In this document: piece after piece, positions 1-64,000 of the stretch
Position numbering within the stretch: position 1 is the stretch's first letter
Layout of the letters: the number at the start of each line of letters is the position of its first letter
Source of the DNA: Naegleria gruberi
Lineage: Eukaryota
Assembly: GCA_000004985.1 (NCBI GenBank)
Contig: GG738852.1
Direction: 5' to 3' (one strand)
DNA: 64,000 bases
Made by a program: the position numbers and the translations under genes
Notes under the pieces: generated by a model
The model's input: the letters and a program-made list of their open reading frames with translations, nothing else
What the model was told of the DNA's origin: nothing
Databases searched by the model: none

Positions 1-416
1 ACTCACAACTTGTCAGAAAGAGATCCAATAATCGTTCCAAAAATCATACTACTAAAGAATCCAAATATAAACAACCTAGATATTGTCTCAATTTCATATC
101 CGTACGATTCATAGAGAACATATACATAGGCTCCTATTTTCATCACACACAATAATTTTGACAATTATTCAAAAAGTCGTCATCTTACCTTGAAGCCAAT
201 CACTAAAAGTCATACACAAATACACAACCAAATAATTATTTTGAAATTTTGCAAATGTATTCAATGTGCTCTGAGTGAGATTTGTTGTTGTTGACGATAA
301 AGTAGTAGTAGTAACATTCCGATTATAATAGCCAACACAATTCAGTAGTAAACAAATGACCAATAAAATACCATTGATGAGGAGAAGCATTTTTTGAAAG
401 TGAGGAAAATAAGAAA

Positions 417-430
417 TTGTGGCGGGAAAT
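417..430. promoter_or_regulatory. E2F-like GC box (TTGTGGCGGGAAAT) ~60 bp upstream of ATG 487
   Basis: Isolated GGCGGGAAA core in otherwise AT-rich spacer; matches E2F consensus TTTSGCGGGAAA; same motif recurs at 1685. Confidence 0.35.
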
Positions 431-486
431 ATGAAACTCTTTGGAATAATTATTAAATGTGATTAAAAATCAAACAATTGCTTATT

Positions 487-1593
487 ATGAAAAGGTGGAA
501 AATTGAATTAGTTGGGAAATTATTGAAAAAAATGATAAGTGGACAAGCTGTTGAAACTTTTTCTGATTCAATCGGAGTGAATTTTCTTCCCAGAGAAATT
601 GTCTTTGAAATTTTACAGTATTGCAATTGTATTGATATGATTCTTGCGTGCAGTAAAGTTTGTTGTGAGTGGAGAGAAGTGTCATTTGTATTGATTTCGG
701 ATCAGTGTAAAGATTTGATCAAGAAATTCAAGATTAAATTATTGAATGATTCTGATAGAAGTAATTTAGTCAGATATTTAATAAGAAGGGAGGTATTGAA
801 TCTTGCTCGCAAGACTATTTCAAAATTCAACCAAAATTCAATTGGAAATTATTTTGAAAATAGAGAGACGGAAATTACACAATTGAAAGGTTACTTTTCA
901 CAATTTACAGATTTGCCAAACAAGCTGGAAAATTCAACTATCAAACCAGAAAAACAAGAGAAGGTAGAATCTGATAGTAGTAATCAATTATTTGGGGCCT
1001 TCTCTCGATTTGTTTCAAGTTTCTTTTCAGATTCCAGAATTGATTCATCTACAAATGAGATACCTTTTAAAAGGAGAATTGTAAAAGTTTTAATGAAAGG
1101 AGCTCTCCTATCTGGAAAGACATCATTTATTAAGTGTTCAATAATGAAAAGACCTGTCGATGGAACTATTCGAAATTCAATTCTGCCAGATTTTGGCATG
1201 GTAGAGAGGCAGCTGGACAATGATTTGAGAATTACAACTCAATTATGGGATGAACATCGATACAACAAACCAACAGAATTTTCCAACGTGTTTGCTGTCA
1301 TATTAACCATCGATCCATATAATGTTATAACCCTTAATGAATTGAAAACTTTTATTGAGCCAATCAAAGAGAAACTGAATTCGACCATTGAAGTAATACT
1401 AGTACAGACCAAGAAGGATTTACAAAATGAACGAAATGAAAGAGTAAGATATCTTTCAGAAGAACCATTCGAACAATTTTCCTTTAGAAATTTCAGAGGT
1501 GGTTTATCACACAATATTTCCAACACTAACATTGAAGAACCATCTCTGATTCTTTGGTATTGTACCCTATTGAATTATCTCATGATGCCATAA
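487..1593 (+). CDS. F-box domain protein with C-terminal Ras-like small GTPase domain
   Basis: Track ORF 478..1593 begins with TTG; first ATG at 487 (MKRWKIE). N-terminal F-box (LPREIVFEILQYC...CCEWREV). C-terminal half has P-loop GALLSGKTS, a degenerate DxxGQ (LWDEH) and an NKxD-like TKKD. Confidence 0.55.
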   Translation: MKRWKIELVGKLLKKMISGQAVETFSDSIGVNFLPREIVFEILQYCNCIDMILACSKVCCEWREVSFVLISDQCKDLIKKFKIKLLNDSDRSNLVRYLIRREVLNLARKTISKFNQNSIGNYFENRETEITQLKGYFSQFTDLPNKLENSTIKPEKQEKVESDSSNQLFGAFSRFVSSFFSDSRIDSSTNEIPFKRRIVKVLMKGALLSGKTSFIKCSIMKRPVDGTIRNSILPDFGMVERQLDNDLRITTQLWDEHRYNKPTEFSNVFAVILTIDPYNVITLNELKTFIEPIKEKLNSTIEVILVQTKKDLQNERNERVRYLSEEPFEQFSFRNFRGGLSHNISNTNIEEPSLILWYCTLLNYLMMP

Positions 1594-1684
1594 CTTTTTC
1601 TCATTTCATTAATTAATTTATTCTCAATTAACTACGTATTTATATTATCAAAACAGAATCTTTGCTTTGAAAAAATGTAATAAT

Positions 1685-1697
1685 TTTTGGCGGGAAA
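1685..1697. promoter_or_regulatory. E2F-like site TTTTGGCGGGAAA 30 bp upstream of AAA-ATPase ATG
   Basis: Textbook E2F-type motif TTTGGCGGGAAA directly 5' of the ATG at 1726, in front of a katanin-like cell-cycle gene. Confidence 0.45.
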
Positions 1698-1725
1698 CAA
1701 GTCATTTAAAATTAGCCTTAAAAAA

Positions 1726-3777
1726 ATGCCTGAGGAATCCATCTACAAGAACAACTCATCTGGCATTGCTTCGATATTCTCAGCACATGCGGGTGGTAGT
1801 AATAATGTACAATCCATTCAACCAACGAGGGTTGCTTCGAGAGTAGGCTCTGCAAAAGCACCAACATCATCAGCGAATAGAACTCATACAACAACAACAT
1901 CGTCATCAGCAAGACAACCAGTAAAATCAAATAGAATCGGATCGACCTATGATAAGACCTTTCATAACAAGGTAGATAAGTTGGTGTCGGATCCAATTAG
2001 ACAAGTAACAGGGAGGAAGAATATTCTTGCTAAGGAAGGTGTAATGCCTACAAAACCAACTGATATTGAGAATAATGCTGTGCGAGGAACGGTGGCAAAA
2101 AAACTAGGAGTACAACCTAGTAGGAATAATAATCAAGCAAAACTTACAAGACCTGTTAATGGTGCTTTTGGAAAGGATCAGTGGGAAATTGAATGGGATG
2201 ATAAGGATGAGAAATCTGAAAACATTATACCAAAACAATCAAAACCTTCAAACAATTTATCTGGTGACATTAATAGTATAAATTGGATCGAGAGACTTGG
2301 AAGAGGTAAATGTTCTTCCATTTGTGATGTGAATGGAAGACCAGTTACTAGTATTGAATCGAGCTCTTCTCATTGGTATATTTTAACTTATGAGGAAAAA
2401 TCATTCTTAGACATTGAAACCGAGGATTTTAACATTACCACTTCAATCAAAATTCAAAAAGGAAATGAAAACAGTTTATTTACTATCGTCCTTGACTATG
2501 GAATCAACAAGAGGTGCAAGGATGAGTACATTGCCATTGTAATGAACGTAGCCCAGAAATATTGGAAGATTGAACGAGTGGAAAATAAGAAAGTGGTACC
2601 AGTGCAACAGGCAATAGATAAGAGCTTGGCTCCTCTCAAATATATGGATATTTCTATATCTTTATCTGAGAGAAAGCTCACACTCAAAAACGATAATACT
2701 GAAATATTTACTGATGTTATTCTTCCAATATCTTCGGAAGGCTCTAAGGAGAGACGAGTTGGTCTTGGAGTCATGTCAGCCAAAGTTTCAATTTATGATT
2801 GGACAGTATTTGATCCAAAGACTCAAGAAAAGGAGGAAGATCTTCCGATTGCAGAGAGACCCCTACCTGATTACATTGACAAACACTTGGCTGAAATGAT
2901 AAAGAGAGATATTATAGAATTCAATCCAAATGTGACTTGGGAAAGTATTGCAGAATTGCACGATGCAAAGAGGCTTTTGAAGGAGGCAGTTGTACTTCCT
3001 CTCCTTATGCCTGACATTTTTGCTGGTTTACGATCTCCTTGGAAGGGAGTTCTGCTGTTTGGTCCACCTGGAACTGGTAAGACGATGGTTGCAAGGGCTG
3101 TGGCAACAGAAGGAAAGACCACTTTTTTCAATTGTAGTGCTTCCACTCTGGTTTCGAAATACCACGGAGAGTCTGAAAGATTGGTCAAGACACTTTTCCA
3201 AATGGCCAGATTGTTTAGTCCGAGTACAATTTTCTTTGATGAAATTGATGCCTTAATGATGACAAGAGGAAGCTCTTCAGAGCATGAAGCATCCAGAAGA
3301 CTTAAAAGCGAGATTTTGACCCAAATTGATGGTATCAATAGTCAAAGCAGTAGGGTCATGGTATTGGCAACGACGAACAAACCTTGGGATTTGGATGAGG
3401 CTATGAGAAGAAGACTAGAAAAGAGAATTTACATCCCTCTACCATATGAAAAAACAAGAGTATCCCTCTTTAATATTTTTTTAAAAGATCAAGAGATGGA
3501 AAGTGATGTTTCCACTGAGAGTCTTGCTGTCTTAACAGATGGATACAGTGGTGCAGACATTCATTTATTGTGTAGAGAGGCTGCTCTCAGACCACTGAGG
3601 AAGGAGCTTGATCATAGGTCAACTGAGGAAATTATGAAGTTGAAAGAACGAGGAGAGTTGAAACTCAGTCTCTGTATGGAAGATTTCTCAGAGTCAGTCA
3701 AAACAATGAAACCAAGCGTTTCTCAAAACGAAATTGAAAAGTATCAACAGTGGATGAAGGAATTCCAAAGTGTATAG
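1726..3777 (+). CDS. Meiotic-clade AAA ATPase (katanin p60 / fidgetin-like)
   Basis: Track ORF starts at TTG 1687; first ATG 1726 (MPEESIYK). Walker A GPPGTGKT and Walker B IFFDEID are present. The C-terminal ...EKYQQWMKEFQSV tail is typical of katanin/spastin/fidgetin. The ~400-aa S/T-rich N-terminus is low complexity. Confidence 0.8.
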   Translation: MPEESIYKNNSSGIASIFSAHAGGSNNVQSIQPTRVASRVGSAKAPTSSANRTHTTTTSSSARQPVKSNRIGSTYDKTFHNKVDKLVSDPIRQVTGRKNILAKEGVMPTKPTDIENNAVRGTVAKKLGVQPSRNNNQAKLTRPVNGAFGKDQWEIEWDDKDEKSENIIPKQSKPSNNLSGDINSINWIERLGRGKCSSICDVNGRPVTSIESSSSHWYILTYEEKSFLDIETEDFNITTSIKIQKGNENSLFTIVLDYGINKRCKDEYIAIVMNVAQKYWKIERVENKKVVPVQQAIDKSLAPLKYMDISISLSERKLTLKNDNTEIFTDVILPISSEGSKERRVGLGVMSAKVSIYDWTVFDPKTQEKEEDLPIAERPLPDYIDKHLAEMIKRDIIEFNPNVTWESIAELHDAKRLLKEAVVLPLLMPDIFAGLRSPWKGVLLFGPPGTGKTMVARAVATEGKTTFFNCSASTLVSKYHGESERLVKTLFQMARLFSPSTIFFDEIDALMMTRGSSSEHEASRRLKSEILTQIDGINSQSSRVMVLATTNKPWDLDEAMRRRLEKRIYIPLPYEKTRVSLFNIFLKDQEMESDVSTESLAVLTDGYSGADIHLLCREAALRPLRKELDHRSTEEIMKLKERGELKLSLCMEDFSESVKTMKPSVSQNEIEKYQQWMKEFQSV

Positions 3778-3790
3778 AATGAATAAATTA

Positions 3791-5242
3791 TTAAAATGTT
3801 TTCAATTCGAGATCAAAATATCCAGCTTCATCATTTTGATTTCTAACATCTTCATCATTGATACTGACAATGATTATAGAATGGCCATCGCAAAATACGC
3901 CTCTCACAGAACTATGTGGGAATGTGGCTTTTCCTGGAACTAATTTTTTGATCCATTTTGAAACTTCACCTATTTTAGAAGTGGTTTGAGCTTGTTCTTT
4001 GGTTTCGGTTGGTTCAGGTTTTTCTTCAATGATATCCTGATGTTCTATAATTTCAAAACTGTCTGCCCCATCAATGGTTTCTCTTAAATTGTCGGCTGGA
4101 ATGGTTTCATTTTCTGAAATGTTGTAATTAGAAGTGGTATTTAAAGTTTCCTTCTCCTTAGCTTCCAATTTGTTACCATTCTTCTTATTTACAACACTGG
4201 CTACACTTGCTATTGCTGGAGCAGAAGCTATTGTAGCTGTTGATAATCCACCTCCAACAACCAATGCTGCTCCACCTCCAATCAATCCCACACCTGTCAA
4301 AACTCCAGAAGCAATTCCAACACCAACAGCAACACTACCACAAACAGTTCCAATAATTGGTAGTGCTTTATCCCATGTTGTCAGTTGCTTGTGTTTGGAT
4401 GTATGCAATTTTCCAACTTCAACAGTGAAATGAACTCGTCCAACACCCTCGAATATCCCCATTCTATTTGGTGGTATAAGTAATTGATAGAGAGGACCTA
4501 CTTGAGACAATATTACATTGATGGGATGTTGTGTCCTATTGTCAATTAAAAGTGATCCTCCAAGAGCACCATTCATATAGAGCTTTCTAATAATGAGTGG
4601 TGTATGTATTATATTTGTTGAGAAATGAGGATATGTTTTTAATAATCGAGTCCAATAGATAAAATCCTGATTATTCATGTTGATAATTTCTTCCTCTTCC
4701 TCCGTTAAATTATTTACATCGAGCACCGAATCAGATACTTGAAATATTTGATGGTGTTCAAAATCATCATCGTTAGCAGTTGACACTGGCAAGCTTTCAA
4801 CAGTCACAATTTCAATATCATCATCATCATCCGAATCATCAATATCATTCATATTTACAATATAATTAGATCGTGGATCAAATATTTTGTGATTCTTTCC
4901 ATCCAAATAGTGTTTCCTCACATGTTCTCTACATAGAGCCAACTCACAATCTCCACAATAATAATTCGTTGGTATAATAGCATTCTGTTCATGAAGACAA
5001 ACATCACACGTTGGAAAGGCAAACCTTGCTGGAGCAATTGTTGTGGGCGATAGAGATTCTGTCATTGGACGAAAGGCTATTGTTGTCTGTTCTCCATCAC
5101 CATCACCAATTAATTCATGATTCGGATCGTTGGGTAAATGATTATCATCCGTATTGTCACCTCCCATCAATGTATTGGTTGCATTCTTGATGCTCCCGAA
5201 AAAACTTCCAACAAATGAATTGTTCAAGGTTGAAAAGACCAT
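3791..5242 (-). CDS. Hypothetical protein with B-box-type zinc finger and glycine-zipper TM segment
   Basis: ATG verified (atggtcttttc). Has a CDVCLHEQ...YYCGDCELALCREHVRKH Cys/His cluster, an acidic D/E tract, and a G/A/V-rich GxxxG repeat hydrophobic segment. Confidence 0.5.
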   Translation of the reverse strand: MVFSTLNNSFVGSFFGSIKNATNTLMGGDNTDDNHLPNDPNHELIGDGDGEQTTIAFRPMTESLSPTTIAPARFAFPTCDVCLHEQNAIIPTNYYCGDCELALCREHVRKHYLDGKNHKIFDPRSNYIVNMNDIDDSDDDDDIEIVTVESLPVSTANDDDFEHHQIFQVSDSVLDVNNLTEEEEEIINMNNQDFIYWTRLLKTYPHFSTNIIHTPLIIRKLYMNGALGGSLLIDNRTQHPINVILSQVGPLYQLLIPPNRMGIFEGVGRVHFTVEVGKLHTSKHKQLTTWDKALPIIGTVCGSVAVGVGIASGVLTGVGLIGGGAALVVGGGLSTATIASAPAIASVASVVNKKNGNKLEAKEKETLNTTSNYNISENETIPADNLRETIDGADSFEIIEHQDIIEEKPEPTETKEQAQTTSKIGEVSKWIKKLVPGKATFPHSSVRGVFCDGHSIIIVSINDEDVRNQNDEAGYFDLELKTF

Positions 5243-5278
5243 TTTTTTGATTTTTTTTTAAAAATAGAGCTAATAATG

Positions 5279-5290
5279 TTGGCGCCAAAA
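5279..5290. promoter_or_regulatory. Palindromic E2F-like site TTGGCGCCAAAA in divergent promoter
   Basis: Lies between the minus gene starting at 5242 and the plus gene starting at 5353. Matches the high-affinity palindromic E2F site TTTGGCGCCAAA. Confidence 0.4.
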
Positions 5291-5352
5291 TTTTGTTCCA
5301 ACAAGCATTCGAATTCATTTTTTAAAAAAACCGTTTAATATTATTTAAAAAA

Positions 5353-7062
5353 ATGAGTGAATTGAAGGGAGTGCTTTCTTTTGCTTTTGATCGAATATTT
5401 GGATTGGGAGCAGAACCTTCCGAATCAAACTCTATCGGAGGTGATGGTGATGAATTAATGGAAGGAAGGGATGGTGTACAAAATGGAATTTTAAAGGCAA
5501 CATCACCCATTCATAAAATTCTCACCATTGATGCTGGTTCTTCTAAATTCAAGACTTGTTTTTTCGATTTGGAGAAGAAGGATGCATTTAGATGTGATGA
5601 AGCTAGTTCGGATAGGAAGGCCATGTATACTACGGTGGCTTTGATATTTAGCTTACTGGATTCGTCTGTGAAGAGGATACAAGTTGTTAATCAGGCCTAT
5701 CCTCTTTCGCATCATGTTTCGTTGAATAGAGGAGAGGCATATGTATTCTTTTATAATTGGAAAAATTTAGTCTTTCCAATATCTGATATGATAAATGAAC
5801 GAAAGTCACCCTCTCCTTCTAAAAAGGATTTGACCTATTGTGATGAAAAGACACTATTAATTGGATCAGAGAATATAGAAATTTCTGCAGAGGGAGTTTA
5901 TGTACGAGTTAACAAGGCACATGTGGAAAAAGCAAGATTATTTACTGGAAATTTGCCATTTGTTCTCGAGACTGGGGATAAGATTCTCTTCTCTAAGGAG
6001 GACATTGTTAGGGAACTGTTTCAATATTGTATATATTCACATGCACAATTACCTAATGGTGTGTCAGTTAGCGATTGCTATATATTTGCTTCGATACCTT
6101 CTAAGGTTTTATTTAGAGAAAGAGAAATGCTTCGTGATATTATTAAGAATGTATCCAAGACTGAAAATGTACATTTAGTGAAAGAAGCTGTAGCTCTTTG
6201 TTATTATTTCTACTATTCCTATAATAGAAATGAACAGTTTGAGATAAAGAAGGAAAATGCACCTAAAGCAGTCGCAATTGATATTGGACATTACAGCTCT
6301 GATATTGCTGTTATGGAACTTGTTGATGAGAATAGTATTCGCATGAATAGTGCTTATTGTCTTTATCATGGTGGGCATAAGTTAACCATAGATTTGCTTA
6401 ACATAATGAAGACCCAAGAGCAAGTTGGTACATTGAAGAATAATGAGGAGGAATTCTGGAAGGAAGTCTCAAAAACCAATGAATGTAAAGAAACCATATT
6501 CAATTTAGATACAAAGTGGAACAAGGAGGGAAACTATGAATCTGGTCAGGATGGATGTATTATTGACAATATTTTCCTACCAATTGACTCTATCAAATTA
6601 ATGATGGAAATGAATTTTTCAGATGTCATAGAGACAGCCAAGAAATTAGTGGTGGAGAACTCCAGTCAATATTTAATTTTAGGAGGACCTGTTTCAAAAA
6701 CAAAGCTATTCAGAAATTATATTAGAGGAGTTTTAGGATCAATGTGTGAAATTGTATTCACCAAGAACTTGTTTGATATTTGTATTGGAACTTTTCTGTA
6801 TGCTTGCAATAGAATTTCTCAACCTTTGAATTTTATTTCCTCTCAATCAACCACCTCAGATACTAGTGTACTTTCATCACCCTCATCTGTCAAGTTCACT
6901 AACCTTTCTCCAATTGACCATGTATTTCTTTTCACTGCTAAAGCAATTGTTTGTACAAAAGTTCCAGAGTATATCAACAAGAGATTTAGAGGAATAAGTC
7001 GTGAAATGTACAATCAAATGATTGAAGATAGTAGGTATTTGTTTTTATTTAATAGATTATAA
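5353..7062 (+). CDS. Hypothetical protein with weak actin/Hsp70-like ATPase-fold motifs
   Basis: ATG start. 569 aa. AVAIDIGHYSSDIAV resembles a phosphate-1 motif and LILGGPVSKTKLFRNYIRGVLG an adenosine motif. This is inference only. Confidence 0.4.
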   Translation: MSELKGVLSFAFDRIFGLGAEPSESNSIGGDGDELMEGRDGVQNGILKATSPIHKILTIDAGSSKFKTCFFDLEKKDAFRCDEASSDRKAMYTTVALIFSLLDSSVKRIQVVNQAYPLSHHVSLNRGEAYVFFYNWKNLVFPISDMINERKSPSPSKKDLTYCDEKTLLIGSENIEISAEGVYVRVNKAHVEKARLFTGNLPFVLETGDKILFSKEDIVRELFQYCIYSHAQLPNGVSVSDCYIFASIPSKVLFREREMLRDIIKNVSKTENVHLVKEAVALCYYFYYSYNRNEQFEIKKENAPKAVAIDIGHYSSDIAVMELVDENSIRMNSAYCLYHGGHKLTIDLLNIMKTQEQVGTLKNNEEEFWKEVSKTNECKETIFNLDTKWNKEGNYESGQDGCIIDNIFLPIDSIKLMMEMNFSDVIETAKKLVVENSSQYLILGGPVSKTKLFRNYIRGVLGSMCEIVFTKNLFDICIGTFLYACNRISQPLNFISSQSTTSDTSVLSSPSSVKFTNLSPIDHVFLFTAKAIVCTKVPEYINKRFRGISREMYNQMIEDSRYLFLFNRL

Positions 7063-7107
7063 TGAATCATTAAAGTATATGGATTGGAAAAGACTAAACG
7101 ATTGAAC

Positions 7108-8037
7108 ATGTACAATCTCGAAGACAAGAATGTTCTTGATATTGATACAAGACAAGAAAGACCAACACGCCCAATAGTTTCTTACTTTTCACTTGAGGGA
7201 GATCAGGAGTATATCGACATTGAGATTTACAATGCCACTCTTGAAGAGAGCTCAATTCTCAAATACAAACGGGATATGGCTGTTAAAGGATTTTATTTCG
7301 ATCCAAAATATCAACGTAATTACAGGAGAATTTACACAGAGAGAGGAGCAGAAATATTCGGTTTACAAGAAATGAATTTTGTGAGGAGAGTTAAAATTGT
7401 TGGATTTCCAAAATTCAATCAAAAGAAGAGAAAAATCAAGAAACTAATGGAAACTTGGGGTCATAGTAAGGATGAAATTGATTTTTGTTTGGCAAGTTGC
7501 CGATTCGATTATCAAATTGATAGTGATGACAACCTGATAATACAAGTTTCAAATTTGATTGAAGCGATCAATTTTAATCCAATTGAAATTCACACCAGTT
7601 CAATGATCCCTTGTAACATTTCAGATGCACTCTCAGAGGAAGTTCAGGATAAATTCGAACAAATAGAAGAATTAGTTGTCAATATTGATTTAAAGGATGA
7701 TGTTATTGAATATTTGGAAAAATCCAAGTCAGTCTCTGCTTTGAGATTTTCTGGAAGAGCAAATGGGAAAACACTCAGAACCAGAGGTTTGGATATTCTT
7801 GCCCTGTTGAATGATATGAGTTCTACGACAAGTGAAGCTCCAGGAGAACCCCAACTCGACGAAGCAGAATCAGATCATCAAGACAATAAGAGAGGTCGAG
7901 ATGAATTTGAAGATGAAGATGTTTACAATACATCTCCACCAAGGAAGTGTAGTCCTCCACAAAAGCCCTCTCCACCACTCATTACAAAATCAGTAACATT
8001 TCGAACACAAGAGCAAATAGAAGAGTATTTTGACTGA
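7108..8037 (+). CDS. Hypothetical protein
   Basis: Track ORF 7084 starts at TTG; first ATG 7108 (MYNLEDKN). Acidic S/P-rich C-terminus. No recognised domain. Confidence 0.4.
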   Translation: MYNLEDKNVLDIDTRQERPTRPIVSYFSLEGDQEYIDIEIYNATLEESSILKYKRDMAVKGFYFDPKYQRNYRRIYTERGAEIFGLQEMNFVRRVKIVGFPKFNQKKRKIKKLMETWGHSKDEIDFCLASCRFDYQIDSDDNLIIQVSNLIEAINFNPIEIHTSSMIPCNISDALSEEVQDKFEQIEELVVNIDLKDDVIEYLEKSKSVSALRFSGRANGKTLRTRGLDILALLNDMSSTTSEAPGEPQLDEAESDHQDNKRGRDEFEDEDVYNTSPPRKCSPPQKPSPPLITKSVTFRTQEQIEEYFD

Positions 8038-8170
8038 TTGAACGTCTAAATTTGGAAAATTACCATTGCATATAATCTCAAAATGTTAAATTCCAAATCT
8101 GTCCGAGGGAACATATAACCATGCTAACCTTGTCAGAATATGGAAAATAAGCAAAAACAAAAAGAAAGAC

Positions 8171-9979
8171 ATGAAACGAATCAATAACAAGGTTATCTTT
8201 CTAATAGCTACTGTAATTGTAGCTTTGCTTGCATTAGGAGTTTCCGTCTCCTTGCAACAACAAGTATCTGCTCAAGCAGGTGCCCAAGCTAGTAGTAGTG
8301 GTGCTTCTGTTAATGCTGGAGGCCAAGCCAGTGCTGGAAATCAGAATAACACTCAAGGTGGTGGACAAGGGCAAGGACAAGGACAGCAACAAGGTGGCAC
8401 ACAAGGACAGAACAATACATCTACTCAAGAGTTGAACAAGTTTTTGAATCGTATTGATACTGATTTGAGAATGATTGGAAGCTTTATTGATAGATGTGCA
8501 GGTTTGCAGCAACAAGGCCCAGGTGGTCAACAAGGTGGTCAACCAGGTGGTCCTGGACAAGGACAATTTGGTCAACCAGGCGGACAAGGTGGAATGCCAC
8601 AACAACCTCAACCAATTCAAGACCAAGGACCTCCAACTCAACAACAACAACCTGAATCTATGTGGTATTCAATGTTGGGAATGATTGGCTTACAACAATC
8701 TCCTCAACCACAACTTTCTGCCCAACAACAATTCCCACAACCTTCTCCTCAACCACAGCAATCACCAGCTCAAGCTCAGCAATCACCACAACCTCAACAA
8801 TCACCGGTTCAAGCCCAACCATCTCCACAACCACAGCAATCACCAGCCCAACCTCAACAATCACCACAACCTCAACAATCACCAGTTCAAGCCCAACCTT
8901 CTCCACAACCTTCTACAGTTGGAGCTGGTGCTGGTAGTCAAGAAACTAGACAACAAATTGCTTGTGGAATTGTTACCAAGGCTGCCACTAACTTGTTGAA
9001 TAATACCATGAGTTTAGTTTCCACTGTTAGTAACAATACCCAAATCAGCTCATCACTCAAGCAAGCTGTTGCTCAATTGCTTATTAAGGCAAATTTATTG
9101 TCTTCCAATGCCAAGAATTCAAGTTGGACCAATTTCCTTACCTCATTTGATCAATATGCTGTTAGTTTCTCAGCCTTGCAACAATCTCTCTCCAGACGTC
9201 AACAACAAGGCGGCCAACAAGGAGGACAAGGACAACAAGGCGGCCAACAAGGTGGCCAACAACAAGGTGGTCAAGGACAGCAAGGTGGTCAATTCGGTCC
9301 TCCACAACAAGGTGGTCAACAAGGACAATTTGTGCCACCTCAACAACAAGGTGGTCAACAAGGTCAATTCGGTCAGGGACAACAACAAGGCGGTCAACAA
9401 GGCCAATTCCCTCCACAACAAGGTCAAGATCAACAACAATATTCCTATCCACAACAAGGTGGTCAACAAGGTCAACAATATCCACAACAGCCTTATCAAG
9501 GACAATATGGTCAAGGACAACAAGGAGGTCAACAACAATATCCACAACAGCCTTATCAAGGGCAACAACAATATGGTCAAGCAGGCCAATATGGTCAACA
9601 AGATCAATATGGTCAAGGTCAACAAGGTGGACAACAATATGGTCAACAGTATCCTTACCAAGGACAACAAGGAGGTCAACAACAATATGGCCAAGGTGGA
9701 CAACAATATGGTCAACAAGATCAATACGGTCAAGGACAAAGTCAATACGGTCAACAATATCCACAACAGCCTTATCAAGGTCAACAAGGACAAAGTCAAT
9801 ACGGTCAAGGACAACAAGGAGGTCAACAACAATATCAACCACAGTATCCAACACCTTTCTACCAAAATCCATACCAATACAGAAATCCATACTTTTACCA
9901 AAGCCCAAGTTATCAATACTATCAACCACCACAACAACAACAACAATATGAAGGCTATTATCCAGAATATTATTACTAA
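8171..9979 (+). CDS. Secreted Q/G/P/Y-rich low-complexity (prion-like) protein
   Basis: N-terminal signal/TM (VIFLIATVIVALLALGVSVS). Followed by degenerate repeats QQGGQQGQF, SPQPQQSPAQ and QYGQGQQGGQQQYPQQPYQGQ. Ends in a Y/P-rich tail. Confidence 0.55.
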   Translation: MKRINNKVIFLIATVIVALLALGVSVSLQQQVSAQAGAQASSSGASVNAGGQASAGNQNNTQGGGQGQGQGQQQGGTQGQNNTSTQELNKFLNRIDTDLRMIGSFIDRCAGLQQQGPGGQQGGQPGGPGQGQFGQPGGQGGMPQQPQPIQDQGPPTQQQQPESMWYSMLGMIGLQQSPQPQLSAQQQFPQPSPQPQQSPAQAQQSPQPQQSPVQAQPSPQPQQSPAQPQQSPQPQQSPVQAQPSPQPSTVGAGAGSQETRQQIACGIVTKAATNLLNNTMSLVSTVSNNTQISSSLKQAVAQLLIKANLLSSNAKNSSWTNFLTSFDQYAVSFSALQQSLSRRQQQGGQQGGQGQQGGQQGGQQQGGQGQQGGQFGPPQQGGQQGQFVPPQQQGGQQGQFGQGQQQGGQQGQFPPQQGQDQQQYSYPQQGGQQGQQYPQQPYQGQYGQGQQGGQQQYPQQPYQGQQQYGQAGQYGQQDQYGQGQQGGQQYGQQYPYQGQQGGQQQYGQGGQQYGQQDQYGQGQSQYGQQYPQQPYQGQQGQSQYGQGQQGGQQQYQPQYPTPFYQNPYQYRNPYFYQSPSYQYYQPPQQQQQYEGYYPEYYY

Positions 9980-10047
9980 ACTAATTGTGAGAAACTAACT
10001 GTACATATTATATACATCTCGTGAGATTAATAAAACTATTTATATAT

Positions 10048-12441
10048 TTACAAATGTCTAAGCTCGTTTGCTTTGATTCTATCATTAGGCTGACACCTTA
10101 ACATTAGGAGAATCATATCAATTGTGTAATTGTCGCATTTATGTCGCTTTGAACGTTTCAAATTCTTCTCTAGCAATTCATGAACACTTTCTTCCAAAGC
10201 AATCTGCACAGAACCATCCCTTACCAACATGGATGCAATTTGAGTTTTCTAATATAATGTCAAACGAAATGATTAAAAAAAAACACTTACAAAATCACCA
10301 GTCAATACTTGATAAAGAGTACAACCTAATGACCAAATATCTGTTGCTTGTGACAATTCTCCCTTTCCACACAATAACTCAGGAGCAAGGAAAAGTTCAG
10401 TTCCTCTCAATCCAGCTTTCGTATTCAATTGAGAATTGGTTTGTTTTGATTGTTGAATAGAGGACGAATTTGGTGAATGCTTGGTAGATTCTCCAAAATC
10501 ACCAATAATTACATGAACCCAATCATTCGCCAAATTGATTTCATCTAGGAATATATTAGTTGGCTTCAAATCATTATGAGTAATAAACTTGACTTCATGC
10601 AAATGGAAGAGAGCATCAGCCAACTGTTGAATTAGAGTTAACATGAGCTTTTTCGAGAAGACAAATTCAGGATGTTTCTCCACAAATGACTTTAAATCGC
10701 CATGTTTGTAATACTGCATTACAAAACAAACTGATTGCAGTAGTGGACTTGGGAAAACATCAAGAACTTGAATAATATGTGGATGTTTGCATTCAATCAT
10801 TCTCATACCTTCCTCTCTAACAGCAGCAACTCTCTGCTCATCAATGTAATGCTCAATCCTAATTGACTTGATGGCTACTTGTGTATTGCTCTTCTCATCG
10901 AGAGCCAAGTAGACATTAGCAAAAGAACCTCTACCAATTAACTTTTCAACCACGTAACGATCTTTAAGTCTGTGATCTGCCTGAAGAGTATAATCTTCAT
11001 CCTCATAACAATCATTATCTGTTCCATCTTCACAAATGGAATCCCTTCGAATGACATTATTCTCAAGTGCTTGAGACTTGTAACTCTCTATTATACTACT
11101 GGCAACATATTCTACTTCACTGGCTCTTCTTAGATGATCATTCTGATCGGTCATATATGGCATTGCATCCACATTTTTCAGATCTTCTCTCTTCTCTGGT
11201 ATGACCACTGTTGGTCGATTTGCAGTCTTGAAACTTGTCTTGATAACTGAAGTATTTTCCTGGAGTGGTGAGGTCATTTGGAGAGATCTCTGTAAAAAGC
11301 TTGATTTGAGTGAGGTAATTTTATCCTCAATGTGTGGACTCTTCTTATCGAAATTAGAGTGCATATTGAATGTACTTGTACTGGATTGAGCAAGTTGTTG
11401 TGGTGGCTTTGGATTTTCAATGTCTTCCTCAATGGAAATCAGAGTTGGATTGTTGCTCAATGTTTGTTGTTGTTCGCTGTGATCCATCATGACAACTGGT
11501 GCATAGGTATTGGAAGGCTCCTTATCCTTCTTTTGCTTCTTTCTAAAACATGACATGACGATCAACAATATGGCTATGATAAGAATGGAAGCCAGAATGA
11601 AAAGTCCAACACCAATCATTCCTGCAATGAGTGCTGATTGATCGACAGTACTTGCCTTGGAGTTTCTCAAAATTTGAACAGAGTATGTGCATGATTCACT
11701 CAGACAACCACTCATCAAGACGACCACATAAATTGTTGCCTGTGGATAGTTAGCATTCTCAATTGGGAGAGTAAAGTTAGATTCCTTCTGAGTAAAGATC
11801 AATCTTTTCTGATAATCATAATTGCCGTTTGGTGTTGCCTTCTTGTTAATACCCACAAACACATCGACATATTCGGTTTTATCAGAGGGAGGTCTTGCAA
11901 TTTGTAAGGTAAATGTATCAGTGGCAAAATTAATACTCGAATCGGAGAAACAATTTGGACAAAAGTAATAATCAGAAAGGAGAGCAGGTGTGGTATAATT
12001 ATTTCCAACTCCCAAACTCAAATACTTGTACAATTGTAAAATGTTGAATTTTGTAAACTCCAAGCTAGAAGCAAGAGGATTGTGAATGACGAGAGAATAA
12101 TCAGTATCATGCTTTGAGAAAGCATAATCTGATTTTGAATAATCTGTTGTACCTGTATCGATAAGGGAAATGATAGAAGTATCTCTTGTTCTATTGAATG
12201 TTGTCAAATTATTCGAAGGCATGTAGCCAATCAAGTATCCTGCAAGGTTGGTTTGAAATTCAAACTTCCAATTACCGTAACCAAAGGGAAATGAAAAATA
12301 ATTATTCGAAGAGAGGCCATAAATTGTGTTTTGTTGTTGAAAACTTGGGTTGACCAAAAGTAATAGACAACCAAGCAAAACAAGAGCCAACAGTGAAGAA
12401 TTGACGATTTGGTGGCGATGAGGATTGATTCTCTTGATCAT
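10048..12441 (-). CDS. Receptor-like Ser/Thr protein kinase (signal peptide, ectodomain, 1 TM, kinase); 2 exons
   Basis: join(12441..10291,10248..10048). ATG verified. Signal peptide plus ~300-aa ectodomain, TM IAGMIGVGLFILASILIIAILLIV, and kinase motifs GRGSFANVY, HNDLKPTNIFL, DFG, APE. Exon 1 ends GAT TTT|GTAAGT. A 42-nt intron runs to ttag. Exon 2 (KTQIAS MLVRDG...DRIKANELRHL) is in frame. An alternative 93-nt acceptor (tgcag) is not excluded. Confidence 0.7.
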
Positions 12442-12648
12442 TGAAACAATTTTTTGAAATAAAGTATTTCCAATTTCATCAACTACCCATATTTCATATT
12501 AATTAATTGTTTGGTATGAAAGAGAACACAACCAAAGTCCATATATAGAAATTTTCAAAATCTTTCCATTTTCCCTAAAGGAATGATTTATAAATTTCAA
12601 AATTATTGTAAATTGAGACCAATAGATATACTCACCATTTTAGATTTA

Positions 12649-13755
12649 TTAGTCCTCCTTGGTATCATCCACATCTACTTTCATTGTTACTAATGTAATA
12701 ATTAAATTAGTTATGGAACCAAATATTAAACCAACTGTGGTGCATATTGGGAAATATTGCCAGTCCTTTTCCCAATCGAGAGGAATGACAAATCCACTAA
12801 TCCAAATACAAATTAAATGCACCAAAAGGAAGGTTCTTAATGGGCTAACTGGTTTCAAATTGAATGAAATTGATCTGACTCGAGCAGTTTTTTCCAATAC
12901 AACCAAATTAATATATTCCTTAATATTATTCCACTGCAATAAAGTTGCCATTGGTTGAACAAATATAACCAAACTCGAGAGAATGCACCACACAATGCAA
13001 CACTTGATTTCATCAATTGAGAATATGTGACATTTGGAAAATAATGAAAAGACATAATGATCCTCCGAGTTCAAAATACTTGCTGGAATATTCTTTGCAC
13101 AAATCCAATTATTGTTCAATTGCTGATTATTCATTGGTGTTTGTTCAACATCACTCCTTGCCGATTGGAAATTATTCGACGAAGGTATTCTCATGAATGG
13201 TGTAAATCCAAAGAGAGTGACTCCCACGTAGATTAAACAAGCTCCTCCAAACAACACTCCAAAATATCGGACCATCATTTGCACAAGCAACCCTGAAGGA
13301 GACAATTGCTCATCACCATCATTCCTTTTGTTAGATTCTCTTCCTTTAAATATATTACTACTAAATGTAAAGAGAAGATAGATGGGAATTAATATGAAAA
13401 TTAATAGGAGCATGATTTCAAAGTAGAAGGCTCGCACAAGGAAGGATTCAACAATTTCTTCTCCCATCATCATTAAAACTCCATAAATTATAAAAACAAG
13501 ACACGTAATGATTTGACCAATTAAAAATCGATAATTGGCATTTCCTATAAAACTCTTCAAGGCTGATGATGATTCTGTATTTGTTGTGCTACTAGATTGT
13601 GTATTGTTTACCAAATTTCTTTTTCTTTCCGATAGAGTTTGATTGAGTTGATGTGGATGCATTTTCTTTGAAAATTTAAACAACAAAATTCCTGCAAGAT
13701 GGATAATAACATTTGCTGTTGTTAAAATAATATTTTCATTATTATTTTGTCTCAT
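12649..13755 (-). CDS. Multi-pass transmembrane protein of unknown function
   Basis: Track ORF starts at TTG 13848; first ATG 13755 (MRQNNNEN). At least 7 hydrophobic segments. A possible 15-nt 5' micro-exon (13829..13815, MAPTW) would be joined by a 47-nt GTAATT..TTACAG intron. Low confidence. Confidence 0.5.
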   Translation of the reverse strand: MRQNNNENIILTTANVIIHLAGILLFKFSKKMHPHQLNQTLSERKRNLVNNTQSSSTTNTESSSALKSFIGNANYRFLIGQIITCLVFIIYGVLMMMGEEIVESFLVRAFYFEIMLLLIFILIPIYLLFTFSSNIFKGRESNKRNDGDEQLSPSGLLVQMMVRYFGVLFGGACLIYVGVTLFGFTPFMRIPSSNNFQSARSDVEQTPMNNQQLNNNWICAKNIPASILNSEDHYVFSLFSKCHIFSIDEIKCCIVWCILSSLVIFVQPMATLLQWNNIKEYINLVVLEKTARVRSISFNLKPVSPLRTFLLVHLICIWISGFVIPLDWEKDWQYFPICTTVGLIFGSITNLIITLVTMKVDVDDTKED

Positions 13756-13819
13756 ATTATAATACTCCTGTAAGTATTGTCTGATTACTATTTCCAAGCA
13801 CAAGTTGAAATTACCCAAG

Positions 13820-13845
13820 TTGGCGCCATTTTTTATTCCGCCAAA
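13820..13845. promoter_or_regulatory. Paired E2F-like sites (TTGGCGCC ... TTCCGCCAAA) in MCM promoter
   Basis: GC-rich motifs 70–90 bp upstream of the MCM ATG (13913), in the divergent spacer. MCM genes are canonical E2F targets. The first motif overlaps a possible ATG of the upstream minus gene. Confidence 0.4.
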
Positions 13846-13912
13846 CAACTCTTTTCAAATTTAAAAAAAATGTTTTCTGGTAATGATGATGAATCGGTGT
13901 TAGATTCTTTCG

Positions 13913-15991
13913 ATGGAAGACTTTCAGGTAATCGATGATGATGAGGATGGTGAAAGACAAAGTGCACACCAACCTCAACCTCACAGAAGTTCTATTGGGG
14001 GTGGGCAGATAGCGACACTTTCTTCTTCATCAAATTCTATTGTGGATCCCGCAGCCATCAAGACATCATTTTCTCTCTTTTTACAGAACAATGTATTTCC
14101 TTCACAACAAATAACGGAAAGTATTGATTTGACAAATACATTTAGATTGGACGCAGCTCTCTTGAAACAACATGATGTTAAATTGTACAATATTTTGGTA
14201 CAATTTCCAGAGACTGTCATTTCTATTTTCGACGTTGTTATGGCCGAAGAGTGGCATAAACTCAAAGGAGATGAAGCTCAAATTTCTATTACTGTTAATT
14301 TGGATACACTTAAACCAATGAGAGCTTTGAATCCTTGCGATATCGATAGACTTGTTGGAATTCAAGGAATGGTGACTAGATTGAGTGAAATTATTCCAGA
14401 TATGAGAGGAGCTTATTTCAAGTGTTCTGGTTGCAGTGCCTCAAAATATGTCCCTCTTCAACAGGGAAGAGTTAAAGAACCACCAAAATGTACAAGTGAC
14501 ACTTGTTCTGGTTCCACTTGGATTTTAATACACAACAGATGTCAATACTATGATAAACAAGTTATCAAATTGCAAGAAACTCCAGAAAGCATTCCTGAAG
14601 GTGAAACTCCACATACTGTCAATTTGTGTGTTTTTGATAGTCTTACCGATAGTGTTAAACCTGGTGACAGAGTTAAAGTAACTGCAATTTATAGAGCCAT
14701 CCCAATCAGAATCAGTTCCAAACAAAGAAAAGTTAAGAATATTTTCAAAACATATCTAGACGTGTTGGGTTTCGAAAAGATTGGTATCAGTGTTATGAAT
14801 GCAGAACTAACTACTGCGGCAGCCAAAAGTTCATCCTCTCTGGATGATGCCAACGAAGATGAACAACTCTCCAAATTAATGAATATTACTCCATTAGAAG
14901 AAGCAGAAATCAAGCTTCTCTCTGAAAATCCTAATATTTATCAAATGTTACAAGACTCTATTGCACCTGGTGTGTTTGAAATGACCAGTGTTAAAAAGGG
15001 AATACTTTGTCAATTATTTGGAGGTACCAATAAGAAAATACCGAATGGTCAACTGAGAGGAGAAATTCACATTTTACTTTGTGGTGATCCTGGTGTGAGT
15101 AAGTCGCAACTTTTGATACAGGTACACAAAATTGCACCAAGAGGAATTTATACATCAGGTAAAGGAAGTTCAGCTGTTGGTTTGACAGCCTATGTCACTA
15201 AAGATCCTGATTCAGGTGATATGGTTTTAGAATCAGGGGCCCTTGTATTGTCTGATCTTGGTATTTGTTGTATTGACGAATTTGACAAAATGTCTGATCA
15301 AACTAGATCTGTTCTCCACGAAGTCATGGAACAATGTACAGTATCAGTAGCCAAAGCTGGTATTATTTGTACCCTTAATGCTAGAACCTCAATTTTGGCA
15401 GCTGCCAACCCTAAAGAATCTAGATACAACTCCAATCTTTCAATTGTTGAAAATATCCAACTTCCACCTACCCTTTTATCCCGTTTTGATTTAATCTTCC
15501 TTCTTCATGATACTCCAGATAGAGATAGTGACGAAAAGCTAGCCAAACACATTATTTCGCTTCACTTTGATGTTCCAGAACACGACACCTCAACACTGAT
15601 ACCAAAGGAATTATTAGCAAAATATATTGCCTATGCCAGAAATCGTATACATCCTGTCATTACAGATGATGTGAAACACTATTTAGTTGAAGGTTATTTG
15701 GGTCTAAGAAAGTTTGGATCACATAAGAAGAATATCACAGCAACAACCCGTCAGCTCGAATCTCTTATTCGTTTATCTGAAAGTCTTGCCCGTATGAAAC
15801 TGAAACAAAAAGTAGAAAGAGATGACGTAGAAGAGGCAATGAGGCTTGTGAGAGAGTCCATTTTCAAAGCTGCCTTTGATCCAAAGACAGGAACAATTGA
15901 TATAGATCTGTTGCAAACTGGTCGTTCTGCTGCAGACAGAGAATTAAACGATGATGACACTATGGGACTCGACAGAGAAGATGATATGTAA
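13913..15991 (+). CDS. MCM-family replicative helicase (MCM2-9 family; paralog unresolved, MCM8/MCM4-like)
   Basis: Zn-finger CSGCS...CTSDTC. Walker A GDPGVSKSQLL. MCM box CIDEFDKM...VSVAKAGI...ARTSILAAANP. Arginine finger SRFDLIFLL. Winged-helix-like C-terminus. Confidence 0.85.
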   Translation: MEDFQVIDDDEDGERQSAHQPQPHRSSIGGGQIATLSSSSNSIVDPAAIKTSFSLFLQNNVFPSQQITESIDLTNTFRLDAALLKQHDVKLYNILVQFPETVISIFDVVMAEEWHKLKGDEAQISITVNLDTLKPMRALNPCDIDRLVGIQGMVTRLSEIIPDMRGAYFKCSGCSASKYVPLQQGRVKEPPKCTSDTCSGSTWILIHNRCQYYDKQVIKLQETPESIPEGETPHTVNLCVFDSLTDSVKPGDRVKVTAIYRAIPIRISSKQRKVKNIFKTYLDVLGFEKIGISVMNAELTTAAAKSSSSLDDANEDEQLSKLMNITPLEEAEIKLLSENPNIYQMLQDSIAPGVFEMTSVKKGILCQLFGGTNKKIPNGQLRGEIHILLCGDPGVSKSQLLIQVHKIAPRGIYTSGKGSSAVGLTAYVTKDPDSGDMVLESGALVLSDLGICCIDEFDKMSDQTRSVLHEVMEQCTVSVAKAGIICTLNARTSILAAANPKESRYNSNLSIVENIQLPPTLLSRFDLIFLLHDTPDRDSDEKLAKHIISLHFDVPEHDTSTLIPKELLAKYIAYARNRIHPVITDDVKHYLVEGYLGLRKFGSHKKNITATTRQLESLIRLSESLARMKLKQKVERDDVEEAMRLVRESIFKAAFDPKTGTIDIDLLQTGRSAADRELNDDDTMGLDREDDM

Positions 15992-16212
15992 ATAAAATAT
16001 TAAATTATTTTTTAAAACTCTAATCTCCAACATCAATCCATTTAGATTACCTTACCAGACCATTCAAAGAAACAGAATCAGAGCTAGAATCACCCAGACC
16101 AAGATAAAAATAATGTGTTTGAGATTTTTAAGATTTGGACTATTAATAAAATAATCAACAACGTCATCAACAAAGATATGAAATAGTTTCCAAATTGTTG
16201 TTTATGAAGAAG

Positions 16213-17160
16213 TTAATACTTGGAGAAATTACAAATATTAATTTTACAAGATGTTCTCAAGCTATTTTGTTTTCTAAAAAGTTGATACTTAATTTTCCAC
16301 ATGAGCCCCAATTGAGTTAAATATTTTCTGAATCCTTGTTCTTCCAGCCACCCTCCACCAATCTGAACCACAAATGAATACACAACCCCACATTTTTCAG
16401 GGATTATTGAATCCTCCTCACAACGTTTTCTATACAAATCCACCAGTAAATGATACAGAGCACACCTCATGACTGAAATCAGGCCTCCAACAAATACATC
16501 CACTGAATAATGTTCCTTTGCAAATAGAATACACATACATCCAATCACAACCAAACAAATCAGAAGGACATTCATCAATTTGATAAAGGCTGATGATGAT
16601 CTAGATGATGATAGGGATGAAATTATTGAAATACTCCTTCTGTAATACCACACAAACCAAACAGCAACAATGAGTGTGGTGGCATGTCCAGAAAAGACGT
16701 AATCTCCACATGTTTCACTAAACTCGAAAAGGTTAATAGATTTCCACAACTTTTCTTGAGTCAGCTCTTGAAGATTCGAACATTGTTGAGAGAGTACCCT
16801 TGTTGGGATACTGAAGGTTGTAAAACTAATACAGAGAGTTCTGAGATTGATTAAAGTTGCCCTGATGAATAGAAATCGAGGAAGTATGTAAACCCTTTCC
16901 CTTCCATGCGCCAAACTAATGACCAAAAGAATGAAGACCAGAACGCCTGTCATGATTTCTGTTACTTTGAAGGCACTGGGGTTTGTATGCTTAAATGCGT
17001 TGAGTAGAACATCAGAGGAAGGGGGAGCATGTACATCAACTCTTGGAACAACAAATACCATTGTAACTATCTTTCCAATATTCTCTCCCATACTATCTTT
17101 CTTACATGTACTATAGCTTGAAGAAACTGCTGGTGAAATGAGTGATAAGTCAGCTGACAT
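16213..17160 (-). CDS. Sphingomyelin synthase-like / PAP2-family lipid phosphotransferase
   Basis: ATG verified. Multi-TM. SMS D3 motif CGDYVFSGHATT and D4 motif HYSVDVFVGG...YH are present. The C-terminal ~60 aa may be affected by an unrecognised intron. Confidence 0.6.
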   Translation of the reverse strand: MSADLSLISPAVSSSYSTCKKDSMGENIGKIVTMVFVVPRVDVHAPPSSDVLLNAFKHTNPSAFKVTEIMTGVLVFILLVISLAHGRERVYILPRFLFIRATLINLRTLCISFTTFSIPTRVLSQQCSNLQELTQEKLWKSINLFEFSETCGDYVFSGHATTLIVAVWFVWYYRRSISIISSLSSSRSSSAFIKLMNVLLICLVVIGCMCILFAKEHYSVDVFVGGLISVMRCALYHLLVDLYRKRCEEDSIIPEKCGVVYSFVVQIGGGWLEEQGFRKYLTQLGLMWKIKYQLFRKQNSLRTSCKINICNFSKY

Positions 17161-17434
17161 TTTTTAAGGCATAACTATCTCATTCAGATGACTTTTCATC
17201 CATTAAATCTTTCATATCCTTAATGGTAACGTTCCAAATTGTGTAGGGGAATTTAAAGAGCGCTCTGAATCCTATTCAGCATAGTTAAAGCAGATCAATG
17301 AAGGATTTGATGCTTGCCGATATCAACATTATAATTTGCAACTTTTTGAACTCTTTTGTTTCAATCAAATTCCGTCCTACCTTTAGATTTATTAATTCAA
17401 TCAACTTGAAAGAAATCAAGATCACAGTAAAAAA

Positions 17435-17841
17435 ATGTTCAAACGACTTTTAACTCAACCATTAAAAGTAAGTTTAGTAGTAGAGAAGTTTGGGTCGCTC
17501 ATTTTCAACAGAAGACTTCACAACGATTCTTTTCAACATCATTCCGAAACAATCAACAAAATAATGGATCGAGAGCTCCAAGAAATTTCTTCAATATTGA
17601 TTTGAGAACCTTGATGATTTCTTTGGCTGTGATTAGTATGGGTGTTGGAGCATATTATAATCACAAGACGAAGGAAAGACAATTAGAATACAAGGAAAAG
17701 AGACGAGAGGAAAGGAAGGAAGCCATTCATGAAACAAAAGAAGTTGTGGGTGAGAAAATTAACAAGGCAAAGAATTGGATAAACTCTAAGAGAAATAAGT
17801 CAGTAAATGTGGAAACCAACAATGAAGAGGATAAGAAATAA
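17435..17841 (+). CDS. Small protein with N-terminal presequence-like exon and K/E-rich tail; 2 exons
   Basis: join(17435..17467,17509..17841). Exon 1 is MFKRLLTQPLK|GTAAGT. A 41-nt intron ends in caacag. Exon 2 is in frame (KTSQRFFSTSFRN...). One hydrophobic segment MISLAVISMGVGAYY. Confidence 0.45.
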
Positions 17842-17863
17842 AAAACTTATCGAGGTAAAATGA

Positions 17864-17950
17864 TCCGATGAGACGGAATCGAACCGCCGACCACAGGATG
17901 ACAGTTTTTCTTGCTACAGTCCCATGCTCTACCAGCTGAGCTATCATCGG
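17864..17950 (-). tRNA. tRNA-Tyr(GUA): tRNA-Tyr (anticodon GTA) with 14-nt intron
   Basis: Hand-folded cloverleaf: acceptor CCGATGA/TCATCGG, D-arm GCTC-AGCTGGTA-GAGC, anticodon stem TGGGA/TCCTG with loop CTGTAG-[CAAGAAAAACTGTC]-A, T-arm GGCGG-TTCGATT-CCGTC, discriminator A. The intron 3' of position 37 is typical of eukaryotic tRNA-Tyr. Confidence 0.75.
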
Positions 17951-18247
17951 TTACACTATTTTTATTAAATGGGCTTAATATATTACTCAACCTTAATGAC
18001 ACTGAAACATAAAAATAACTGAACTCTTGAAAATATAAGAAGCAATGAGAGGAATTATAAGTGCTTTGCTCTTAGAACAGATTCATAAAATGATAGAGAA
18101 AGCAGTATATCTAACATTTGGCTGATCTTAATAAGTTTCTTGCTTATTGGTAGAACTCTCTAATATCCATAACCATTTACCTTTTACGGATCTCTTCACA
18201 GTGATGAGAATGGCCATCAACTCATTAAAAGTTCAAGCCACATAAAA

Positions 18248-18922
18248 ATGTCGTGCACAGTTTTAGCTCAGCCTTACTATCAATCTTCCTCATCAAACAC
18301 AACAGTACACAACAATAATTACCGACAAGTGGATGAAGAGTCTGGTTATTTTCCCTCTGGAAGGAATCAAGACTTTGAAAGGTTCAAACGCTACTTTGGC
18401 TCCTCGATACTCTTCCTCATCATTTCTGTTGTATTGACGATGGTGGTGTTTTTCTTGTATATGGCTGATTGTGTTTTTCAAGGTTTGGATGGAGAGGGTA
18501 ATTGTGAAGGAGGAAGTATGATTGCACTGATAATTTCCTCACTATTGGTGATTAGTGGTGCTTTGATTTCAATTGGGTTGTGTTTAAGATATAGGAGAGA
18601 GGCTATAGAGTTTTGGAATGATTTGAAGAGTGCTTCGGTATTGAGGGGAACACTGATATCCAATGCTTATCATCAGCATAAGATTGGTGAAAATGTGAAT
18701 AGTAATAATTCGTCGATGGTACAAGATCAATCAGAGGCTCATTTGGAAACTTCACTTACCTTACCAATTTCTCCAATTAAATTGAGACAATCACAAATGT
18801 ATGATGATAGACCAATAAGGAGCTTTGAGTTTCCTCCTGAATTGGCACTTCCACCCCGAAAATCAAAACAAGATGATGATGATGATGATGATGAAATAGA
18901 TGAGAGTTCAAATTTACTTTAA
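18248..18922 (+). CDS. Small two-TM membrane protein with acidic C-terminus
   Basis: ATG start. Two hydrophobic helices. Poly-D tail DDDDDDDEIDESS. Confidence 0.4.
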   Translation: MSCTVLAQPYYQSSSSNTTVHNNNYRQVDEESGYFPSGRNQDFERFKRYFGSSILFLIISVVLTMVVFFLYMADCVFQGLDGEGNCEGGSMIALIISSLLVISGALISIGLCLRYRREAIEFWNDLKSASVLRGTLISNAYHQHKIGENVNSNNSSMVQDQSEAHLETSLTLPISPIKLRQSQMYDDRPIRSFEFPPELALPPRKSKQDDDDDDDEIDESSNLL

Positions 18923-19032
18923 AATTTAACAAAACAGAAATTGAATACTTATTATTTAATGATGACAGGTGTAATTATCTATTAATCTAAACACAATTGA
19001 ATTACTATGTTAAATAAATAAATTAATAAAAA

Positions 19033-19717
19033 ATGTCAAAAGATCAACAACAGGAAGGATCAGCTCAACCACCATCGGATTTTTTCAAATATCTTCTCGG
19101 AAAATGGAAACGTAATTTAGAGTGGAGAGAATTTGGAGGAATTTGTATGTAATTGTCAAACATTGACGACAATGTTAAATAATTATTATTTATTGAAATG
19201 TTAAATATCTAACAATTTAAATAATATATTGGAATTAATCAAATTGGAATATAAATTAGATCAACACCTATCGACGAGTAATACATTTGTTCAATATGAA
19301 GAAAATTCAAAATATGAAAGTAGTTATGTATCGGATTTGTCAGCAGCAAATGCTGGAAATAGATATGCAAGATTTTCATTCGGAAATTCATTACACGATT
19401 TGAAATTTGCCTATGAAATGATTTTTAGCAATACTAGTACAACACCTTCATCTTCACCTCTATTTTCCAAGTCTAGTTTGAGTTCTCAACAACCAGAATG
19501 TCAAACATTCCAGTGGAAATATCTAGGAGTTGTGTGTAAGGGTGAATATTATTCATCACCTGGTGTGGCAACTTTTAACGTTGTTCTGCCAACAGCTTTT
19601 GTGACAACCACTTATAAAATTGTCGATCAAAATACCATGTCAGTAGTCATTGTAGAAGTTGACGAAAAACAGCAACCAACCATTCAGTATGGTAACATGT
19701 ACAGATTAACTCAATAA
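19033..19717 (+). CDS. Hypothetical protein; 2 exons
   Basis: join(19033..19144,19260..19717). Exon 1 is MSKDQQQEG...FKYLLGKWKRNLEWREFGGI then T|GTATGT. A 115-nt AT-rich intron ends in aaattag. Phase 1 joins in frame (Y QHLSTSNTF...). Confidence 0.45.
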
Positions 19718-19887
19718 ATTATTTATGAAATTTAAATGTATTTATTTGTAAGAGTGAAACTAGTAGGTTACTTAGGGTTTGAATGCATGTTCTGGAAATC
19801 ATTCGTTACCAGAAAGCTCGCATCAACACTCGATTTAATTGTTATAATTGTTGTTGTTGTTGGATAAATTTACACAAAGAGAGAAGC

Positions 19888-21204
19888 TTATTGTTGTTCA
19901 CGACCTCTCTTCTTTTGTTCAAAGACTTGCTTAATGCTTTCTGAAATCTTCAAGTGTTCTGGCTTGGAGAATTTGACAAGCAAGTAATTCTTATCAGCAG
20001 TCTTTCTACCACTTTCAAAGGTTGGTGTACTGCAGAAACATTTCATAAAGTAGTAAACTTGTTTAGCACATGGTAAAATATCATCTTCAGTCTTTCCAGA
20101 GTAATAGACCAAGTTGGAATTCCACTTGTCACCACCACATTTTCTGAGTGATCTGGCAACATAAATGGCAGCACAAGCAATGGTACTTGGTGTATAATTC
20201 AACATGGCTGTATCGTAGAGGGACATTTCAGCAACAAAGGTTGCAATTTGGACTTGAACATTATCAAAGTTACCACTACACTTCAAGTATCTCTTCAAAA
20301 AGACATAGACACTAGCAATAGTCAAGTTAAAGTCGAGAGTCTTCAAGATGAGTCTTTCCATAATGAGGATATCTTCCTTGGTATAGGCCTTACGAGTCAT
20401 CTTGATAAGATGAGAAGTATTGAGTGGTTTGATTTCTTCATACTTTGAAGCAATGAACAATGAGGTAATGGCAACCAAGTGAATCTTATCCAAAGCCATA
20501 TCTGGATGGGAGCTCAAGAATCTATCAAAAATGTTAACACAGAGATACATAGTTTCAGGTGAGAATTCATAATAACCATGAATGGTCATCAACCAATTGA
20601 TAGTCAACAATCTGGTTTGATCATTAAAGTTTGGATGTCTGGACATGTAGGTTGGATCCGGCAAATACTTGGACTCAATTGACTTGTAGTGAGCAAAAAT
20701 ATCCTTAACATATTCAGTACAGGCAAGTGAATTGTTAGTATCATTGGCATCAATCTTTGGACTCATCATCATGGATTCAGAGTTAGTCTTCCTCACTGGA
20801 GAGGTATATAAAGTTTCCTTTTGTGTCTTTTGATTAGTTTGCAAGACGACTGAATTATTAGTTGTAGTTGTGGTGGTTGATGGAGCAGTTGATCTAGCAC
20901 TCAATGGTTGCTTTTGAGTCATAAGACCAGTTGTAGTATTTTGAATGCTACTAGTCTTGATATTAGAAATATCACCCAAAGCACGTCTATTAGCAGCTGT
21001 ATTCATGGTTGAGGTTGGTGCTTGGAATTGCTTGGCAGAAAAGGCAGTCGATGTGGTTGTTGTCTGTTGACCATAGGAAACCAAATTTCTCTTATGACCA
21101 TCGATGGCCATATTATTCAAGGAGGTTGAGAGTTGATTCTCTGTATCAATCATCATGGAATTTTGATTGTACATATCGGATTGGAAAGTATTGGAGCCGA
21201 ACAT
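19888..21204 (-). CDS. Mitotic (A/B-type) cyclin with destruction box
   Basis: ATG verified. D-box RRALGDISN near the N-terminus. Cyclin box LLTINWLMTIHGYYEF...KYEEI, plus the second cyclin fold. Confidence 0.85.
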   Translation of the reverse strand: MFGSNTFQSDMYNQNSMMIDTENQLSTSLNNMAIDGHKRNLVSYGQQTTTTSTAFSAKQFQAPTSTMNTAANRRALGDISNIKTSSIQNTTTGLMTQKQPLSARSTAPSTTTTTTNNSVVLQTNQKTQKETLYTSPVRKTNSESMMMSPKIDANDTNNSLACTEYVKDIFAHYKSIESKYLPDPTYMSRHPNFNDQTRLLTINWLMTIHGYYEFSPETMYLCVNIFDRFLSSHPDMALDKIHLVAITSLFIASKYEEIKPLNTSHLIKMTRKAYTKEDILIMERLILKTLDFNLTIASVYVFLKRYLKCSGNFDNVQVQIATFVAEMSLYDTAMLNYTPSTIACAAIYVARSLRKCGGDKWNSNLVYYSGKTEDDILPCAKQVYYFMKCFCSTPTFESGRKTADKNYLLVKFSKPEHLKISESIKQVFEQKKRGREQQ

Positions 21205-21645
21205 TTTAGGTTAGGAACAATGTATTCTTCTTGTTGATTATGTAATTTGTTGGCAACAATATTATCTACGGAAGATTGTTGTCGAGATAATTTTTTAAAG
21301 ATGATTTTTTGAAAATTTGGCTGTTATTTTGCTTTTAATTAATTTTTAAAAAATTTGTGTAACGGCTATGATTTCTCTTTTCGTTACAGATTGTTTACAA
21401 AACGTAACTGTTTTTGGATCCTATTTAGGCGAGTGCTTGGTGATTGAAGAAGATGATGAGAACCTTGTTGAAGTTGCACTAACGTCGTTATTCAAAGATG
21501 AAGATTTTATTAAATTGTCTTTTTTCACATTTTCAATTATTCTTGAAACCAGACGCTACGTGTCTTATCTTTGCACAGAGTAGTGCTTGAAATTTTACAT
21601 GTTTGATTTGATCTTTCTAATAGACTCGACTTGTAGAAACCTCAC

Positions 21646-22551
21646 TTAAACAAAAATCGAAGAGGGAGAGACTGGATGTGGTACTTGATTCTTGTGACTC
21701 ATTGTTTGGACATAGTGTTGGAAATCCTTCTCTTGTCTGGCTTCTCTCACCTTTTCATCAAAGGTGGTCTTGGTTTCAATTTGGGATGTAAAGGAAAGCT
21801 GCTGCAAGAGTTGTTCAATAATGTGGGATTGTTGGGAGGTATCCTCCATTGTTTCACAAGGTTCCATTTCAAAATATTGACACTGACTCTTAAAGTTTCT
21901 GCTCAATAGTGAGAATAATTGATTGTAAGCTGCTTGAAATTCCTCCTCAAATATTGCCTTGCTTTGGAATGAATCTATTGGTGGTGTCACTTTAAAATTG
22001 ATTGCAACAATGAGAATTGGTATCGAATGGAGGAATGCTAAAAATTTCAATTTGATTTCATAAAAATTCCAAATATTGTTTGATGAAACCTACAATTTTG
22101 TTTGACAATATTCAACAATGCCTCCAAACTGTAATGCAATGAAATATAATCCTTTCTATTAATGACATAGATCAATCCCTTGACTCCAATTAAATTCCTT
22201 CCCTTAAGTAGATTTTCCTTATCCATTTCTACAAAATCCAATTTTTTACCTTCCTTTAATTTAAATTGTTTGAAATCAGAAAAGTTCGGAATGGTCAAAT
22301 AATCCAAAATCTTTTCAATAAGAAATGTTTTTCCACTCATCTTTAATCCCGAAACCACTCTGATGATGTCATCAACATATTCCAATAAGATGTGTTGCCA
22401 TTATTCCATTTTCATTATTAACCGATTCATTTCCAATTTAAAAAACCTACATTTTCTCAACAATCATCCTACTCTTACTCTCTTGTTTAGGCAGTGTTGA
22501 AGAGGAAGATTTGTTTGGTGAATCCTTCTTCTTTGATGAATTTCCTCCCAT
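21646..22551 (-). CDS. Divergent ARF/ARL-like small GTPase-like protein with N-myristoylation motif; 3 exons
   Basis: join(22551..22451,22359..22094,22037..21646). Exon 1 is MGGNSSKKK... (MGxxxS). A 91-nt intron (GTAGGT..atcag) and a 56-nt intron (GTAGGT..ttttag) follow, and all frames are consistent. P-loop GLKMSGKT. ARF-like blocks GLIYVINRKD and PILIVAINFKV. The DxxGQ Gln and NKxD are not conserved. Confidence 0.5.
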
Positions 22552-23037
22552 TTTTTTAATTGTAGAGAGGTTGGCTTCAACTGAGGTGTATAATTGTGGA
22601 GGGAAAGTTTGCGCATCAAGATGCAGTTATAATGCTCAATAAATAATACGAAATTCAGTTAATTAAAATTAATTGTATGATAATATGTCCAATCTCTAGA
22701 ATATGAATTTTATGAATTAATGGTGGGTGTCTATACGCTCAAATGATGATAATTTGCAAGAATACAAAAAGCCTCCGATATTAAGGCTTGCTCATTACAA
22801 AAATTTCTTCCCTCCAAGAATTTTTCTCTCTACAAACACACGAGCCTGTGTAAAGTTCTGCCTATCCTTAAAAAACCATACGAAATAAAAATAATCCACT
22901 GATTCGTATTGCAGCAGTAGTCAAGCTAAAATATTCGCCTTCTCTCGCTGCTCGCAATTTAAGGCTAATTTCATCATCAAGAAAATTAATTCTACCTAAT
23001 ATATTCACAACCACTAACAAGACCAACAACTATAAGG

Positions 23038-24588
23038 ATGGATACTACCGCATCAGACTCTGAAATAGCACATTCAATTATTAATCTTTCATCATCATCA
23101 GCATTAATTGGTTCTTCTAGCAGTCAAATAAGCGATCAACAAGCACTTCAAGACTTTTCCCTCTTCGTCCAGAGAACTGACCAGGAAACTGCATCAACTC
23201 TTCCTATCAATGATCATGAGAGTCCTGTTGAGGGTGAAAAACCTGCCCTTAGAAAGGGAAGACCAAGTAGAAAGAAGGGTAGACTCTACAAACAAACAGA
23301 AAACTTGGAAGACTTTCCAGAACCAATGCCAATTCCAACAGTAGGTTCATCACGAAGAGGTAAAAAGGTTAAGAGTCAATCTCCATCCTCTCCACCTTCC
23401 TATCAGCCTGTATTTTCACAAGCTGTTGTTTCACCTCCACCTTTCTTGCAACCTCCATCAAGCAGCAATCCACAATCAAGCCAATATCCACAACCTTATT
23501 CACCATATATACTTTCATCTCCACCATCATCATCAAAGAAAAGATCTAAATCCAATGCTTCTGACGATGAATATGAAGAAGGAAGAATTACCTTTTCCCA
23601 TACATTACCTCCACTTACTATTCCTCAAGTGAGAGTTCCTCCAGGAACACAACCTGTTTATATTGTTGTTCCAGTCCCAATGTATCATCCTCATCCAACA
23701 AACTATTCTCAACAGCAACAACAACAACAGCAACAGCAATATCAAGAACAAGATAATAGTAGTGATAGTGATTACCAAGCATCAATTATTGAAGATGAAA
23801 TTGAAGAAAGAACCCCTACCAAGAGAAATTATGAAAAGAAGAGAAAGATTGATGAAGAGGAAAAGATAGAAGAAATGAAGAGAAAGAGAATTGAAATTGA
23901 TGATAATAACGATTCTCTCTTTGATAGACTTGTTCCTGGTGAAGGTATTCTCTATAGAAGAAGAAGAAAGTTGAATACCAAGCATAAGGCTGATGAGGCT
24001 AATGGTTGTAGTGATAGAATGTACTCTCTCTTCCCAAAGATTTCAACATGTTGTGGAAAGACAAAGAGTTTAGCCTACAATGGATCTCAAGCAGGTAAAG
24101 GATACCATTACATTCTCAAATACAAACCAACTCAAGTAGAATCAGATAGATTCAATCAAATTATTAAGGATGGTGCTGATTTGTCACTCTTTGTTGAATC
24201 AAGTGATAGTACCAAGTCTCCATTTGCATGTTACTCAACTCTTGGAAAGAGAACTGATAATAGTCCACCAGTTATTGCTTTCCGTGGTGCATCTCAATAC
24301 TTGGAATGTTGCTTTAGAGTTGAAAAGGAAGGTGAAAAGAGACATGGAATTTCTGATTCTTCCAGCTATACTTTGGCTATCAAGTCTGGTGATGAAAAGA
24401 TTGTCTCCTCTCAACCATTCAAATTAATCTCCAAGGAAAAGCCAGAGGAACCATGTGGCAAAGCTCCAACTTGCATTAGAAATAGGCCAAAAATTGAAGA
24501 AACCAAGCTCAAAGTTGAAGAAACCAAGCCAAAAGCAGCTGATGAGCAATCAGCTCTTCAACCAAAACCTGAAGAGAAGCAACAATAA
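23038..24588 (+). CDS. S/P/Q-rich nuclear-type protein with AT-hook (RKGRPSRKKGR)
   Basis: ATG start. AT-hook GRP core. Poly-Q tract. Cys-containing C-terminal domain of unknown family. Confidence 0.45.
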   Translation: MDTTASDSEIAHSIINLSSSSALIGSSSSQISDQQALQDFSLFVQRTDQETASTLPINDHESPVEGEKPALRKGRPSRKKGRLYKQTENLEDFPEPMPIPTVGSSRRGKKVKSQSPSSPPSYQPVFSQAVVSPPPFLQPPSSSNPQSSQYPQPYSPYILSSPPSSSKKRSKSNASDDEYEEGRITFSHTLPPLTIPQVRVPPGTQPVYIVVPVPMYHPHPTNYSQQQQQQQQQQYQEQDNSSDSDYQASIIEDEIEERTPTKRNYEKKRKIDEEEKIEEMKRKRIEIDDNNDSLFDRLVPGEGILYRRRRKLNTKHKADEANGCSDRMYSLFPKISTCCGKTKSLAYNGSQAGKGYHYILKYKPTQVESDRFNQIIKDGADLSLFVESSDSTKSPFACYSTLGKRTDNSPPVIAFRGASQYLECCFRVEKEGEKRHGISDSSSYTLAIKSGDEKIVSSQPFKLISKEKPEEPCGKAPTCIRNRPKIEETKLKVEETKPKAADEQSALQPKPEEKQQ

Positions 24589-25004
24589 TGTACAAATAAA
24601 TCAAACATGTAAAACAATAGTTGTGCTGATTTGTCACTCTTTGTGAAATGATGGCATTTAGCACCACTGAATATCTCACATTTTGTTGATACTGTTGTAG
24701 ATGAAGTATTCCTTCGAGATATCATCATTAATATTACCCATGTTGATTATTTTCATGATTCCTTTATGGAAACCGATAGAGTTTCGTTTTTCAACACAAG
24801 GTTTCTGTCCTGTCATTCATCATCCAATCAAACAAGAGAGTCAACAACAAACCACTGTTGAACCTTCATCATTCACACTATCATCCATAATGGTACCCTG
24901 AAAGTCATTCTAATTAGAGAAAATTACATTCACTAGCTTTTCGTATCGCTATTGGATTTTTCTGTTGAAAACGTTTTTTTTTTGAATTGAAAAATCAAAC
25001 AAAA

Positions 25005-27920
25005 ATGAGTGGTTTGCCCTCAACTTTAGAATCTCCCTCCAAAATTTCTTCAACAGAAGCTACTCCCTTCATCATGCAACAACAACAGGAACCAACAACA
25101 ACATTTTCAGTTACTACAACAACAACAACACCAGTGGACACTAATAGTGACGAGTATATAGATAACACTAATCCTAACCATACAATAATAGATCATCATT
25201 CTCTTTCGTCGGAATCAATGACAGAAAAAACACTTGTAAATAATTCTTTATTCTCCTCACCAGCATTGGTTACTAACGATGCAATTGATCATCATGATGA
25301 AAATAATAGTGATGGAATGACCAAATTAACTTCTCCACAAACTCCTCAACAACAATCACAACAACAACCAATATCATCATCGTCGGCGATGGAAACAGGT
25401 TCAGACAGTTCTTCTCCATGCTCCTCTCCAACAAGTCCAACCATGATGATCACCGATACGAGCCCACCAACAAGTCCTACCGATAATCTTCTTCAAAGTA
25501 ATATTAAGAGAAAGAAATCAGTAACATTTCATCCGAAAATTGTTACCTCTTCGAGACTTCTCTCTCCAGCAACACCACACATCCAAGATGAAGAAACTGA
25601 TGATGCAGTAACAACTCCAGAAAATGATCCATCCAATCATGGCACTAATTCATCAATCTTTTTCAAACATCCATTCTGGTTAGTGAATGCATTTCAAAAA
25701 TCTTGGAGAGCCAAATTACAGGACATGGATGAAGAGGATGAAAATTCTCCCAATTCTCTCACATTGGAGAAGGTTATGAGTCGTTCCATTGATATTGAAA
25801 GCCCTATTTGGTACTTTATTCCAAAGAAATTAATTACCAAATACTCCTCATCACCATTGAATGAAAAACTTGTTGCCGATTCACAAACTACCATCATTGA
25901 TTCGTATGATATTGAGGAGAGTGTACTGGATCCTAAATATGAAGTCTACTTTAATTATTGGGCTCAATTGAGGGATACACTATTCTTAAAGCTGAGGAAG
26001 GAAAATAGGAAAAAGTCTGAAAAGAATTCTTCAAATATTCAATTGTGGCATGGATATCATAATGCTGCCATTCTTTCATTCTTTATTGAGACACAGAGAG
26101 AAAGTTTATGTGATTTGCAGAAGGCTATTCACTTTCGTATTTTTGACCTCTTATTTGAATCAATAGCTCAAAATACAGCTGAAAAGGAGGATAATGTTAC
26201 AGTTATTTCAGATCAAGAATTAACATTGATGAAAACAGTTTGTTTTCTCTATATAGAAACCGACCATTTATTCCATGCTTCGAGTGTGCTCTACCATATT
26301 ATTAGAAATTACTGTTTCACTCCAGAGATTTATCAGAAACTTGTTCAGAAATGGAATAAGGCTTCTGGTACCTCTTCTTCACCTAGTAGTAGTACTGCTA
26401 ATGGCAATAACGAAAACAAGGCCGAGGCTTTCCCTGCTGTCAATATGGACTGGAAGGTCATTTATTTGGTCCTTCGACTAATTTCAAAATATATCGAACA
26501 CAAACAAAATAACTCACAAAGAGAAAATTTCACTTCCCTTTCTCAATATGAAGAATATTGTAAGGTTGGAAAAGGATTTTCTCAACTTTCCATAGATGAT
26601 TTGACTTTCTTCAGAAGTGCAATCATTGAAATAATATGTAAATTCAAGCCAAATCATGATCTCTATAGTTTATGGAAAGGAAAATGGGAAATTCCAGAAA
26701 GTGCTGCTGCTATGAACCCATTAAAGTTTCCAAAACTCGAATCTGAGCAAGAAATCTTGGAAAATTGCTTTTACATTTTACATTTGGTTATTTCCAAAGA
26801 ACGAGAAAGAATGGTCTCTGAAAAGGAATCTCCAGCCACAAATCTGGAAAAGGATTCCATTAAGGATTTCATTCGTGGAAAACCATCAGAAAACAAATCA
26901 TCACTAACTCTAATGGGGCGATTACGAAATTGGTTACACAACCTCAAATCATCATTGAGGAGAACTAATTGGCGTCGTTTGATCATGTACATTGCTGGAA
27001 TTGTTGGAATTGGTATTATAACCAAGATGATTTACCAATTCTTCTCTCCTAGAAGTACTTTCATTGATGAGAGGAATGATTTTAGTTTGAGTAGGAATGA
27101 ATTACATCTTCCTTACTTGACCAATACAACCAGCCAAACTTTCTTACCATCTCCATCACTGCATCAAAGAACTGATTTTGCAGATACTAACAACTTTGGC
27201 TTACCTAAAACCCTCGGAGGTCAAGTCACCAAATCGACAACATCATCAATTATTCCACCACCTATTTCAACACTTGGAACTAATAGCAAGCAACATCCTG
27301 AAAATCTCAATCTCTCCAAAGATAATATTCAAACCATTTTAAAGCCAAGTACATTCAAAGAAGATTTTTACAAAAAGATTGAGTCACCAAATAAGCAACC
27401 AACTGATATTATTGTTGAAAGAGATTTCAATTATATTACCTCATTGAGAAATGAAATGGATCACGTATTTGATGTTACAGAAAGGATGAAAAAGCCAACT
27501 CAACCAAACAAAGTGGAACAACCAAGTAGTACAAACAAGAAACCAATTGTTACCTTCCAGGTAGGCGAGCAACATGATAGAATAGACGATGATGATCTTT
27601 CTCTATCTCATAATAAGAAGCAATCTTCAACAAAACTTTCGCACGACGAGGATCCATCAAACTACACACCAAAGAGTATTGGAGATGAGCTTCCTCCATT
27701 CACTGGAGGTACAAATTCTAATTTGGCTTCCTTTATTGGAACAGAACAACCAGTTCTTACTAACAAGGCAGCAGCCACTGCCAATAACAGACTCAACAAC
27801 CTTAACAGAACTGTCAATGCAACTGCCAACAGAGTGCCAAGACAAACACCAAGAAAGACAACAAATACACCAAATACCACTGGACCAAAGGTGTTCGGCA
27901 AAAGAAAGCAAAACTTGTGA
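25005..27920 (+). CDS. Large low-complexity protein with one predicted TM helix
   Basis: Track ORF starts at TTG 24987; ATG 25005 (MSGLPSTL). T/S/Q-rich N-terminus. TM IMYIAGIVGIGIITKMIY near residue 660. N/T-rich C-terminus. Confidence 0.4.
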   Translation: MSGLPSTLESPSKISSTEATPFIMQQQQEPTTTFSVTTTTTTPVDTNSDEYIDNTNPNHTIIDHHSLSSESMTEKTLVNNSLFSSPALVTNDAIDHHDENNSDGMTKLTSPQTPQQQSQQQPISSSSAMETGSDSSSPCSSPTSPTMMITDTSPPTSPTDNLLQSNIKRKKSVTFHPKIVTSSRLLSPATPHIQDEETDDAVTTPENDPSNHGTNSSIFFKHPFWLVNAFQKSWRAKLQDMDEEDENSPNSLTLEKVMSRSIDIESPIWYFIPKKLITKYSSSPLNEKLVADSQTTIIDSYDIEESVLDPKYEVYFNYWAQLRDTLFLKLRKENRKKSEKNSSNIQLWHGYHNAAILSFFIETQRESLCDLQKAIHFRIFDLLFESIAQNTAEKEDNVTVISDQELTLMKTVCFLYIETDHLFHASSVLYHIIRNYCFTPEIYQKLVQKWNKASGTSSSPSSSTANGNNENKAEAFPAVNMDWKVIYLVLRLISKYIEHKQNNSQRENFTSLSQYEEYCKVGKGFSQLSIDDLTFFRSAIIEIICKFKPNHDLYSLWKGKWEIPESAAAMNPLKFPKLESEQEILENCFYILHLVISKERERMVSEKESPATNLEKDSIKDFIRGKPSENKSSLTLMGRLRNWLHNLKSSLRRTNWRRLIMYIAGIVGIGIITKMIYQFFSPRSTFIDERNDFSLSRNELHLPYLTNTTSQTFLPSPSLHQRTDFADTNNFGLPKTLGGQVTKSTTSSIIPPPISTLGTNSKQHPENLNLSKDNIQTILKPSTFKEDFYKKIESPNKQPTDIIVERDFNYITSLRNEMDHVFDVTERMKKPTQPNKVEQPSSTNKKPIVTFQVGEQHDRIDDDDLSLSHNKKQSSTKLSHDEDPSNYTPKSIGDELPPFTGGTNSNLASFIGTEQPVLTNKAAATANNRLNNLNRTVNATANRVPRQTPRKTTNTPNTTGPKVFGKRKQNL

Positions 27921-27933
27921 GAATAAATATTTT

Positions 27934-28823
27934 TTAATTTGCCTTGTAGAGAATTTCATAATGACCTGGTCTGAAGAGGAGGTGAATAATTGGTTCTTCA
28001 CTTGAACCATCTTCAGGAATGGTATAACCAAATATTGATACATCAGATCTTGTTTGAGCATCCAAAACTTCAATTCTAACCTTAACTCCAAATGCTGCTG
28101 CGAGGGCAGTAATATGAATGTTGTCACTGTCCTTTCCCATAATTTCAATTTCTCTCGAACAGAAATCTTTTGCAGTAGCATATTGATCCAAAAAGAATGG
28201 TAAAAAGTCATCAGAGTTCAATTGAATATAACAAGAAAGCAAAAATCTGAAAAAGCAAATGAGAGCATCTGATTCCATCATGGTATCAGGTGTCTTGTCA
28301 CTGAAATAGTTCTCAATAAGAGTATTCACATCAGCAATAGATCCATCCCTTACTAGCTCAAATACTCTCTTGGTTGATTCATAGAAATCTTCAAGACAAT
28401 ACTCTGGATATTTCAAATCATTAATCAATGCATGATAATACTTGTCAATACGTGAAATTATACTTTTTGTCAATTCAGGATTTTTCTGATCAATCAAATA
28501 TTCCAGCAATTCAAACACAAATCCTCTCAAGAAACAATTGCCATCACCTCTAATTCCTCTAATCTTTTTATATTCCTTCATAAATGAAGATTTTTTAATC
28601 TTTTCCTGAACACTTTGATCATGCATGTTGTATGACAATGTTTCAACAGTTAAATTTGAAGCTTCCGGATCAACGATCGGATACTTTTTAATTTCACTCT
28701 CGATATTCTTTTGTTGATTTTCGAATTGTTCATAAGAATAACCAGCAGCTGCAGCAGAGGAACTACACCATTATTATTTTGAGAATTACCAGTGGCGGCA
28801 GCAGGTGGTAGATGTTGACTCAT
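27934..28823 (-). CDS. OTUB1: Otubain-type OTU deubiquitinase (OTUB1-like); 2 exons
   Basis: join(28823..28790,28748..27934). Catalytic motif IRGDGNCFLRGF. C-terminal LLFRPGHYEILY. The N-terminus aligns to OTUB1 (NIESEIKKYPIVDPEA...KEYKKIRGIRGDGNCF). The initiator exon MSQHLPPAAAT joins only after removing a 41-nt GTAATT..CTGCAG intron. Otherwise there is a +1 frame offset. Confidence 0.8.
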
Positions 28824-28925
28824 TTTTTCTTCTATTATTAGAAGAGGTGAAACTTTACAATAATGAAATGTTCCACAAAATCCAATTCAATTCATTCAGC
28901 AACAATGATCAGTGGAGAAGAAAAT

Positions 28926-31900
28926 TTATTGGTTATGTGGTGTTTGTTTCTCCAAATGGTCAAGAATGGCTTTGGCTGATGGTCTTGATTGATAATCTTT
29001 GGCCAACATGGAAATTGTTAAATCAATCAAGTCTTGAGAGTATTTTCCAGCGTTTGTTAATTTTTCTTTTAGGAATTCTTTAACAGTTTCTGTTTCTTTC
29101 ATCATGTAGAGTTGACTGATTGAGGTATCTGTATCTTTACTCATAATTTGGTATATAGTCACACCTAAACTGTATATATCAGTTGTTGAATTGTATTTTC
29201 CACCGACTGACATTTCAGGAGACATGAAAAGAGGTGTACCACAGTAAGAAACATTTACAGATCCTTGATTTTGACGAGCTAAACCAAAGTCAGCAACAAT
29301 GATGTGGACATCATTTTCATCGATTGATTTGATAAAAATGTTATTTGGTTTGATATCTCTGTGAATTAATGACATGCTTGAGTGAATGTAATCCAAAGCT
29401 TGACATGATTGATCCAAAATCTTTCTAACTATTATTTCTGAACAGTATCCCTCACACTTGATAAGATTGGTTAAATCTCCCTTTTCATAATAATCCATAT
29501 CAATACACAATAATTGATCATTGTCAACAAAGAATTCATTGACTTTGAGAATGTAAGGGTGATTGATATTCATCAATTGAGCCCCTTCTTTCATAATTGA
29601 ATTCAAATCTTCAAAGGATGTGAATTTCATAACTTTGAGCGCCTTTTCATGGTTGTTTCTACTGTCTGTTGCTCTAAAAACTGATCCAAATCCGCCTTGA
29701 CCAATCTTTGACATGTTTTTATATCTTTGTGAAATTGGATCAGACGAGGTGGATGTATTTGAACCTGCAGAATTGTTGTGGAGTGGAGCAAATGACATAC
29801 TGTTGTTTGATGGGAAATCCAAGGAAGCTGATGTTTGCAATTCAATATAAAAACTATTGTTAGGGAAGTTGGCAGTGTTTTGAGAACTTTGTAACTGTTC
29901 TTTTTGGTGTAATCTTTGTGATTCTTGATCTAATTGTTCCTTCTTTCTCTTTGCCTTGATTCTCAATAAGACAACTATTATTACAATCACAACAATAATA
30001 ATTATCAATAGGAGAATGCCTAGAGAGAGGCCAACACCTAGTCCTATACCAAGAGATTGATCGTCTGTTGTGATTCTCTTTGATACTGTTGGTACTGTCG
30101 GTGTTGATGAAGATGTAGCTTGGCTATCAATTACACCAAAAGAAGTAAGGTGAGTCGTATAACAGTTAATATTGAAATATAAAGTATTAGACTCATTCTT
30201 GGTTAAAACAAAGTTAGTAGTTAATCCATCATAGGCCCACTTATTATTGGTTGTATCATAATATGTACAGGTAATGTTACTAGTAGAATTGGCCTTATAC
30301 ACCAAGTTATTGAAATTGATTACAATCTTATTGTTAAGCTTGTTAACTTTAACTAAAGCACCACTCAATTGAACAGAAATATCAATCAGAGGACTAATCA
30401 GGTCAGAAGATACGTATGAAGAGTAGCTAATATCATAAGAAAGAGTATTGTCGAAACCAAGAGCAGATAATTGACTTGAAAAATCAGATGGGAATACTAC
30501 ATTGGTTCCAATCATGGAAACAGCCTTTCCATCCAATTGGTTTAGCAACAATCCTGTTTGCATGTTTGTTTCTCCTTGAGGCAAATCTGTGTGAATAATA
30601 GAGTTGCCAGTAGTATTAGAACTTTGAGAAATTAACAACTTATTCAAGTTGGCCATATTATTGACGAATGGAGCAGGGGAAGAAACGGTGCTCATAATAT
30701 TGAACAAATCTACAATCTCATTGTAATGTTCATTGTCAATAATGAAAGGAAGAACTGAAGGGGAGTAAATATTTGAGGATGCACTAATACTCGAAAAGAT
30801 GTAAGTCATCCAAGATGAAAGACTTGAACTTTGAGTGGAAACAGTGCTTGGTGATAGCGTATTCAATAATACATAGATTGTTCTCAAGGGTGGAACGACC
30901 AAGGCAATAATCTTCTCATCGACGTTATAACCTGTGTTCTTCATTTGATACAGAACTGAACTCATATCAACCAATAATACTACTATTTGATTGGAGGTTG
31001 TTGAATCAAGTAAAGAAGGCAATAGGGCTATTGGAGTGTCTTGAATAAATAAGGACAACAAGGATGAGATATAATTTGCTGTATAAATAGAAATTTGCTT
31101 TTGAGATTTCAACAGTTGATATTGAGTATTGAGATAGTTATATCTGGAAGTGAATGAATTATCAGCAGCAAGACCAGAGGGCAATTTTACAACAATGTTG
31201 TACTTAGCAATTGCTAAAGAACCACTTGTTGTTACAAGCTTGACAATTACATTTAAATTTCCACCATTAACAAATGGAAGTGGTGTTACAGTTACTGATT
31301 TTGGAGTGTTTGAAAGAATTCCAACTCTTGAAGTACCATTATTAACTTGCATAATGAAACCAGATATCTTCTCCTTATTATTCACACACGAAATGACAAA
31401 TGAAGTTTCATAGGCAACATTTGAATTCAAAGGATCATATAATTGGCAACTGAATCTTGGCATCAAATCAACAGTTGTGATCACATTTGCAGATGATTGA
31501 CCTTGCCCATTTGTTACCTTCAATTGAATCTTGTAGTTCTCTCCCTGAATCAATCTAGAACTATCTATCAACAAGTTACTTTGAATGTTGGTTGAAAATG
31601 CAGTATTCCTTGCCGATTGTTGTATAACAGCTGAAACACTATTCTCACCATTGAAAAGTTTGATTGTTCCTTGAATCAATTCCCATTTCAATTCAGAAAT
31701 AGTTGATGCAGAGGTTATAGTGGCCTGAATTAACAAACTCTTTCCGTAAGGATAAACGTCTGGAATGGTATTTAGTTTAATGGCGGGAACATTCTGAGGT
31801 ACATTTACAACACTGATTGTTCCGCTCAGAGTCTGACTAGCTATACCAGAAACCGAAGCAGTTAAACTGATAGTGTAATCTCCTACAGGTAAATTACCAG

Positions 31901-32981
31901 CACCAATTGTCAATGTGTTTGTTGTTCCACTGCAAATGCTTGCAGAAATTTGCTGCTTGGTCTGCTTATCAAAACATGACCAGGAGTATTGAAGTGGAGT
32001 AGTAGAAGGTAAATTATTTAAATATGGATCAAAAACAAAAGTTCCAATTACAATACTGCTTGAAATTGAATAAGTTCTCTCAATATTTGTAAGAAGCAAA
32101 CCGAGTTGATCAAATACAGAGTAAGAAACAGGTACTTTTAAGGAGTATTGAGATGCTTCCACAATGCTAGTGGTGAGGGATCCAGTATATTGGGAGGCAA
32201 AATTATTGGTAAATCTGAATATCTGCTTGCCATAGAGTTGTGTTGACGTGTATGCTAAACTTCCTTCAAATACATTTTGTAAAGTTGTGCCTTGTGTTGG
32301 TACATTAAATTCAATGACACATGTTTGACCAGCACATGTATAACCTCCTGATTGTAAACCAGATACTAGCTCAAAGTTTTGATGAGTTGATACTGTATCA
32401 ATGGAATATTTCTGAGAGGTAGTATAGGTGTTATATGAATTAGAACTGGTTAATGAGACGTTGAGTACCTTTGAATTTCCTTCCATGGAGGAAATAGAAT
32501 TTAGGTAATTGGTTGGAATGATGACAACAGGATTGTTTGTGTTATTTAGAAATAGAGACTGAATTTGTGAAGGACAATTATTGCAATTCCAAACTTGTGA
32601 AATGGACTTGAAACCATAGAATAGATTACTAGTACTTGATCTTACTATGAGTGGCTGATTGAGTGTTAGTGGTGACAGGACACTATTAAGGGAACTTCCA
32701 GATGCTGTCGATAGAATAGAAATTGCACCCATTGCATTCACTTGTAACACCACATTACTTGGTATTAGATTCAATGTTGTTCCGTGCGTTATAGAATGAT
32801 TGAAACCAAGATAAATTCTCAAGCCTTGAGAAGTGAAATCACAACTAACCATGGAAGAATCTCCAAAGGATAAAATATCATTTTGTGAGAAGAAATCTTG
32901 ACAATATTTGGTACTAGATGGTATGTATGCCAGTATTGGAGGATGGTATGGCCAGAATTGTGAGATCACAAGATGTTTCAA
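28926..32981 (-). CDS. Giant receptor-type protein: large ectodomain with GPS/GAIN autoproteolysis motif, single TM, C-terminal Ser/Thr kinase (5' end unresolved)
   Basis: Continuous 1351-codon ORF. GPS motif CTYYDTTNNKWAYDG...NINCYTTHLTSFGVI at ~30290..30135. TM LGIGLGVGLSLGILLLIIIIVVIVIIVVLL at ~30044..29958. Complete kinase domain (GQGGFGSVF, HRDIKPNNIF, DFG, SPE) at ~29714..28929. No signal peptide or ATG lies near the 5' end, and the first Met is ~residue 44. The true 5' exons may be the NHL/EGF gene upstream. Confidence 0.7.
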   Translation of the reverse strand: MKHLVISQFWPYHPPILAYIPSSTKYCQDFFSQNDILSFGDSSMVSCDFTSQGLRIYLGFNHSITHGTTLNLIPSNVVLQVNAMGAISILSTASGSSLNSVLSPLTLNQPLIVRSSTSNLFYGFKSISQVWNCNNCPSQIQSLFLNNTNNPVVIIPTNYLNSISSMEGNSKVLNVSLTSSNSYNTYTTSQKYSIDTVSTHQNFELVSGLQSGGYTCAGQTCVIEFNVPTQGTTLQNVFEGSLAYTSTQLYGKQIFRFTNNFASQYTGSLTTSIVEASQYSLKVPVSYSVFDQLGLLLTNIERTYSISSSIVIGTFVFDPYLNNLPSTTPLQYSWSCFDKQTKQQISASICSGTTNTLTIGAGNLPVGDYTISLTASVSGIASQTLSGTISVVNVPQNVPAIKLNTIPDVYPYGKSLLIQATITSASTISELKWELIQGTIKLFNGENSVSAVIQQSARNTAFSTNIQSNLLIDSSRLIQGENYKIQLKVTNGQGQSSANVITTVDLMPRFSCQLYDPLNSNVAYETSFVISCVNNKEKISGFIMQVNNGTSRVGILSNTPKSVTVTPLPFVNGGNLNVIVKLVTTSGSLAIAKYNIVVKLPSGLAADNSFTSRYNYLNTQYQLLKSQKQISIYTANYISSLLSLFIQDTPIALLPSLLDSTTSNQIVVLLVDMSSVLYQMKNTGYNVDEKIIALVVPPLRTIYVLLNTLSPSTVSTQSSSLSSWMTYIFSSISASSNIYSPSVLPFIIDNEHYNEIVDLFNIMSTVSSPAPFVNNMANLNKLLISQSSNTTGNSIIHTDLPQGETNMQTGLLLNQLDGKAVSMIGTNVVFPSDFSSQLSALGFDNTLSYDISYSSYVSSDLISPLIDISVQLSGALVKVNKLNNKIVINFNNLVYKANSTSNITCTYYDTTNNKWAYDGLTTNFVLTKNESNTLYFNINCYTTHLTSFGVIDSQATSSSTPTVPTVSKRITTDDQSLGIGLGVGLSLGILLLIIIIVVIVIIVVLLRIKAKRKKEQLDQESQRLHQKEQLQSSQNTANFPNNSFYIELQTSASLDFPSNNSMSFAPLHNNSAGSNTSTSSDPISQRYKNMSKIGQGGFGSVFRATDSRNNHEKALKVMKFTSFEDLNSIMKEGAQLMNINHPYILKVNEFFVDNDQLLCIDMDYYEKGDLTNLIKCEGYCSEIIVRKILDQSCQALDYIHSSMSLIHRDIKPNNIFIKSIDENDVHIIVADFGLARQNQGSVNVSYCGTPLFMSPEMSVGGKYNSTTDIYSLGVTIYQIMSKDTDTSISQLYMMKETETVKEFLKEKLTNAGKYSQDLIDLTISMLAKDYQSRPSAKAILDHLEKQTPHNQ

Positions 32982-33225
32982 TTATTCCAGTAATGAATCT
33001 GCTGTTTGTTCAGGAAGGGGAAAGTGTTCGAATTATAATTTATGTTCCTGCAATACAGGATATACTGGTCCAAATTGCGATATTGCTATTTGTTATGGAA
33101 AATTGCAAAATGACACCACCGTTTGTTCCTCTTTTGGTGATTGTATTTCCTATAACAACTGCCAATGCAAACTTGGATATAGAGGAAACCAATGTCAATT
33201 TCTGCAAATGGCAGATATCAGGTGA
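32934..33225 (+). other. Inverted EGF-repeat coding segment (plus strand) at junction of NHL/EGF gene and GPS-kinase ORF
   Basis: The plus-strand frame encodes GGWYGQNCEITRC..CSGRGKCSNYNLCSCNTGYTGPNCDIAICYGKLQNDTTVCSSFGDCISYNNCQCKLGYRGNQCQF. These are 2.5 tenascin-type EGF repeats, paralogous to those encoded on the minus strand at 33230–33800. It is bounded by ccag| (32933) and CAG|GTGAGA (33225/6), with an in-frame TGA at 33223–33225. Confidence 0.4.
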
Positions 33226-36200
33226 GATACATAACCCATTTGAGCTACAAATATTACTGTTGTTTGAGGCTACATCATTACAGATAGTATATTGGCAATT
33301 ACTTCCAACATATCCTAAATTACATGAACATAAATTTGGACCTACACAAGTTCCATTACCACAACCGAGCCCGAATAATGCATTTCCCACTGTGTTTTTA
33401 ACACCTGCACACAAATATGATTGACACTCTGAGTCAAAATATCCTGCATTACAAGTACAATTATTAGAACTTAAACAGGCTCCTTTTCCAGAGCAAACGT
33501 TGGAAGATGCTGATGATTTTCCAAAGCATGCTGTAATTTGACATTCAGTTCCAGTATACCCATTCGAGCATGAGCATGTGTTGGGGAGAGAGCAGTTTCC
33601 CCTACCTGAACACACATTTGAATCATTAGAATATTTACCATAGCAGATGGCAAGTTGACAATTAAGCCCAGAAAATCCATTGAAACAGGTACAATTATTT
33701 GGAGAGTTACACAATCCATGGCCACTGCAAGTGGTAAGCTCATTAGAAACTCCAAAACAGGAGGCAATACATTGAGTGAAATTCCCATTAAGCCCATAAC
33801 CACTCGGACAGTAAGGAGCCAATCTTCTTATTCTGTTGTTCCCTTTATCGCTGATTAGTATTTCTCCACTATTGGCAATAAAAGTTGTTTGATATAAATA
33901 GTTGAATAAGGCACTTGTAGAGTTGCCTATGTCACCATATAATCCATTAATTGAATCATCTCCTCCAACAGCATTAATATTTCCATCAGGACCAATAACC
34001 CGAATCGAATGTTCATTAGTATAGTAAATAAAATCTCCATTCTTAGAAACAGCTACACTAGTCGTGTGCATACAGGCACCAATAGCTGGAACTCCAATAG
34101 CAAATTCATCACAGGAGCTAGTTGACCCACCAACAGTACTAATAATTCCAGTGTCTGCTGAAACTTTTCTTATTCTAAAATTTTCAGATATAAAAATATC
34201 ACCCAAACTACTAATTGCCAATGAGGAAGTGTATTGTAATTGAGCAGATGTGGCCAGAACATTGTTTCCATAAGTTCCACTTACTCCAGTTCCTGCAACC
34301 GGGTACACAGTTCCGCTCAGTGTTATTTTGTAAAGTCTTGGATTGGCAGATGTAAGAACAAGAATTTCACCAGTTATTGGTGATAGAGCAATACATTGAA
34401 CATCCAATGGAGCATTGATTGCTAGTGTTCCATCAGGGACAATGTTTTTGTCTCCATTTCCAGCTGTTGTTAAATGTGAGTTCACCAAAGCAAACAATTC
34501 CACTTACCAATTGTAGTTATTATTCCATTCGTTGAAACCTTGCGAACTCGGGAATTCATAGAATCTGCAATATAGACCTCACCTGAGCCACTGACTGCCA
34601 CACAACGAGGAGAGTTTAATTGGGCATTAATTGCCAAACCCCCATCTCCACTAAATCCACTTGTGCCATTGCCCGCAAATGTTACTATAGTATTATTAGG
34701 ATATAAAATTCGTATTCTGTCATTGAAGGTGTCTGATAACATTATTAAGCTTGATAATTTTTACAATTTAAAACTTACCAGCAATATATATTTCCCCAGT
34801 ATTAGCAGCTACTGCATGTTGTGGTTGTGCTAATTGAGCATTTATTCCCAATCCACGATCTCCAGAAAATGAGCCACCATGACCTGCAATAGTTGTAATA
34901 ATTCCTGAGCTATAAGAAACAAGTCTCACTCTGTTATTGTATTGATCTATTTAAGAATACTGTGTTAATTAAAGAGTAACAAAAGAATACGTACCTACAA
35001 TATATAAATCTCCAGAGGTATAATTGGCTGTGAGGGAAAATGGTTTAATTTGTACATTCTTTGCTAGCCCACCATTTCCAAGATCACCAATTACTGGAGA
35101 AACAGGACATATTCCATTTCCTGTTATAGTTGAAATAATTCCATTCGAATCTATTTTCCTTACAACACATTCACCATCAGAAGAAAAGAAAATATCACCC
35201 TTAGAAGTGGTGGTAATTGAAAATGGATATGATATCAATGCATTGATGGCCAACCCTCCATCTCCTGAGTTCATTATTAATTTTCTAATATTAAAAACGA
35301 AACAAACCTGAATAGCCAGCAGTGCCTGATCCTGCTATTGTAATAATTGTAGAATTGGATTTAAAAATTCTTCTAATTCTATGAGTTTCATAGTCAGCAA
35401 TAATAAAGTCACCATTTGATGCTATAGCAAAGGAGCGAAAACGACTAAGATAACTTGAAGTTGCAATAACGTTATCTGAATTGTATCCACAGAATCCATA
35501 AACTCCAGCTTTACAAAATTAATTCATTGTCCTTAATAACAATACTTACCAATGGTTGAAATAATTCCATTAGCGCCTATTTTTCTAAGTAAACAATTAA
35601 AAGAATCAGCAAAGTAAACAGTTCCATCATTTGCAACATTAATACCAAAAGGAAATCTCAAGTTGGAATTAATTGCCAATTGACCATCTTTTTGTTTTAA
35701 AATCAAAAAGAAAACTCAATACTTACCAGCACTGTACCCTTCGGTTCCATAAACCCCAGCAACAGTAACAATAGTTCCATTAGTGAATATCTTTCTAATT
35801 CTATGTTTTTCAGCTTCTGTGAGATACAAATCCCCATTAGCACTGAATGATATTCCCATCGGATTCATTAACATGGCATTAATAGCCAATGCTCCATCGC
35901 CATAATTTGAACTGGCAAAACCAGTTCCTGCATACGTTGTAACAATTCCATTCGCAATCTTTCGAATGAATGCACCATATGAAAGAGGATTGAAAAAAGA
36001 TCCGAATAAAGTATTTTCAGCAATGTACACATGTTGAGTAATTGGATGTATAGCAACTGCACTTGGTGAGTAAAGAGAGACACGTAAAGGATCATATCCC
36101 TCTCCCTTTACATTCAATCCACCAGCAATGGTAGAAACATTATAGCTTGGATAGAATGGTGTTGTTACTCCTGCAACAGCATGTGGTTGGTTACAAACAA

Positions 36201-36249
36201 TTGAGAGTGCAACCACCACAGCAAAAAGAATCGATACCAAAGTGTGCAT
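33040..36249 (-). CDS. Secreted NHL-repeat (beta-propeller) protein with tenascin-type EGF repeat array; 7 exons
   Basis: join(36249..35727,35687..35550,35508..35308,35264..34995,34946..34779,34732..34508,34463..33040). Signal peptide MHTLVSILFAVVVALSIVC. About 12 NHL repeats (GDGG.A..A.L..P.G....NG..Y.AD..N.RIRK). Then ~7 EGF repeats (CSG.G.C.....C.C..GY.G..C). All six introns are phase 1 and 39/41/43/48/46/44 nt long, with GTAAGT/GTTTGT/GTACGT donors. EGF periodicity is lost at 33226 (..CSSNGLCIS|PDICHLQKLTL..), and the last 60 aa are non-EGF down to the TAA at 33040. Confidence 0.75.
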
Positions 36250-36848
36250 GAGGTTGCTGTTTGGTTTTTTTCTTTCTCTGAAACCAAAAGACACTATTAC
36301 CCGTGTATGTCATGATGACATTAGGGGTTCATTTGGGAACTTGCCTTGACCTGTCATTCTGGAACAAGAAGGTAATGAATATTATTATGAACCTCAAAAT
36401 CGGGAATTTTGAAACAAGAAGTAATAATAACTATCATTTTTGAAGCATGAATCCTTACCAGCAAAATTGTATTTTTTATATAAAATTAAAAATTAAATAT
36501 TAAAAATATTGGCGTCCAGGCATTAAGGGAGCATACTTGATAACGGGTAAAAGAAGCGGAATATCATGAATGTAATCATGGTGTATATGAATTTGGTGTG
36601 CCTTTTCGTTCATGTGCGTTAGTAGAGGAACTTTTAATAGGCTGAATCACTCGGAATGCTACAGGGGTTCATTTCCAGAATTTTATTGATTGGTTATTTC
36701 AATTTCTCGAATTAAGAGAAATATCTACAGAACCATCTCTTGACCACTTGTCTCGGTCGTTTGTACGTGTTTCGAATAATAAACTTATATTGAATTTTCT
36801 TAATAATAATATCTGATAGTTGGTAGCAATAAAAACACAACCCAAAAA

Positions 36849-37644
36849 ATGCTTCGAGAGGCTAGAGTTTCAGATAAAGAGAAAAAGAGAATTGTTGATG
36901 AATTTCTTCACCTTATTACCAATAGCAAGGCTTTCGATAGCAAGTGTCTTAATACGGAAACAATCGATTGTTTTGTTCTCCCATTCTTTGAGTGGAATGG
37001 CGTAACTTTAACGATGGAACTTTTGAAAAAGGCTAATTATCAAGAGTTGATTGCCAAGTTGGAACAATCGCCAATATTCTATCCTATATTAGTTAGTTCA
37101 ATCTTTTTTCATTTTGGAATGGCTTATCAATGGAAGAAGAACTCAAACTCAAACTTAGAAATTCCAAGATGAGTTGCAAGGAAGAAGCTTTACTAATCAA
37201 GAGAAATTGAACATGGAAAGTATTCAACCAATCATCAAAAGTGAATTCCTTAAAGAAGCTGCCAGAATTGTTTCCAAATCACATCAAGAGAAAATCCCAA
37301 GCCCTCCTTCCCTTATTGTCCTTCATGAACTTGAAAAAATGGACCTAGATACTGCTGTTAAAGCCATGTTCAATATTGAGCAAAATTTAATGCTCAAACT
37401 AGCTGAACAAAAGGATGAAACAAACGAATTGGTTACGGCCATTGGGCAATTAATGGTGGAAACAAACAAATTGGTTAAGGCCACTGAGCAAAATTTCATG
37501 AGCAAACTTGATGAACTAAAGGTGGAAAATAGCAAATTGATGAAAGAAATTAAAAGTTGGAAGGATGAAAAGGCGTATAAGAAATGTGATTGTGATTGTT
37601 TGGGTTGCAAGGATTGTTCCAAGAAGACGAATCACTGTAAATAA
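36849..37644 (+). CDS. Coiled-coil protein with C-terminal Cys cluster; 2 exons
   Basis: join(36849..37091,37159..37644). Exon 1 ends ..FYPIL|GTTAGT. A 67-nt intron runs to cttag. Exon 2 KFQDELQGRSF... is in frame. Heptad-rich middle. C-terminal CDCDCLGCKDCSKKTNHCK. Confidence 0.5.
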
Positions 37645-37839
37645 ATGAATCTTGATACTGCCATGTTCAACATTGATTATCATCATTCTTTCTTCTTCTG
37701 CGAACATAAAGTTGCATTGCACTAAAATTATGTTTGAGAATCTCATTTTGTATTAATATTCAATCTTTTTCAATTTTGATTGAGTGAGATATTCAAATAG
37801 TCTCCCTAAGCCAATCAAAAAATCAAAAAAAAGAACATA

Positions 37840-38331
37840 ATGCAAACCATTAACAATACAATAGAAAACTCCACAGAACATGTTCGGAACAATATTTCCA
37901 TACTCCATTCAATATGGTTTTTAATCATCCAACACCCATTCATCATGTTTCTAATGGATTTAATTCAAGTCTTTAGAGAACTCGATTCTGAATTGAGATT
38001 CAGTGGATTTTCTCAAATATTAATAGCTTGCTTACTGACCAAACATTTTCATCAGCATTCAGAAGCTTTCTTATCAGTAGTGTGGCGACTTTTATTCTCA
38101 TCACAAGAGAAACTGTGTGGCGACTCTATTTGTCTCACACTCGATAAATGTCATGAAGAATCAAGGGTTGAACTCTTCCAAACTTTATTCACATCAAAAT
38201 GTGTTTTGGCAGACTTACAACACGCACACATTCATCACATTCTGAATTTATTACAGCCCTACCTTTCAGAAAGAGAAATATTCATAGCAATTTCAATGAT
38301 GAGGCCATTTCTTGCCTCCCCTACTTCTTAG
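37840..38331 (+). CDS. Hypothetical protein
   Basis: ATG start. 163 aa, His/Cys-rich. No recognised domain. Confidence 0.35.
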   Translation: MQTINNTIENSTEHVRNNISILHSIWFLIIQHPFIMFLMDLIQVFRELDSELRFSGFSQILIACLLTKHFHQHSEAFLSVVWRLLFSSQEKLCGDSICLTLDKCHEESRVELFQTLFTSKCVLADLQHAHIHHILNLLQPYLSEREIFIAISMMRPFLASPTS

Positions 38332-38435
38332 TTTCTAAAAATTCTTCATTAACCATTGTGAGACACTGTAAATAATTTTAATTGGTGGAATGTTTAGCTC
38401 TGCACTGCGCTTGGATCTGAACATGTGGATGAAGG

Positions 38436-38484
38436 AAGGAATTCTTTTTTGGAGTGGTTACATAACCAAAAAAGAATTCCTTCA
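38436..38484. repeat. Perfect 18-bp inverted repeat / hairpin (13-nt loop) in intergenic spacer
   Basis: Left arm GAAGGAATTCTTTTTTGG (38436–38453). Loop agtggttacataa. Right arm CCAAAAAAGAATTCCTTC (38467–38484). It lies between the stop of the 37840 gene and the serpin ATG. Confidence 0.6.
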
Positions 38485-38569
38485 TGAGGTATGTAACACC
38501 ACCAACAAACTCTTTAAATTTCTCTTCAATTAATTTCACTCAACTGAAAAAATATCTTTAAACCTAATC

Positions 38570-39721
38570 ATGGGACAATATCAATCAACATTAATCACCT
38601 CTCATAACAAGTTTGCTTCTTCCTTGTTTCAATCAATTACCACCAAAAACAAGCAAACTAATATAATCTTCTCACCAATTTCCATTTATTTAACTGTATT
38701 GATGGCCACCGGTGGTTCTAATGGCCAAACATTGTCAGAGTTTGGCAAGGGTATTTTCCTTGATCAATCACCATCCACTGTTGAAGTGTTTAGACTCATT
38801 ATCGAACCATTTGCTTCCAATTTCTTTGATAATCTCAACACCTCAATCATCAATGTTGCTAACAATGTCTTTGTTGAGAGAAATGCCATTTTGAATGAAA
38901 ATTACAAGGAACATGTTCAAAAGGCCTTCCAAGTCAATGTTGAACAATGTGATTTTGCAGGAAATGCCAATGGTGAAGCTGTGAATATTAATCAATGGGT
39001 TTCTTCACATACCAATCAAAAGATTAATAATTTAATTCCACCTAATCACCTTAATTCTCTCACACGATTAGTTCTCGTCAATGCAGTTCATTTCCTTGGA
39101 AAATGGAAGGAAGTTTTCAACATTTCTAATAGTTATACGACCACATTCCATGGCGCTGGTGGTGACAGCACTTGTACTATCATGCAAAAAGAAAGAACCA
39201 AAGAACAATATGGTGCTGAAGGTCTCTATCATTGGGTCACCATGTCATTCAATGATGCCAAGTATAAGCTGACCATTGTTGCTGTCAAAGATAACTCACA
39301 TCAAACAACTTTCGATGATTGGTTCTCTAAGAAATTGAGTCAAGGATTCGAAAGTGGCTTCCCTACCAGAGAAACTCAAATGCACTCGTGTGGCTTCCCA
39401 AGATTTGAACTCGAACAAGGAATGGAATTGAATGAAATTTTACAAGCTTCTCCATTCAACATTCAAAAAGCATTTACAACTAATGCTGATTTCTCAAATT
39501 TGATCGTCAATGATCAAATTCATATCAATGCTGTCATTCATAAGGCCTATATTAAGGTGAATGAAAACGGTGCTGAGGCAGGAGCTGCTCTTAGTATGGA
39601 TTGTGCTACTTTTAGTATTGTGAAAAATCCAGAATTTCTGGTCACCTCACCATTTGCTTTCATCCTTACTGATGATTCTACCAAGTCAATTCTATTTGCT
39701 GGTAAGGTTAACACATTGTAA
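38570..39721 (+). CDS. Serpin (serine protease inhibitor)
   Basis: ATG start. 383 aa. Serpin core, with hinge GAEAGAALSMD and reactive-centre loop ...CATFSIVKNPEF, followed by the C-terminal serpin signature FILTDDSTKSILFAGKV. Confidence 0.85.
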   Translation: MGQYQSTLITSHNKFASSLFQSITTKNKQTNIIFSPISIYLTVLMATGGSNGQTLSEFGKGIFLDQSPSTVEVFRLIIEPFASNFFDNLNTSIINVANNVFVERNAILNENYKEHVQKAFQVNVEQCDFAGNANGEAVNINQWVSSHTNQKINNLIPPNHLNSLTRLVLVNAVHFLGKWKEVFNISNSYTTTFHGAGGDSTCTIMQKERTKEQYGAEGLYHWVTMSFNDAKYKLTIVAVKDNSHQTTFDDWFSKKLSQGFESGFPTRETQMHSCGFPRFELEQGMELNEILQASPFNIQKAFTTNADFSNLIVNDQIHINAVIHKAYIKVNENGAEAGAALSMDCATFSIVKNPEFLVTSPFAFILTDDSTKSILFAGKVNTL

Positions 39722-39959
39722 AAGAGTAAGGTTTGGATGGAGTTGTTCGAATAGCTCAATCTTCCTTAATTACTTTCGAATAGAACAACATCCTCAATAA
39801 ACTATTCCTTTCAACCAATGTACCTCATAATACTATTAATAATATTTTAAAAATAAACCATTTATTTTCCTCATCACCCAACAGGACTCCGTACCAATTA
39901 AACTTTTTTAAAACTGCAACCTAAAAATTGAAGAATTTGATTTTAAAAAAAACATAAAA

Positions 39960-40214
39960 ATGGCCTACTATGATGAGATTGAAATTGAGGACATGATCTT
40001 CAATGAGGAGGAAGGTTCCTACTATTATCCTTGTCCTTGTGGTGATATCTTTTCAATCACATTGCAAGAATTGTATAATGGTGATGAAATTGCTCACTGT
40101 CCAAGTTGTTCACTTGTTATTAGAGTAATTTATGATCCCGAGGATTTTAAACAAGAAGAGGAAGGTGCTGCCGATGATACTGAAGGTGCTGCGGAGGAAA
40201 TTGAAACACAATAA
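39960..40214 (+). CDS. DPH3: Diphthamide biosynthesis protein 3 (DPH3/Kti11, CSL zinc finger)
   Basis: YYYPCPCGDIFSITLQELYNGDEIAHCPSCSLVIRVIYD matches the DPH-type CSL domain. Acidic C-terminus. Confidence 0.8.
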   Translation: MAYYDEIEIEDMIFNEEEGSYYYPCPCGDIFSITLQELYNGDEIAHCPSCSLVIRVIYDPEDFKQEEEGAADDTEGAAEEIETQ

Positions 40215-40427
40215 TTTTAATAATATTATATATATTTATAATATTTACTAAATTACTCTCTAACCGACACTTCAATGCGAAAATTAGATTAAAAGGAGAG
40301 CACAAACTCTAACACTAGGAAATTAACGATACTAATAATTAATTCGATATTATCATCATTTAAATGAAATTAATTATCCAATTAATTAAATAATAATATA
40401 CAAGTAATAAATTAATTTATAAACCAT

Positions 40428-41137
40428 TTAGAGGAGAGTGAGCATATTTTCAGCAGTTGTCTTTTCCAATTGACCTGGAGAATCTTCAACGAACAATTCC
40501 TTAACTTTACCATTTTCAATAAGCATACTGAAACGCTTAGATCTCTTTCCCAAACCAGCGGCAGTCAAATCGACTTCAAGACCAACTTGTCTAGTGAATT
40601 CACCCAATGGATCAGCAATGAATTCAATTTCTTCATTACCAGAAGCAACCTTTTCCTTCCAGGCCTTCATGACAAAACTATCATTGACACTGAGGCAGAT
40701 AATCTTGGAAATACCCTTTTCCTTCAATGCTTTAGAATTGTTAAGGTAACTTGGAACGTGCTTGTTTGAACAGACTGGAGTGAAAGCACCCTATTATTAT
40801 ATAATTGTTGTGTGATGTAATAATAATGGATATATAATTAATTCCGATCATTCCGATCAATTAATTCCAAAAATATTAAAATTATTATAAAATTGTTATC
40901 AAACAAGAAGAATACATTAGTAAATTCTAACGAAATGATACTTACTGGGACACCAAAGACAATAACCTTTCCAGAAGTGAACAAATCATCAGTAGTAACA
41001 GCTTCATTGGTAACCTTGAAGAGTTTAACTGGAGTGGATGGCTTGACTTCAACATTGGTGTGGGCAGATCTGAATGAAACAACAGTTGATCCAATCAATG
41101 ATTGTTTTTTGAAGAGAGGAATGGTCTTACGGAGCAT
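40428..41137 (-). CDS. Peroxiredoxin-5-type (atypical 2-Cys) peroxiredoxin with mitochondrial-type presequence; 2 exons
   Basis: join(41137..40946,40790..40428). Exon 1 is MLRKTIPLFKK...VIVFGVP|GTAAGT. A 155-nt AT-rich intron ends in ..aatag. Exon 2 is GAFTPVCSNKHVPSYL...FVEDSPGQLEKTTAENMLTLL (PRDX5 family). Confidence 0.8.
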
Positions 41138-41355
41138 TTTGTTCTGATTTTTTTGAAACTTTAATATTAATAAATATTCAATCATGCAAATGTTTGGGAT
41201 TCTCAAGCCAATATTCATCTTGTCTTTTAGTTAAGAATCTTCAAAAATACGCACTCCTTAAACTCTCATTCATTGGTTAGATTGGTGAAGAGAATATTAA
41301 ATTGATTTTCAAATGAGTTAAATTTTATTAAAAACTACTAAGGATGTGAATCAAT

Positions 41356-44300
41356 TTACTTCTTAATGGTCACTTCACTGGCTGCACATGGAGAGAATTT
41401 AATGTAAACTTCACCCATGGCTGGAGTGGCAAGAGCAGAATCTTTCTTACTGCCAATTAATTTACCTTCCTTGGCTTTCCAATATTCAGCTTCTCTGAGG
41501 ATAAATCTTCTCTCACGTCCAATATTGTGTAAACGAAGGAGGTCTCCAACTTTGACTCTGAATTCACCCATATATTGATCTCTTGTCTTTTGATAGTCCA
41601 TACATTTGACAATTAAATAATCTTCATAATCAAAGATGTGAATAGTATGTGGTTCATGCCAATCAGGATTGACAGTTCTATTGACAATCTTGGTTCTAAC
41701 CTTTTGTTTCTTAGAACCCTTTCTGGTATTCTTTTCATTCAATTTAACTCTGAGGTAAGGATCTGCTGAGCCATGGTCAACCGGTAATAAATTTCTACCT
41801 CTGGAAACTTCCATTTTGAGACCTTCAGGTTTTGGTGCAATATATTTTGGAATGAGATTTACAATATTCTTTTCACCACATCCAACAATCTTCCATCCAC
41901 CCTTGTATAATTCAATGACACACATTGTTACAATAATGTCATTATCACTTTCATCAGCACTATCGTAACCATCCTCATTGACTTCATACTTTTCTTCCTT
42001 CTTAGTATACTTGTCAAGGAAAACACTTCCTGCAGTTTGAACACGAATAATTTCTTGACCTGTTCTCATGCCAACAACACGGCAGTAAACTTGTGAATTT
42101 TCATTGAGGACACTTCTTGATTTGACTTCAATATTTGCAACAATGTATTTGACATTGGAGCTTTCAACAAGATCACGAACACGAACGTCGAATTGTTCTT
42201 CATCATCTTGAGTATAGATGGTTAAAAAGTTAATTGGACGATGCTTGAGTTTGGCATCCATATCACTATATCCATCAAAGACTTTACCAATATATCTTCC
42301 AAAGTGATCATAGAGTTCAACTTCTGCATTGAGAATATGCTTCTGACCACCATTACCAACTACACCGAAACCAAGAACCAAATCTCTCTTATCCTTGACA
42401 AAGTCCTTTGAAACTGAAGTTGTTTCCTTTGCTGGAACTCTGAAAATATCATTAGATGGTTCACTGATATCAAATTGGCACTTTTGCAAGATGGATCTCA
42501 AATATTTACGAGCTGGTGATTGGAATTCTATGATTTCATCCAAAACTTCAATGAACCATTCGTCTCTTTGACCTCCACGATAAGCAATGACAGCCAAATT
42601 GGCATGTTGATGACAATTGAATACTTCCAAAGCATCTGTTGAACCATCAACATTGTAAACATTTCTCATTTTGGCAATACACATGTCAACCTTTTCGTCA
42701 ACATTCCACAATCTGAATGCATTGATTTGCTTTTCAGGAATGAGTGAATAATCCAAACCTTCCTCTTCTTCATTTCCAGAAATATCCTTGAATTTCAACA
42801 AGAAGCACATAAAGTATGGAGCATGAGGTTCCTTGCTATAGTTCAAATCAACACGGTGGAATGAGGACAAACTTTGCAACATTTGATCTTGTCTTGGAAG
42901 TTCATGTTCTTCATCCTCATCTTCTTCTTTGAGAACAAATGAACCAGTCATTTGAATATCACTGTTAGAGTCATTCTTTTTTGAAAGGGCAAGTTTTCTC
43001 TTTCTCAAATCATTTTCTTCATTGACCATGATTGGCTTAGCTCCTGTTAAGAGTTTACCATATTGTGAGAATTCTAACACTTGGAGAGCATCTAAGTTCT
43101 TTACAGTTGAAAAATCGAATCCAACAGTTCTGACTTCTTGCTTTGAGATACGGAAACAACGTGGTTTTTCTTTCTTTTCTTCTGACTTTTCTTCCACAAC
43201 AATCAAATCCAAGTCATCACCAACAGAAACAACTTCTTCAACATTTTCCTTCTTTTCTTGAGGCTTTTCAGCATCACTGGCCTTGTCTTGTTCTGCTAAC
43301 AACTTTTCTGCCTCTCTTTCACGTTCTTCTTCCTCAATTTCTGCCTGTGTTGTCAATTCAATACAAGGAGGTAAATCAATTGTGGTAACATAGGATTGAA
43401 TTTGAGCTTTCAACTTTGGATCGATAAGTGGATGGACACCATATGAATATTCGCCAATATTGCTAATCTTCCATTTGGTAAGTCCAATAAATGATCCAGA
43501 AGATACCATCGAGTTGATTTGATTCTTCTTTGAGGTAAAGTTAATTCCTGAAGATTCATTTGGATTTCTCAAACAAGTCAACTTGCAAGCAATGAAACTT
43601 TGGTGAGCCTTATCAGCAGTGTTCAATTGATATCTGTACAAGTCACCAACTGATGGAGTGGAAATCTTAACAAATGGATCTTTGAGTTCTTGGAAGCCAG
43701 AATCTTGAGCATTGGAAGAAGCAGTCACAACAACCATGATGGAGTGGACAGATTTTGGAAGACGACTCAAATCAATTTCTGCACACAAATCATTTTCCTT
43801 TCCAGACTCGAAGAGATTGTCCTTGTAGAATACAGCTGCAGGAGTTGGTTTGATGGCATGTGAAGAGGTTGACAAGTTATTACTTGAAGCTGTGTTAGAT
43901 GTGGCATTTCTAGGAGAATTGTTTCCAACACTTGGCTTATCGTTAGCAATTGATGAGCTTGAATTTCCAGCAGTAGAAGCTGTATTGGTATGATTTTCAA
44001 TTCTAGCAAGTGAGAGCTTTGGTGTGTATTGATCAATGTGACCAAGACGAGTTCCATATTTACCAAAGAATAGTACTGTAGTTGTTAAATAATATCTAGA
44101 GTATGATCTTCCTGAAAGGGCTTGCCATCCAATGAAAATCTTGACACGATCCTCATTGAAAGTGTAGCTCTTTTGCATGGAAATTTGTGATGCAATGGAT
44201 GGCTTTTCACTTTCCTTCTTTTCATTTTCATCGTAAGGATTTACATCCTTCTTGGCATTGATTTCTTGAAGGAGAGCTTCATCTTTCAAGGTTGGAATGA

Positions 44301-45654
44301 ATGGTGGTTTTTCAGCACTCACTTGAACAGATGACAAATATTTGTGAACCTCTTCAACAATCAATTGATCGATCAAAATCGATCCAGTCAATTCAGAATA
44401 GACACGAACAATATATTCTTCATCATCATCATGATCATCATCTTTGAGTAAATTAGCAATGGCCATATTTTCCTTATTCAAATTCTTCTTTTCCTCCTGA
44501 CGAAGGTGAATAATATAAGTTAAACGATTCTTCATGGAAATGAAAATATTCTCTGGCAATACATCCTTACACATGGCATACATGAAAGCATCAATAAATC
44601 TCTCATTGTGTCCAATATCTACTTGTTTTGAGACAATTTGCCAATAATAACTTGAATTTACACTTGCAGATGTTTCATCTTCTTGGGTAGTTTCATCATT
44701 TTCTTGTTCTGCTGGTTTCAAGTGACTGGAATTTCCAGGACTTTGTGAAATTGATGAATTATCCATAGCTGATCCTTCATCATCGTCATCATCCTTATTG
44801 GTATTCTCTTTTTCCTTTCCAGGTACCACAGATGTTGAAATAACTTCAGCATCTCCTCCTCTCAATTGAATAATTGCAAAAACTTGACCACTGACATCTC
44901 TTTGATTATCAAGTTTTGAAGAAATGGCAAGTTTCAATTCTTGATCATTAACATATTGATACAAATTACAACTAGCAAATGACAGTTCCGATAAAACTGT
45001 TCCAGCATAACAAGAAGCAAGGAAAACAATACAACGAACTTCTTGATCAACTTGTGAAAGATCCAATTCAATATATTCATTGCTATCAGAAATAGCTTTT
45101 TCAAGAGGAATTGTGTCATCTTTCAATTGTTCCTTCCTATTGTTGTTTTGATTAATATAGTTCAATTAGTTTTGTTATTATTTTAGAATAATAATATTGT
45201 AATTTGTTATATGAACATGTTAATATCTAAATAAACATAAGAAGAATACATACATTCTATTAGAATCTAGATTTTTAAATCCATTTCTATCATCACCACT
45301 ATGTTTTAATCCCTTCACTTGATCCAAGTTATTGAAAAAACAAACATCATGAATACCACCATATTTGTTTAAAAGAATGGCAACTAAATCAACATCGTGT
45401 GTTAGTGTAGATTTTGATTTCCATTGTAAAGTTGCTATAAATCGTGTATTAGAAATATTGGATGTGGCTAATGATGGACTTGTTGATGATTCCGTATTTT
45501 GTTGTGGATTGATTGGTGGTAAATTAAAGACAAAATTATGACTGTTTTTAAAGGGAAAAGTTGAGAATGTTGTAGGATTTGTTGTGCTGTGGGTGATGGA
45601 AAGAGGTGAATTTGGAGGTGAGAGAGCAGCAGCAAGTTTGGTTTTATTTAACAT
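41356..45654 (-). CDS. Large multi-TerD-like-domain protein with C-terminal C2 domain; 2 exons
   Basis: join(45654..45254,45136..41356). Exon 1 has the TerD signature THDVDLVAILLNKYGGIHDVCFFNNLDQVKGLKHSGDDRNGFKNLD, then AT|GTATGT. A 117-nt intron ends in ..caacaatag, and G completes an ATG codon in frame. Further TerD-like modules (..VFAIIQLRGGDAEV.., ..HANLAVIAYRGGQRDEWFIEV.., ..YCRVVGMRTGQEIIRV..). C-terminal C2 domain (LLPVDHGSADPYLRVKL...NPDWHEPHTIHIF). Confidence 0.6.
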
Positions 45655-45832
45655 TTTTTTATGATTGTTTATTGAAGAACGTTGATGGATGACATGACAA
45701 GTTTTTATCTACAGTTTGATTTTTCTTAAATCTTCTGATTGAAACTTTCCTTAAAACTTATTTCTCCCTAACAAACGTTTTTTCAAAATTATCATCACTT
45801 CAAGGTAACAACAACAATTTTCAAACTACAAT

Positions 45833-45846
45833 TTTGGCGGTCAAAT
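45833..45846. promoter_or_regulatory. E2F-like motif TTTTGGCGGTCAAA in divergent promoter
   Basis: GC box in the AT-rich spacer between the TerD/C2 gene (start 45654, minus) and the kelch gene (start 46068, plus). Weaker match than the other sites. Confidence 0.25.
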
Positions 45847-46067
45847 TCATTTCTTATTATTCGTTGAGCAAAAATCAAAAGAAGAGAGAACTGCTTTTGC
45901 TATCTATTTTCATAACTTGGAAAACTTTCAAAAAATTAAAAGAAAAAATTTAATGCTTCTTGTGTTGGATAACAGTGTTGCAGCGGTTCGATAGTAAGAA
46001 GAAGACTTGAACACAATTCTCTCTCTTGTTATCACTTACAACATTTAATTCTTTTTCTCTCTACAAA

Positions 46068-49000
46068 ATGCCTCCTAATCAAAGTAGTAGCAGCTCTAGT
46101 AACAGTCCCTATATGATACCTCCTCATTTAGCTACGCCCTCTCATCATCATGAAAGACATTCATCAGAGTATTCGGAAGAGTCAACCATTTTGACTACAC
46201 GAGGAGATAATCATTTTAGAAATAATTCTCAACCTGCATCATTTACTACAAATAATTTGGCATCTAGATCAAAATCTAATCCACCTGTAGGAACCAAAAT
46301 ATATGGACAAGGAATGCCAATACCTTTTGGAGTCCTTGATAGTTATACACCACCTCCTTTGAAATCTAGTAATAGTACTTCAAATGTAAATACAAAATCA
46401 CCATCCATCCCTCCTTCATCTCCATCAACAATAGGAAAAAACAAAAAAGAAGAAATACAAATTAATAATACATCGGAATGGTTTACATTGACAACACAGA
46501 ATCATGATTCTTTATTTCCTCTGGAAGGTCATCAAATTTTCTACTGGGAACAATGTTTGGAGGATGAAGATGATTTGACGAGTAGTGTTGAATCGACATC
46601 AATTTTCAATAGGTCACTCAACATGATTGTATTATTTGGAGGAACAGGTCCTATTCGTGGTAATACTAATCAAATATATTGTATGGTACAAAAACATTCG
46701 AGTATCAATTCAAAGCCAACTACTAATATTTCAAATTCTCAAAGTTGTTCACACCAATGGATTCCAGTCCCAAGTCATTATATTCCAAATTATTTTCCAC
46801 CTTCTCTCACTAGTGCCAGTAGTAATGATATTGAGAAATTAGAAAGAAAATCCTCCAAATCTAATATTTTGAGTAATTCTAACCAAGGTGCATCATCTCC
46901 AAGACGTTCATCATTCGAATTATCTTCAATTGCAGAGGATGGATCAACTGAAATACCACTCTACAAATCAAGATATGACCACTCATTAGTATTATGTGGA
47001 AATAATAAGGCTTACCTGTTTGGTGGAAGAAATGGCATGTTCACCAAGACTCCACTTCAAGACTTTATTCTCTACTCTCTTGATATGGATATTTCCAATC
47101 AATTCACATGGGAGATGGCCCACATCCCACCAAAGAATGATAGAGACCCATCAATATTGAAACAATCTCAAAGAGGGTTGGACGATTTATACAACAGAGA
47201 GTCACCAATTCCAAGATATGGACATTCATGTTGTGCTGTAAATCAAAAACAATCGGTACTCCAACGATCTAATAGTACTAACACAGGAAGCTCTCAAGCT
47301 ATCATAGAATTGAATTCTGAATCTGATACACTCTCTGATTTATCTATTGGAGGTTTAAATAACAATTTTGAAAGCAATTCTTCAAGTGCCAGTACTGGGT
47401 CAACCAGATTTAACACTGATGGAGGTGTTGTTTTAGATTGTGCAATGCTTCTCTTTGGAGGAGTAGCATTCACAGATTATTCTGGCTCTAAAAAATGTAA
47501 AGAAACTAACGATTTTTGGATGTTTAATTGTAAGGAACGAAAATGGCTTTCTTATCCAAGCATTATTCAGAGATACTTTAAAAATTCTTCTAGCATTTTA
47601 CAATTCAAAACTGATGACAAGTATATGCAAGAAATTTCTCTCTCCTCTTCAGCAAGTGGAACAAGCTCTTCCAATAGCGAGAGTAGAAAACAAACCAAAA
47701 AACCAGCAAACAATAATATTATTTCAATCCACAGCTCATTCGTACCAGAGGCCAGGTATGGCCATCAGATGTGTGTTGTATCCAACTCGTTGATTTTCGT
47801 AATTGGTGGAGCGACACTAAATAAGGACGCCATGTACAAAGATGTTTGGGTTCTTTCGCTTAGTACTTTCGAATGGAGAAAGGTAAATTTGCTTCACAAT
47901 AAGAATAATGAACAGTTTATCAATAAGATACCTATTCGTTACGCTTCTCACGTAGTTGTTGGTAGAAGAATATTACTCTATGGAGGACAGTTATCATACA
48001 AAACTGGTGATTATCTGACAGAGCTTCTTTGTTTTGATACTGAAACCTATAGATTTTCAATAATTGAAAACAGTATTTCTCCAAAATTTGATACTGGCCT
48101 TGTAAAGGCAACTATGATTCTTTACGGAATTGATCTTTTAATTATTGGAGGTAAAAGAGGTGTTAGCTCATATAGATATAACGATAGTGTTCAGGCATTC
48201 TCTTTCAAATTGCATTCCATATCCAAAACTAATCAAAAATTTATTAGAGAAAACACTAAAATGAAAAAATCTAATCAAATTCTGACTCCTAACGAAATTA
48301 CATTTGAGATACCTACATTTGGAGATGAAGATGATGAGTTTGATATTGCTAATTCTGTTAAAATTGATTTAATATCTCAAATTCTATTAAGTGAAATGTC
48401 AAGCAGTGATTTCTCAAGAAAAGAGGCTCTTAAATACCTTTCAGAAGTGAAGCAAATAGATATTGTAAAACAATTATTTAGAAACAATTCCATTCACAAA
48501 GCTCTATCGATAATTATGCAATCGGGATCCAAGTCTGATATCAGACAGACTGCCAAAGTTTTAATCAGATACTTTAAAGATACTGACCAAGGTACACTAC
48601 CATTTATCATTGCTCGACAAGTACTAAAATTCATTGAAAGCTATTTGACCTTGATTAACACCCTTATCAAACTTCGAGAACCAATCAGCCAAACATTACA
48701 TTTAGATTATCTTAATTTATTCCACTTAATGTGTCAAAATTTTGAATATTATGAATCTCTATCAAAGGAGCTCATTTCAGTGTTTCAACAATGTTTCAAG
48801 TTGAGTGATCCATTATCAAAGGCATCCCTAGATATTTTACAACTAGCCGTTTCATCTGTTGAGTTCTTATCACTTAATGCAATGCATTTCGCATCAAAGT
48901 GTGATAAGGAAACAAGTATAATATTTAGAGATTTTATAACTCTTTGCAACGAGGCTAAATCCAAGACAGCTAAAAACTTGGAAGATAATCCAATAGAAAT

Positions 49001-49142
49001 GCAAGGATCTATCCTTAAGCTTGATGAATTGGTAAACAAACTTCGCCAATCCCTCTTCAGACTTTCATCAAGAAGCAAACCAATCAAAAAATACCTTGGA
49101 AAATTACTGAAACGAAGTGAAGAAGATGATGATGATATGTAA
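46068..49142 (+). CDS. Kelch-repeat (beta-propeller) protein with helical C-terminal domain
   Basis: Track ORF starts at TTG 46026; ATG 46068 (MPPNQSSS). Six kelch-like blades (..RYDHSLVL..LFGGRNG; ..RYGHSCCAV; ..LLFGGVAF..DFWMF..KWL; ..RYGHQMCVV..IFVIGG..VWVLSL..EWRKV; ..ASHVVVGRRILLYGG; ..ATMILYGIDLLIIGG). S/N-rich N-terminus. Confidence 0.6.
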   Translation: MPPNQSSSSSSNSPYMIPPHLATPSHHHERHSSEYSEESTILTTRGDNHFRNNSQPASFTTNNLASRSKSNPPVGTKIYGQGMPIPFGVLDSYTPPPLKSSNSTSNVNTKSPSIPPSSPSTIGKNKKEEIQINNTSEWFTLTTQNHDSLFPLEGHQIFYWEQCLEDEDDLTSSVESTSIFNRSLNMIVLFGGTGPIRGNTNQIYCMVQKHSSINSKPTTNISNSQSCSHQWIPVPSHYIPNYFPPSLTSASSNDIEKLERKSSKSNILSNSNQGASSPRRSSFELSSIAEDGSTEIPLYKSRYDHSLVLCGNNKAYLFGGRNGMFTKTPLQDFILYSLDMDISNQFTWEMAHIPPKNDRDPSILKQSQRGLDDLYNRESPIPRYGHSCCAVNQKQSVLQRSNSTNTGSSQAIIELNSESDTLSDLSIGGLNNNFESNSSSASTGSTRFNTDGGVVLDCAMLLFGGVAFTDYSGSKKCKETNDFWMFNCKERKWLSYPSIIQRYFKNSSSILQFKTDDKYMQEISLSSSASGTSSSNSESRKQTKKPANNNIISIHSSFVPEARYGHQMCVVSNSLIFVIGGATLNKDAMYKDVWVLSLSTFEWRKVNLLHNKNNEQFINKIPIRYASHVVVGRRILLYGGQLSYKTGDYLTELLCFDTETYRFSIIENSISPKFDTGLVKATMILYGIDLLIIGGKRGVSSYRYNDSVQAFSFKLHSISKTNQKFIRENTKMKKSNQILTPNEITFEIPTFGDEDDEFDIANSVKIDLISQILLSEMSSSDFSRKEALKYLSEVKQIDIVKQLFRNNSIHKALSIIMQSGSKSDIRQTAKVLIRYFKDTDQGTLPFIIARQVLKFIESYLTLINTLIKLREPISQTLHLDYLNLFHLMCQNFEYYESLSKELISVFQQCFKLSDPLSKASLDILQLAVSSVEFLSLNAMHFASKCDKETSIIFRDFITLCNEAKSKTAKNLEDNPIEMQGSILKLDELVNKLRQSLFRLSSRSKPIKKYLGKLLKRSEEDDDDM

Positions 49143-49639
49143 CAATAATTCATAAATGAAAGTAATAATCTGAGTAGATTGGGTATTATGTTTTTTTCTG
49201 GGACAATCATCAATTATCATTGGCCAATTAGAAGACATGTCAATTTACACATTGACATTTAAAAATTAATTATAGCAAGTCTTTTGCCATCGTATCGCTT
49301 ACCAAATATATATCTGTATGTACATTGCTGGTTGAGTTGACTTACTGAGCAACACCATAACATATCAGCTGGAATAGTTCATTTAACTACAGTACAAACG
49401 TTTCTAATAATGCTTTACATACCAACACTAGTCATTTCCCTCCATATTTAAAAACCCTTTCGTTATCTAAATGATCGGCAGCACTAAGGTGTCAGTGGCT
49501 TGTATTAGAACAAATAAGCTGTAGCCTTCCAAATATTAACAAGAAAACCCGACATATTATTTGAACGTTAAAGTGCACTCACCATCTATCGATTATGCCA
49601 CAAGCTGCATTGCAACATTATTAAAAAAACAATTTAAAG

Positions 49640-50938
49640 ATGTTCGACACCTCGGTACTAGAAGAACCAATAGATCTCTACTCAATATTGATGCTCCAGC
49701 AAAGCAATACCACCACTACCAACTCAACCACAACAAATTCTACCGTTACGCATGCTAGCATCGCAGCAACTTTCCCACAAATGATGGAGAATGCTCTCTC
49801 AATCTCCAATTCAATCTTGTACATTATCATCTACTCTATTCTCATGGCTATCATGACTGGTTTCCTCATCAAATACAAGCAAGACATGAAGAGAAACCAG
49901 AAAATTCTCTATGGTCTTGTCTTTTTATGTATTCTCACACAATATTTTGGTTTAATTTTCAGATTAGTTTACAATGGTGAAGCCCTATGGATGAACATGA
50001 CATTTCCTGATTATTCGAAATCATTGACCCAAATCAACTACTACAAGACTGTTCTCTATGTATTTTCATTCCTTGAAAATTTGTTTGTTGTCTTTCAGAC
50101 TGTTAATATTATCATTGTGATTTGTTTTATGCAGAACTTGTTGTAAGTATTTTCTGATATGATTATTTAAACATTACATCATGTTAGTTTGAATACTGTC
50201 AAATTGTCAGGTGCTATGACCAATGGAGTTTATAAAGGGTTGAAGTGGACTATTAACATTGTGAGCTTACTTTGTGCTGTCATCATGAGTATTATGGTCA
50301 TTTTGAATAGTGCCATTGGATTAATATCTAAAATGCAGGTTGCCAACTTGAATACCCTTCCAATTATTGTTACCATCTTTTTAATTTTCCTAGCAACTGT
50401 CATTGTTGAAACTGTATTGTTCCTTGCCTTGGGTATTCGTTTATTGTTAGTTGTGAGAAAGAACAGTCTCAATATTTCACAAGCTAAGGACAAGATTTCA
50501 TTCCTTCAAAGACCTGAAGTCAGAATTAGTGGATTAATTATTGGAATGTTAGTCAGTGCCTATATCCAAGTATTGGCAGCTGTTGTATCTGTTTTCACTA
50601 CTTCCTATGCCTCCTATTTGCACATTTTTGATTACTTTTTACAAGCTTTTGGTATTCTAGTTTTTGCAGTATTCGTCTTGCTTCTCTACAATCCATTGGT
50701 TTCGTATAGTGTTTCCTCTAAATCTTCAACATCAAGCCAAGCTCTCGATGATGTCAAGACCCACAGTGAAAGAACTGACTCTGCACACAACAGAAGACTC
50801 TCCTCTGCTCGAAGTGCCATCAACAAACAAACCAGTAATTTGAGTGATGCCTATGAGAAGGTACTTTCTCCTTCCACAACTACATCTACTTCGGTCTCTT
50901 CTCCCATCGGAAACAATGATTCTTTCACTAAGGTGTAA
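49640..50938 (+). CDS. Seven-transmembrane receptor-like protein (GPCR-like), paralog 1; 2 exons
   Basis: join(49640..50142,50188..50938). Exon 1 ends ..QNL TT|GTAAGT. A 45-nt intron ends in gttag, phase 2 in frame. Seven hydrophobic helices (3 in exon 1, 4 in exon 2) and an S/T-rich cytoplasmic tail. Confidence 0.6.
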
Positions 50939-51159
50939 ATAAACCCACAACAACAGATTCAATTTTTACACCTTTTAAAAGACCGTTCGTTATGTGGTTT
51001 TATGGCGTACAATTTACAAATGAAATCCAAGTCAAATTGCCAAACAGAGAAATTTACAAAACCAAACAGAGATATGAGTGAGGGTTTCTAAATCCCTACC
51101 CATCAATAACAATGTTGAAAGATGGCAACAACAAGATTCAAAAAAAAAGTTAAGAACAA

Positions 51160-52491
51160 ATGTTTTGGGACAATCGACATCATTTTCACACTTTCAATAG
51201 TGGTTCTCTGCAAACATCATCAACAACAACACTTCTCTCCACAACAGCAACATCAACAACAAATACTTCATCAACAAACACAACAACAGATTACTCCAAA
51301 ATAATTCCTCAGCTGACAGAGAATGCATCGTCAATAGCAAATTCCATATTCTTTATTATTATTTATTCGATTCTGTTGGCATGTATTTTGGCTTTTTATA
51401 TTAAATCGAGAAAGCAAATGAAGAGGAATCAGAAAATTCTCTTTCTATTGGTTGGAATTTGTATTATTGTGCAATATTTGGGTTTAGTTTGGAGATTAGT
51501 TTATAATGGAACAGGTCTACACATTAACATTAATTATTCTGACTATTCTGAAATTACCAATTTCGAAGAGTATTTAATTGTACTCTATGTTTCATCAACT
51601 TTTGAGAATGCACTCGTATTGAGTCAGGTGATTAATATTATTATTGTCACTTGCTTTATTCAGAACATGTTGTAAGTAATTTTGTGACACAAATTCCACA
51701 ATATTGACATTCACAGTTTGAGAACTGTTGAGAATGCTGGAGCTATGAGTAAGAAAGTCTACAAGATTTTGAAATATCTCATCAATATCGCTAGTATATT
51801 ATTTGCAGTACTTGTCACACCACTTATCATTCTCAATTCTTCCATTAATTTGGCAACCAAAATGCAAGTTGTGAAATTTGACGTTACACCAATCATTGTG
51901 GTTATTGTAGTCACATTTGTCTTGGTAATATTTGGAGAATTAACAATATTTATTACATTAGGAGCCAGATTATTGTACGTTGTAAAACAGAACTCTCTCA
52001 AAATATCACAAATGAAACATAGTGAACAAGCAACTTTGAAAGAGATTCTTCAAAGACCTTATTCGAAAATTGTTGGACTTATCCTTGGAATTTTATTGAG
52101 CTCACTGCTCCAATTTATTGCTGGAATTATTTCGTTTTTGACCTCAAACTATGCTTCATATTTACATATATTGGATTATTTCTTACAAGCTTTTGGAATT
52201 TTACTGTTTGCAGTTCTGGTCTTGCTTGTTTACAATCCATTGGTACTTTCACATAATAGTATTGGAAGCTCAACTGTGAATCCAAATGATGAGCCACCTT
52301 CTCAGATTTCCAGTGCCAGACTACCATCCTCAAAAAGAAAAACCATGAGTACAAAGAGTATGGAATTGAGACACTCACCAAAGAATCAAACTACAAGTCA
52401 ACATGAAAAGGAGGAACACATTGATGAAAGTGTCTCTACTCGCAATGATGGTGAGCAACCAATCTCCACTCCAGGTGAATCTCAAGTTTAA
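51160..52491 (+). CDS. Seven-transmembrane receptor-like protein, paralog 2 (tandem duplicate of 49640 gene); 2 exons
   Basis: join(51160..51671,51717..52491). Same architecture. A 45-nt intron (GTAAGT..cacag) sits at the identical position after ..CFIQNM TT. Collinear similarity to paralog 1 (IIIYSIL..KRNQKIL..YNG, SYASYLHI.DYFLQAFGIL.FAV.VLL.YNPLV). Confidence 0.6.
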
Positions 52492-52621
52492 TACCAATTG
52501 GAATAAACCAGAGTGCACCAATTCCATCACAACAAAACCAACTTTCTAATAATGTGATTCTAAACAAACTAATCTCATAATCTCATTCAGTTGATCATTT
52601 AATTTGAATACACTAAAAAAA

Positions 52622-53863
52622 ATGCCTTGTTCCACTAATAACGATCCCAATGCGTTATTTTACGACTTGACTGATTCCTTCAGTGCAGAGAGACAATTAT
52701 TTACTCACTGCATTCAAAATGATGAAATTTTAAATAATCTCATAATGTTTTCCTCCATTGGACAAATTGTTCCGAATCTTTATATTGGATATGAACAGTC
52801 AGATCATACTAGATATCCAAAAGATGAAGATGATATTTATAATGATATTTTGGATATGGATGGTCTCAAGAGTATTCGAGTGAAATTGAAAAATGTCAAG
52901 TTGGTGCCTGATGATGGTTTAGTGGTGCGTTCTTGCAATGGCTATAGTACCATTCAATTTAATCCATTAGAAATACACGAAAAAGAATTGACAGAATTTG
53001 AATTTGAAAAGAAGGGAAAAGTCCCGATCATGATTGAATTCAAGAAGGAAAATACCCAAATTCATGCACTTAATCAAGATTTACTATGCTACTTGTTCCA
53101 GTTTGTTGACACTAAGAGTTTACTTGCAAATTACTCTCAAGTCTGTTCGAATTGGTTCAGAATGATCTATTTTGATAAATCAAATGCAATGAATTATCTA
53201 TTCGAGAATAGGACAGTTTCTTTCTTTGAGAAGAGAGGTGCAAGCTCTGAAACAATTCACACCTTGAAAAGATTGAACGAAAGATATCAACTAGATTGGT
53301 TGGAAACATACATGATGAGTGGAATGTTTCATTTTGAAATGGATGGAGAGGAAATTATGGACGAATTACAGACTCTGCTAGTATATTCTAGTGAGGAAAA
53401 ATCATTTTTCTACACTTCAATTATCTTGGATCCACTTCAATATTTAAGAGATGTTATAACAGAGGATCACATCTTGTTCGAGAAACTTTCCAAACATACT
53501 CGTAAAGTAGTTTCAGTTTCAAAGAATTGTATCAGTTCAGCCATTGATCAACATATTCTAAATGGATTTGTCTCCAATTTGGTTGGTTTGGACTCCACTG
53601 ATGATAATGTGTTATCAATTGTGGAGAGAATCTTACTCTCCCCATGCACAACCCCTCTCGCAAAAGATCAATTATCAATTGATATTAAAAAGTCAATCCC
53701 TTTCTACATTGACTTTTTAAGAGAATTGAGTGTTAAATTGCAACCTTTACTTGCCCAAACTCAATATATGCACACTAAATCACCCGAAAGAGCAGAGGCA
53801 ATATATTGGATTAATGCTTGTTTAATTCGAATGAGGGAAAAAGCTCATCATTTCCTTTGCTAA
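52622..53863 (+). CDS. F-box protein
   Basis: Track ORF starts at TTG 52604; ATG 52622 (MPCSTNND). F-box LNQDLLCYLFQFVDTKSLLANYSQVCSNWFRMIY. The rest is unrecognised. Confidence 0.5.
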   Translation: MPCSTNNDPNALFYDLTDSFSAERQLFTHCIQNDEILNNLIMFSSIGQIVPNLYIGYEQSDHTRYPKDEDDIYNDILDMDGLKSIRVKLKNVKLVPDDGLVVRSCNGYSTIQFNPLEIHEKELTEFEFEKKGKVPIMIEFKKENTQIHALNQDLLCYLFQFVDTKSLLANYSQVCSNWFRMIYFDKSNAMNYLFENRTVSFFEKRGASSETIHTLKRLNERYQLDWLETYMMSGMFHFEMDGEEIMDELQTLLVYSSEEKSFFYTSIILDPLQYLRDVITEDHILFEKLSKHTRKVVSVSKNCISSAIDQHILNGFVSNLVGLDSTDDNVLSIVERILLSPCTTPLAKDQLSIDIKKSIPFYIDFLRELSVKLQPLLAQTQYMHTKSPERAEAIYWINACLIRMREKAHHFLC

Positions 53864-53885
53864 TGAGTACAAACATACAAGTGGA

Positions 53886-54401
53886 TTGTGTAATTTAGAA
53901 CCTCTTAATTTTGGAAAATTATTGGAAAACAGGAAACTTTACAACTCATCAAATGAATCATCATTGGAAAATGTTGATTCTTACTTGCCAGCAACATATA
54001 GGGTTGATTTGATGCACTTGTTGTTGAATGGAAAGAAGGGCAATACTGAAAGTGAACCACTTAGTTTGGTAGATCCCCACCTATTTCTACAACCAATTCA
54101 TGCCATTCAATTTTTAAAAGAACATATCATTGATTTGAGTAAGGTTATGGACACAGCCACAACAGAAATTGAACGTTCTGAATGGATTGATAAATACAGT
54201 GAGGAATATAGAATATTCATATCAACAATTCATGAAAAATCAATCACTCCACCAAAGCAAGTAGACCTCTTCTTCCATTTACACATGTTGCACCCAAACA
54301 ATTTCATTCAAGATTGTCAAAGATTGGCCAAATCCATTAAGGAACACCAATTTAATTTTGAATGGCAGAAAAACGAAGCTTCTCGGGAGTATGATGAATA
54401 A
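53886..54401 (+). CDS. Hypothetical ORF downstream of F-box gene (possibly a 3' exon of it)
   Basis: 171-codon ORF beginning at TTG, 22 nt after the upstream stop. First Met ~residue 43. No clean GT..AG joining to the F-box ORF was found. Confidence 0.25.
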   Translation: MCNLEPLNFGKLLENRKLYNSSNESSLENVDSYLPATYRVDLMHLLLNGKKGNTESEPLSLVDPHLFLQPIHAIQFLKEHIIDLSKVMDTATTEIERSEWIDKYSEEYRIFISTIHEKSITPPKQVDLFFHLHMLHPNNFIQDCQRLAKSIKEHQFNFEWQKNEASREYDE

Positions 54402-54499
54402 GCCATCATCTCATTAAATTCTTCTCCATTATCATCAACTCTTGAATATTTAATTAAAATTAATATTTTAAAATTTTGTATTAAAAAAATTAAAAAAAA

Positions 54500-55918
54500 A
54501 TGGCGCGTATTGAAAATGTGCAATCAGCATTCACCTCTAGTTTTCAACAAATTCTCGAGATGGGCAATATAAAAGATCCCAATCTGGAGAGGGCTCTTGA
54601 GTTGTTGCGAGAAAAAATTATTCTTCAAGGATTACCTTCGGAATCATTGGTAGGTTGTTTTCCGATGATGATTTGTTATTTAATAATCGGAAAGAAACAC
54701 AAAGATGCCATCTTGTTGGGAAAGTATGATGAAAAGTGTGAGGATTGTACTCTGAGATTCATGTTGGAAAAGTGTGATTATAAACGTGTTTTGGAATGTG
54801 AGGAAAAAGGTGATACAACAGAATTGTTGGAGAGTATTAAAAATTTTGAAAGGAAGAGATTTCAATATGAAGATGAATGGGATAAGGAAATGGAAAATAA
54901 TACATGTTTTAAATGTCAAAAATTAATTGCTGATAATAGTATTAGAAGAAGAGTGTGGCTTGCTTTATTACGGATAAAACAAGTTGATTTGGATCATTAT
55001 GTGACACTTGTAAAACAAGGATCACAAGCTGAGGACTATGAATCTTTCTTGAGAGATGTTGATAGAACTATTGGATATTTTCCTGTATGTACAATATATT
55101 TGGAGAATGTTCTGACATAATATTCATTTGTGAAACTTAGCATTTAAAAAGAAGTGGAATTTCAAAAAATAGACAAGAAACACTCAAATATGTATTATAT
55201 AAGAAAATGAAAAGAGTTATCAATAGTTTCCTCCTAACATACGGACACAAGTTTAGTTTTATTCAAGGAATGACTGTTATTTGTACATTTTTGCTCATGC
55301 ACATGTCAGAAGTGGAAGCCTTCTATTTCTTTGAGAGATTGATCACTAAAGTTTTTCCAACGTATGTGAATCCAGCTCAAAGAGTGGGCAATTCTTCAGG
55401 TAATAGTGCTGAGAAGGGTATTGAAGGAGTTTATGCTGCCTGTTACTTACTTGATCAATTGATGAAAGATCATGATCCAGAGCTTTTCAAAATTTTATCT
55501 CCATCCAAATTATGGGCTTTTGCATGTAAGTTGAAATGCTTATTAATTGGAATTCAAGTCTAAATGTTTTTTATTAGATATTAAGGCAATAATGTGTGCT
55601 ATGAGTGACGTACAAAAAACAGCAGTGTATTGGGATTTCTTCATGGCAACAGGTTTTCATATGATTGTATTGTGTGTTTTTGGCATGGTGAAAGTTGAAC
55701 GAGAAAAAATCATTGCTCATTTCAAAAAAGAGAAGGACTCTATGAAAACTATTACATTTATCAAAGATGAAATCATTCCAAACTCTGACCCACAAAAGGT
55801 GATAACAGAGGCTTGCAATACCATGGAGTGTGTGAGTGAAAATTTTTACGATCTTCTTGTGCGTCATACTACAGACCTAGCTCTTTGTATTGACCTGAAA
55901 AACAAAACTGTTAAATAA
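54500..55918 (+). CDS. TBC-domain Rab GTPase-activating protein; 3 exons
   Basis: join(54500..55084,55141..55525,55578..55918). Exon 1 has the arginine-finger motif RRRVWLALLRI...RDVDRTIGYFP. Donor CCT|GTATGT, then a 56-nt intron. Exon 2 has the glutamine-finger motif FSFIQGMTVICTFLL. Donor T|GTAAGT, then a 52-nt intron, phase 1. Exon 3 ..IKAIMCAMSD..WDFFMATGF. Both junctions restore the track ORF frames exactly. Confidence 0.75.
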
Positions 55919-55922
55919 ATTA

Positions 55923-57050
55923 TTATTGGTCAATTTCCTTTAAAATCTTATCAATTTGTTGTGTTTCAGAGGAGGCATCACCGAGTAAGTCATCTTCATC
56001 GTCATTATTTTCATTATCGCTCATTTCTCCAAATTCATCATCTGAGGAAAATTCTTTCAGATCACTTGTCTTTTCACTTGGGGAAATAAGCTCCTCATCT
56101 ACAAGTCCCAATTTCTTCTTTCTATATTCTTCTAATTTCTTCATTTCTGCTTTGGTTAACTCTTTAATCTTGGTCAATTTTTCTTTCACTTCACTTGACA
56201 TTTCACTCTCCTCACAAAAGAAATTTTCAAAAATGATATGTCTGAAACATTGTAACAGAATCATCTTATCTTGTGAAATTTCTTGTGTCAGCAAGTTTTT
56301 GATTAATGATTTCGATCTCATTTCCTCACCTTCTTCATCATTGTCATCTCTCTTATCCTTTTCAATACCCATAACTTTGAGAAGTGATTTTACCTTTTCA
56401 GAGGCACCTACAATAATTTCACCTTTTTGTCTTCTCTCAGCAAGTACCTTTTCCTTTTCAATAATATGCTTTTTAGTTGGAAAGTTCTTTCTACGTTCCT
56501 CTCTATACTTTTCAATATCCTCTGGTGTTTCCATTGGTTTTTTGTAAAGCATTGAAAAGATTGGATTCTTGTAATTCTTTTTGTAATCTTGCAAAAATTT
56601 GATATATTCAGGAATATTTTCCTCATTCAAATCACCCTTATTTCCATCCTGTGAATCATGTTCATTATTTTCTGAAGAGGAGGAAGAGGCAGTTGCAACT
56701 TCATTTTCAATTTTTGGTTCCTTTGACTTGTTTTCCTCAGAATCATCCTCTGCAACCACTTCAGAAGCGTCTCTTTTTCTGTAATTATCTCTTGGTTTAT
56801 AGTGCCCTCCACGTCCTCCTCCGTGATGATGATGATTATTTCCTCTGTAGTGTCCTCCTCTTCCATTGCCTCTGTATGAATGACCACCTCCACGTCCACC
56901 ACCACCTCGAGCTAAACCTCCTCTTCCTGCACTATACATTGCTTGTAACCATGCTTGAGGATGTACCTTTTTTCCTTCCGAAGAAGCATTGCTTGATGAT
57001 GCTGATTCGGATGTCGTCTTGTTTGTTGAATTTGGTTTTTGTTCACTCAT
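55923..57050 (-). CDS. RGG-box / K,E-rich nucleolar-type protein (hypothetical)
   Basis: N-terminal RGG/GRGG repeats (ARGGGGRGGGHSYRGNGRGGHYRGNNHHHHGGGRGGHY). Acidic S-rich region. K/E-rich coiled-coil C-terminus. The stop lies 4 nt from the stop of the convergent TBC gene. Confidence 0.45.
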   Translation of the reverse strand: MSEQKPNSTNKTTSESASSSNASSEGKKVHPQAWLQAMYSAGRGGLARGGGGRGGGHSYRGNGRGGHYRGNNHHHHGGGRGGHYKPRDNYRKRDASEVVAEDDSEENKSKEPKIENEVATASSSSSENNEHDSQDGNKGDLNEENIPEYIKFLQDYKKNYKNPIFSMLYKKPMETPEDIEKYREERRKNFPTKKHIIEKEKVLAERRQKGEIIVGASEKVKSLLKVMGIEKDKRDDNDEEGEEMRSKSLIKNLLTQEISQDKMILLQCFRHIIFENFFCEESEMSSEVKEKLTKIKELTKAEMKKLEEYRKKKLGLVDEELISPSEKTSDLKEFSSDDEFGEMSDNENNDDEDDLLGDASSETQQIDKILKEIDQ

Positions 57051-57150
57051 TTTTTTATTTGAAGTTTTTCATATAATTGAGTTTATTGCTAATGCTCTGA
57101 ATTAATGTTGATTTTAATAAATTGAAAATTAAATTACATTTATTCTTGTA

Positions 57151-60100
57151 TTAGTACAACTTAGAGAATAAACCCTTTTTAACAGGTATTCTATTATTAT
57201 TACTTGCTGATCCAGGTGTTTGAGAACTCATTGGTCTTGCCTTTTGGATAGGACTGGGGGTGTCTCTACTGAAAGAGATGTTATCAAGTGGTGAGGCTGT
57301 CAATGAGGATGTGTTTAATCCAGGTGATCTTGGTGACATTACTGGTATTCCGTCAACCAAAGACTTGCTCATATCCATGCTTGAACTAGATACATTCATT
57401 GGTCCAGCAGAGAATACACCGGTAATCTTTTGTTTGAGTTTTTGAAGTTGGTATTCATACTCTTCTTGTTCCTTCTTATTAACAAGATAATCTTGTTGCA
57501 ATTGAGCTTTTTGTTCCAGTTTGGTATTTTGGAATTTCTTGTTCAAATCCTCCGATTCGATTTGAAGTTGTCTTTCCATTTCCCACATTTGTCTTTCGTA
57601 TTCTAAACGCTTAGATCTTTCCTTCTTTTCATTATCAACTTCTCTCCATATTTCTCTCGATTTTTCATTTCTAATCTTTTGAAGCAATGTCTTTCTAATT
57701 TCTTCTCTTCTCTTTTCCTTATCAACCTCCCATTGCAAGTGAGCTTGCTTTTCGATGACTTGAACCTCTTCTTCTTGCTTCTTTTGGAGGAGTTTTCTCT
57801 TTTGTTGCTCCAAATACTCTTTTTTACATTGGATCATATCATCTTTTTCTGCTCTTATCAATGCCTTTCTAGCAATTGCTTTCTTTTCTCTATCATACAT
57901 TAAGACAGCCTTCTTGAGATGTTGTTGTTGCTTGACTTTTTCAGATTCTTCAACCTTTCTGAGCTTTTGCTTCTCCAGCTCCTTCTTAAAGAGTTTTTGT
58001 TGCTCTTCCCTTAAAATTTCTTGCATAATACTTTCCCATTGTTTCTTTTCCCAATCAAGTCTCTCTTGCTCTAACTTGATACGAGCAGTTTCTGCTACTC
58101 GGAGAAGATCTTGATCCTTTTGTTGCTTGGATTTTTTCTCAAGATCGAGTTTTTCAACAGCAGATTGTTTTCTCTTTTCTGCTTCAAGTTCAACTCTTTC
58201 CTTTTCTCTTCTTCTTGCCTCCATTTGTTCCCTTCTTTCTTGGATACGTTGTTGTTTCTCAACTGCCAATCTTTGATTTTCTCGTTCAATAAGACTGGCC
58301 TTTCTTCTCTCGAGCTCTTCTTTGAGGAGAGCCTTTCGTTCTTCCTCCATCTTGATACGTTCCTTTTCTTGTTGCTCCTTCTCTGCTCTTTCCTTTTCTA
58401 ATTTTTCTCTTTCAATTCTTTGGAGTTCAAGCATTCTTTCCTTTTGCTTGGCTTTAAGGATTTCGAGCTTTCTCTTTTCCAACTCCTTAGCTTCTCTCTT
58501 TTCTCTTTCAATCTTTTCTTGCTCCACACGAAGTTTTTCAATTCGTTCTCTTTCTTCTCTTTCTTTTTCTTCTCTTTCTCTTCGCTCTTTTTCCTCCTTT
58601 TCTCTCTTTTCTTGTTCTATCTTTTCTCTTTCCTTCTTGTCTTGCAAGATTCTCTCAAAGATTTCCTTATTCTTCTCGTATTCTTCCTTCTCTTTCTTAA
58701 TTCTAATCTGTTCTCTAATCTTTCTAGCGACACATCTTCCAAGGAAACCTCTGCCAACTCTTTGCATTTTTATAATGTACTTTTCAAGCTTTTTGTTTCT
58801 TGCTGATTCTAACATTTTGTAAGTATCCGACTTTAAAAATACCTTAGTCTTACCGACTTGGACCTTGTCCTTTCCAAGACTTAAAGAAGAAATAATCTTT
58901 TCTGATGAACTCTTAAAATCAGTACTGGATCCCTCTCCAATAATAACATTATACTTATTAAAGAAGAGTTCATGAGGAATTCTCACACTGTAACCTTCCT
59001 TTCTAATTCTAATAGTTTCCAAAACACCAGACGAGTTCAATTGTTTGACAACTTCTGCATTGCTGAACAATCCAGGTTTCTTAGCAGGGTGAGGTTTGAT
59101 GGTTCTGATCCAATGTGGAGAGGTACTATTAATCAAGTCTAGCAATTCGATCAATTGCTTCTTGAAAGATCCAGTTACGGTAGATGGTTTCTTGTCCTTC
59201 TTATTGGAAGTGAAATCCTTCTTTTCTGGACAAATAGTCTTTGCAACAAACTCAATCTTACTTTGACTAATGATATCAATAATGTCATCTCTCAAAATAT
59301 CCTTATTTTTTTCAATCCAATCCTTAATATTATATTTAACTTCTCCAGCATAGTGCTTGACTGCGAATTCTTCTTTCCACAATGGTGCATGAATAAAGTA
59401 CTCGTGTGATTTGTAAGTTTGAGTAATCATTTCAAAAAATTTCTGATCTGTTGCTGACTGAAGTGCACTTTGGTCGTCAAGTACCTTCAAAATACCAGAC
59501 TTTGAACCTTGAATCATATCGAGACAAGGTTGATTATCCTTAAAGGTGACTTCTGTGACATCGATTCCTTCATTTTCACATTCCTTCTTATCTCTTTTAA
59601 ATGTGTAAGAGTTGTAGTGAGCTTGAAGTGCTTCATTGGCAAAATTGATACAAAATTGTTCGAATGTGTTGAATTCAAACTTTTCAAACCCAAAGATATC
59701 CAACAAGCCAATAAAGCTGGTGTAATCATTAGAGTTGGTATTGTCGTTAATTTTTGCAACCAACCAATCAAACATATTAGAATATAAATTTTTGGATAAG
59801 GCATCTCTCGAATCAGAGGCAGCTTCTGGGGTGAGTGGAGACTCGAAAATTTTAGCCATGACAGCATAAGTCTTGACTGTTAAGGCCTTCTTCAAAGCAG
59901 CAGGTTCAATTTGTAACAATGTACAAGCTTTCTTGAGAGGCTCATCATTTTCCAAGGTTGATCCAGTGTCTTCATTTGGAATTTTGACAAATTTGATATT
60001 TTGAAGATGTAAAATTGCAGCACACACTTTAAAAACAGTATCTCTAATCTCATCCTCAAACCCAATGACCTTAAAGGCGTTTACCATGGCATGAAAATCA

Positions 60101-61167
60101 GAAACATCGTCAATAGTGTCCACTTTGAAACAATTTCCTTTCATGATACTGTCATAATCTTGAGCTTTAGTTAAGAAGAGTTCCTTCTTTTTTGCTTCAT
60201 CCATACCAGCAAGCATTTGATAGAAAATGTGATATGATCTTTCATTAGGTCCCTGCTTCATTAAACGGGATTTTTCCAACAAGTCTATTTCCATGTTAAT
60301 TAATTGAATCCAAACCAAACTTACAGTTTTCTGTGACGGCACCCTTAATGATACCATGTGAGTCAAATTGAAGTTTAATAAATTTACCAAATCTAGAAGA
60401 GTTATCATTGTTCTTTGTTTTAGCGTTACCAAAAGCTTCTAGAATTGGAGAAGCTTGTTGAATTTTAGAACTCATCCCATCCGCCACACTCTTAACATTA
60501 GGATCGTTTGTCATTGTTGATGAAAGTTTACATAAATATTTGATAACAGATTTACAGGCCTCAGTTTTACCTATTAAATTTGATATTAAAAGTGATCAAA
60601 ATACTTAATGAAAAATTAAAACTTACCAGCACCACTTTCACCTGAAATTAGCAAGGTTTGATTTCCTTCCCCTCCTTTCATTGCTCTGTAGGCTCGGTCG
60701 GCAATTTGCCAACAATGTGGATTTAAGCCCTTCTTTCTCTCGACGTAATTAATCATGAATTCATCCTTACAGTATGGGATGGTCCACTTGAACGGATTGA
60801 GGGAGATGATAAGACCTCCAATAAATGTATAAATTTTGTCTTCCTTGAAACGGTTTTGAACACAATACAGCAATGATGATTCGTTAAGTTCAATCAAATC
60901 CAGCAAGTCATCATTCACTGCAGTTAATATATCTTCTTTGTACATGTTGAGATCACTTTCGGTAACCCAGGCATCTTCAACACCTTGCGATGAGCAAAGG
61001 TAAGGCGTTGGAATTTTGTTTGTTTGCTTCTTTTCATCAATATCCTTAATATTACCTATAACCCATGAGTGAACAGGATGATTAAATAAAACCTTAGCAC
61101 CCTTTTCCCAACTTGTGGATTTTGCAGCAGCAGGTTTTGCTACTAATGTTGAAGCCCTAGGTGGCAT
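57151..61167 (-). CDS. Unconventional myosin heavy chain with long E/R/K-rich single-alpha-helix/coiled-coil region; 3 exons
   Basis: join(61167..60627,60570..60325,60284..57151). Exon 1 ends at the P-loop GESGAG|GTAAGT. A 56-nt intron follows. Exon 2 (G)[12 protein letters not shown]...[15 protein letters not shown] (switch I). Donor T|GTAAGT, then a 40-nt intron. Exon 3 [23 protein letters not shown]...switch II DIFGFE...IQ motif...~450 aa of E/K/R repeats...S/P-rich tail. Confidence 0.85.
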
Positions 61168-61371
61168 TAAATATTTTTTCTTTGATAAATAATAACTGTA
61201 AAACCGTTACATTTATCAAAAAGAAGCGATCCGATTTACAGTTTAAATCTAAAACTACTAGTATGTAAGTGTAACGAGATCTGTTTATGAAAAGAAAAAA
61301 CCACAAATCCTGTTTTGATTCTTGTTCAATTATTGATTTCAATTTAAAATTAATTATTCAAGAATAAAAAA

Positions 61372-62151
61372 ATGAATTGTTTACATTCTCTAGTGTCGTC
61401 AGCATCATCAGATCAGGATTGTTATCATGGCAATGATGATCATCATAGTGGAATGATAACTCTGAGGTTTGGAAAGGATTATTTTTTAGATTGCAATAAA
61501 GAATCAACATTAGAACCAATTTTAAACGAATTGTGTAAATTAATTGTAAATTTAGAATCGGGACTTGGTGATGACAACAAGAATAATTTAATTAATATTG
61601 TCAGGGAACAATCTTTTTATTTTGCACACCTGCCACAAAAACCACTCAGAACAAATATTCCAATTTATCATTATTTGGATGGATTTAATTTGGAATTTGT
61701 GGAATTACGTAGTTTTTATTTGGATGGATTATTTGGACTTGTTGGTGGTAAAGGTGGTTTCGGAAGTTTGCTTAGGCAACAAAAGTCAAAGAAGAAAACC
61801 ACCAATTTCAGTGCCATGAGAGATTTGAGTGGCAAAAGATTTAAACAAGTAACTGATAGATTGAAATTGAAATCATGGACTGAATTAATGGAAAAGAGAA
61901 AACAAGAATTTAAGGAAAAGAAAGAAAAGGAAAGAGCTGAAAAGATGGAAAAACTTAGAGAAAAACTCAATGAGCAAAGATTACTCATTCGTGAAAAGGA
62001 GGAACAAGTAGCATCAGCTGTTAAAATTGCACTTGCTGAACAATCAAAAGTGGTATCAGGTCAATCGAAAGCTCCAGCCACAACAGCTAATAAGAGAAAG
62101 TCCAAATTTGATCACGATTTGGGTTCTGATGACTCTGATGAAGAAATATAA
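61372..62151 (+). CDS. SDE2: SDE2 homolog (ubiquitin-fold N-terminus with GG|KGGFGS processing site)
   Basis: GLVGGKGGFGSLLRQQKSKKKTTNFSAMRDLSGKRFKQV matches the SDE2 UBL-end diglycine/KGGFGS motif, followed by a K/E-rich helical C-terminus. ATG start. Confidence 0.65.
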   Translation: MNCLHSLVSSASSDQDCYHGNDDHHSGMITLRFGKDYFLDCNKESTLEPILNELCKLIVNLESGLGDDNKNNLINIVREQSFYFAHLPQKPLRTNIPIYHYLDGFNLEFVELRSFYLDGLFGLVGGKGGFGSLLRQQKSKKKTTNFSAMRDLSGKRFKQVTDRLKLKSWTELMEKRKQEFKEKKEKERAEKMEKLREKLNEQRLLIREKEEQVASAVKIALAEQSKVVSGQSKAPATTANKRKSKFDHDLGSDDSDEEI

Positions 62152-62176
62152 ATGCAATTGTGGATAATGTGATATT

Positions 62177-63982
62177 TTACTTTCTCTTCTTCTTTTCTGT
62201 TAACATTTCAATCTTATCCTTTTGTCTTTGTTCCTTAATTGACAAGTCTCCATGAGACTTGGTTGAGAGATCACGTAATTTCACAAGTTTGTCAGGTACG
62301 TCTTGTTCAGCTTCTTCCAAAACCTTGATAAGAGGAGTACACAATTGAACATCTTCTGGTGTGAAGAATGAAACAGAGTTACCTTCCTTTCCAGCTCTAC
62401 CAGTTCTACCAATTCTATGGATATATGAGTCAATTTCGTGTGGCATATCATAATTGATAACATATTTCACATTTTCCACATCCAAACCTCTAGCAGCAAC
62501 ATCAGTGGCGACGAGAATAGGTGTCTTTCCACTTCTGAATTCTTCCAAAACCCATTCTCTTTCTTCTTGCTTTCTTTCACCGTGAATACTGAGTGATGGC
62601 CACCCAGCTTCTCTCAATCTCTCTGTCACAACATCAGTTCTCTTCTTTGTTTTACAAAATACTAATGTTCTGCAATCCTCTGGATTCTTAATTAATTTAT
62701 CTAATAAATCTGTCAATCTGGCAATCTTGTCTGATTCTTGAATAAATAAAAATGATTGTTTAACTCTGTGATTTGCTGATGTTTCTATGGAACCTATATT
62801 TACAATAAAATGTGGCTCTGCCTTACTAACATATGACATGGCCATGGATTGGACAGATCTATTCCAAGTAGCACTGAAAAATAATGTTTGTCTATCTGGA
62901 GTAACTTGAGATGTAATTTGTGAAATTTGTGGATTGAAACCCATATCCAACATTCTATCAGCTTCATCCAAAACAAGATATGAGCATCGTTTCATGTTTG
63001 TAATACCTGCCTGTAAAAAGTCAAGAAGTCTACCAGGTGTAGCAATGATAACTTGTGGTTTGGATCTACATTCCTTGATTTGAGTCTTTCTAACTTCACC
63101 ACCATAGAGACAGGCAATTTTCAAAGCTCTATCCTTACTATCTGGAACGAAAGCATTGCAAAAGTTTTCACAAGCTCCATGAATTTGGATGGCCAATTCT
63201 CTGGTTGGTGTCAAAATAACCATAATTGGTCCATCTCCTTTCTTTAATTCCTTTTGTGCCAAAACATGCATCAAACCTGGTAATAAAAAGGCCAATGTTT
63301 TACCACTACCTGTTTCAGCAAGACCAATCATATCATTTCCACTCATAACAATTGGCCATGCTTGTTTTTGAATAGCTGTTGGTTCTTTGAAATTCATTTC
63401 CTTAAATTGATTTTGAATAAAGTGTGGGAAATTGATATGATTAAATTGTGTAATTGGCTTTGGAATTGGAGCACCTTTACGTGAGCAGAATGCTTTAATA
63501 TCTTCCTTGTTTCTAATTTCATCTTCATTAGTCATTTTCTTAATATCTGGATGTTCAACATATGGAATTTTAACAATATTCAAATCTTCAAAATCTGTTG
63601 GAGTTTCCAATTCAAAATTATAAAAATTATTTAGTAAATCCTCCTTCTTTTTTGTTGGTTTTGATTTAGATTCTCCTAATTGTGCAAGAAATTCTTCATC
63701 TTGTTCAATTGTGTCTTCAACAACTTCCTTTTGTTTTTCCTCCCTTTTTAGCTTTTTGGATTTTTTCTTTTCCTTCCTATCCTTCCTTTTTGGTTTAGCT
63801 TTTTCTAATTGTTCTTGTTCTTGTTGTTGCTGTTGTTGTATTTGTTCAGGAGTCATCAGTGATTTGAATTCCTTTGGTGGGTTTTTCTCTACCACTACTG
63901 GTTCTTCATATTCTTCCGATTTTCTCTTTCCGAGCAAGGAACGAGCTGATGATAATTTTTCCTTTAGTTTTTGGCTTTTCAT
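62177..63982 (-). CDS. DEAD-box ATP-dependent RNA helicase (DDX5/Dbp2-like) with K/E-rich N-terminal extension
   Basis: Track ORF runs to the window edge (TTG at 64000); first ATG ~63982 (MKSQKLK). Q-motif FKEPTAIQ. Motif I AETGSGKT. Ia PTRELA. II DEAD. III SAT. V/VI ARGLD, HRIGRTGRAG. The stop lies 25 nt from the convergent SDE2 stop. Confidence 0.85.
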   Translation of the reverse strand: MKSQKLKEKLSSARSLLGKRKSEEYEEPVVVEKNPPKEFKSLMTPEQIQQQQQQEQEQLEKAKPKRKDRKEKKKSKKLKREEKQKEVVEDTIEQDEEFLAQLGESKSKPTKKKEDLLNNFYNFELETPTDFEDLNIVKIPYVEHPDIKKMTNEDEIRNKEDIKAFCSRKGAPIPKPITQFNHINFPHFIQNQFKEMNFKEPTAIQKQAWPIVMSGNDMIGLAETGSGKTLAFLLPGLMHVLAQKELKKGDGPIMVILTPTRELAIQIHGACENFCNAFVPDSKDRALKIACLYGGEVRKTQIKECRSKPQVIIATPGRLLDFLQAGITNMKRCSYLVLDEADRMLDMGFNPQISQITSQVTPDRQTLFFSATWNRSVQSMAMSYVSKAEPHFIVNIGSIETSANHRVKQSFLFIQESDKIARLTDLLDKLIKNPEDCRTLVFCKTKKRTDVVTERLREAGWPSLSIHGERKQEEREWVLEEFRSGKTPILVATDVAARGLDVENVKYVINYDMPHEIDSYIHRIGRTGRAGKEGNSVSFFTPEDVQLCTPLIKVLEEAEQDVPDKLVKLRDLSTKSHGDLSIKEQRQKDKIEMLTEKKKRK

Positions 63983-64000
63983 TTTTTTTTTGAAGTTCAA

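What the first reader, a model, noticed from the sequence alone, without database searches (positions are those of the whole stretch)
33040..36249. Very short intron class (39–56 nt) dominates; splicing is required to recover several genes
Hand-resolved junctions give introns of 39, 41, 43, 48, 46 and 44 nt in the NHL gene. Others are 41 nt (OTUB1-like, 28789–28749), 41 nt (17468–17508), 42 nt (receptor kinase 10290–10249), 45 and 45 nt (both 7TM genes), 40 and 56 nt (myosin), 56 and 52 nt (TBC Rab-GAP) and 56 nt (ARF-like). A minority are 67–155 nt. Donors are GTAAGT-like (also GTATGT, GTAGGT, GTTTGT, GTACGT) and acceptors are YAG, often ttag or acag. In every case the phase restores the neighbouring ORF frame exactly. 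The otubain start exon, for example, is in frame only after removing 41 nt. Such a tight ~40–48-nt intron mode is a strong genome signature. Gene callers trained on longer-intron relatives would fragment these genes.
Basis: seen in the sequence. Interest (0 to 1): 0.5.

Follow-up and report, generated by a model that had tools for sequence, protein, structure and literature searches.

The report
Short spliceosomal introns in Naegleria gruberi
The window is Naegleria gruberi nuclear DNA, and the 39–56-nt segments are ordinary GT–AG spliceosomal introns, more than half of them already present in the public gene models, so the finding is correct but not new.

Summary
All six NHL-gene introns (39, 41, 43, 48, 46, 44 nt, minus strand) are GT..AG, AT-rich and phase 1. 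Removing them gives one 982-aa ORF in which every junction restores the NHL repeat motif. The other listed introns also check out, except that 17468–17508 should be 17468–17511 (44 nt).

I count 22 supported introns in the window: 17 of 39–56 nt and 5 of 67–155 nt (median 45.5). The donor consensus is GTAAGT. A YTRAY branch-like motif is enriched. There is no polypyrimidine tract.

Splicing restores complete myosin-head, kinase, TBC and redoxin domains.

The window is Naegleria gruberi NEG-M. My spliced models for myosin, an ARF-like protein, a peroxiredoxin and two small proteins are letter-for-letter identical to public XP_ proteins. The public NHL model uses five of the six introns.

The syntenic N. 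fowleri kinase gene's 145 non-coding nt fit three introns of about 44–53 nt.

Verdict: real, canonical U2-type introns of a compact protist genome. Already known, low interest. The residual value is annotation repair: NHL intron 5, and apparently missing otubain and 7TM models.

The parts
33040..36249 (-). NHL-repeat / EGF-like secreted protein gene, 7 exons (36249-35727, 35687-35550, 35508-35308, 35264-34995, 34946-34779, 34732-34508, 34463-33040), 982 aa. The last ~56 codons (33210-33043) are doubtful.
   Evidence: TEN_NHL 1e-42, NHL, EGF_2; identical to the public N. gruberi protein P0014 except for a 16-aa gap at intron 5; the C-terminal tail is antisense to an EGF-like ORF and has near-zero coding score.
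35688..35726 (-). NHL intron 1: 39 nt, GTAAGT..AAG, phase 1, length 3n with an in-frame stop
   Evidence: Present in public model P0014. Junction GYSA|DGQLAIN.
35509..35549 (-). NHL intron 2: 41 nt, GTAAGT..AAG, phase 1
   Evidence: Present in P0014. Junction STIA|GVYG.
35265..35307 (-). NHL intron 3: 43 nt, GTTTGT..CAG, phase 1
   Evidence: Present in P0014. Junction GYSG|DGGLAIN.
34947..34994 (-). NHL intron 4: 48 nt, GTACGT..TAG, phase 1, length 3n with an in-frame stop
   Evidence: Present in P0014. Junction LYIV|DQYNNRVR.
34733..34778 (-). NHL intron 5: 46 nt, GTAAGT..CAG, phase 1. The public model uses the same donor with an acceptor at 34685 (94 nt).
   Evidence: the 46-nt version raises the NHL score from 89.1 to 96.7 bits and TEN_NHL from 138.5 to 146.8 bits, and keeps the motif YIA|DTFNDRIR.
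34464..34507 (-). NHL intron 6: 44 nt, GTAAGT..CAG, phase 1
   Evidence: Present in P0014. Junction TTIA|GNGD.
28749..28789 (-). Otubain intron: 41 nt, GTAATT..CAG. It joins an 11-codon start exon (ATG 28823) to the main ORF.
   Evidence: the conserved YSYEQFENQQ segment lies upstream of the first in-frame ATG and just downstream of an in-frame TAA. Weakest donor of the set. The N. fowleri orthologue is intronless.
17468..17511 (+). 44-nt intron in a 120-aa protein gene (17435-17841).
   Evidence: The spliced product equals XP_002680721.1 exactly.
10249..10290 (-). 42-nt intron in the receptor-like kinase gene (12441-10048)
   Evidence: The Pkinase match grows from profile 1-195 to 1-258 of 263.
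50143..50187 (+). 45-nt intron in multi-pass membrane protein gene a (49640-50938)
   Evidence: Same position and donor as the paralogue. The alternative 105-nt intron would delete a hydrophobic (predicted transmembrane) stretch that the paralogue keeps.
51672..51716 (+). 45-nt intron in multi-pass membrane protein gene b (51160-52491)
60571..60626 (-). Myosin intron 1: 56 nt
   Evidence: The Myosin_head profile matches 2-679 contiguously after splicing. The product equals XP_002680898.1 exactly.
60285..60324 (-). Myosin intron 2: 40 nt
55085..55140 (+). TBC Rab-GAP intron 1: 56 nt
   Evidence: The RabGAP-TBC profile matches 2-216 of 216 across both junctions.
55526..55577 (+). TBC Rab-GAP intron 2: 52 nt
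22038..22093 (-). ARF-like GTPase intron 2: 56 nt
   Evidence: The product equals XP_002680892.1 exactly.
22360..22450 (-). ARF-like GTPase intron 1: 91 nt
7031..7075 (+). 45-nt intron joining ORFs 5353-7030 and 7076-8037. Least independently supported of the short class.
   Evidence: There is no Pfam domain and no exact public match.
37092..37158 (+). 67-nt intron, GTTAGT..TAG
   Evidence: No exact public match.
19145..19259 (+). 115-nt intron
   Evidence: The product equals XP_002680723.1 exactly.
45137..45253 (-). 117-nt intron in the C2/TerD-domain gene
40791..40945 (-). 155-nt intron in the peroxiredoxin gene
   Evidence: The Redoxin match spans the junction. The product equals XP_002680895.1 exactly.

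Best explanation
The segments are canonical U2-type (GT-AG) spliceosomal introns of the Naegleria gruberi nuclear genome. Most sit near the organism's lower length limit, about 40-56 nt.

Shown here:
- precise GT..AG boundaries
- a strong GTAAGT donor
- an A/T-rich interior
- an enriched YTRAY motif 6-31 nt upstream of the 3' splice site
- a mostly Y-AG acceptor with no polypyrimidine tract
- exact restoration of reading frame, repeat motifs and protein domains on removal

Inferred from established knowledge of short-intron organisms: such introns are recognised across the intron ('intron definition'). U1 and U6 pair with GUAAGU, and U2 pairs with the TTAAT/TTAAC/TTGAC-type branch site. A retained intron almost always exposes a premature stop, so unspliced mRNA would give a truncated product or be degraded.

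The six NHL introns are all phase 1 and fall at three recurring positions of the repeat. This suggests they were copied along with the blades during internal duplication.
For: - Frame logic and repeat restoration.
- Donor statistics, YTRAY in 17/22 introns against 9.7±2.3 in shuffles (2 of 1000 shuffles reach it), composition, phases, and an in-frame stop inside 19/22 introns including all seven of length 3n.
- Domain completion after splicing: myosin head 2-679 contiguous, against fragments 2-98 and 170-679; Pkinase 1-258 against 1-195; TBC 2-216; Redoxin.
- Organism: P0014 'predicted protein [Naegleria gruberi]' is identical over 966 aa.
- Exact identity of my spliced myosin, ARF-like, peroxiredoxin, 120-aa and 189-aa models to XP_ proteins, all on one 938,756-bp scaffold.
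- Density: about 22 introns in about 31 genes, or 0.7 per gene. This matches the published 1.7 exons per gene (PMC8296547).
- In the syntenic N. fowleri locus, the kinase gene's 145 nt of non-coding sequence resolves into 53+44+48 nt (or 38+44+63 nt) GT-AG introns.
Against: - The public models that agree with mine are themselves predictions.
- Five of the 17 short introns rest on frame logic alone, or on comparison of two paralogues that share the same intron position: 7031-7075, the two 7TM introns, otubain, and NHL intron 5 against the 94-nt alternative.
- The otubain intron has an atypical GTAATT donor, no YTRAY motif and no counterpart in N. fowleri.
- The published mean intron length for N. 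gruberi (203 bp) is far above this window's mean of 60 nt. The window may be unrepresentative, or the annotation may carry a long, partly spurious tail.
Confidence: 0.95

Rival explanations
1. At some sites the true intron is longer than the reader's short one. The short version would then be an artefact of preferring the minimal deletion that restores the frame. The candidates are the 94-nt intron at NHL intron 5 (as in the public model), a 74-nt one at NHL intron 2, a 119-nt one in the ARF-like gene and a 105-nt one in 7TM gene a.
For: The public model P0014 uses 34778-34685 (94 nt). My own length-agnostic dynamic-programming gene finder chose the 94, 105, 119 or 74-nt alternatives in some runs. 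All of these alternatives are in frame.
Against: - The 46-nt version keeps the 16 residues DTFNDRIRILYPNNTI, which match every other blade, and it raises the NHL and TEN_NHL scores by about 8 bits.
- The 56-nt ARF-like version is the one in the public protein.
- The 105-nt 7TM version deletes a hydrophobic (predicted transmembrane) stretch that the paralogue keeps.
- The 41-nt NHL intron 2 is the one used in P0014.
Confidence: 0.12
2. The interruptions are not introns. They would be frameshifts or stops from sequencing or assembly errors, or from pseudogenisation, or they would be bypassed by translational recoding.
For: None positive. Formally, no RNA data were examined. The otubain case alone could also be explained by a non-AUG start or a local assembly error.
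Against: - Every interruption is bounded by GT..AG.
- The donor shows a consensus that was not imposed: +5 G in 21/22 and +6 T in 22/22.
- GC drops to about 0.2 inside the segments.
- Random errors would not insert 39-56 nt of AT-rich sequence exactly between repeat-motif halves or between domain halves.
- The sister species' syntenic kinase gene carries non-coding sequence that fits introns of the same size class.
Confidence: 0.02

Closest known systems
Annotated introns of Naegleria gruberi NEG-M (Fritz-Laylin et al. 2010 genome; GenBank ACER00000000; XP_0026807xx-8xx proteins)
   Same: This is the same locus. Twelve of the 22 introns give products identical to public proteins. Intron density of about 0.7 per gene matches the published 1.7 exons per gene.
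   Different: The public NHL model uses a 94-nt intron where the repeat motif favours 46 nt. No public protein was found for the otubain or for the two 7TM genes. The published summary statistic is a mean of 203 bp, whereas this window's median is 45.5 nt.
Naegleria fowleri introns (published mean 126-144 bp; PMC8296547)
   Same: The syntenic kinase gene has 145 nt of non-coding sequence, which resolves into three GT-AG introns of 44-53 nt with GTAAGA, GTATGT and GTAGGT donors. That paper set the minimum intron length for read mapping to 30 bp, 'based on an assessment of predicted genes'.
   Different: The N. fowleri otubain orthologue is intronless, so individual introns are not all conserved.
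'Minimal intron' classes of compact eukaryotic genomes (from my own knowledge: C. elegans about 47 nt, Drosophila about 60 nt, S. pombe and Aspergillus about 50-60 nt; median values for Dmel and Cele are visible in the PMC6142364 supplement)
   Same: A sharp cluster near a lower length bound, a right-skewed tail, and presumed intron-definition splicing.
   Different: Here the 3' region is A/T-rich (41% A, 37% T) rather than pyrimidine-rich. The cluster sits slightly lower, at 39-48 nt.
Ultrashort introns of ciliates and nucleomorphs (from my own knowledge: Paramecium about 25 nt, Stentor 15 nt, Bigelowiella nucleomorph 18-21 nt)
   Same: GT-AG, AT-rich, and near a mechanical minimum.
   Different: The Naegleria introns are roughly two to three times longer. 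They also keep a strong GTAAGT donor and a recognisable branch-like motif, so they are not in the 'ultrashort' category.

Membership tests
U2-type (major) GT-AG spliceosomal introns | GT at the 5' end and AG at the 3' end | tested here: met
   22 of 22. These two dinucleotides were imposed by the search.
U2-type (major) GT-AG spliceosomal introns | Extended 5' splice-site consensus GTRAGT, complementary to U1 and U6 | tested here: met
   +3 A in 20/22, +4 A in 14/22, +5 G in 21/22, +6 T in 22/22. P values range from 3e-3 down to 2e-15 against base composition.
U2-type (major) GT-AG spliceosomal introns | Branch-point motif (YTRAY) a short distance upstream of the 3' splice site | tested here: met
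   17/22 introns have YTRAY 6-31 nt from the 3' end, against 9.7±2.3 in shuffled interiors (0.2% of shuffles reach 17). Actual branch usage was not tested.
U2-type (major) GT-AG spliceosomal introns | Polypyrimidine tract before the acceptor (metazoan and yeast hallmark, not universal) | tested here: not met
   The 15 nt before the YAG are 41% A, 37% T, 13% C and 9% G. This is common in AT-rich protists and does not exclude membership.
U2-type (major) GT-AG spliceosomal introns | Removal restores a continuous ORF and an intact protein | tested here: met
   Domain completion. Exact public proteins.
U2-type (major) GT-AG spliceosomal introns | Absent from mature mRNA; excised as a lariat | not testable with these tools
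   No transcript data were reachable. The look-up of encoding contigs found no N. gruberi record.
U12-type (minor) introns | 5' splice site [AG]TATCCTT and a TCCTTAAC branch site | tested here: not met
   No donor begins with GTATCC or ATATCC. The donors seen are GTAAGT, GTATGT, GTAGGT, GTTTGT, GTACGT, GTAATT and GTTAGT.
Minimal-intron length class (tight mode near the lower length bound) | Genome-wide length distribution with a sharp peak at about 40-56 nt | tested here: inconclusive
   Within 64 kb, 17 of 22 introns are 39-56 nt. The Ngru row was missing from the readable part of the PMC6142364 supplement.

The most novel reading that the evidence does not exclude
The real N. gruberi intron-length distribution may have a tight mode at about 40-48 nt, far below the published 203-bp mean. 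The 2010 gene set may therefore mis-handle a meaningful fraction of short-intron genes in three ways: by choosing longer in-frame introns that delete residues (as at NHL intron 5), by missing genes whose start exon needs a short intron (otubain), and by missing whole genes (the two 7TM paralogues). If so, a transcript-guided re-annotation would noticeably change the proteome of this reference heterolobosean.
Probability: 0.35. Interest if true: 0.25.

Novelty: already known. Interest (0 to 1): 0.1.

Why it matters
The biology is not new. It is ordinary splicing in a compact protist genome that was sequenced and annotated in 2010.

The practical value is limited to annotation quality. Anyone calling genes in Naegleria or other heteroloboseans must allow introns down to about 35-40 nt and should not require a polypyrimidine tract.

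This one window already shows three likely problems in the public set:
- a probable mis-chosen acceptor in the NHL gene, which deletes 16 aa
- an otubain gene that seems to be absent
- two 7TM paralogues with no counterpart in the protein collection

Tried and rejected
1. My own gene finder, a dynamic-programming GHMM-style model with codon log-odds and no length prior, fused neighbouring genes through 300-1000-nt 'introns'. It also picked 94, 105 and 119-nt alternatives. After I added PWMs trained on the supported set it recovered 15 of the 17 short introns. That run is circular, so I used it only to look for extra introns.

2. Looking up the locus by exact protein failed. The look-up of encoding contigs rejected the spliced protein and found no record for the MCM ORF, the serpin ORF or P0014.

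3. The N. gruberi genome paper is not held. The PMC6142364 supplement table of intron quartiles lacks the Ngru row in the readable text. Other papers gave no mode or median.

4. I tested whether the NHL-EGF gene is spliced to the downstream 1351-aa kinase ORF, skipping the inverted EGF segment. In-frame GT..AG pairs exist, but none has a consensus donor, so I dropped the idea.

6. The homologue search with 7TM gene b returned nothing at E<=1e-5. Junction validation for the 7TM genes therefore rests on comparing the two paralogues only.

7. I considered whether the rule that every 3n-length intron carries an in-frame stop is meaningful. I rejected it as evidence, because stop-free 3n introns would not have been detected by ORF breaks.
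Full report
**What is there**

The window is about 35% GC and densely packed with long ORFs on both strands. This is a gene-dense eukaryotic genome using the standard genetic code.

In the flagged interval the minus strand carries seven consecutive open frames. The frame shifts between them (0, +2, +1, 0, +1, +2) are exactly what introns of 39, 41, 43, 48, 46 and 44 nt would produce. I enumerated every frame-consistent GT..AG pair between neighbouring frames.
- 35726-35688
- 35549-35509
- 35307-35265
- 34994-34947
- 34778-34733
- 34507-34464

Their GC is 0.20-0.36. Splicing gives a 2949-nt CDS (36249-33040) with no internal stop.

The strongest internal evidence is the protein itself. Each junction rebuilds the NHL blade motif: GYS[AG]|DG.LAIN twice, TIA|G twice, and YI[AV]|D..N.R[IV]R twice. 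All six introns are phase 1. Pfam calls the product TEN_NHL (1e-42), NHL and EGF_2.

I rebuilt each gene and confirmed these:
- otubain, 41 nt
- kinase, 42 nt
- two paralogous multi-pass membrane proteins, 45 nt each and at the same position
- myosin, 56 and 40 nt
- TBC Rab-GAP, 56 and 52 nt
- an ARF-like GTPase, 56 nt, plus a 91-nt intron
- longer introns of 67, 115, 117 and 155 nt

I also found a further 45-nt intron at 7031-7075.

There is one coordinate error. The interval 17468-17508 ends in CAA. The AG-terminated intron is 17468-17511, which is 44 nt.

Census: 22 supported introns with lengths 39, 40, 41, 41, 42, 43, 44, 44, 45, 45, 45, 46, 48, 52, 56, 56, 56, 67, 91, 115, 117 and 155 nt. 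The median is 45.5 and the mean 60. They lie in about 31 genes, or about 0.7 per gene.

**Independent support**

Domains are complete only after splicing.
- Myosin_head matches profile positions 2-679 in one stretch at 701 bits. The unspliced ORFs match only 2-98 and 170-679.
- Pkinase extends from 1-195 to 1-258 of 263.
- RabGAP-TBC matches 2-216 of 216 across both junctions.
- Redoxin spans the 155-nt junction.

For otubain, alignment with Naegleria fowleri, Willaertia and other homologues shows that the conserved Y[ST][YF]EQFENQ segment lies upstream of the first in-frame ATG. It lies just downstream of an in-frame TAA (read directly from the sequence). A start exon must therefore be spliced on.

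**Signals**

Only GT and AG were imposed. The donor is nevertheless GTAAGT-like: +3 A in 20/22, +5 G in 21/22 and +6 T in 22/22 (P = 2e-8, 2e-15 and 2e-11 against base composition). Position +8 is T in 16/22.

The acceptor is YAG in 19/22 and AAG in 3/22.

There is no polypyrimidine tract. The 15 nt before the acceptor are 41% A and 37% T.

A YTRAY motif (TTAAT, TTAAC, TTGAC, CTGAC) lies 6-31 nt from the 3' end in 17/22 introns. Shuffled interiors give 9.7±2.3, and 0.2% of shuffles reach 17.

No donor resembles the U12 type.

If retained, 19/22 introns expose an in-frame stop inside the intron, including all seven whose length is a multiple of three. I do not treat this as a finding, because stop-free 3n introns would have escaped detection.

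**Which organism, and is this known?**

The otubain's best hits are N. fowleri (62% identity) and Willaertia magna (46%).

The NHL protein hits 'predicted protein [Naegleria gruberi]' (P0014, 966 aa, on a 938,756-bp scaffold). That protein is identical to my model over its whole length except for one 16-residue gap.

Exact-sequence look-ups show that five of my spliced models are letter-for-letter public N. gruberi proteins:
- myosin: XP_002680898.1
- ARF-like: XP_002680892.1
- peroxiredoxin: XP_002680895.1
- the 120-aa protein: XP_002680721.1
- the 189-aa protein: XP_002680723.1

So the window is N. gruberi NEG-M, and 12 of the 22 introns are already in the 2010 annotation.

The intron density matches the published 1.7 exons per gene. 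The published mean intron length is 203 bp for N. gruberi and 126-144 bp for N. fowleri (PMC8296547). I found no published mode or median.

In the syntenic N. fowleri locus the order kinase, then otubain, then a ~980-aa ORF on the opposite strand is conserved. The annotated kinase gene there carries 145 nt of non-coding sequence. Only two sets of GT-AG introns give a stop-free CDS of the annotated protein length: 53+44+48 nt or 38+44+63 nt. The otubain gene there is intronless. The short class therefore looks like a genus-level property, while individual introns come and go.

At NHL intron 5 the public model pairs the same donor with an acceptor 48 nt further on, giving a 94-nt intron. This deletes DTFNDRIRILYPNNTI, which is the D..N.RIR......I stretch that every other blade has. 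Alternative 3' splice-site use cannot be excluded.

The otubain query found no N. gruberi protein at all. GenBank protein accessions run in positional order on each strand at all 12 anchor genes I could place. They leave only two minus-strand models between the ARF-like gene and the peroxiredoxin gene, yet there are three genes there: otubain, the 1351-aa kinase and NHL. Otubain therefore appears to be unannotated. This is an inference.

A search with one 7TM paralogue found nothing, not even the other paralogue. Both 7TM genes therefore seem to be absent from the public protein set. The cause is unknown.

**Mechanism**

Shown: the boundaries, the consensus signals, and the restoration of frame and domains.

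Inferred from general knowledge of short-intron organisms: splice sites are recognised across the intron, U1/U6 pair with GUAAGU, U2 pairs with the YTRAY site, and premature stops guard against retention.

The three recurring phase-1 positions in the NHL repeat suggest that the introns were duplicated together with the blades.

**Rivals**

Longer alternative introns are possible at a few sites, but motif and domain evidence disfavours them. The public models themselves support the short version at two of those sites.

Sequencing error, pseudogenes or translational recoding cannot explain 22 AT-rich inserts bounded by GT-AG and carrying a donor consensus that was not imposed.

**Verdict**

The feature is ordinary and already known. 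Interest is low. The useful residue is a handful of annotation corrections and the practical rule that gene callers for Naegleria must allow introns of about 40 nt without a pyrimidine tract.

No transcript data could be examined. Mapping PRJEB23822 would settle the remaining points.

Noticed in passing
window 32908-33225 (+), overlapping the 3' end of the NHL gene model (33225-33040, -) and the start of the 1351-aa kinase ORF (32981-28926, -): The plus strand here encodes about 2.5 EGF-like repeats above Pfam gathering scores (EGF_Teneurin 36.3 bits, EGF_2 34.5 bits). It is 70-79% complementary to the minus-strand EGF repeats of the NHL gene. They have no domain and a coding score near zero. 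This looks like an inverted ~300-bp EGF segment, so the true 3' end of the NHL gene is doubtful. The downstream kinase ORF has no obvious hydrophobic signal-like stretch at its N-terminus (by eye; not tested with a predictor). Two distant homologues in other records (P0034, P0041; 33-35% identity; organism not given) carry NHL, EGF and kinase domains in one protein. However, I found no consensus donor that would splice the two genes together.
   Followed up: partly
window 34685-34778 (-): The public N. gruberi protein (P0014) uses a 94-nt intron here and lacks 16 residues of an NHL blade. The 46-nt alternative (34733-34778) restores the blade and scores about 8 bits higher. This is either an annotation error or an alternative 3' splice site.
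   Followed up: yes
window 27934-28823 (-): The otubain (Peptidase_C65) gene seems to have no counterpart in the public N. gruberi protein set. The homologue search gave no N. gruberi hit. Positional accession numbering leaves only two minus-strand models for the three genes between the ARF-like and peroxiredoxin genes. Its N. fowleri orthologue is intronless.
   Followed up: partly
window 49640-50938 (+) and 51160-52491 (+): These are two tandem paralogous multi-pass membrane protein genes with a 45-nt intron at the same position. They have no Pfam family, and the 5.8-billion-protein search found no homologue at E<=1e-5, not even each other. They are apparently absent from public protein sets and may be lineage-specific.
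   Followed up: partly
window 17864-17950 (-): A tRNA (Rfam RF00005, 54.8 bits) with a GUA anticodon (tRNA-Tyr) and an intron-sized insertion of about 14 nt after the anticodon. It lies 23 nt downstream of the stop codon of the 120-aa protein gene, which is on the opposite strand. ARAGORN, run in bacterial mode, missed it.
   Followed up: partly
NHL gene introns, window 34464-35726 (-): All six introns are phase 1 and occupy only three positions of the NHL repeat unit, each used twice. This is consistent with the introns being copied during tandem duplication of blades.
   Followed up: no
L001 (N. fowleri VFQX01000058.1, 158585-179445) against window ~24987-32981: Gene order and orientation are conserved between N. 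fowleri and N. gruberi: receptor-like kinase, otubain, then a ~980-aa ORF on the opposite strand. Upstream of the kinase, N. fowleri has an intronless 1243-aa protein with no Pfam domain where N. gruberi has the NHL-EGF gene.
   Followed up: no
ENA metagenome contigs (P0135, P0143, P0144 on a 7,660-bp contig; P0148 and P0150 on a 5,486-bp contig): Environmental assemblies contain N. gruberi-like DNA. Their protein products on record are short pieces (97, 99 and 61 aa) that cluster with the intron-containing ARF-like and 189-aa genes.
   Followed up: no

Follow-up and report, generated by a model that had tools for sequence, protein, structure and literature searches.

A two-exon Naegleria gruberi gene encoding TerD-type modules joined to a C-terminal C2 domain

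The question raised by this locus is whether a single Naegleria gruberi gene joins several TerD domains to a C2 domain and, if so, what such a protein might do. The TerD domain is widespread in bacterial stress and defence but has no settled biochemical role even there, and to our knowledge its eukaryotic uses have barely been explored. We analyzed a 64,000-nucleotide stretch of contig GG738852.1 (here called the window), for which a sequence-only reading had proposed a 1393-residue protein with a TerD signature in its first exon, at least three further degenerate TerD-like modules, a C-terminal C2 domain, and a role as a Ca2+-responsive scaffold.

The spliced product of the gene has 1393 residues and is encoded by two exons (Table 1). 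With the intron removed, the sequence forms a single open frame of 1393 codons that is identical to the public model XP_002680896.1. Exon 1 codes for a variable N-terminus rich in Ser, Thr, Pro, and Asn, together with the first half of TerD module A, the intron splits this module in its Ca2+-loop region, and the remainder, from the second half of module A through the C2 domain, is one unbroken 3.8-kb exon. The locus is a real, conserved N. gruberi gene. A gene-fusion or mis-splicing artefact was ruled out by the unbroken exon and by six other sequences in which the full architecture is collinear. The intron, the host-typical GC content, and the lack of adjoining Ter partner genes led us to reject a recent horizontal transfer of a ter operon. 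The surrounding genes are peroxiredoxin-like, DPH3, serpin, Kelch, kinase, and myosin genes, and no partners of the terZABCDE type (TerB, TerC, VWA, or phosphoribosyltransferase genes) were found among the neighbours scanned.

TABLE 1. Features of the gene and its product, in positions of the window (protein features from N- to C-terminus)
Feature	Residues	Positions	Strand	Remarks
Gene	1-1393	41356..45654	-	Two exons
Exon 1		45254..45654	-	ATG at 45654; codons 1-133 plus 2 nt; from ORF list, sequence, and splice reconstruction
Intron		45137..45253	-	117 nt, GTATGT...AATAG, phase 2; from sequence and splice reconstruction
Exon 2		41356..45136	-	Third base of codon 134 to TAA stop at 41356-41358
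TerD module A	75-312	44602..45432	-	Spans intron; canonical TerD; Pfam TerD 40.1 bits
Conserved segment H	313-440	44218..44601	-	51% identity to Willaertia orthologue
TerD module B	460-700	43438..44160	-	Pfam TerD 32.2 bits
Acidic linker	727-792	43162..43359	-	Glu/Lys-rich, by composition; poorly conserved (31-46% identity to orthologues)
Module D	793-1025	42463..43161	-	TerD-fold beta-sandwich from predicted structure only
TerD module E	1050-1224	41866..42390	-	Degenerate; Pfam TerD 11.3 bits (E 0.24)
C2 domain	1238-1354	41476..41826	-	PKC-alpha/synaptotagmin type; Pfam C2 61-65 bits
C-terminal tail	1355-1393	41359..41475	-	Conserved KK at end

The product is predicted to be soluble, lacking both a signal peptide and transmembrane helices. 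From N- to C-terminus it consists of module A, segment H, module B, an acidic linker, module D, module E, and the C2 domain. Segment H had no Pfam match and no similarity to the TerD or C2 profiles, and its sequence is apparently helical. Against Pfam TerD (PF02342; curated cut-off, 25.3 bits), the whole protein scored 69.6 bits (E 3e-19). Taken one by one, modules A and B exceeded this cut-off and the C2 domain exceeded its own (22 bits), while module E fell below and module D had no match. We also compared the modules by hhalign with a bacterial TerD profile built from four annotated, plasmid-borne ter loci; a search seeded with an E. coli TerD sequence returned only TerDs at least 86% identical and was unusable for a diverse profile.

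Module A matched the bacterial profile with a probability of 97.5% (E 5e-12). It carries two insertions, one of 22 residues in the Ca2+ loop and an acidic/Ser-rich one (residues 235 to 297) ahead of the last strand. [quoted passage not shown] Ligand mapping placed D87, V88, D89, D121, D122, and E154 of module A at the Ca1 site, so that all six positions are kept (with N79 replaced by Asp); the Ca2 site is kept in part. N153, E154, and H118 are invariant across all orthologues, including P0006, a 27%-identical sequence from one further eukaryote (SRA run SRR22388312). Module A is the sole TerD module with the Ca2+ ligands defined for Klebsiella TerD, and it may bind Ca2+.

Module B matched the same profile at 92 to 94% (E 2-6e-7). 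Its loop holds a 60-residue Ser/Asn/Thr-rich insertion (residues 505 to 566), and the insert-free copy in P0006 matches positions 23 to 173 of the TerD profile at 32.5 bits. The DxD Ca2+ motif is absent from module B, which has Y483, L484, and T485 instead. Module E is more degenerate. Removal of its acidic insertion (residues 1177 to 1200) raised the Pfam score to 17.4 bits (E 0.003), still below the cut-off, and hhalign gave 92 to 93% (E 3-5e-7) over 114 to 146 collinear columns, compared with E 0.21 for the reversed control. This module has kept its acidic DDEEQ motif and, near its C-terminal end, the GGWKIVGCGE strand, and has lost the DxD and GDNxTG motifs.

Module D is the least certain of the four. 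In hhalign its E values against the TerD profile (0.1 to 0.4) equalled those of reversed-sequence controls, and a search of its predicted structure against the PDB with Foldseek yielded no significant match, to TerD or otherwise. The same medium-confidence AlphaFold model (one model, from seven sequences) superposes on 2QZ7 and 2KXT, and at this medium confidence we treat module D as a TerD-type module; the TerD Ca2+ ligand positions cannot be aligned in it. Searches of modules D and E by phmmer against all PDB sequences gave chance matches only. A separate AlphaFold2 model of modules D and E with the C2 domain (624 residues, six sequences) reached a pLDDT of 54 and was discarded as a basis; Foldseek returned only weak C2-type matches for it, to otoferlin and E-Syt2 via its C2. 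That module D, or less probably module E, is an unrelated beta-rich look-alike, leaving only two or three TerD modules, would fit the Pfam and Foldseek results for module D, its control-level hhalign scores, and the lack of significant similarity among the modules. We consider such a lower count unlikely, and four TerD-type modules followed by a C-terminal C2 domain are supported.

Module-module comparison by hhalign, with shallow orthologue alignments of the four modules, gave no significant pair (E at least 0.05), and internal repeats could not be demonstrated by self-comparison. No DNA tandem repeats were found either, and the duplications of the modules are therefore ancient. Modules B, D, and E are no less conserved than module A. 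Between Naegleria species, module D and the C2 domain are the most conserved parts (76 to 77%), and in comparison with Willaertia, module D (62% identity) is second only to the C2 domain (69%).

The nearest solved relatives of the C2 domain are the C2 of PKC-alpha (E 4e-11) and those of synaptotagmins 7 and 1 (profile E 3e-18 to 7e-17, with Syt7 at 3e-18). HMMER and orthologue alignments identified D1254, D1259, D1314, Q1316, and D1320 as the Ca2+-loop residues, corresponding to the PKC-alpha ligands D187, D193, D246, D248, and D254 of loops 1 and 3. Thus, the N. gruberi domain has Asp at four of the five ligand positions and shares D187, D193, D246, and D254 with these C2 domains, as well as a Lys-rich cluster and an NPxW(N/H)E motif. 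Unlike PKC-alpha, it has Gln at the D248 position, which is Glu in other Naegleria and Willaertia, and its loop 3 is shorter by one residue. Each of the five heterolobosean orthologues retains four or five acidic loop ligands. The C2 of P0006 has neither loop-1 aspartate nor any loop-3 ligand pattern. The Lys/Arg-rich beta3-beta4 cluster comprises R1263, K1265, and KKQKVRTK; the PIP2-binding K197, K199, K209, and K211 of PKC-alpha align with R1263, K1265, and two Lys within KKQKVRTK. All orthologues conserve or strengthen this cluster, which reads KSQTKKKKKQ in P0006.

These results bear out the multi-TerD protein with a C-terminal C2 domain that was proposed from the sequence, including the TerD signature of exon 1 and the three further modules (B by Pfam, E by profile-profile comparison, and D from predicted structure only). 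The first module does not stand alone as TerD, and the C2 domain is well above its threshold. The proposed Ca2+-responsive scaffold is a plausible reading with partial backing: the Ca1 ligands of module A and the four C2 aspartates agree with it, but modules B and E lack DxD and module D cannot be aligned at these positions. Because only module A keeps the TerD Ca2+ ligands, the protein cannot be read as an array of Ca2+ sensors; the N. gruberi sequence is predicted to hold at most one TerD Ca2+ site and one C2 with four of five ligand aspartates.

The public records of this protein (EFC48152.1 / XP_002680896.1 / D2V4S5) carry the name "serine/threonine kinase"; for the orthologues, the only names given are "C2 domain-containing" and "hypothetical." No protein-kinase domain was matched by Pfam scans up to E 10 of the whole protein and six segments, and NCBIfam gave nothing; a true kinase within the same window scored 177 bits in the same type of scan. 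Among solved structures, the best relatives are C2 domains of PKC-alpha and PKC-gamma in isolated form, and the kinase name was probably transferred from PKC through this resemblance. That the protein is a kinase is contradicted by these results, and we give it next to no credence.

An exhaustive hmmsearch with a profile of residues 135 to 1235 against 1.84 billion representatives (E <= 0.001) detected no homologues outside the Heterolobosea and the one further eukaryote, and none in animals; kinetoplastid and dictyostelid proteins were likewise not retrieved. The layout of four TerD modules and a C2 domain was detected only in Naegleria, Willaertia, and the eukaryote represented by P0006. The human pathogen Naegleria fowleri has an orthologue, FDP41_005727. 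The earlier remark that such a protein had not been described holds for the searchable literature, in which we found no study or description of it, but public databases already list both the protein and its orthologues, tagged with Pfam TerD and C2.

Compared with known systems, the protein shares its beta-sandwich domain with the bacterial TerD family (K. pneumoniae TerD, 2KXT; Streptomyces SCO6318, 2QZ7; TerD/TerE/TerZ/TerA), through modules A and B by Pfam, E by profile, D by superposition of its model, and the Ca1 ligands of A. Bacterial TerDs are mostly single-domain proteins of ~190 residues in ter operons with TerB and TerC; the Naegleria protein differs in its four fused modules, long low-complexity loop insertions, attached C2, loss of the Ca2+ motif in three modules, and absence of Ter partner genes nearby. 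Unlike PKC-alpha and the synaptotagmins, it has no kinase, C1, or transmembrane part. Extended synaptotagmins, ferlins, and MCTPs are likewise strings of Ca2+-binding-type beta-sandwiches that end at or act on membranes, although this is a functional analogy only: they repeat C2 and have membrane anchors, whereas the Naegleria protein repeats TerD, with one C2 and no anchor. Among eukaryotes, Dictyostelium CABP1 is a cytosolic TerD-family cAMP-binding protein that also carries a TerD-type domain, as the sequence-only reading had pointed out, with a single TerD region and no known C2. Kinetoplastids and Heterolobosea both fall within the supergroup Discoba. FAZ28 and FAZ30 of Trypanosoma brucei and Leishmania belong to the flagellum attachment zone and carry a Pfam TerD domain, and they reside in a membrane-cytoskeleton junction that also has C2 proteins (PMC10953051). 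There, TerD and C2 lie on separate proteins, whereas in the Naegleria protein they are fused; orthology is unsupported, with no kinetoplastid protein among the profile matches.

We favor a reading, at a probability of about 0.5, in which the protein is a peripheral-membrane scaffold that is regulated by Ca2+ and sits at the cell cortex. The C2 domain, which resembles those of PKC-alpha and the synaptotagmins, would use its Ca2+ loops and the Lys/Arg-rich face of beta3-beta4 to attach the protein to membranes with acidic phospholipids (PS/PIP2). Module A, with the bacterial Ca1 site kept, may be a second Ca2+-sensitive element, and the degenerate sandwiches B, D, and E, which have lost their Ca2+ ligands yet are conserved, might form a rigid spacer or protein-binding platform. 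Docking, sensing, and platform together would make up the scaffold, with Ca2+ binding, lipid binding, and location all predicted.

The protein may instead be a Ca2+-independent structural adaptor that binds membranes through its polybasic C2, with the four TerD domains as interaction or spacer modules and the acidic residues of module A in a structural role. Ligand loss in three of four TerD modules, the Gln in the N. gruberi C2, the rank of the degenerate modules D and E among the best-conserved regions, and the P0006 C2, which lacks loop aspartates yet has a stronger Lys run, all favor this. Of these, the ligand loss, the Gln, and the P0006 C2 also weigh against the Ca2+-regulated scaffold, together with the 22-residue insertion in the loop of the one ligand-bearing module and the medium-confidence TerD assignment of module D, and because the P0006 C2 has lost its Ca2+ ligands, Ca2+-dependent membrane binding cannot be family-wide. 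Against the adaptor stand the conservation of the Ca1-site residues of module A (DxD, GDDRxG, and NE) across 27%-identical homologues and the acidic loop ligands of the heterolobosean C2 domains; we hold it possible but doubtful. Less probable still is a small-ligand sensor, in which a metabolite resembling a nucleotide or nucleoside, and not Ca2+, would be the ligand of the TerD modules and the C2 would place the sensor on a membrane. Such binding has been proposed for bacterial TerD, and it would accord with the cAMP binding reported for CABP1 and with the very large cyclase repertoire of N. gruberi, although we know of no residues of TerD defined as binding nucleotide-type ligands. The Aravind group (PMC7159879) has placed TerD with domains for which recognition of "specialized nucleotide derivatives" is considered possible. 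Against such a sensor, none of the 10 neighbour gene products scanned belonged to Ter or nucleotide-metabolism families, and no dictyostelid protein came up in the profile search.

If the protein proves to be a plain scaffold, the finding is an ordinary one, a lineage-specific shuffle of known domains. In any case, the "serine/threonine kinase" name of D2V4S5 wants correcting. The narrow range of the protein, with an orthologue in N. fowleri and none in animals, could make it a lineage-specific marker or target. As a long shot, Discoba may have recruited the bacterial TerD fold for cortical membrane-cytoskeleton junctions; the Naegleria protein would then be the counterpart, in an amoeboflagellate, of FAZ28/FAZ30, a Ca2+-switched tether that organises the cortex, or the flagellar apparatus built de novo, as amoebae transform into flagellates, and the three "dead" TerD modules would represent a new class of protein-binding sandwich. 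Here a eukaryote strings four TerD sandwiches onto a classical Ca2+/lipid-binding C2, and with one putative TerD Ca2+ site kept and the "dead" copies highly conserved, the protein would be a case of a prokaryotic Ca2+-binding fold repurposed for eukaryotic membrane biology.

The two ORFs of the TerD-C2 gene, joined through the intron between them, form a spliced reading frame of 4182 nt and 1393 codons, which agrees with the protein length given in the sequence-only reading. An exact-sequence look-up showed that the product is identical to EFC48152.1 / XP_002680896.1 / UniProt D2V4S5, which is named "serine/threonine kinase" in the public record. Four neighboring ORFs likewise match proteins of N. 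gruberi NEG-M exactly, which assigns the window to this heterolobosean amoeboflagellate and not to a dictyostelid. Hydrophobic windows gave no suggestion of a transmembrane helix in the protein, and no signal-peptide-like N-terminus was found.

Pfam profiles for TerD (PF02342; E, 3e-19) and C2 (PF00168; E, 1e-16) matched the whole protein; an NCBIfam scan yielded zero matches. We also ran Pfam on six segments of the protein, for which the TerD cut-off is 25.3 bits. Scores above this cut-off were obtained for aa 61-193 in module A (40.1 bits) and about aa 569-653 in module B (32.2 bits). The region of module E (aa 1020-1235) scored below it (11.3 bits; E, 0.24) and still did so when the acidic loop insert was removed (17.4 bits; E, 0.003; profile positions 83-173). 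No Pfam match was found in aa 760-1030, the region of module D. The C2 domain scored 65 bits at aa 1240-1334.

Because comparison of the modules with one another, using shallow orthologue alignments, gave no signal, we built an independent TerD-family profile from 17 sequences annotated as TerZ, TerA, TerD, TerE, and other TerD-family genes (four plasmid loci, E. coli, Pseudomonas, Bacillus, and Streptomyces) and ran each module's alignment against it with hhalign. Module E matched over 114-146 collinear columns, with elements that include LGFG, DDEEQFDVRV, VYCRVVGMRTGQEIIRV, and GGWKIVGCGE. Since the controls (segment H between modules A and B, C2, and each module's sequence reversed) reached E values of only 0.08-0.5, we count module E as a TerD domain by remote homology, on a par with module B, whose Pfam score exceeds the cut-off. 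For module D, neither Pfam nor hhalign gave a TerD sequence signal. Its structure (aa 785-1025) was predicted from a 7-sequence alignment that included P0006, a distant homologue from an SRA run, and zero TerD sequences. The model (pLDDT, 70.9; pTM, 0.75) suggests that module D most probably has a TerD fold, a grading that we do not raise because this is one model of medium confidence. A joint model of D, E, and C2 was discarded as too poor (pLDDT, 54). The observation made in the sequence-only reading is confirmed, and the multi-TerD plus C2 architecture is right as judged by profiles, remote homology, and the D model; of the further degenerate modules that had been claimed, B is established by Pfam and E by profile-profile comparison, and D is seen in the predicted model only.

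Features of the TerD-C2 gene, its product, and the surrounding window (nucleotide positions unless marked aa)
Feature	Position	Strand	Description	hhalign probability; E	Identity to Willaertia
Exon-1 ORF	45220-45654	minus	144 aa, ATG start
Second ORF	41356-45165	minus	1269 aa, frame differs from 144-aa ORF
Intron joining both ORFs	45253-45137	minus	117 nt, ends GTATGT...AATAG
Module A	aa 75-312			97.5%; 5e-12	43%
Segment H	aa 313-440				51%
Module B	aa 460-700			92-94%; 2-6e-7	53%
Acidic linker	aa 727-792				31%
Module D	aa 793-1006			0.1-0.2%; 0.4-0.65	62%
Module E	aa 1050-1224			92-93%; 3-5e-7	57%
C2	aa 1238-1354				69%
Tandem-repeat gene	8171-9979	plus	mostly imperfect repeats, periods 12-117 nt
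Protein with C-terminal kinase domain	28926-32981	minus	1351 aa
EGF-repeat protein	33040-34503	minus
Serpin	38570-39721	plus	383 aa, no intron, Pfam Serpin 247 bits, identical to N. gruberi D2V4S2
DPH3/KTI11 CSL zinc-finger protein	39960-40214	plus	84 aa, identical to D2V4S3
Peroxiredoxin-5-like Redoxin gene	40428-41218	minus	directly adjoins TerD-C2 gene
Kelch-repeat protein gene	46026-49142	plus	1038 aa, high-coordinate side, divergent from TerD-C2 gene
Myosin gene	57151-60432	minus	motor domain truncated in ORF

A word-indexed homology search of 5.8 billion clusters matched only N. lovaniensis C9374_011244, N. fowleri FDP41_005727 (publicly named "C2 domain-containing protein"), Willaertia magna ABK040_000967, and two ENA sequences, which were 48-66% identical over the full length. 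The N. gruberi protein itself was missing from the search lists because a 144-aa fragment stands for its 90%-identity cluster. This representative of the D2V4S5 cluster is an ENA entry as long as the exon-1 ORF. A profile of aa 135-1235, run exhaustively with hmmsearch against 1.84 billion representatives, recovered five proteins in total, P0006 (SRR22388312) among them; at an E value of 0.001, none came from bacteria, kinetoplastids, dictyostelids, plants, or animals. P0006 is 27% identical, is collinear across TerD, H, TerD, D, E, and C2, has no low-complexity inserts, and lies on a contig of 41% GC. On that contig (L001 1-3966; Logan SRR22388312) the called gene begins inside TerD module A; upstream of it, the frame reads ...ASDLDLSCILLDDD and then meets a GTATGT intron, whose position differs from that of the N. 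gruberi intron. The taxonomic range detected is narrow (Naegleria, Willaertia, the two ENA sequences, and P0006). Per-module identities to Willaertia indicate that the degenerate TerD modules are strongly constrained.

In K. pneumoniae TerD, the Ca1 ligands are residues 40, 41, 42, 78, 79, and 89 and the Ca2 ligands are residues 29, 82, 84, and 88 (PMC8779313, citing Pan et al. 2011); we transferred these positions to the modules via profile alignments. Module A has D87, V88, D89, D121, D122, and E154 at the Ca1 positions and W78, G125, K127, and N153 at the Ca2 positions, and its loop carries a 22-aa insertion. Its DxD, HSGDDRxG, and NE motifs are kept in P0006, the upstream exon fragment of that homologue (ASDLDLSCILL) included. 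In module B, DxD has given way to Y483, L484, and T485, and E89 to L584. Of the acidic motif, module E preserves only EE; its DxD and D78 are gone. Ligand positions in module D could not be mapped through the profile alignment. The predicted Ca2+ site residues are retained in one of the four TerD-type modules.

By sequence, the solved structures nearest to the C2 domain are the C2 domains of PKC-alpha and PKC-gamma (E, 4e-11) and, with the family profile, those of Syt7 and Syt1 (E, 3e-18 to 7e-17). HMMER alignment places PKC-alpha D187, D193, D246, and D254 at D1254, D1259, D1314, and D1320. PKC-alpha D248 corresponds to Q1316 in N. gruberi and to Glu in N. fowleri, N. lovaniensis, Willaertia, and two further sequences. 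The PIP2-binding lysines of PKC-alpha align with R1263, K1265, and Lys residues within KKQKVRTK (HMMER). This is a C2 domain of the PKC/synaptotagmin type, with an almost complete predicted set of Ca2+ ligands and a polybasic, predicted lipid-binding face.

The protein is soluble and strings together four TerD-type beta-sandwiches (D most probably being one), with the conserved, unassigned segment H and the acidic linker between modules and C2 last. C2 would draw the protein onto acidic membranes, a step that Ca2+ probably promotes; TerD-A would contribute a second Ca2+-sensitive element, and modules B, D, and E would act as spacer and interaction platform. We infer a Ca2+-regulated peripheral-membrane scaffold, with a probability of about 0.5. 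The Ca2+-responsive scaffold of the sequence-only reading is plausible in this narrower form, with Ca2+ ligands limited to one TerD module and C2 and not spread over the whole array. A Ca2+-independent adaptor is a distinctly weaker candidate, favored by P0006, whose C2 domain is without the Ca2+ aspartates.

A nucleotide or metabolite sensor, for which Dictyostelium CABP1 is the analogue invoked, seems unlikely. It would follow by analogy from proposals made for bacterial TerD (PMC7159879). That the protein is a kinase, as its database name has it, is hardly credible, since the Pfam scan of the whole protein found no kinase domain; the name was probably carried over from PKC via the C2 domain.

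The neighborhood of the TerD-C2 gene is ordinary eukaryotic, and its GC is typical for the window. No Ter partner genes were found near it among the neighboring products scanned in the window; Ter systems have such operon partners, whereas this locus does not, which places the protein outside any Ter system. On the low-coordinate side are the peroxiredoxin-like and DPH3 genes. The serpin, kinase, and myosin genes lie farther off in the window. The Redoxin gene is seemingly split by an intron, as the ORF at 40428-40727 covers no more than the domain's C-terminal part, and the serpin D2V4S2 is publicly named only "predicted protein." Only ~370 bp separate the start codons of the Kelch and TerD-C2 genes, which may share a bidirectional promoter region. 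Elsewhere, the repeats at 8171-9979 encode Gln/Gly/Pro/Tyr-rich low-complexity sequence and account for a local GC peak (0.42) and for long overlapping ORFs in several frames. The myosin gene probably has additional exons upstream, given its truncated motor domain.

The domains of the protein belong to the known TerD and C2 families. The kinetoplastid proteins FAZ28 and FAZ30 are TerD-domain proteins in a membrane-cytoskeleton junction beside C2 proteins (PMC10953051) and are the only other described TerD-domain proteins found in the supergroup to which Naegleria belongs; hmmsearch with the aa 135-1235 profile detected no homology to them beyond the TerD domain. In the searchable literature we found no description of a TerD-C2 fusion, nothing relevant joining TerD and Naegleria, and no cited accession of this family, in line with the earlier remark of not having seen it described; the 2012 Ter survey (Anantharaman, Iyer, Aravind) may list such architectures. 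The TerD-C2 protein, uncharacterised and lineage-restricted, combines known domains in a new arrangement. Sequence databases already contain it, misnamed, and the way in which the D2V4S5 cluster is represented is a pitfall when the absence of a sequence from databases is judged.

Follow-up and report, generated by a model that had tools for sequence, protein, structure and literature searches.

Genes A and B, located in tandem on the plus strand of Naegleria gruberi contig GG738852.1 (GCA_000004985.1), are best explained as two intact paralogues under purifying selection, and the family to which they belong is best read as a large, undescribed group of seven-transmembrane (7TM) proteins restricted to the Heterolobosea (Naegleria and Willaertia). 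With moderate confidence, we infer that both genes encode orphan, Heterolobosea-restricted seven-helix proteins with a GPCR/rhodopsin-type fold, which are putative surface receptors. All positions refer to the window, the stretch of 64,000 nucleotides that was analyzed.

Gene A (49640-50938) and gene B (51160-52491) code for proteins of 417 and 428 amino acids, which are 47% identical over 373 amino acids (E 1e-81). The initial annotation had described them as adjacent, spliced paralogs on the same strand, each with a single 45-nt phase-2 intron at the homologous codon; both points proved correct, and removal of the introns opens the 417- and 428-amino-acid frames. Exon 1 of gene A (49640-50142) contains the ATG, a Ser/Thr-rich N-terminus with N-glycosylation sites and helices 1-3. 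It codes for residues 1-167 and the first two bases of Phe168, and its ORF is identical to ORF P0005 on the environmental contig L003. The intron (50143-50187, GTAAGT...TAG) interrupts this Phe codon, which is invariant in the family, and a single splice choice yields one open frame. Exon 2 (50188-50938) encodes helices 4-7 and a Ser/Thr-rich cytosolic tail with the C-terminus -T-K-V, followed by the stop codon at 50936-50938; its product equals P0003 apart from the start residue, which the gene caller assigned. Gene B has the same layout: exon 1 (51160-51671) with the ATG, a Ser/Thr-rich N-terminus and helices 1-3, an intron (51672-51716, GTAAGT...CAG) in the Phe codon homologous to that of gene A, and exon 2 (51717-52491) with helices 4-7, the cytosolic tail, the C-terminus -S-Q-V and the stop codon at 52489-52491. 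Alternative acceptors for gene B at 51722 and 51749 are in frame, yet they remove residues conserved in A, P0001 and P0009. In both genes the codon is split after its second base, at the end of helix 3 that faces the cytoplasm, and the unspliced frame stops immediately because TT|GTAA reads TTG TAA. The Ser/Thr-rich ends described earlier were likewise found, with Ser and Thr making up 36% (A) and 47% (B) of the N-termini, both of which carry N-x-S/T sites, and 36% (A) and 28% (B) of the tails.

The site of the intron is conserved across the family. Its equal length in A and B is a coincidence, since the intron of gene A differs by 5 nt in a 98.4%-identical strain and N. lovaniensis has introns of 63, 75 and 125 nt at the homologous site. 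A comparison of gene A with this 98.4%-identical environmental contig showed seven synonymous and no non-synonymous substitutions; gene B differs from the environmental strain by 11 substitutions, with one amino acid change in the core, and by an in-frame indel in the N-terminal Thr/Ser tract.

While the gene anatomy of the initial annotation stood, the related motif that it placed about 180 bp upstream of each ATG did not: examined in four ways, it was not clearly above chance. The motif reduces to one common 8-mer, TTCGTTAT, present at 49459-49466 (plus strand, -181 from the ATG of gene A) and at 50986-50993 (plus strand, -174 from the ATG of gene B and 48 nt past the stop of gene A), both at chance level. 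In the window it occurs three times with 1.44 occurrences expected, a count matched by 14 of 100 shuffles. The full upstream regions of A and B have seven 8-mer matches in common, and the probability of a common 8-mer at an offset of at most 10 nt is about 0.15 (first-order Markov model, two 221-nt flanks). TTCGTTAT does not occur upstream of either tandem homologue in N. lovaniensis. The 5' flanks of about 215 bp show faint collinear similarity throughout (score 24 versus 15.5 ± 2.7 for shuffles), a score equalled by one of 30 real unrelated upstream pairs.

A full HMMER scan detected 124 relatives at E<1e-3, with profile E-values down to 1e-175. All 30 named relatives are from Naegleria or Willaertia, and a word-indexed search with a profile of 34 sequences matched family members and nothing else. 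N. lovaniensis has at least 23 family loci, and the family is conserved in N. fowleri. A same-strand tandem pair is also present in N. lovaniensis, at a locus sharing a nearby gene (TerD-C2); the other neighbours tested were not found around that pair. The tree shows no one-to-one correspondence between the tandem pairs of the two species, which means that the genes were duplicated independently or were homogenised after duplication. Growth of the family by local duplication is the best explanation, and the suggestion of a lineage-specific 7TM family expanded in tandem, for which synteny and copy number had been proposed as checks, is thus supported by the heterolobosean origin of every named homologue and by the N. 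lovaniensis pair. The genes next to A and B (TerD-C2, Kelch, serpin, myosin, NUFIP1, SDE2) do not hint at a function.

The hallmark positions of the family are K-R-N in loop 1, an Arg in helix 2, and F-x-x-T and Y-x-P at the ends of helices 3 and 7, respectively. Both A and B keep 18 of 18 positions that are conserved in at least 70% of the family; helix 3 ends in Q-N-L-F-L and helix 7 in Y-N-P-L-V. Val is the last residue of 22 of 36 full-length members and of 11 of 27 C-terminal fragments. Across the family, intracellular loops (entropy 2.0-2.55) are more conserved than extracellular loops (2.8-2.96). The outer helix halves were tested for higher variability, with a negative result (P 0.73); outer and inner halves are equally conserved and thus do not clearly point to a hypervariable ligand pocket.

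Kyte-Doolittle hydropathy identified seven hydrophobic segments in A as well as in B. AlphaFold modelling was performed on the N. lovaniensis homologue P0001 (50% identical) in place of A and B, and the models contain seven long helices (pLDDT 66.4, then 78.9 with a pTM of 0.73), so that the seven helices of the initial annotation were recovered by both approaches. The N-terminus of P0001 consists of about 50 disordered residues of low complexity, and pLDDT stays under 50 at residues 1-3, 5-11 and 13-40. Lys and Arg residues are distributed 16 inside versus 3 outside in A and 18 versus 3 in B. Most N-x-S/T sites (A, 4 of 7; B, 5 of 6) fall in predicted outer segments, and they cluster in the N-terminus and extracellular loop 1. 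These two features predict an extracellular N-terminus and a cytosolic C-terminus. Several polar residues (E, N, Q, H, D) are located inside the helices. The helix bundle of the P0001 model superposes on solved GPCRs, which outrank rhodopsins when the better model is used, but the match is generic, as rhodopsin pumps and TMEM87A, a trafficking protein that is not a receptor, reach almost the same scores. A Foldseek search against the PDB gave weak generic matches only.

Pfam scans with E up to 10 covered A, B and 34 relatives. Among these 36 members no match was found to Dicty_CAR, Frizzled, 7tm_1-3, Git3 or THH1/TOM1/TOM3, consistent with the earlier remark that the sequences resemble neither cAMP-receptor nor frizzled-type families. 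A helix number clearly different from seven or a match to a transporter profile, named in the initial annotation as evidence that would speak against it, was also looked for; seven helices and no transporter-family match were found. Sub-threshold Pfam matches, for example TMEM_230_134 (E 0.0056) and Cellulose_synt (2.4e-4), were scattered, inconsistent and below the cut-off. No link to any GPCR family was found at the sequence level. Class A GPCRs (P2Y1, OXGR1, GPR174) are at most 13% identical, and the family lacks a PF00001 match, DRY, CWxP and a true NPxxY. The fungal pheromone receptor Ste2 (class D, PDB 7ad3) is 8% identical; there is no STE2 Pfam match, motifs of Ste2 such as LPLSSMWA (helix 6) are not evident, and the taxonomic range also differs. 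The 7TM-RGS proteins and the cAR-like candidate of Naegleria come from the same organisms, are also 7TM proteins and have been proposed as inputs to the expanded G-alpha repertoire (PMC9283941), but A, B and their 34 relatives differ from them in having no RGS domain and no Dicty_CAR match. The orphan GPCR family RSF ("Remi-sans-famille"), found in choanoflagellates and other protists, is likewise 7TM-only, with a weak suggested link to THH1/TOM1/TOM3 (PMC12716839). Its signature, a short additional helix that carries NxLQxxMNxL and lies between helices 6 and 7, was not seen by eye in A or B, and RSF has not been reported from Discoba (PMC12716839).

Three other explanations were weighed against the receptor reading. 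It is unlikely, although the most serious of these, that the proteins are non-signalling 7TM proteins of endomembranes, acting as scaffolds or in trafficking or membrane homeostasis like TOM1/TOM3/THH1 at the tonoplast or the GOST proteins TMEM87 and GPR107. UniRef names P0001 "THH1/TOM1/TOM3 domain-containing protein", and the plant proteins (PF06454) are likewise seven-pass without extra domains; however, the name appears only there, and hmmscan with PF06454 matched 0 of the 36 members at E up to 10. Trafficking membrane proteins are known to use a C-terminal valine as a signal for ER export, so that the C-terminal Val of the family fits this explanation, as does the lack of an extracellular variability bias between helix halves. 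GOST proteins (TMEM87A, GPR107/108), on the other hand, have a luminal GOLD domain, whereas the family has neither a GOLD domain in its N-terminus, which is just the roughly 50 low-complexity residues, nor a Lung_7-TM_R Pfam match. A glycosylated mucin-like N-terminus with a long Ser/Thr tail is more typical of surface receptors, and housekeeping trafficking factors less typically expand to more than 20 divergent paralogues within one lineage than sensory receptors do.

Considerably less probable are 7TM transporters, channels or light-driven pumps with a rhodopsin-like bundle. Polar residues within the helices would suit them, but no transporter, channel or rhodopsin Pfam model matched, and a Lys for a retinal Schiff base is absent from helix 7 of A (IFDYFLQAFGILVFAVFVLLL) and of B (ILDYFLQAFGILLFAVLVLLV) and is not conserved there in the family. 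The best hit of a profile search against PDB sequences, Anabaena sensory rhodopsin, has an E-value of 0.24 over about 60 residues and is noise, and the better model ranks GPCRs above rhodopsins. Finally, it is very improbable that one copy (B, or both) is a decaying duplicate without a function of its own. The divergence of A and B to 47% identity and the indel polymorphism in B could be taken as decay, but in both copies the ORF is complete and neither the splice sites nor any of the 18 conserved residues have been lost, the core of B shows a single amino acid change among its 11 substitutions between two strains, and the indel is in frame and inside low-complexity sequence.

If A and B are surface receptors, their layout can be placed in a signalling scheme. 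The short, mucin-like N-terminus with its N-glycosylation sites would be extracellular, Lys and Arg abound in the intracellular loops, and the Ser/Thr-rich tail, usually ending in Val, would be cytosolic. Proteins of this type would be chemosensory or environmental receptors located in the plasma membrane. A ligand may bind to the outer face of the helix bundle and induce a conformational change at the conserved cytoplasmic face, made up of K-R-N (loop 1), the invariant Phe and the Thr (end of helix 3) and Y-x-P (end of helix 7), and this change would activate heterotrimeric G proteins. Phosphorylation of the Ser/Thr tail may then lead to arrestin-type desensitisation, and the terminal valine may serve ER export or bind a PDZ-type scaffold. 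The divergence between A and B suggests different ligands or different regulation.

Naegleria has an expanded G-alpha set and 7TM-RGS proteins besides one weak cAR-like candidate, the only GPCR candidate recognised in N. fowleri (PMC9283941). N. fowleri has G-alpha subunits for which nucleotide exchange is rate-limiting and which should therefore depend on an exchange factor, for example a receptor, and arrestin-like genes are present (PMC9283941). The same work mentions unpublished 7TM proteins (7TMRmine candidates) that have features of GPCRs and resemble no known receptor in sequence, and does not describe the A/B family (PMC9283941). We tentatively raise the possibility that the family is an independent, Heterolobosea-specific radiation of true GPCRs, which would supply the missing exchange factors for the slow-exchanging G-alpha subunits and would also be drug-accessible targets on the surface of N. 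fowleri.

Should this be a trafficking family instead, it would still be an unannotated, lineage-restricted 7TM family that deserves a database profile. With more than 20 orphan members that have a GPCR fold, and with its conservation in N. fowleri, the family provides concrete candidates for the missing receptors of Naegleria. If they are receptors, they bear on the question of when receptor-driven G-protein signalling arose in eukaryotes, and since the family is absent from humans, its members could be pathogen-specific surface targets in N. fowleri.

Reading of the region 49300-52800 and translation of its frames confirmed two adjacent spliced genes on the + strand. Gene A starts with the ATG at 49640 and ends with the stop codon at 50936-50938 (+), and in gene B the ATG lies at 51160 and the stop codon at 52489-52491 (+). 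Splicing of one 45-nt intron from each (50143-50187, +, in gene A; 51672-51716, +, in gene B) leaves one uninterrupted frame per gene, of 417 and 428 amino acids, respectively. GTAAGT directly follows TT in each frame, thus the unspliced genes both read TTG TAA. As the initial annotation had proposed, translation places both introns in phase 2 in a homologous codon, encoding Phe (...QNL-F-LNT... in A, ...QNM-F-LRT... in B). The two proteins are 47% identical over 373 amino acids (E 1e-81), with 55% identity in the helical core; a further copy of A or B was not found within the window.

The intron position is shared by relatives in Naegleria lovaniensis. Both genes of a tandem pair in this species contain a phase-2 intron in the same Phe codon (75 and 63 nt), and a third, unlinked paralogue has a 125-nt intron at the same phase-2 position. 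In addition, 26 N-terminal ORF-fragment homologues, predicted with gene finders of the prokaryote type and for the most part lacking a named source, were compared, and 25 of them end with ...F-x-x-x-x-L, which is exactly the product of TT|GTAA at the intron codon. Together with the shared position in N. lovaniensis, these endings show that the intron is an old, family-wide feature and not peculiar to A and B. The intron-bearing Phe is the sole invariant column of a 34-sequence alignment. At least one environmental family member is intronless: P0012 (389 amino acids) is encoded by one uninterrupted ORF at 3199-4368 of contig k141_1068317 (ENA ERZ27315067), where a cytochrome b561 gene adjoins it. 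The equal length of the A and B introns is a coincidence, since homologous introns measure 63, 75 and 125 nt and an environmental Naegleria strain differs from the window by a 5-nt indel in intron A.

This strain is represented by the metagenome contig k127_195021 (ENA ERZ929261), which is 98.4% identical to window 48929-52238 over 3.3 kb. All seven coding differences in gene A are synonymous, and the part of gene B that is covered has 11 substitutions with one core amino-acid change (N159S); the N-terminal Thr/Ser tract of B also carries an indel that keeps the frame. Changes per base are higher in both intergenic regions and in intron A; intron B has none. Exon-sized ORFs identical to gene A were also present on an environmental contig. 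All 18 positions conserved in at least 70% of the family are kept in both A and B. This and the substitution pattern show that both are under purifying selection, and their status as two intact genes is well supported.

Hydropathy analysis detected seven hydrophobic segments in A and in B. Lys and Arg residues are concentrated in loops 1, 3 and 5 and the tail compared to the opposite side (16:3 in A, 18:3 in B), and most N-x-S/T sites fall within the N-terminus or extracellular loop 1; together these features predict an N-out/C-in topology. The structure was modelled on the N. lovaniensis homologue P0001 (C9374_011239) in place of A and B. With 10 sequences the model reached a pLDDT of 66.4, and with 34 sequences a pLDDT of 78.9 and a pTM of 0.73, with core blocks above 90 and seven long helices, in agreement with the seven helices described initially. 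The weaker 10-sequence model retrieved the same set of fold matches in a different order. The modelled fold is a generic GPCR/rhodopsin-type bundle that belongs to no known family, and the lack of a lysine in helix 7 excludes a retinal protein.

The most strongly conserved sites are a K-R-N motif at loop 1, one Arg of helix 2, the F-x-x-T motif that closes helix 3 on its cytoplasmic side, a helix 6 Gln, and F and Y-x-P of helix 7. Extracellular loops vary more than intracellular ones, and no difference in conservation was detected between outer and inner helix halves. The tails are highly divergent, yet a tally of A, B and the family members P0001-P0136 showed that 22 of the 36 full-length members and 11 of the 27 C-terminal fragments end with Val, and nine more with Ile. 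Gene A ends with -TKV (50927-50935) and gene B with -SQV (52480-52488); -SKV is also typical in the family. Terminal valines can signal ER export, and endings of the form S/T-x-V are ligands of class I PDZ domains; the terminal Val of the family may have either role.

A and B have their closest homologues in N. lovaniensis and N. fowleri, at about 50% identity. A full HMMER scan with a 10-row profile against 1.84 billion representative proteins yielded 124 family matches at E<1e-3, of which 37 reached E<1e-30, and all 30 matches with a named source come from N. gruberi, N. lovaniensis, N. fowleri or Willaertia magna. At least 23 N. lovaniensis locus tags and at least five N. gruberi members besides A and B belong to the family; these are minimum numbers, since the searched set contains a single protein per 50%-identity cluster. 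The profile searches suggested in the initial annotation detected no Pfam domain in A, B or any of 34 relatives, even with an E cut-off of 10, only scattered sub-threshold noise, and the best match among all PDB sequences had an E of 0.24. UniRef names P0001 'THH1/TOM1/TOM3 domain-containing'. The current Pfam library does not give that match in P0001 or any relative scanned, and the label may derive from an older or borderline match.

In N. lovaniensis, C9374_011240 and C9374_011239 lie on the same strand 670 bp apart (7917-11233 of the locus on PYSW02000004.1), and a second near-tandem pair, C9374_012248 and C9374_012250, is located elsewhere. The first pair is preceded, at a distance of about 7 kb, by an orthologue (71% identity) of the TerD-C2 gene located in the window; no other tested neighbour is common to both loci. 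A 714-amino-acid RGS-domain gene is found about 10 kb downstream. Neighbour-joining places A next to B with weak support (59% bootstrap). The N. lovaniensis pair clusters at 100% with an N. fowleri protein, which is sister to 011239, and all five sequences unite at 90%. This topology indicates either independent duplications in each lineage or an old pair homogenised later by gene conversion; the lovaniensis/fowleri duplication is older than the split of those two species. The proposed growth by tandem duplication holds, and a Heterolobosea-restricted orphan family with a GPCR fold, expanding through local duplication, is well supported.

The only part of the initial description that did not stand was a related motif upstream of each ATG. 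All that the proposed motif copies have in common is the 8-mer TTCGTTAT, at -181 (A) and -174 (B), and 8-mer matches between the upstream regions number seven in total; a shared 8-mer at a similar offset is expected by chance with P about 0.15. TTCGTTAT is not enriched within the window and is absent from the N. lovaniensis tandem-gene flanks. A collinear local alignment across the complete ~215-bp flanks scored 24 (shuffles 15.5 ± 2.7), and among 30 pairings with actual upstream regions of unrelated genes, one equalled this score. The similarity is at most a faint remnant of a duplicated promoter and not a demonstrated motif.

The window (G+C about 35%) is gene-dense and mostly covered by long ORFs. 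The neighbours (serpin, TerD-C2, Kelch, myosin, NUFIP1-like, SDE2, DEAD-box helicase, MCM, cyclin, kinases) are ordinary eukaryotic genes and give no hint of A/B function. The TerD-C2 protein (41356-45165, -, 1269 amino acids) combines a C-terminal C2 domain with a TerD domain, which is best known in bacterial tellurite-resistance proteins. Directly downstream of gene B, three consecutive same-strand ORFs (52604-55120, +; 419, 171 and 206 amino acids) without Pfam matches are separated by just 22 and 98 nt and may be exons of one gene. A strong negative AT skew (-0.26 to -0.31) at 56001-60000 overlaps the Glu/Lys/Arg-rich coiled-coil tail of the myosin gene (57151-60432, -), the motor domain of which starts in a separate upstream ORF (60616-61167). 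The highest G+C (0.42; AT skew +0.27) is found at 8171-9998, where long ORFs overlap on both strands and a 602-amino-acid + strand ORF has no Pfam match; the stretch probably codes for low-complexity or repetitive sequence. In a tRNA-Tyr(GTA) gene (17864-17950, -; Rfam 54.8 bits), a 14-nt intron interrupts the anticodon loop; ARAGORN missed this gene with default settings and recovered it in intron mode.

N. fowleri genome papers do not describe the family, and Naegleria goes unmentioned in a survey of protist GPCRs from 2025, which names Discoba only under GPCR PIPKs, a different family. The interpretation as a lineage-specific seven-helix family that grew in tandem remains valid, and the family is new and unannotated, though of a well-known kind. 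The main rival to a receptor function, less probable but still plausible, is that these are non-signalling endomembrane proteins with seven helices, like TOM1 or GOST proteins. Fold, topology, the predicted glycosylated N-terminus, the phosphorylatable tail and the paralogue expansion point to receptors, as does an imbalance in Naegleria signalling: many G-alpha subunits, some of them exchange-factor-dependent, and arrestin-like genes are present with hardly any recognised GPCRs (PMC9283941). We infer that A, B and their relatives are surface receptors that would signal via G proteins and arrestins.
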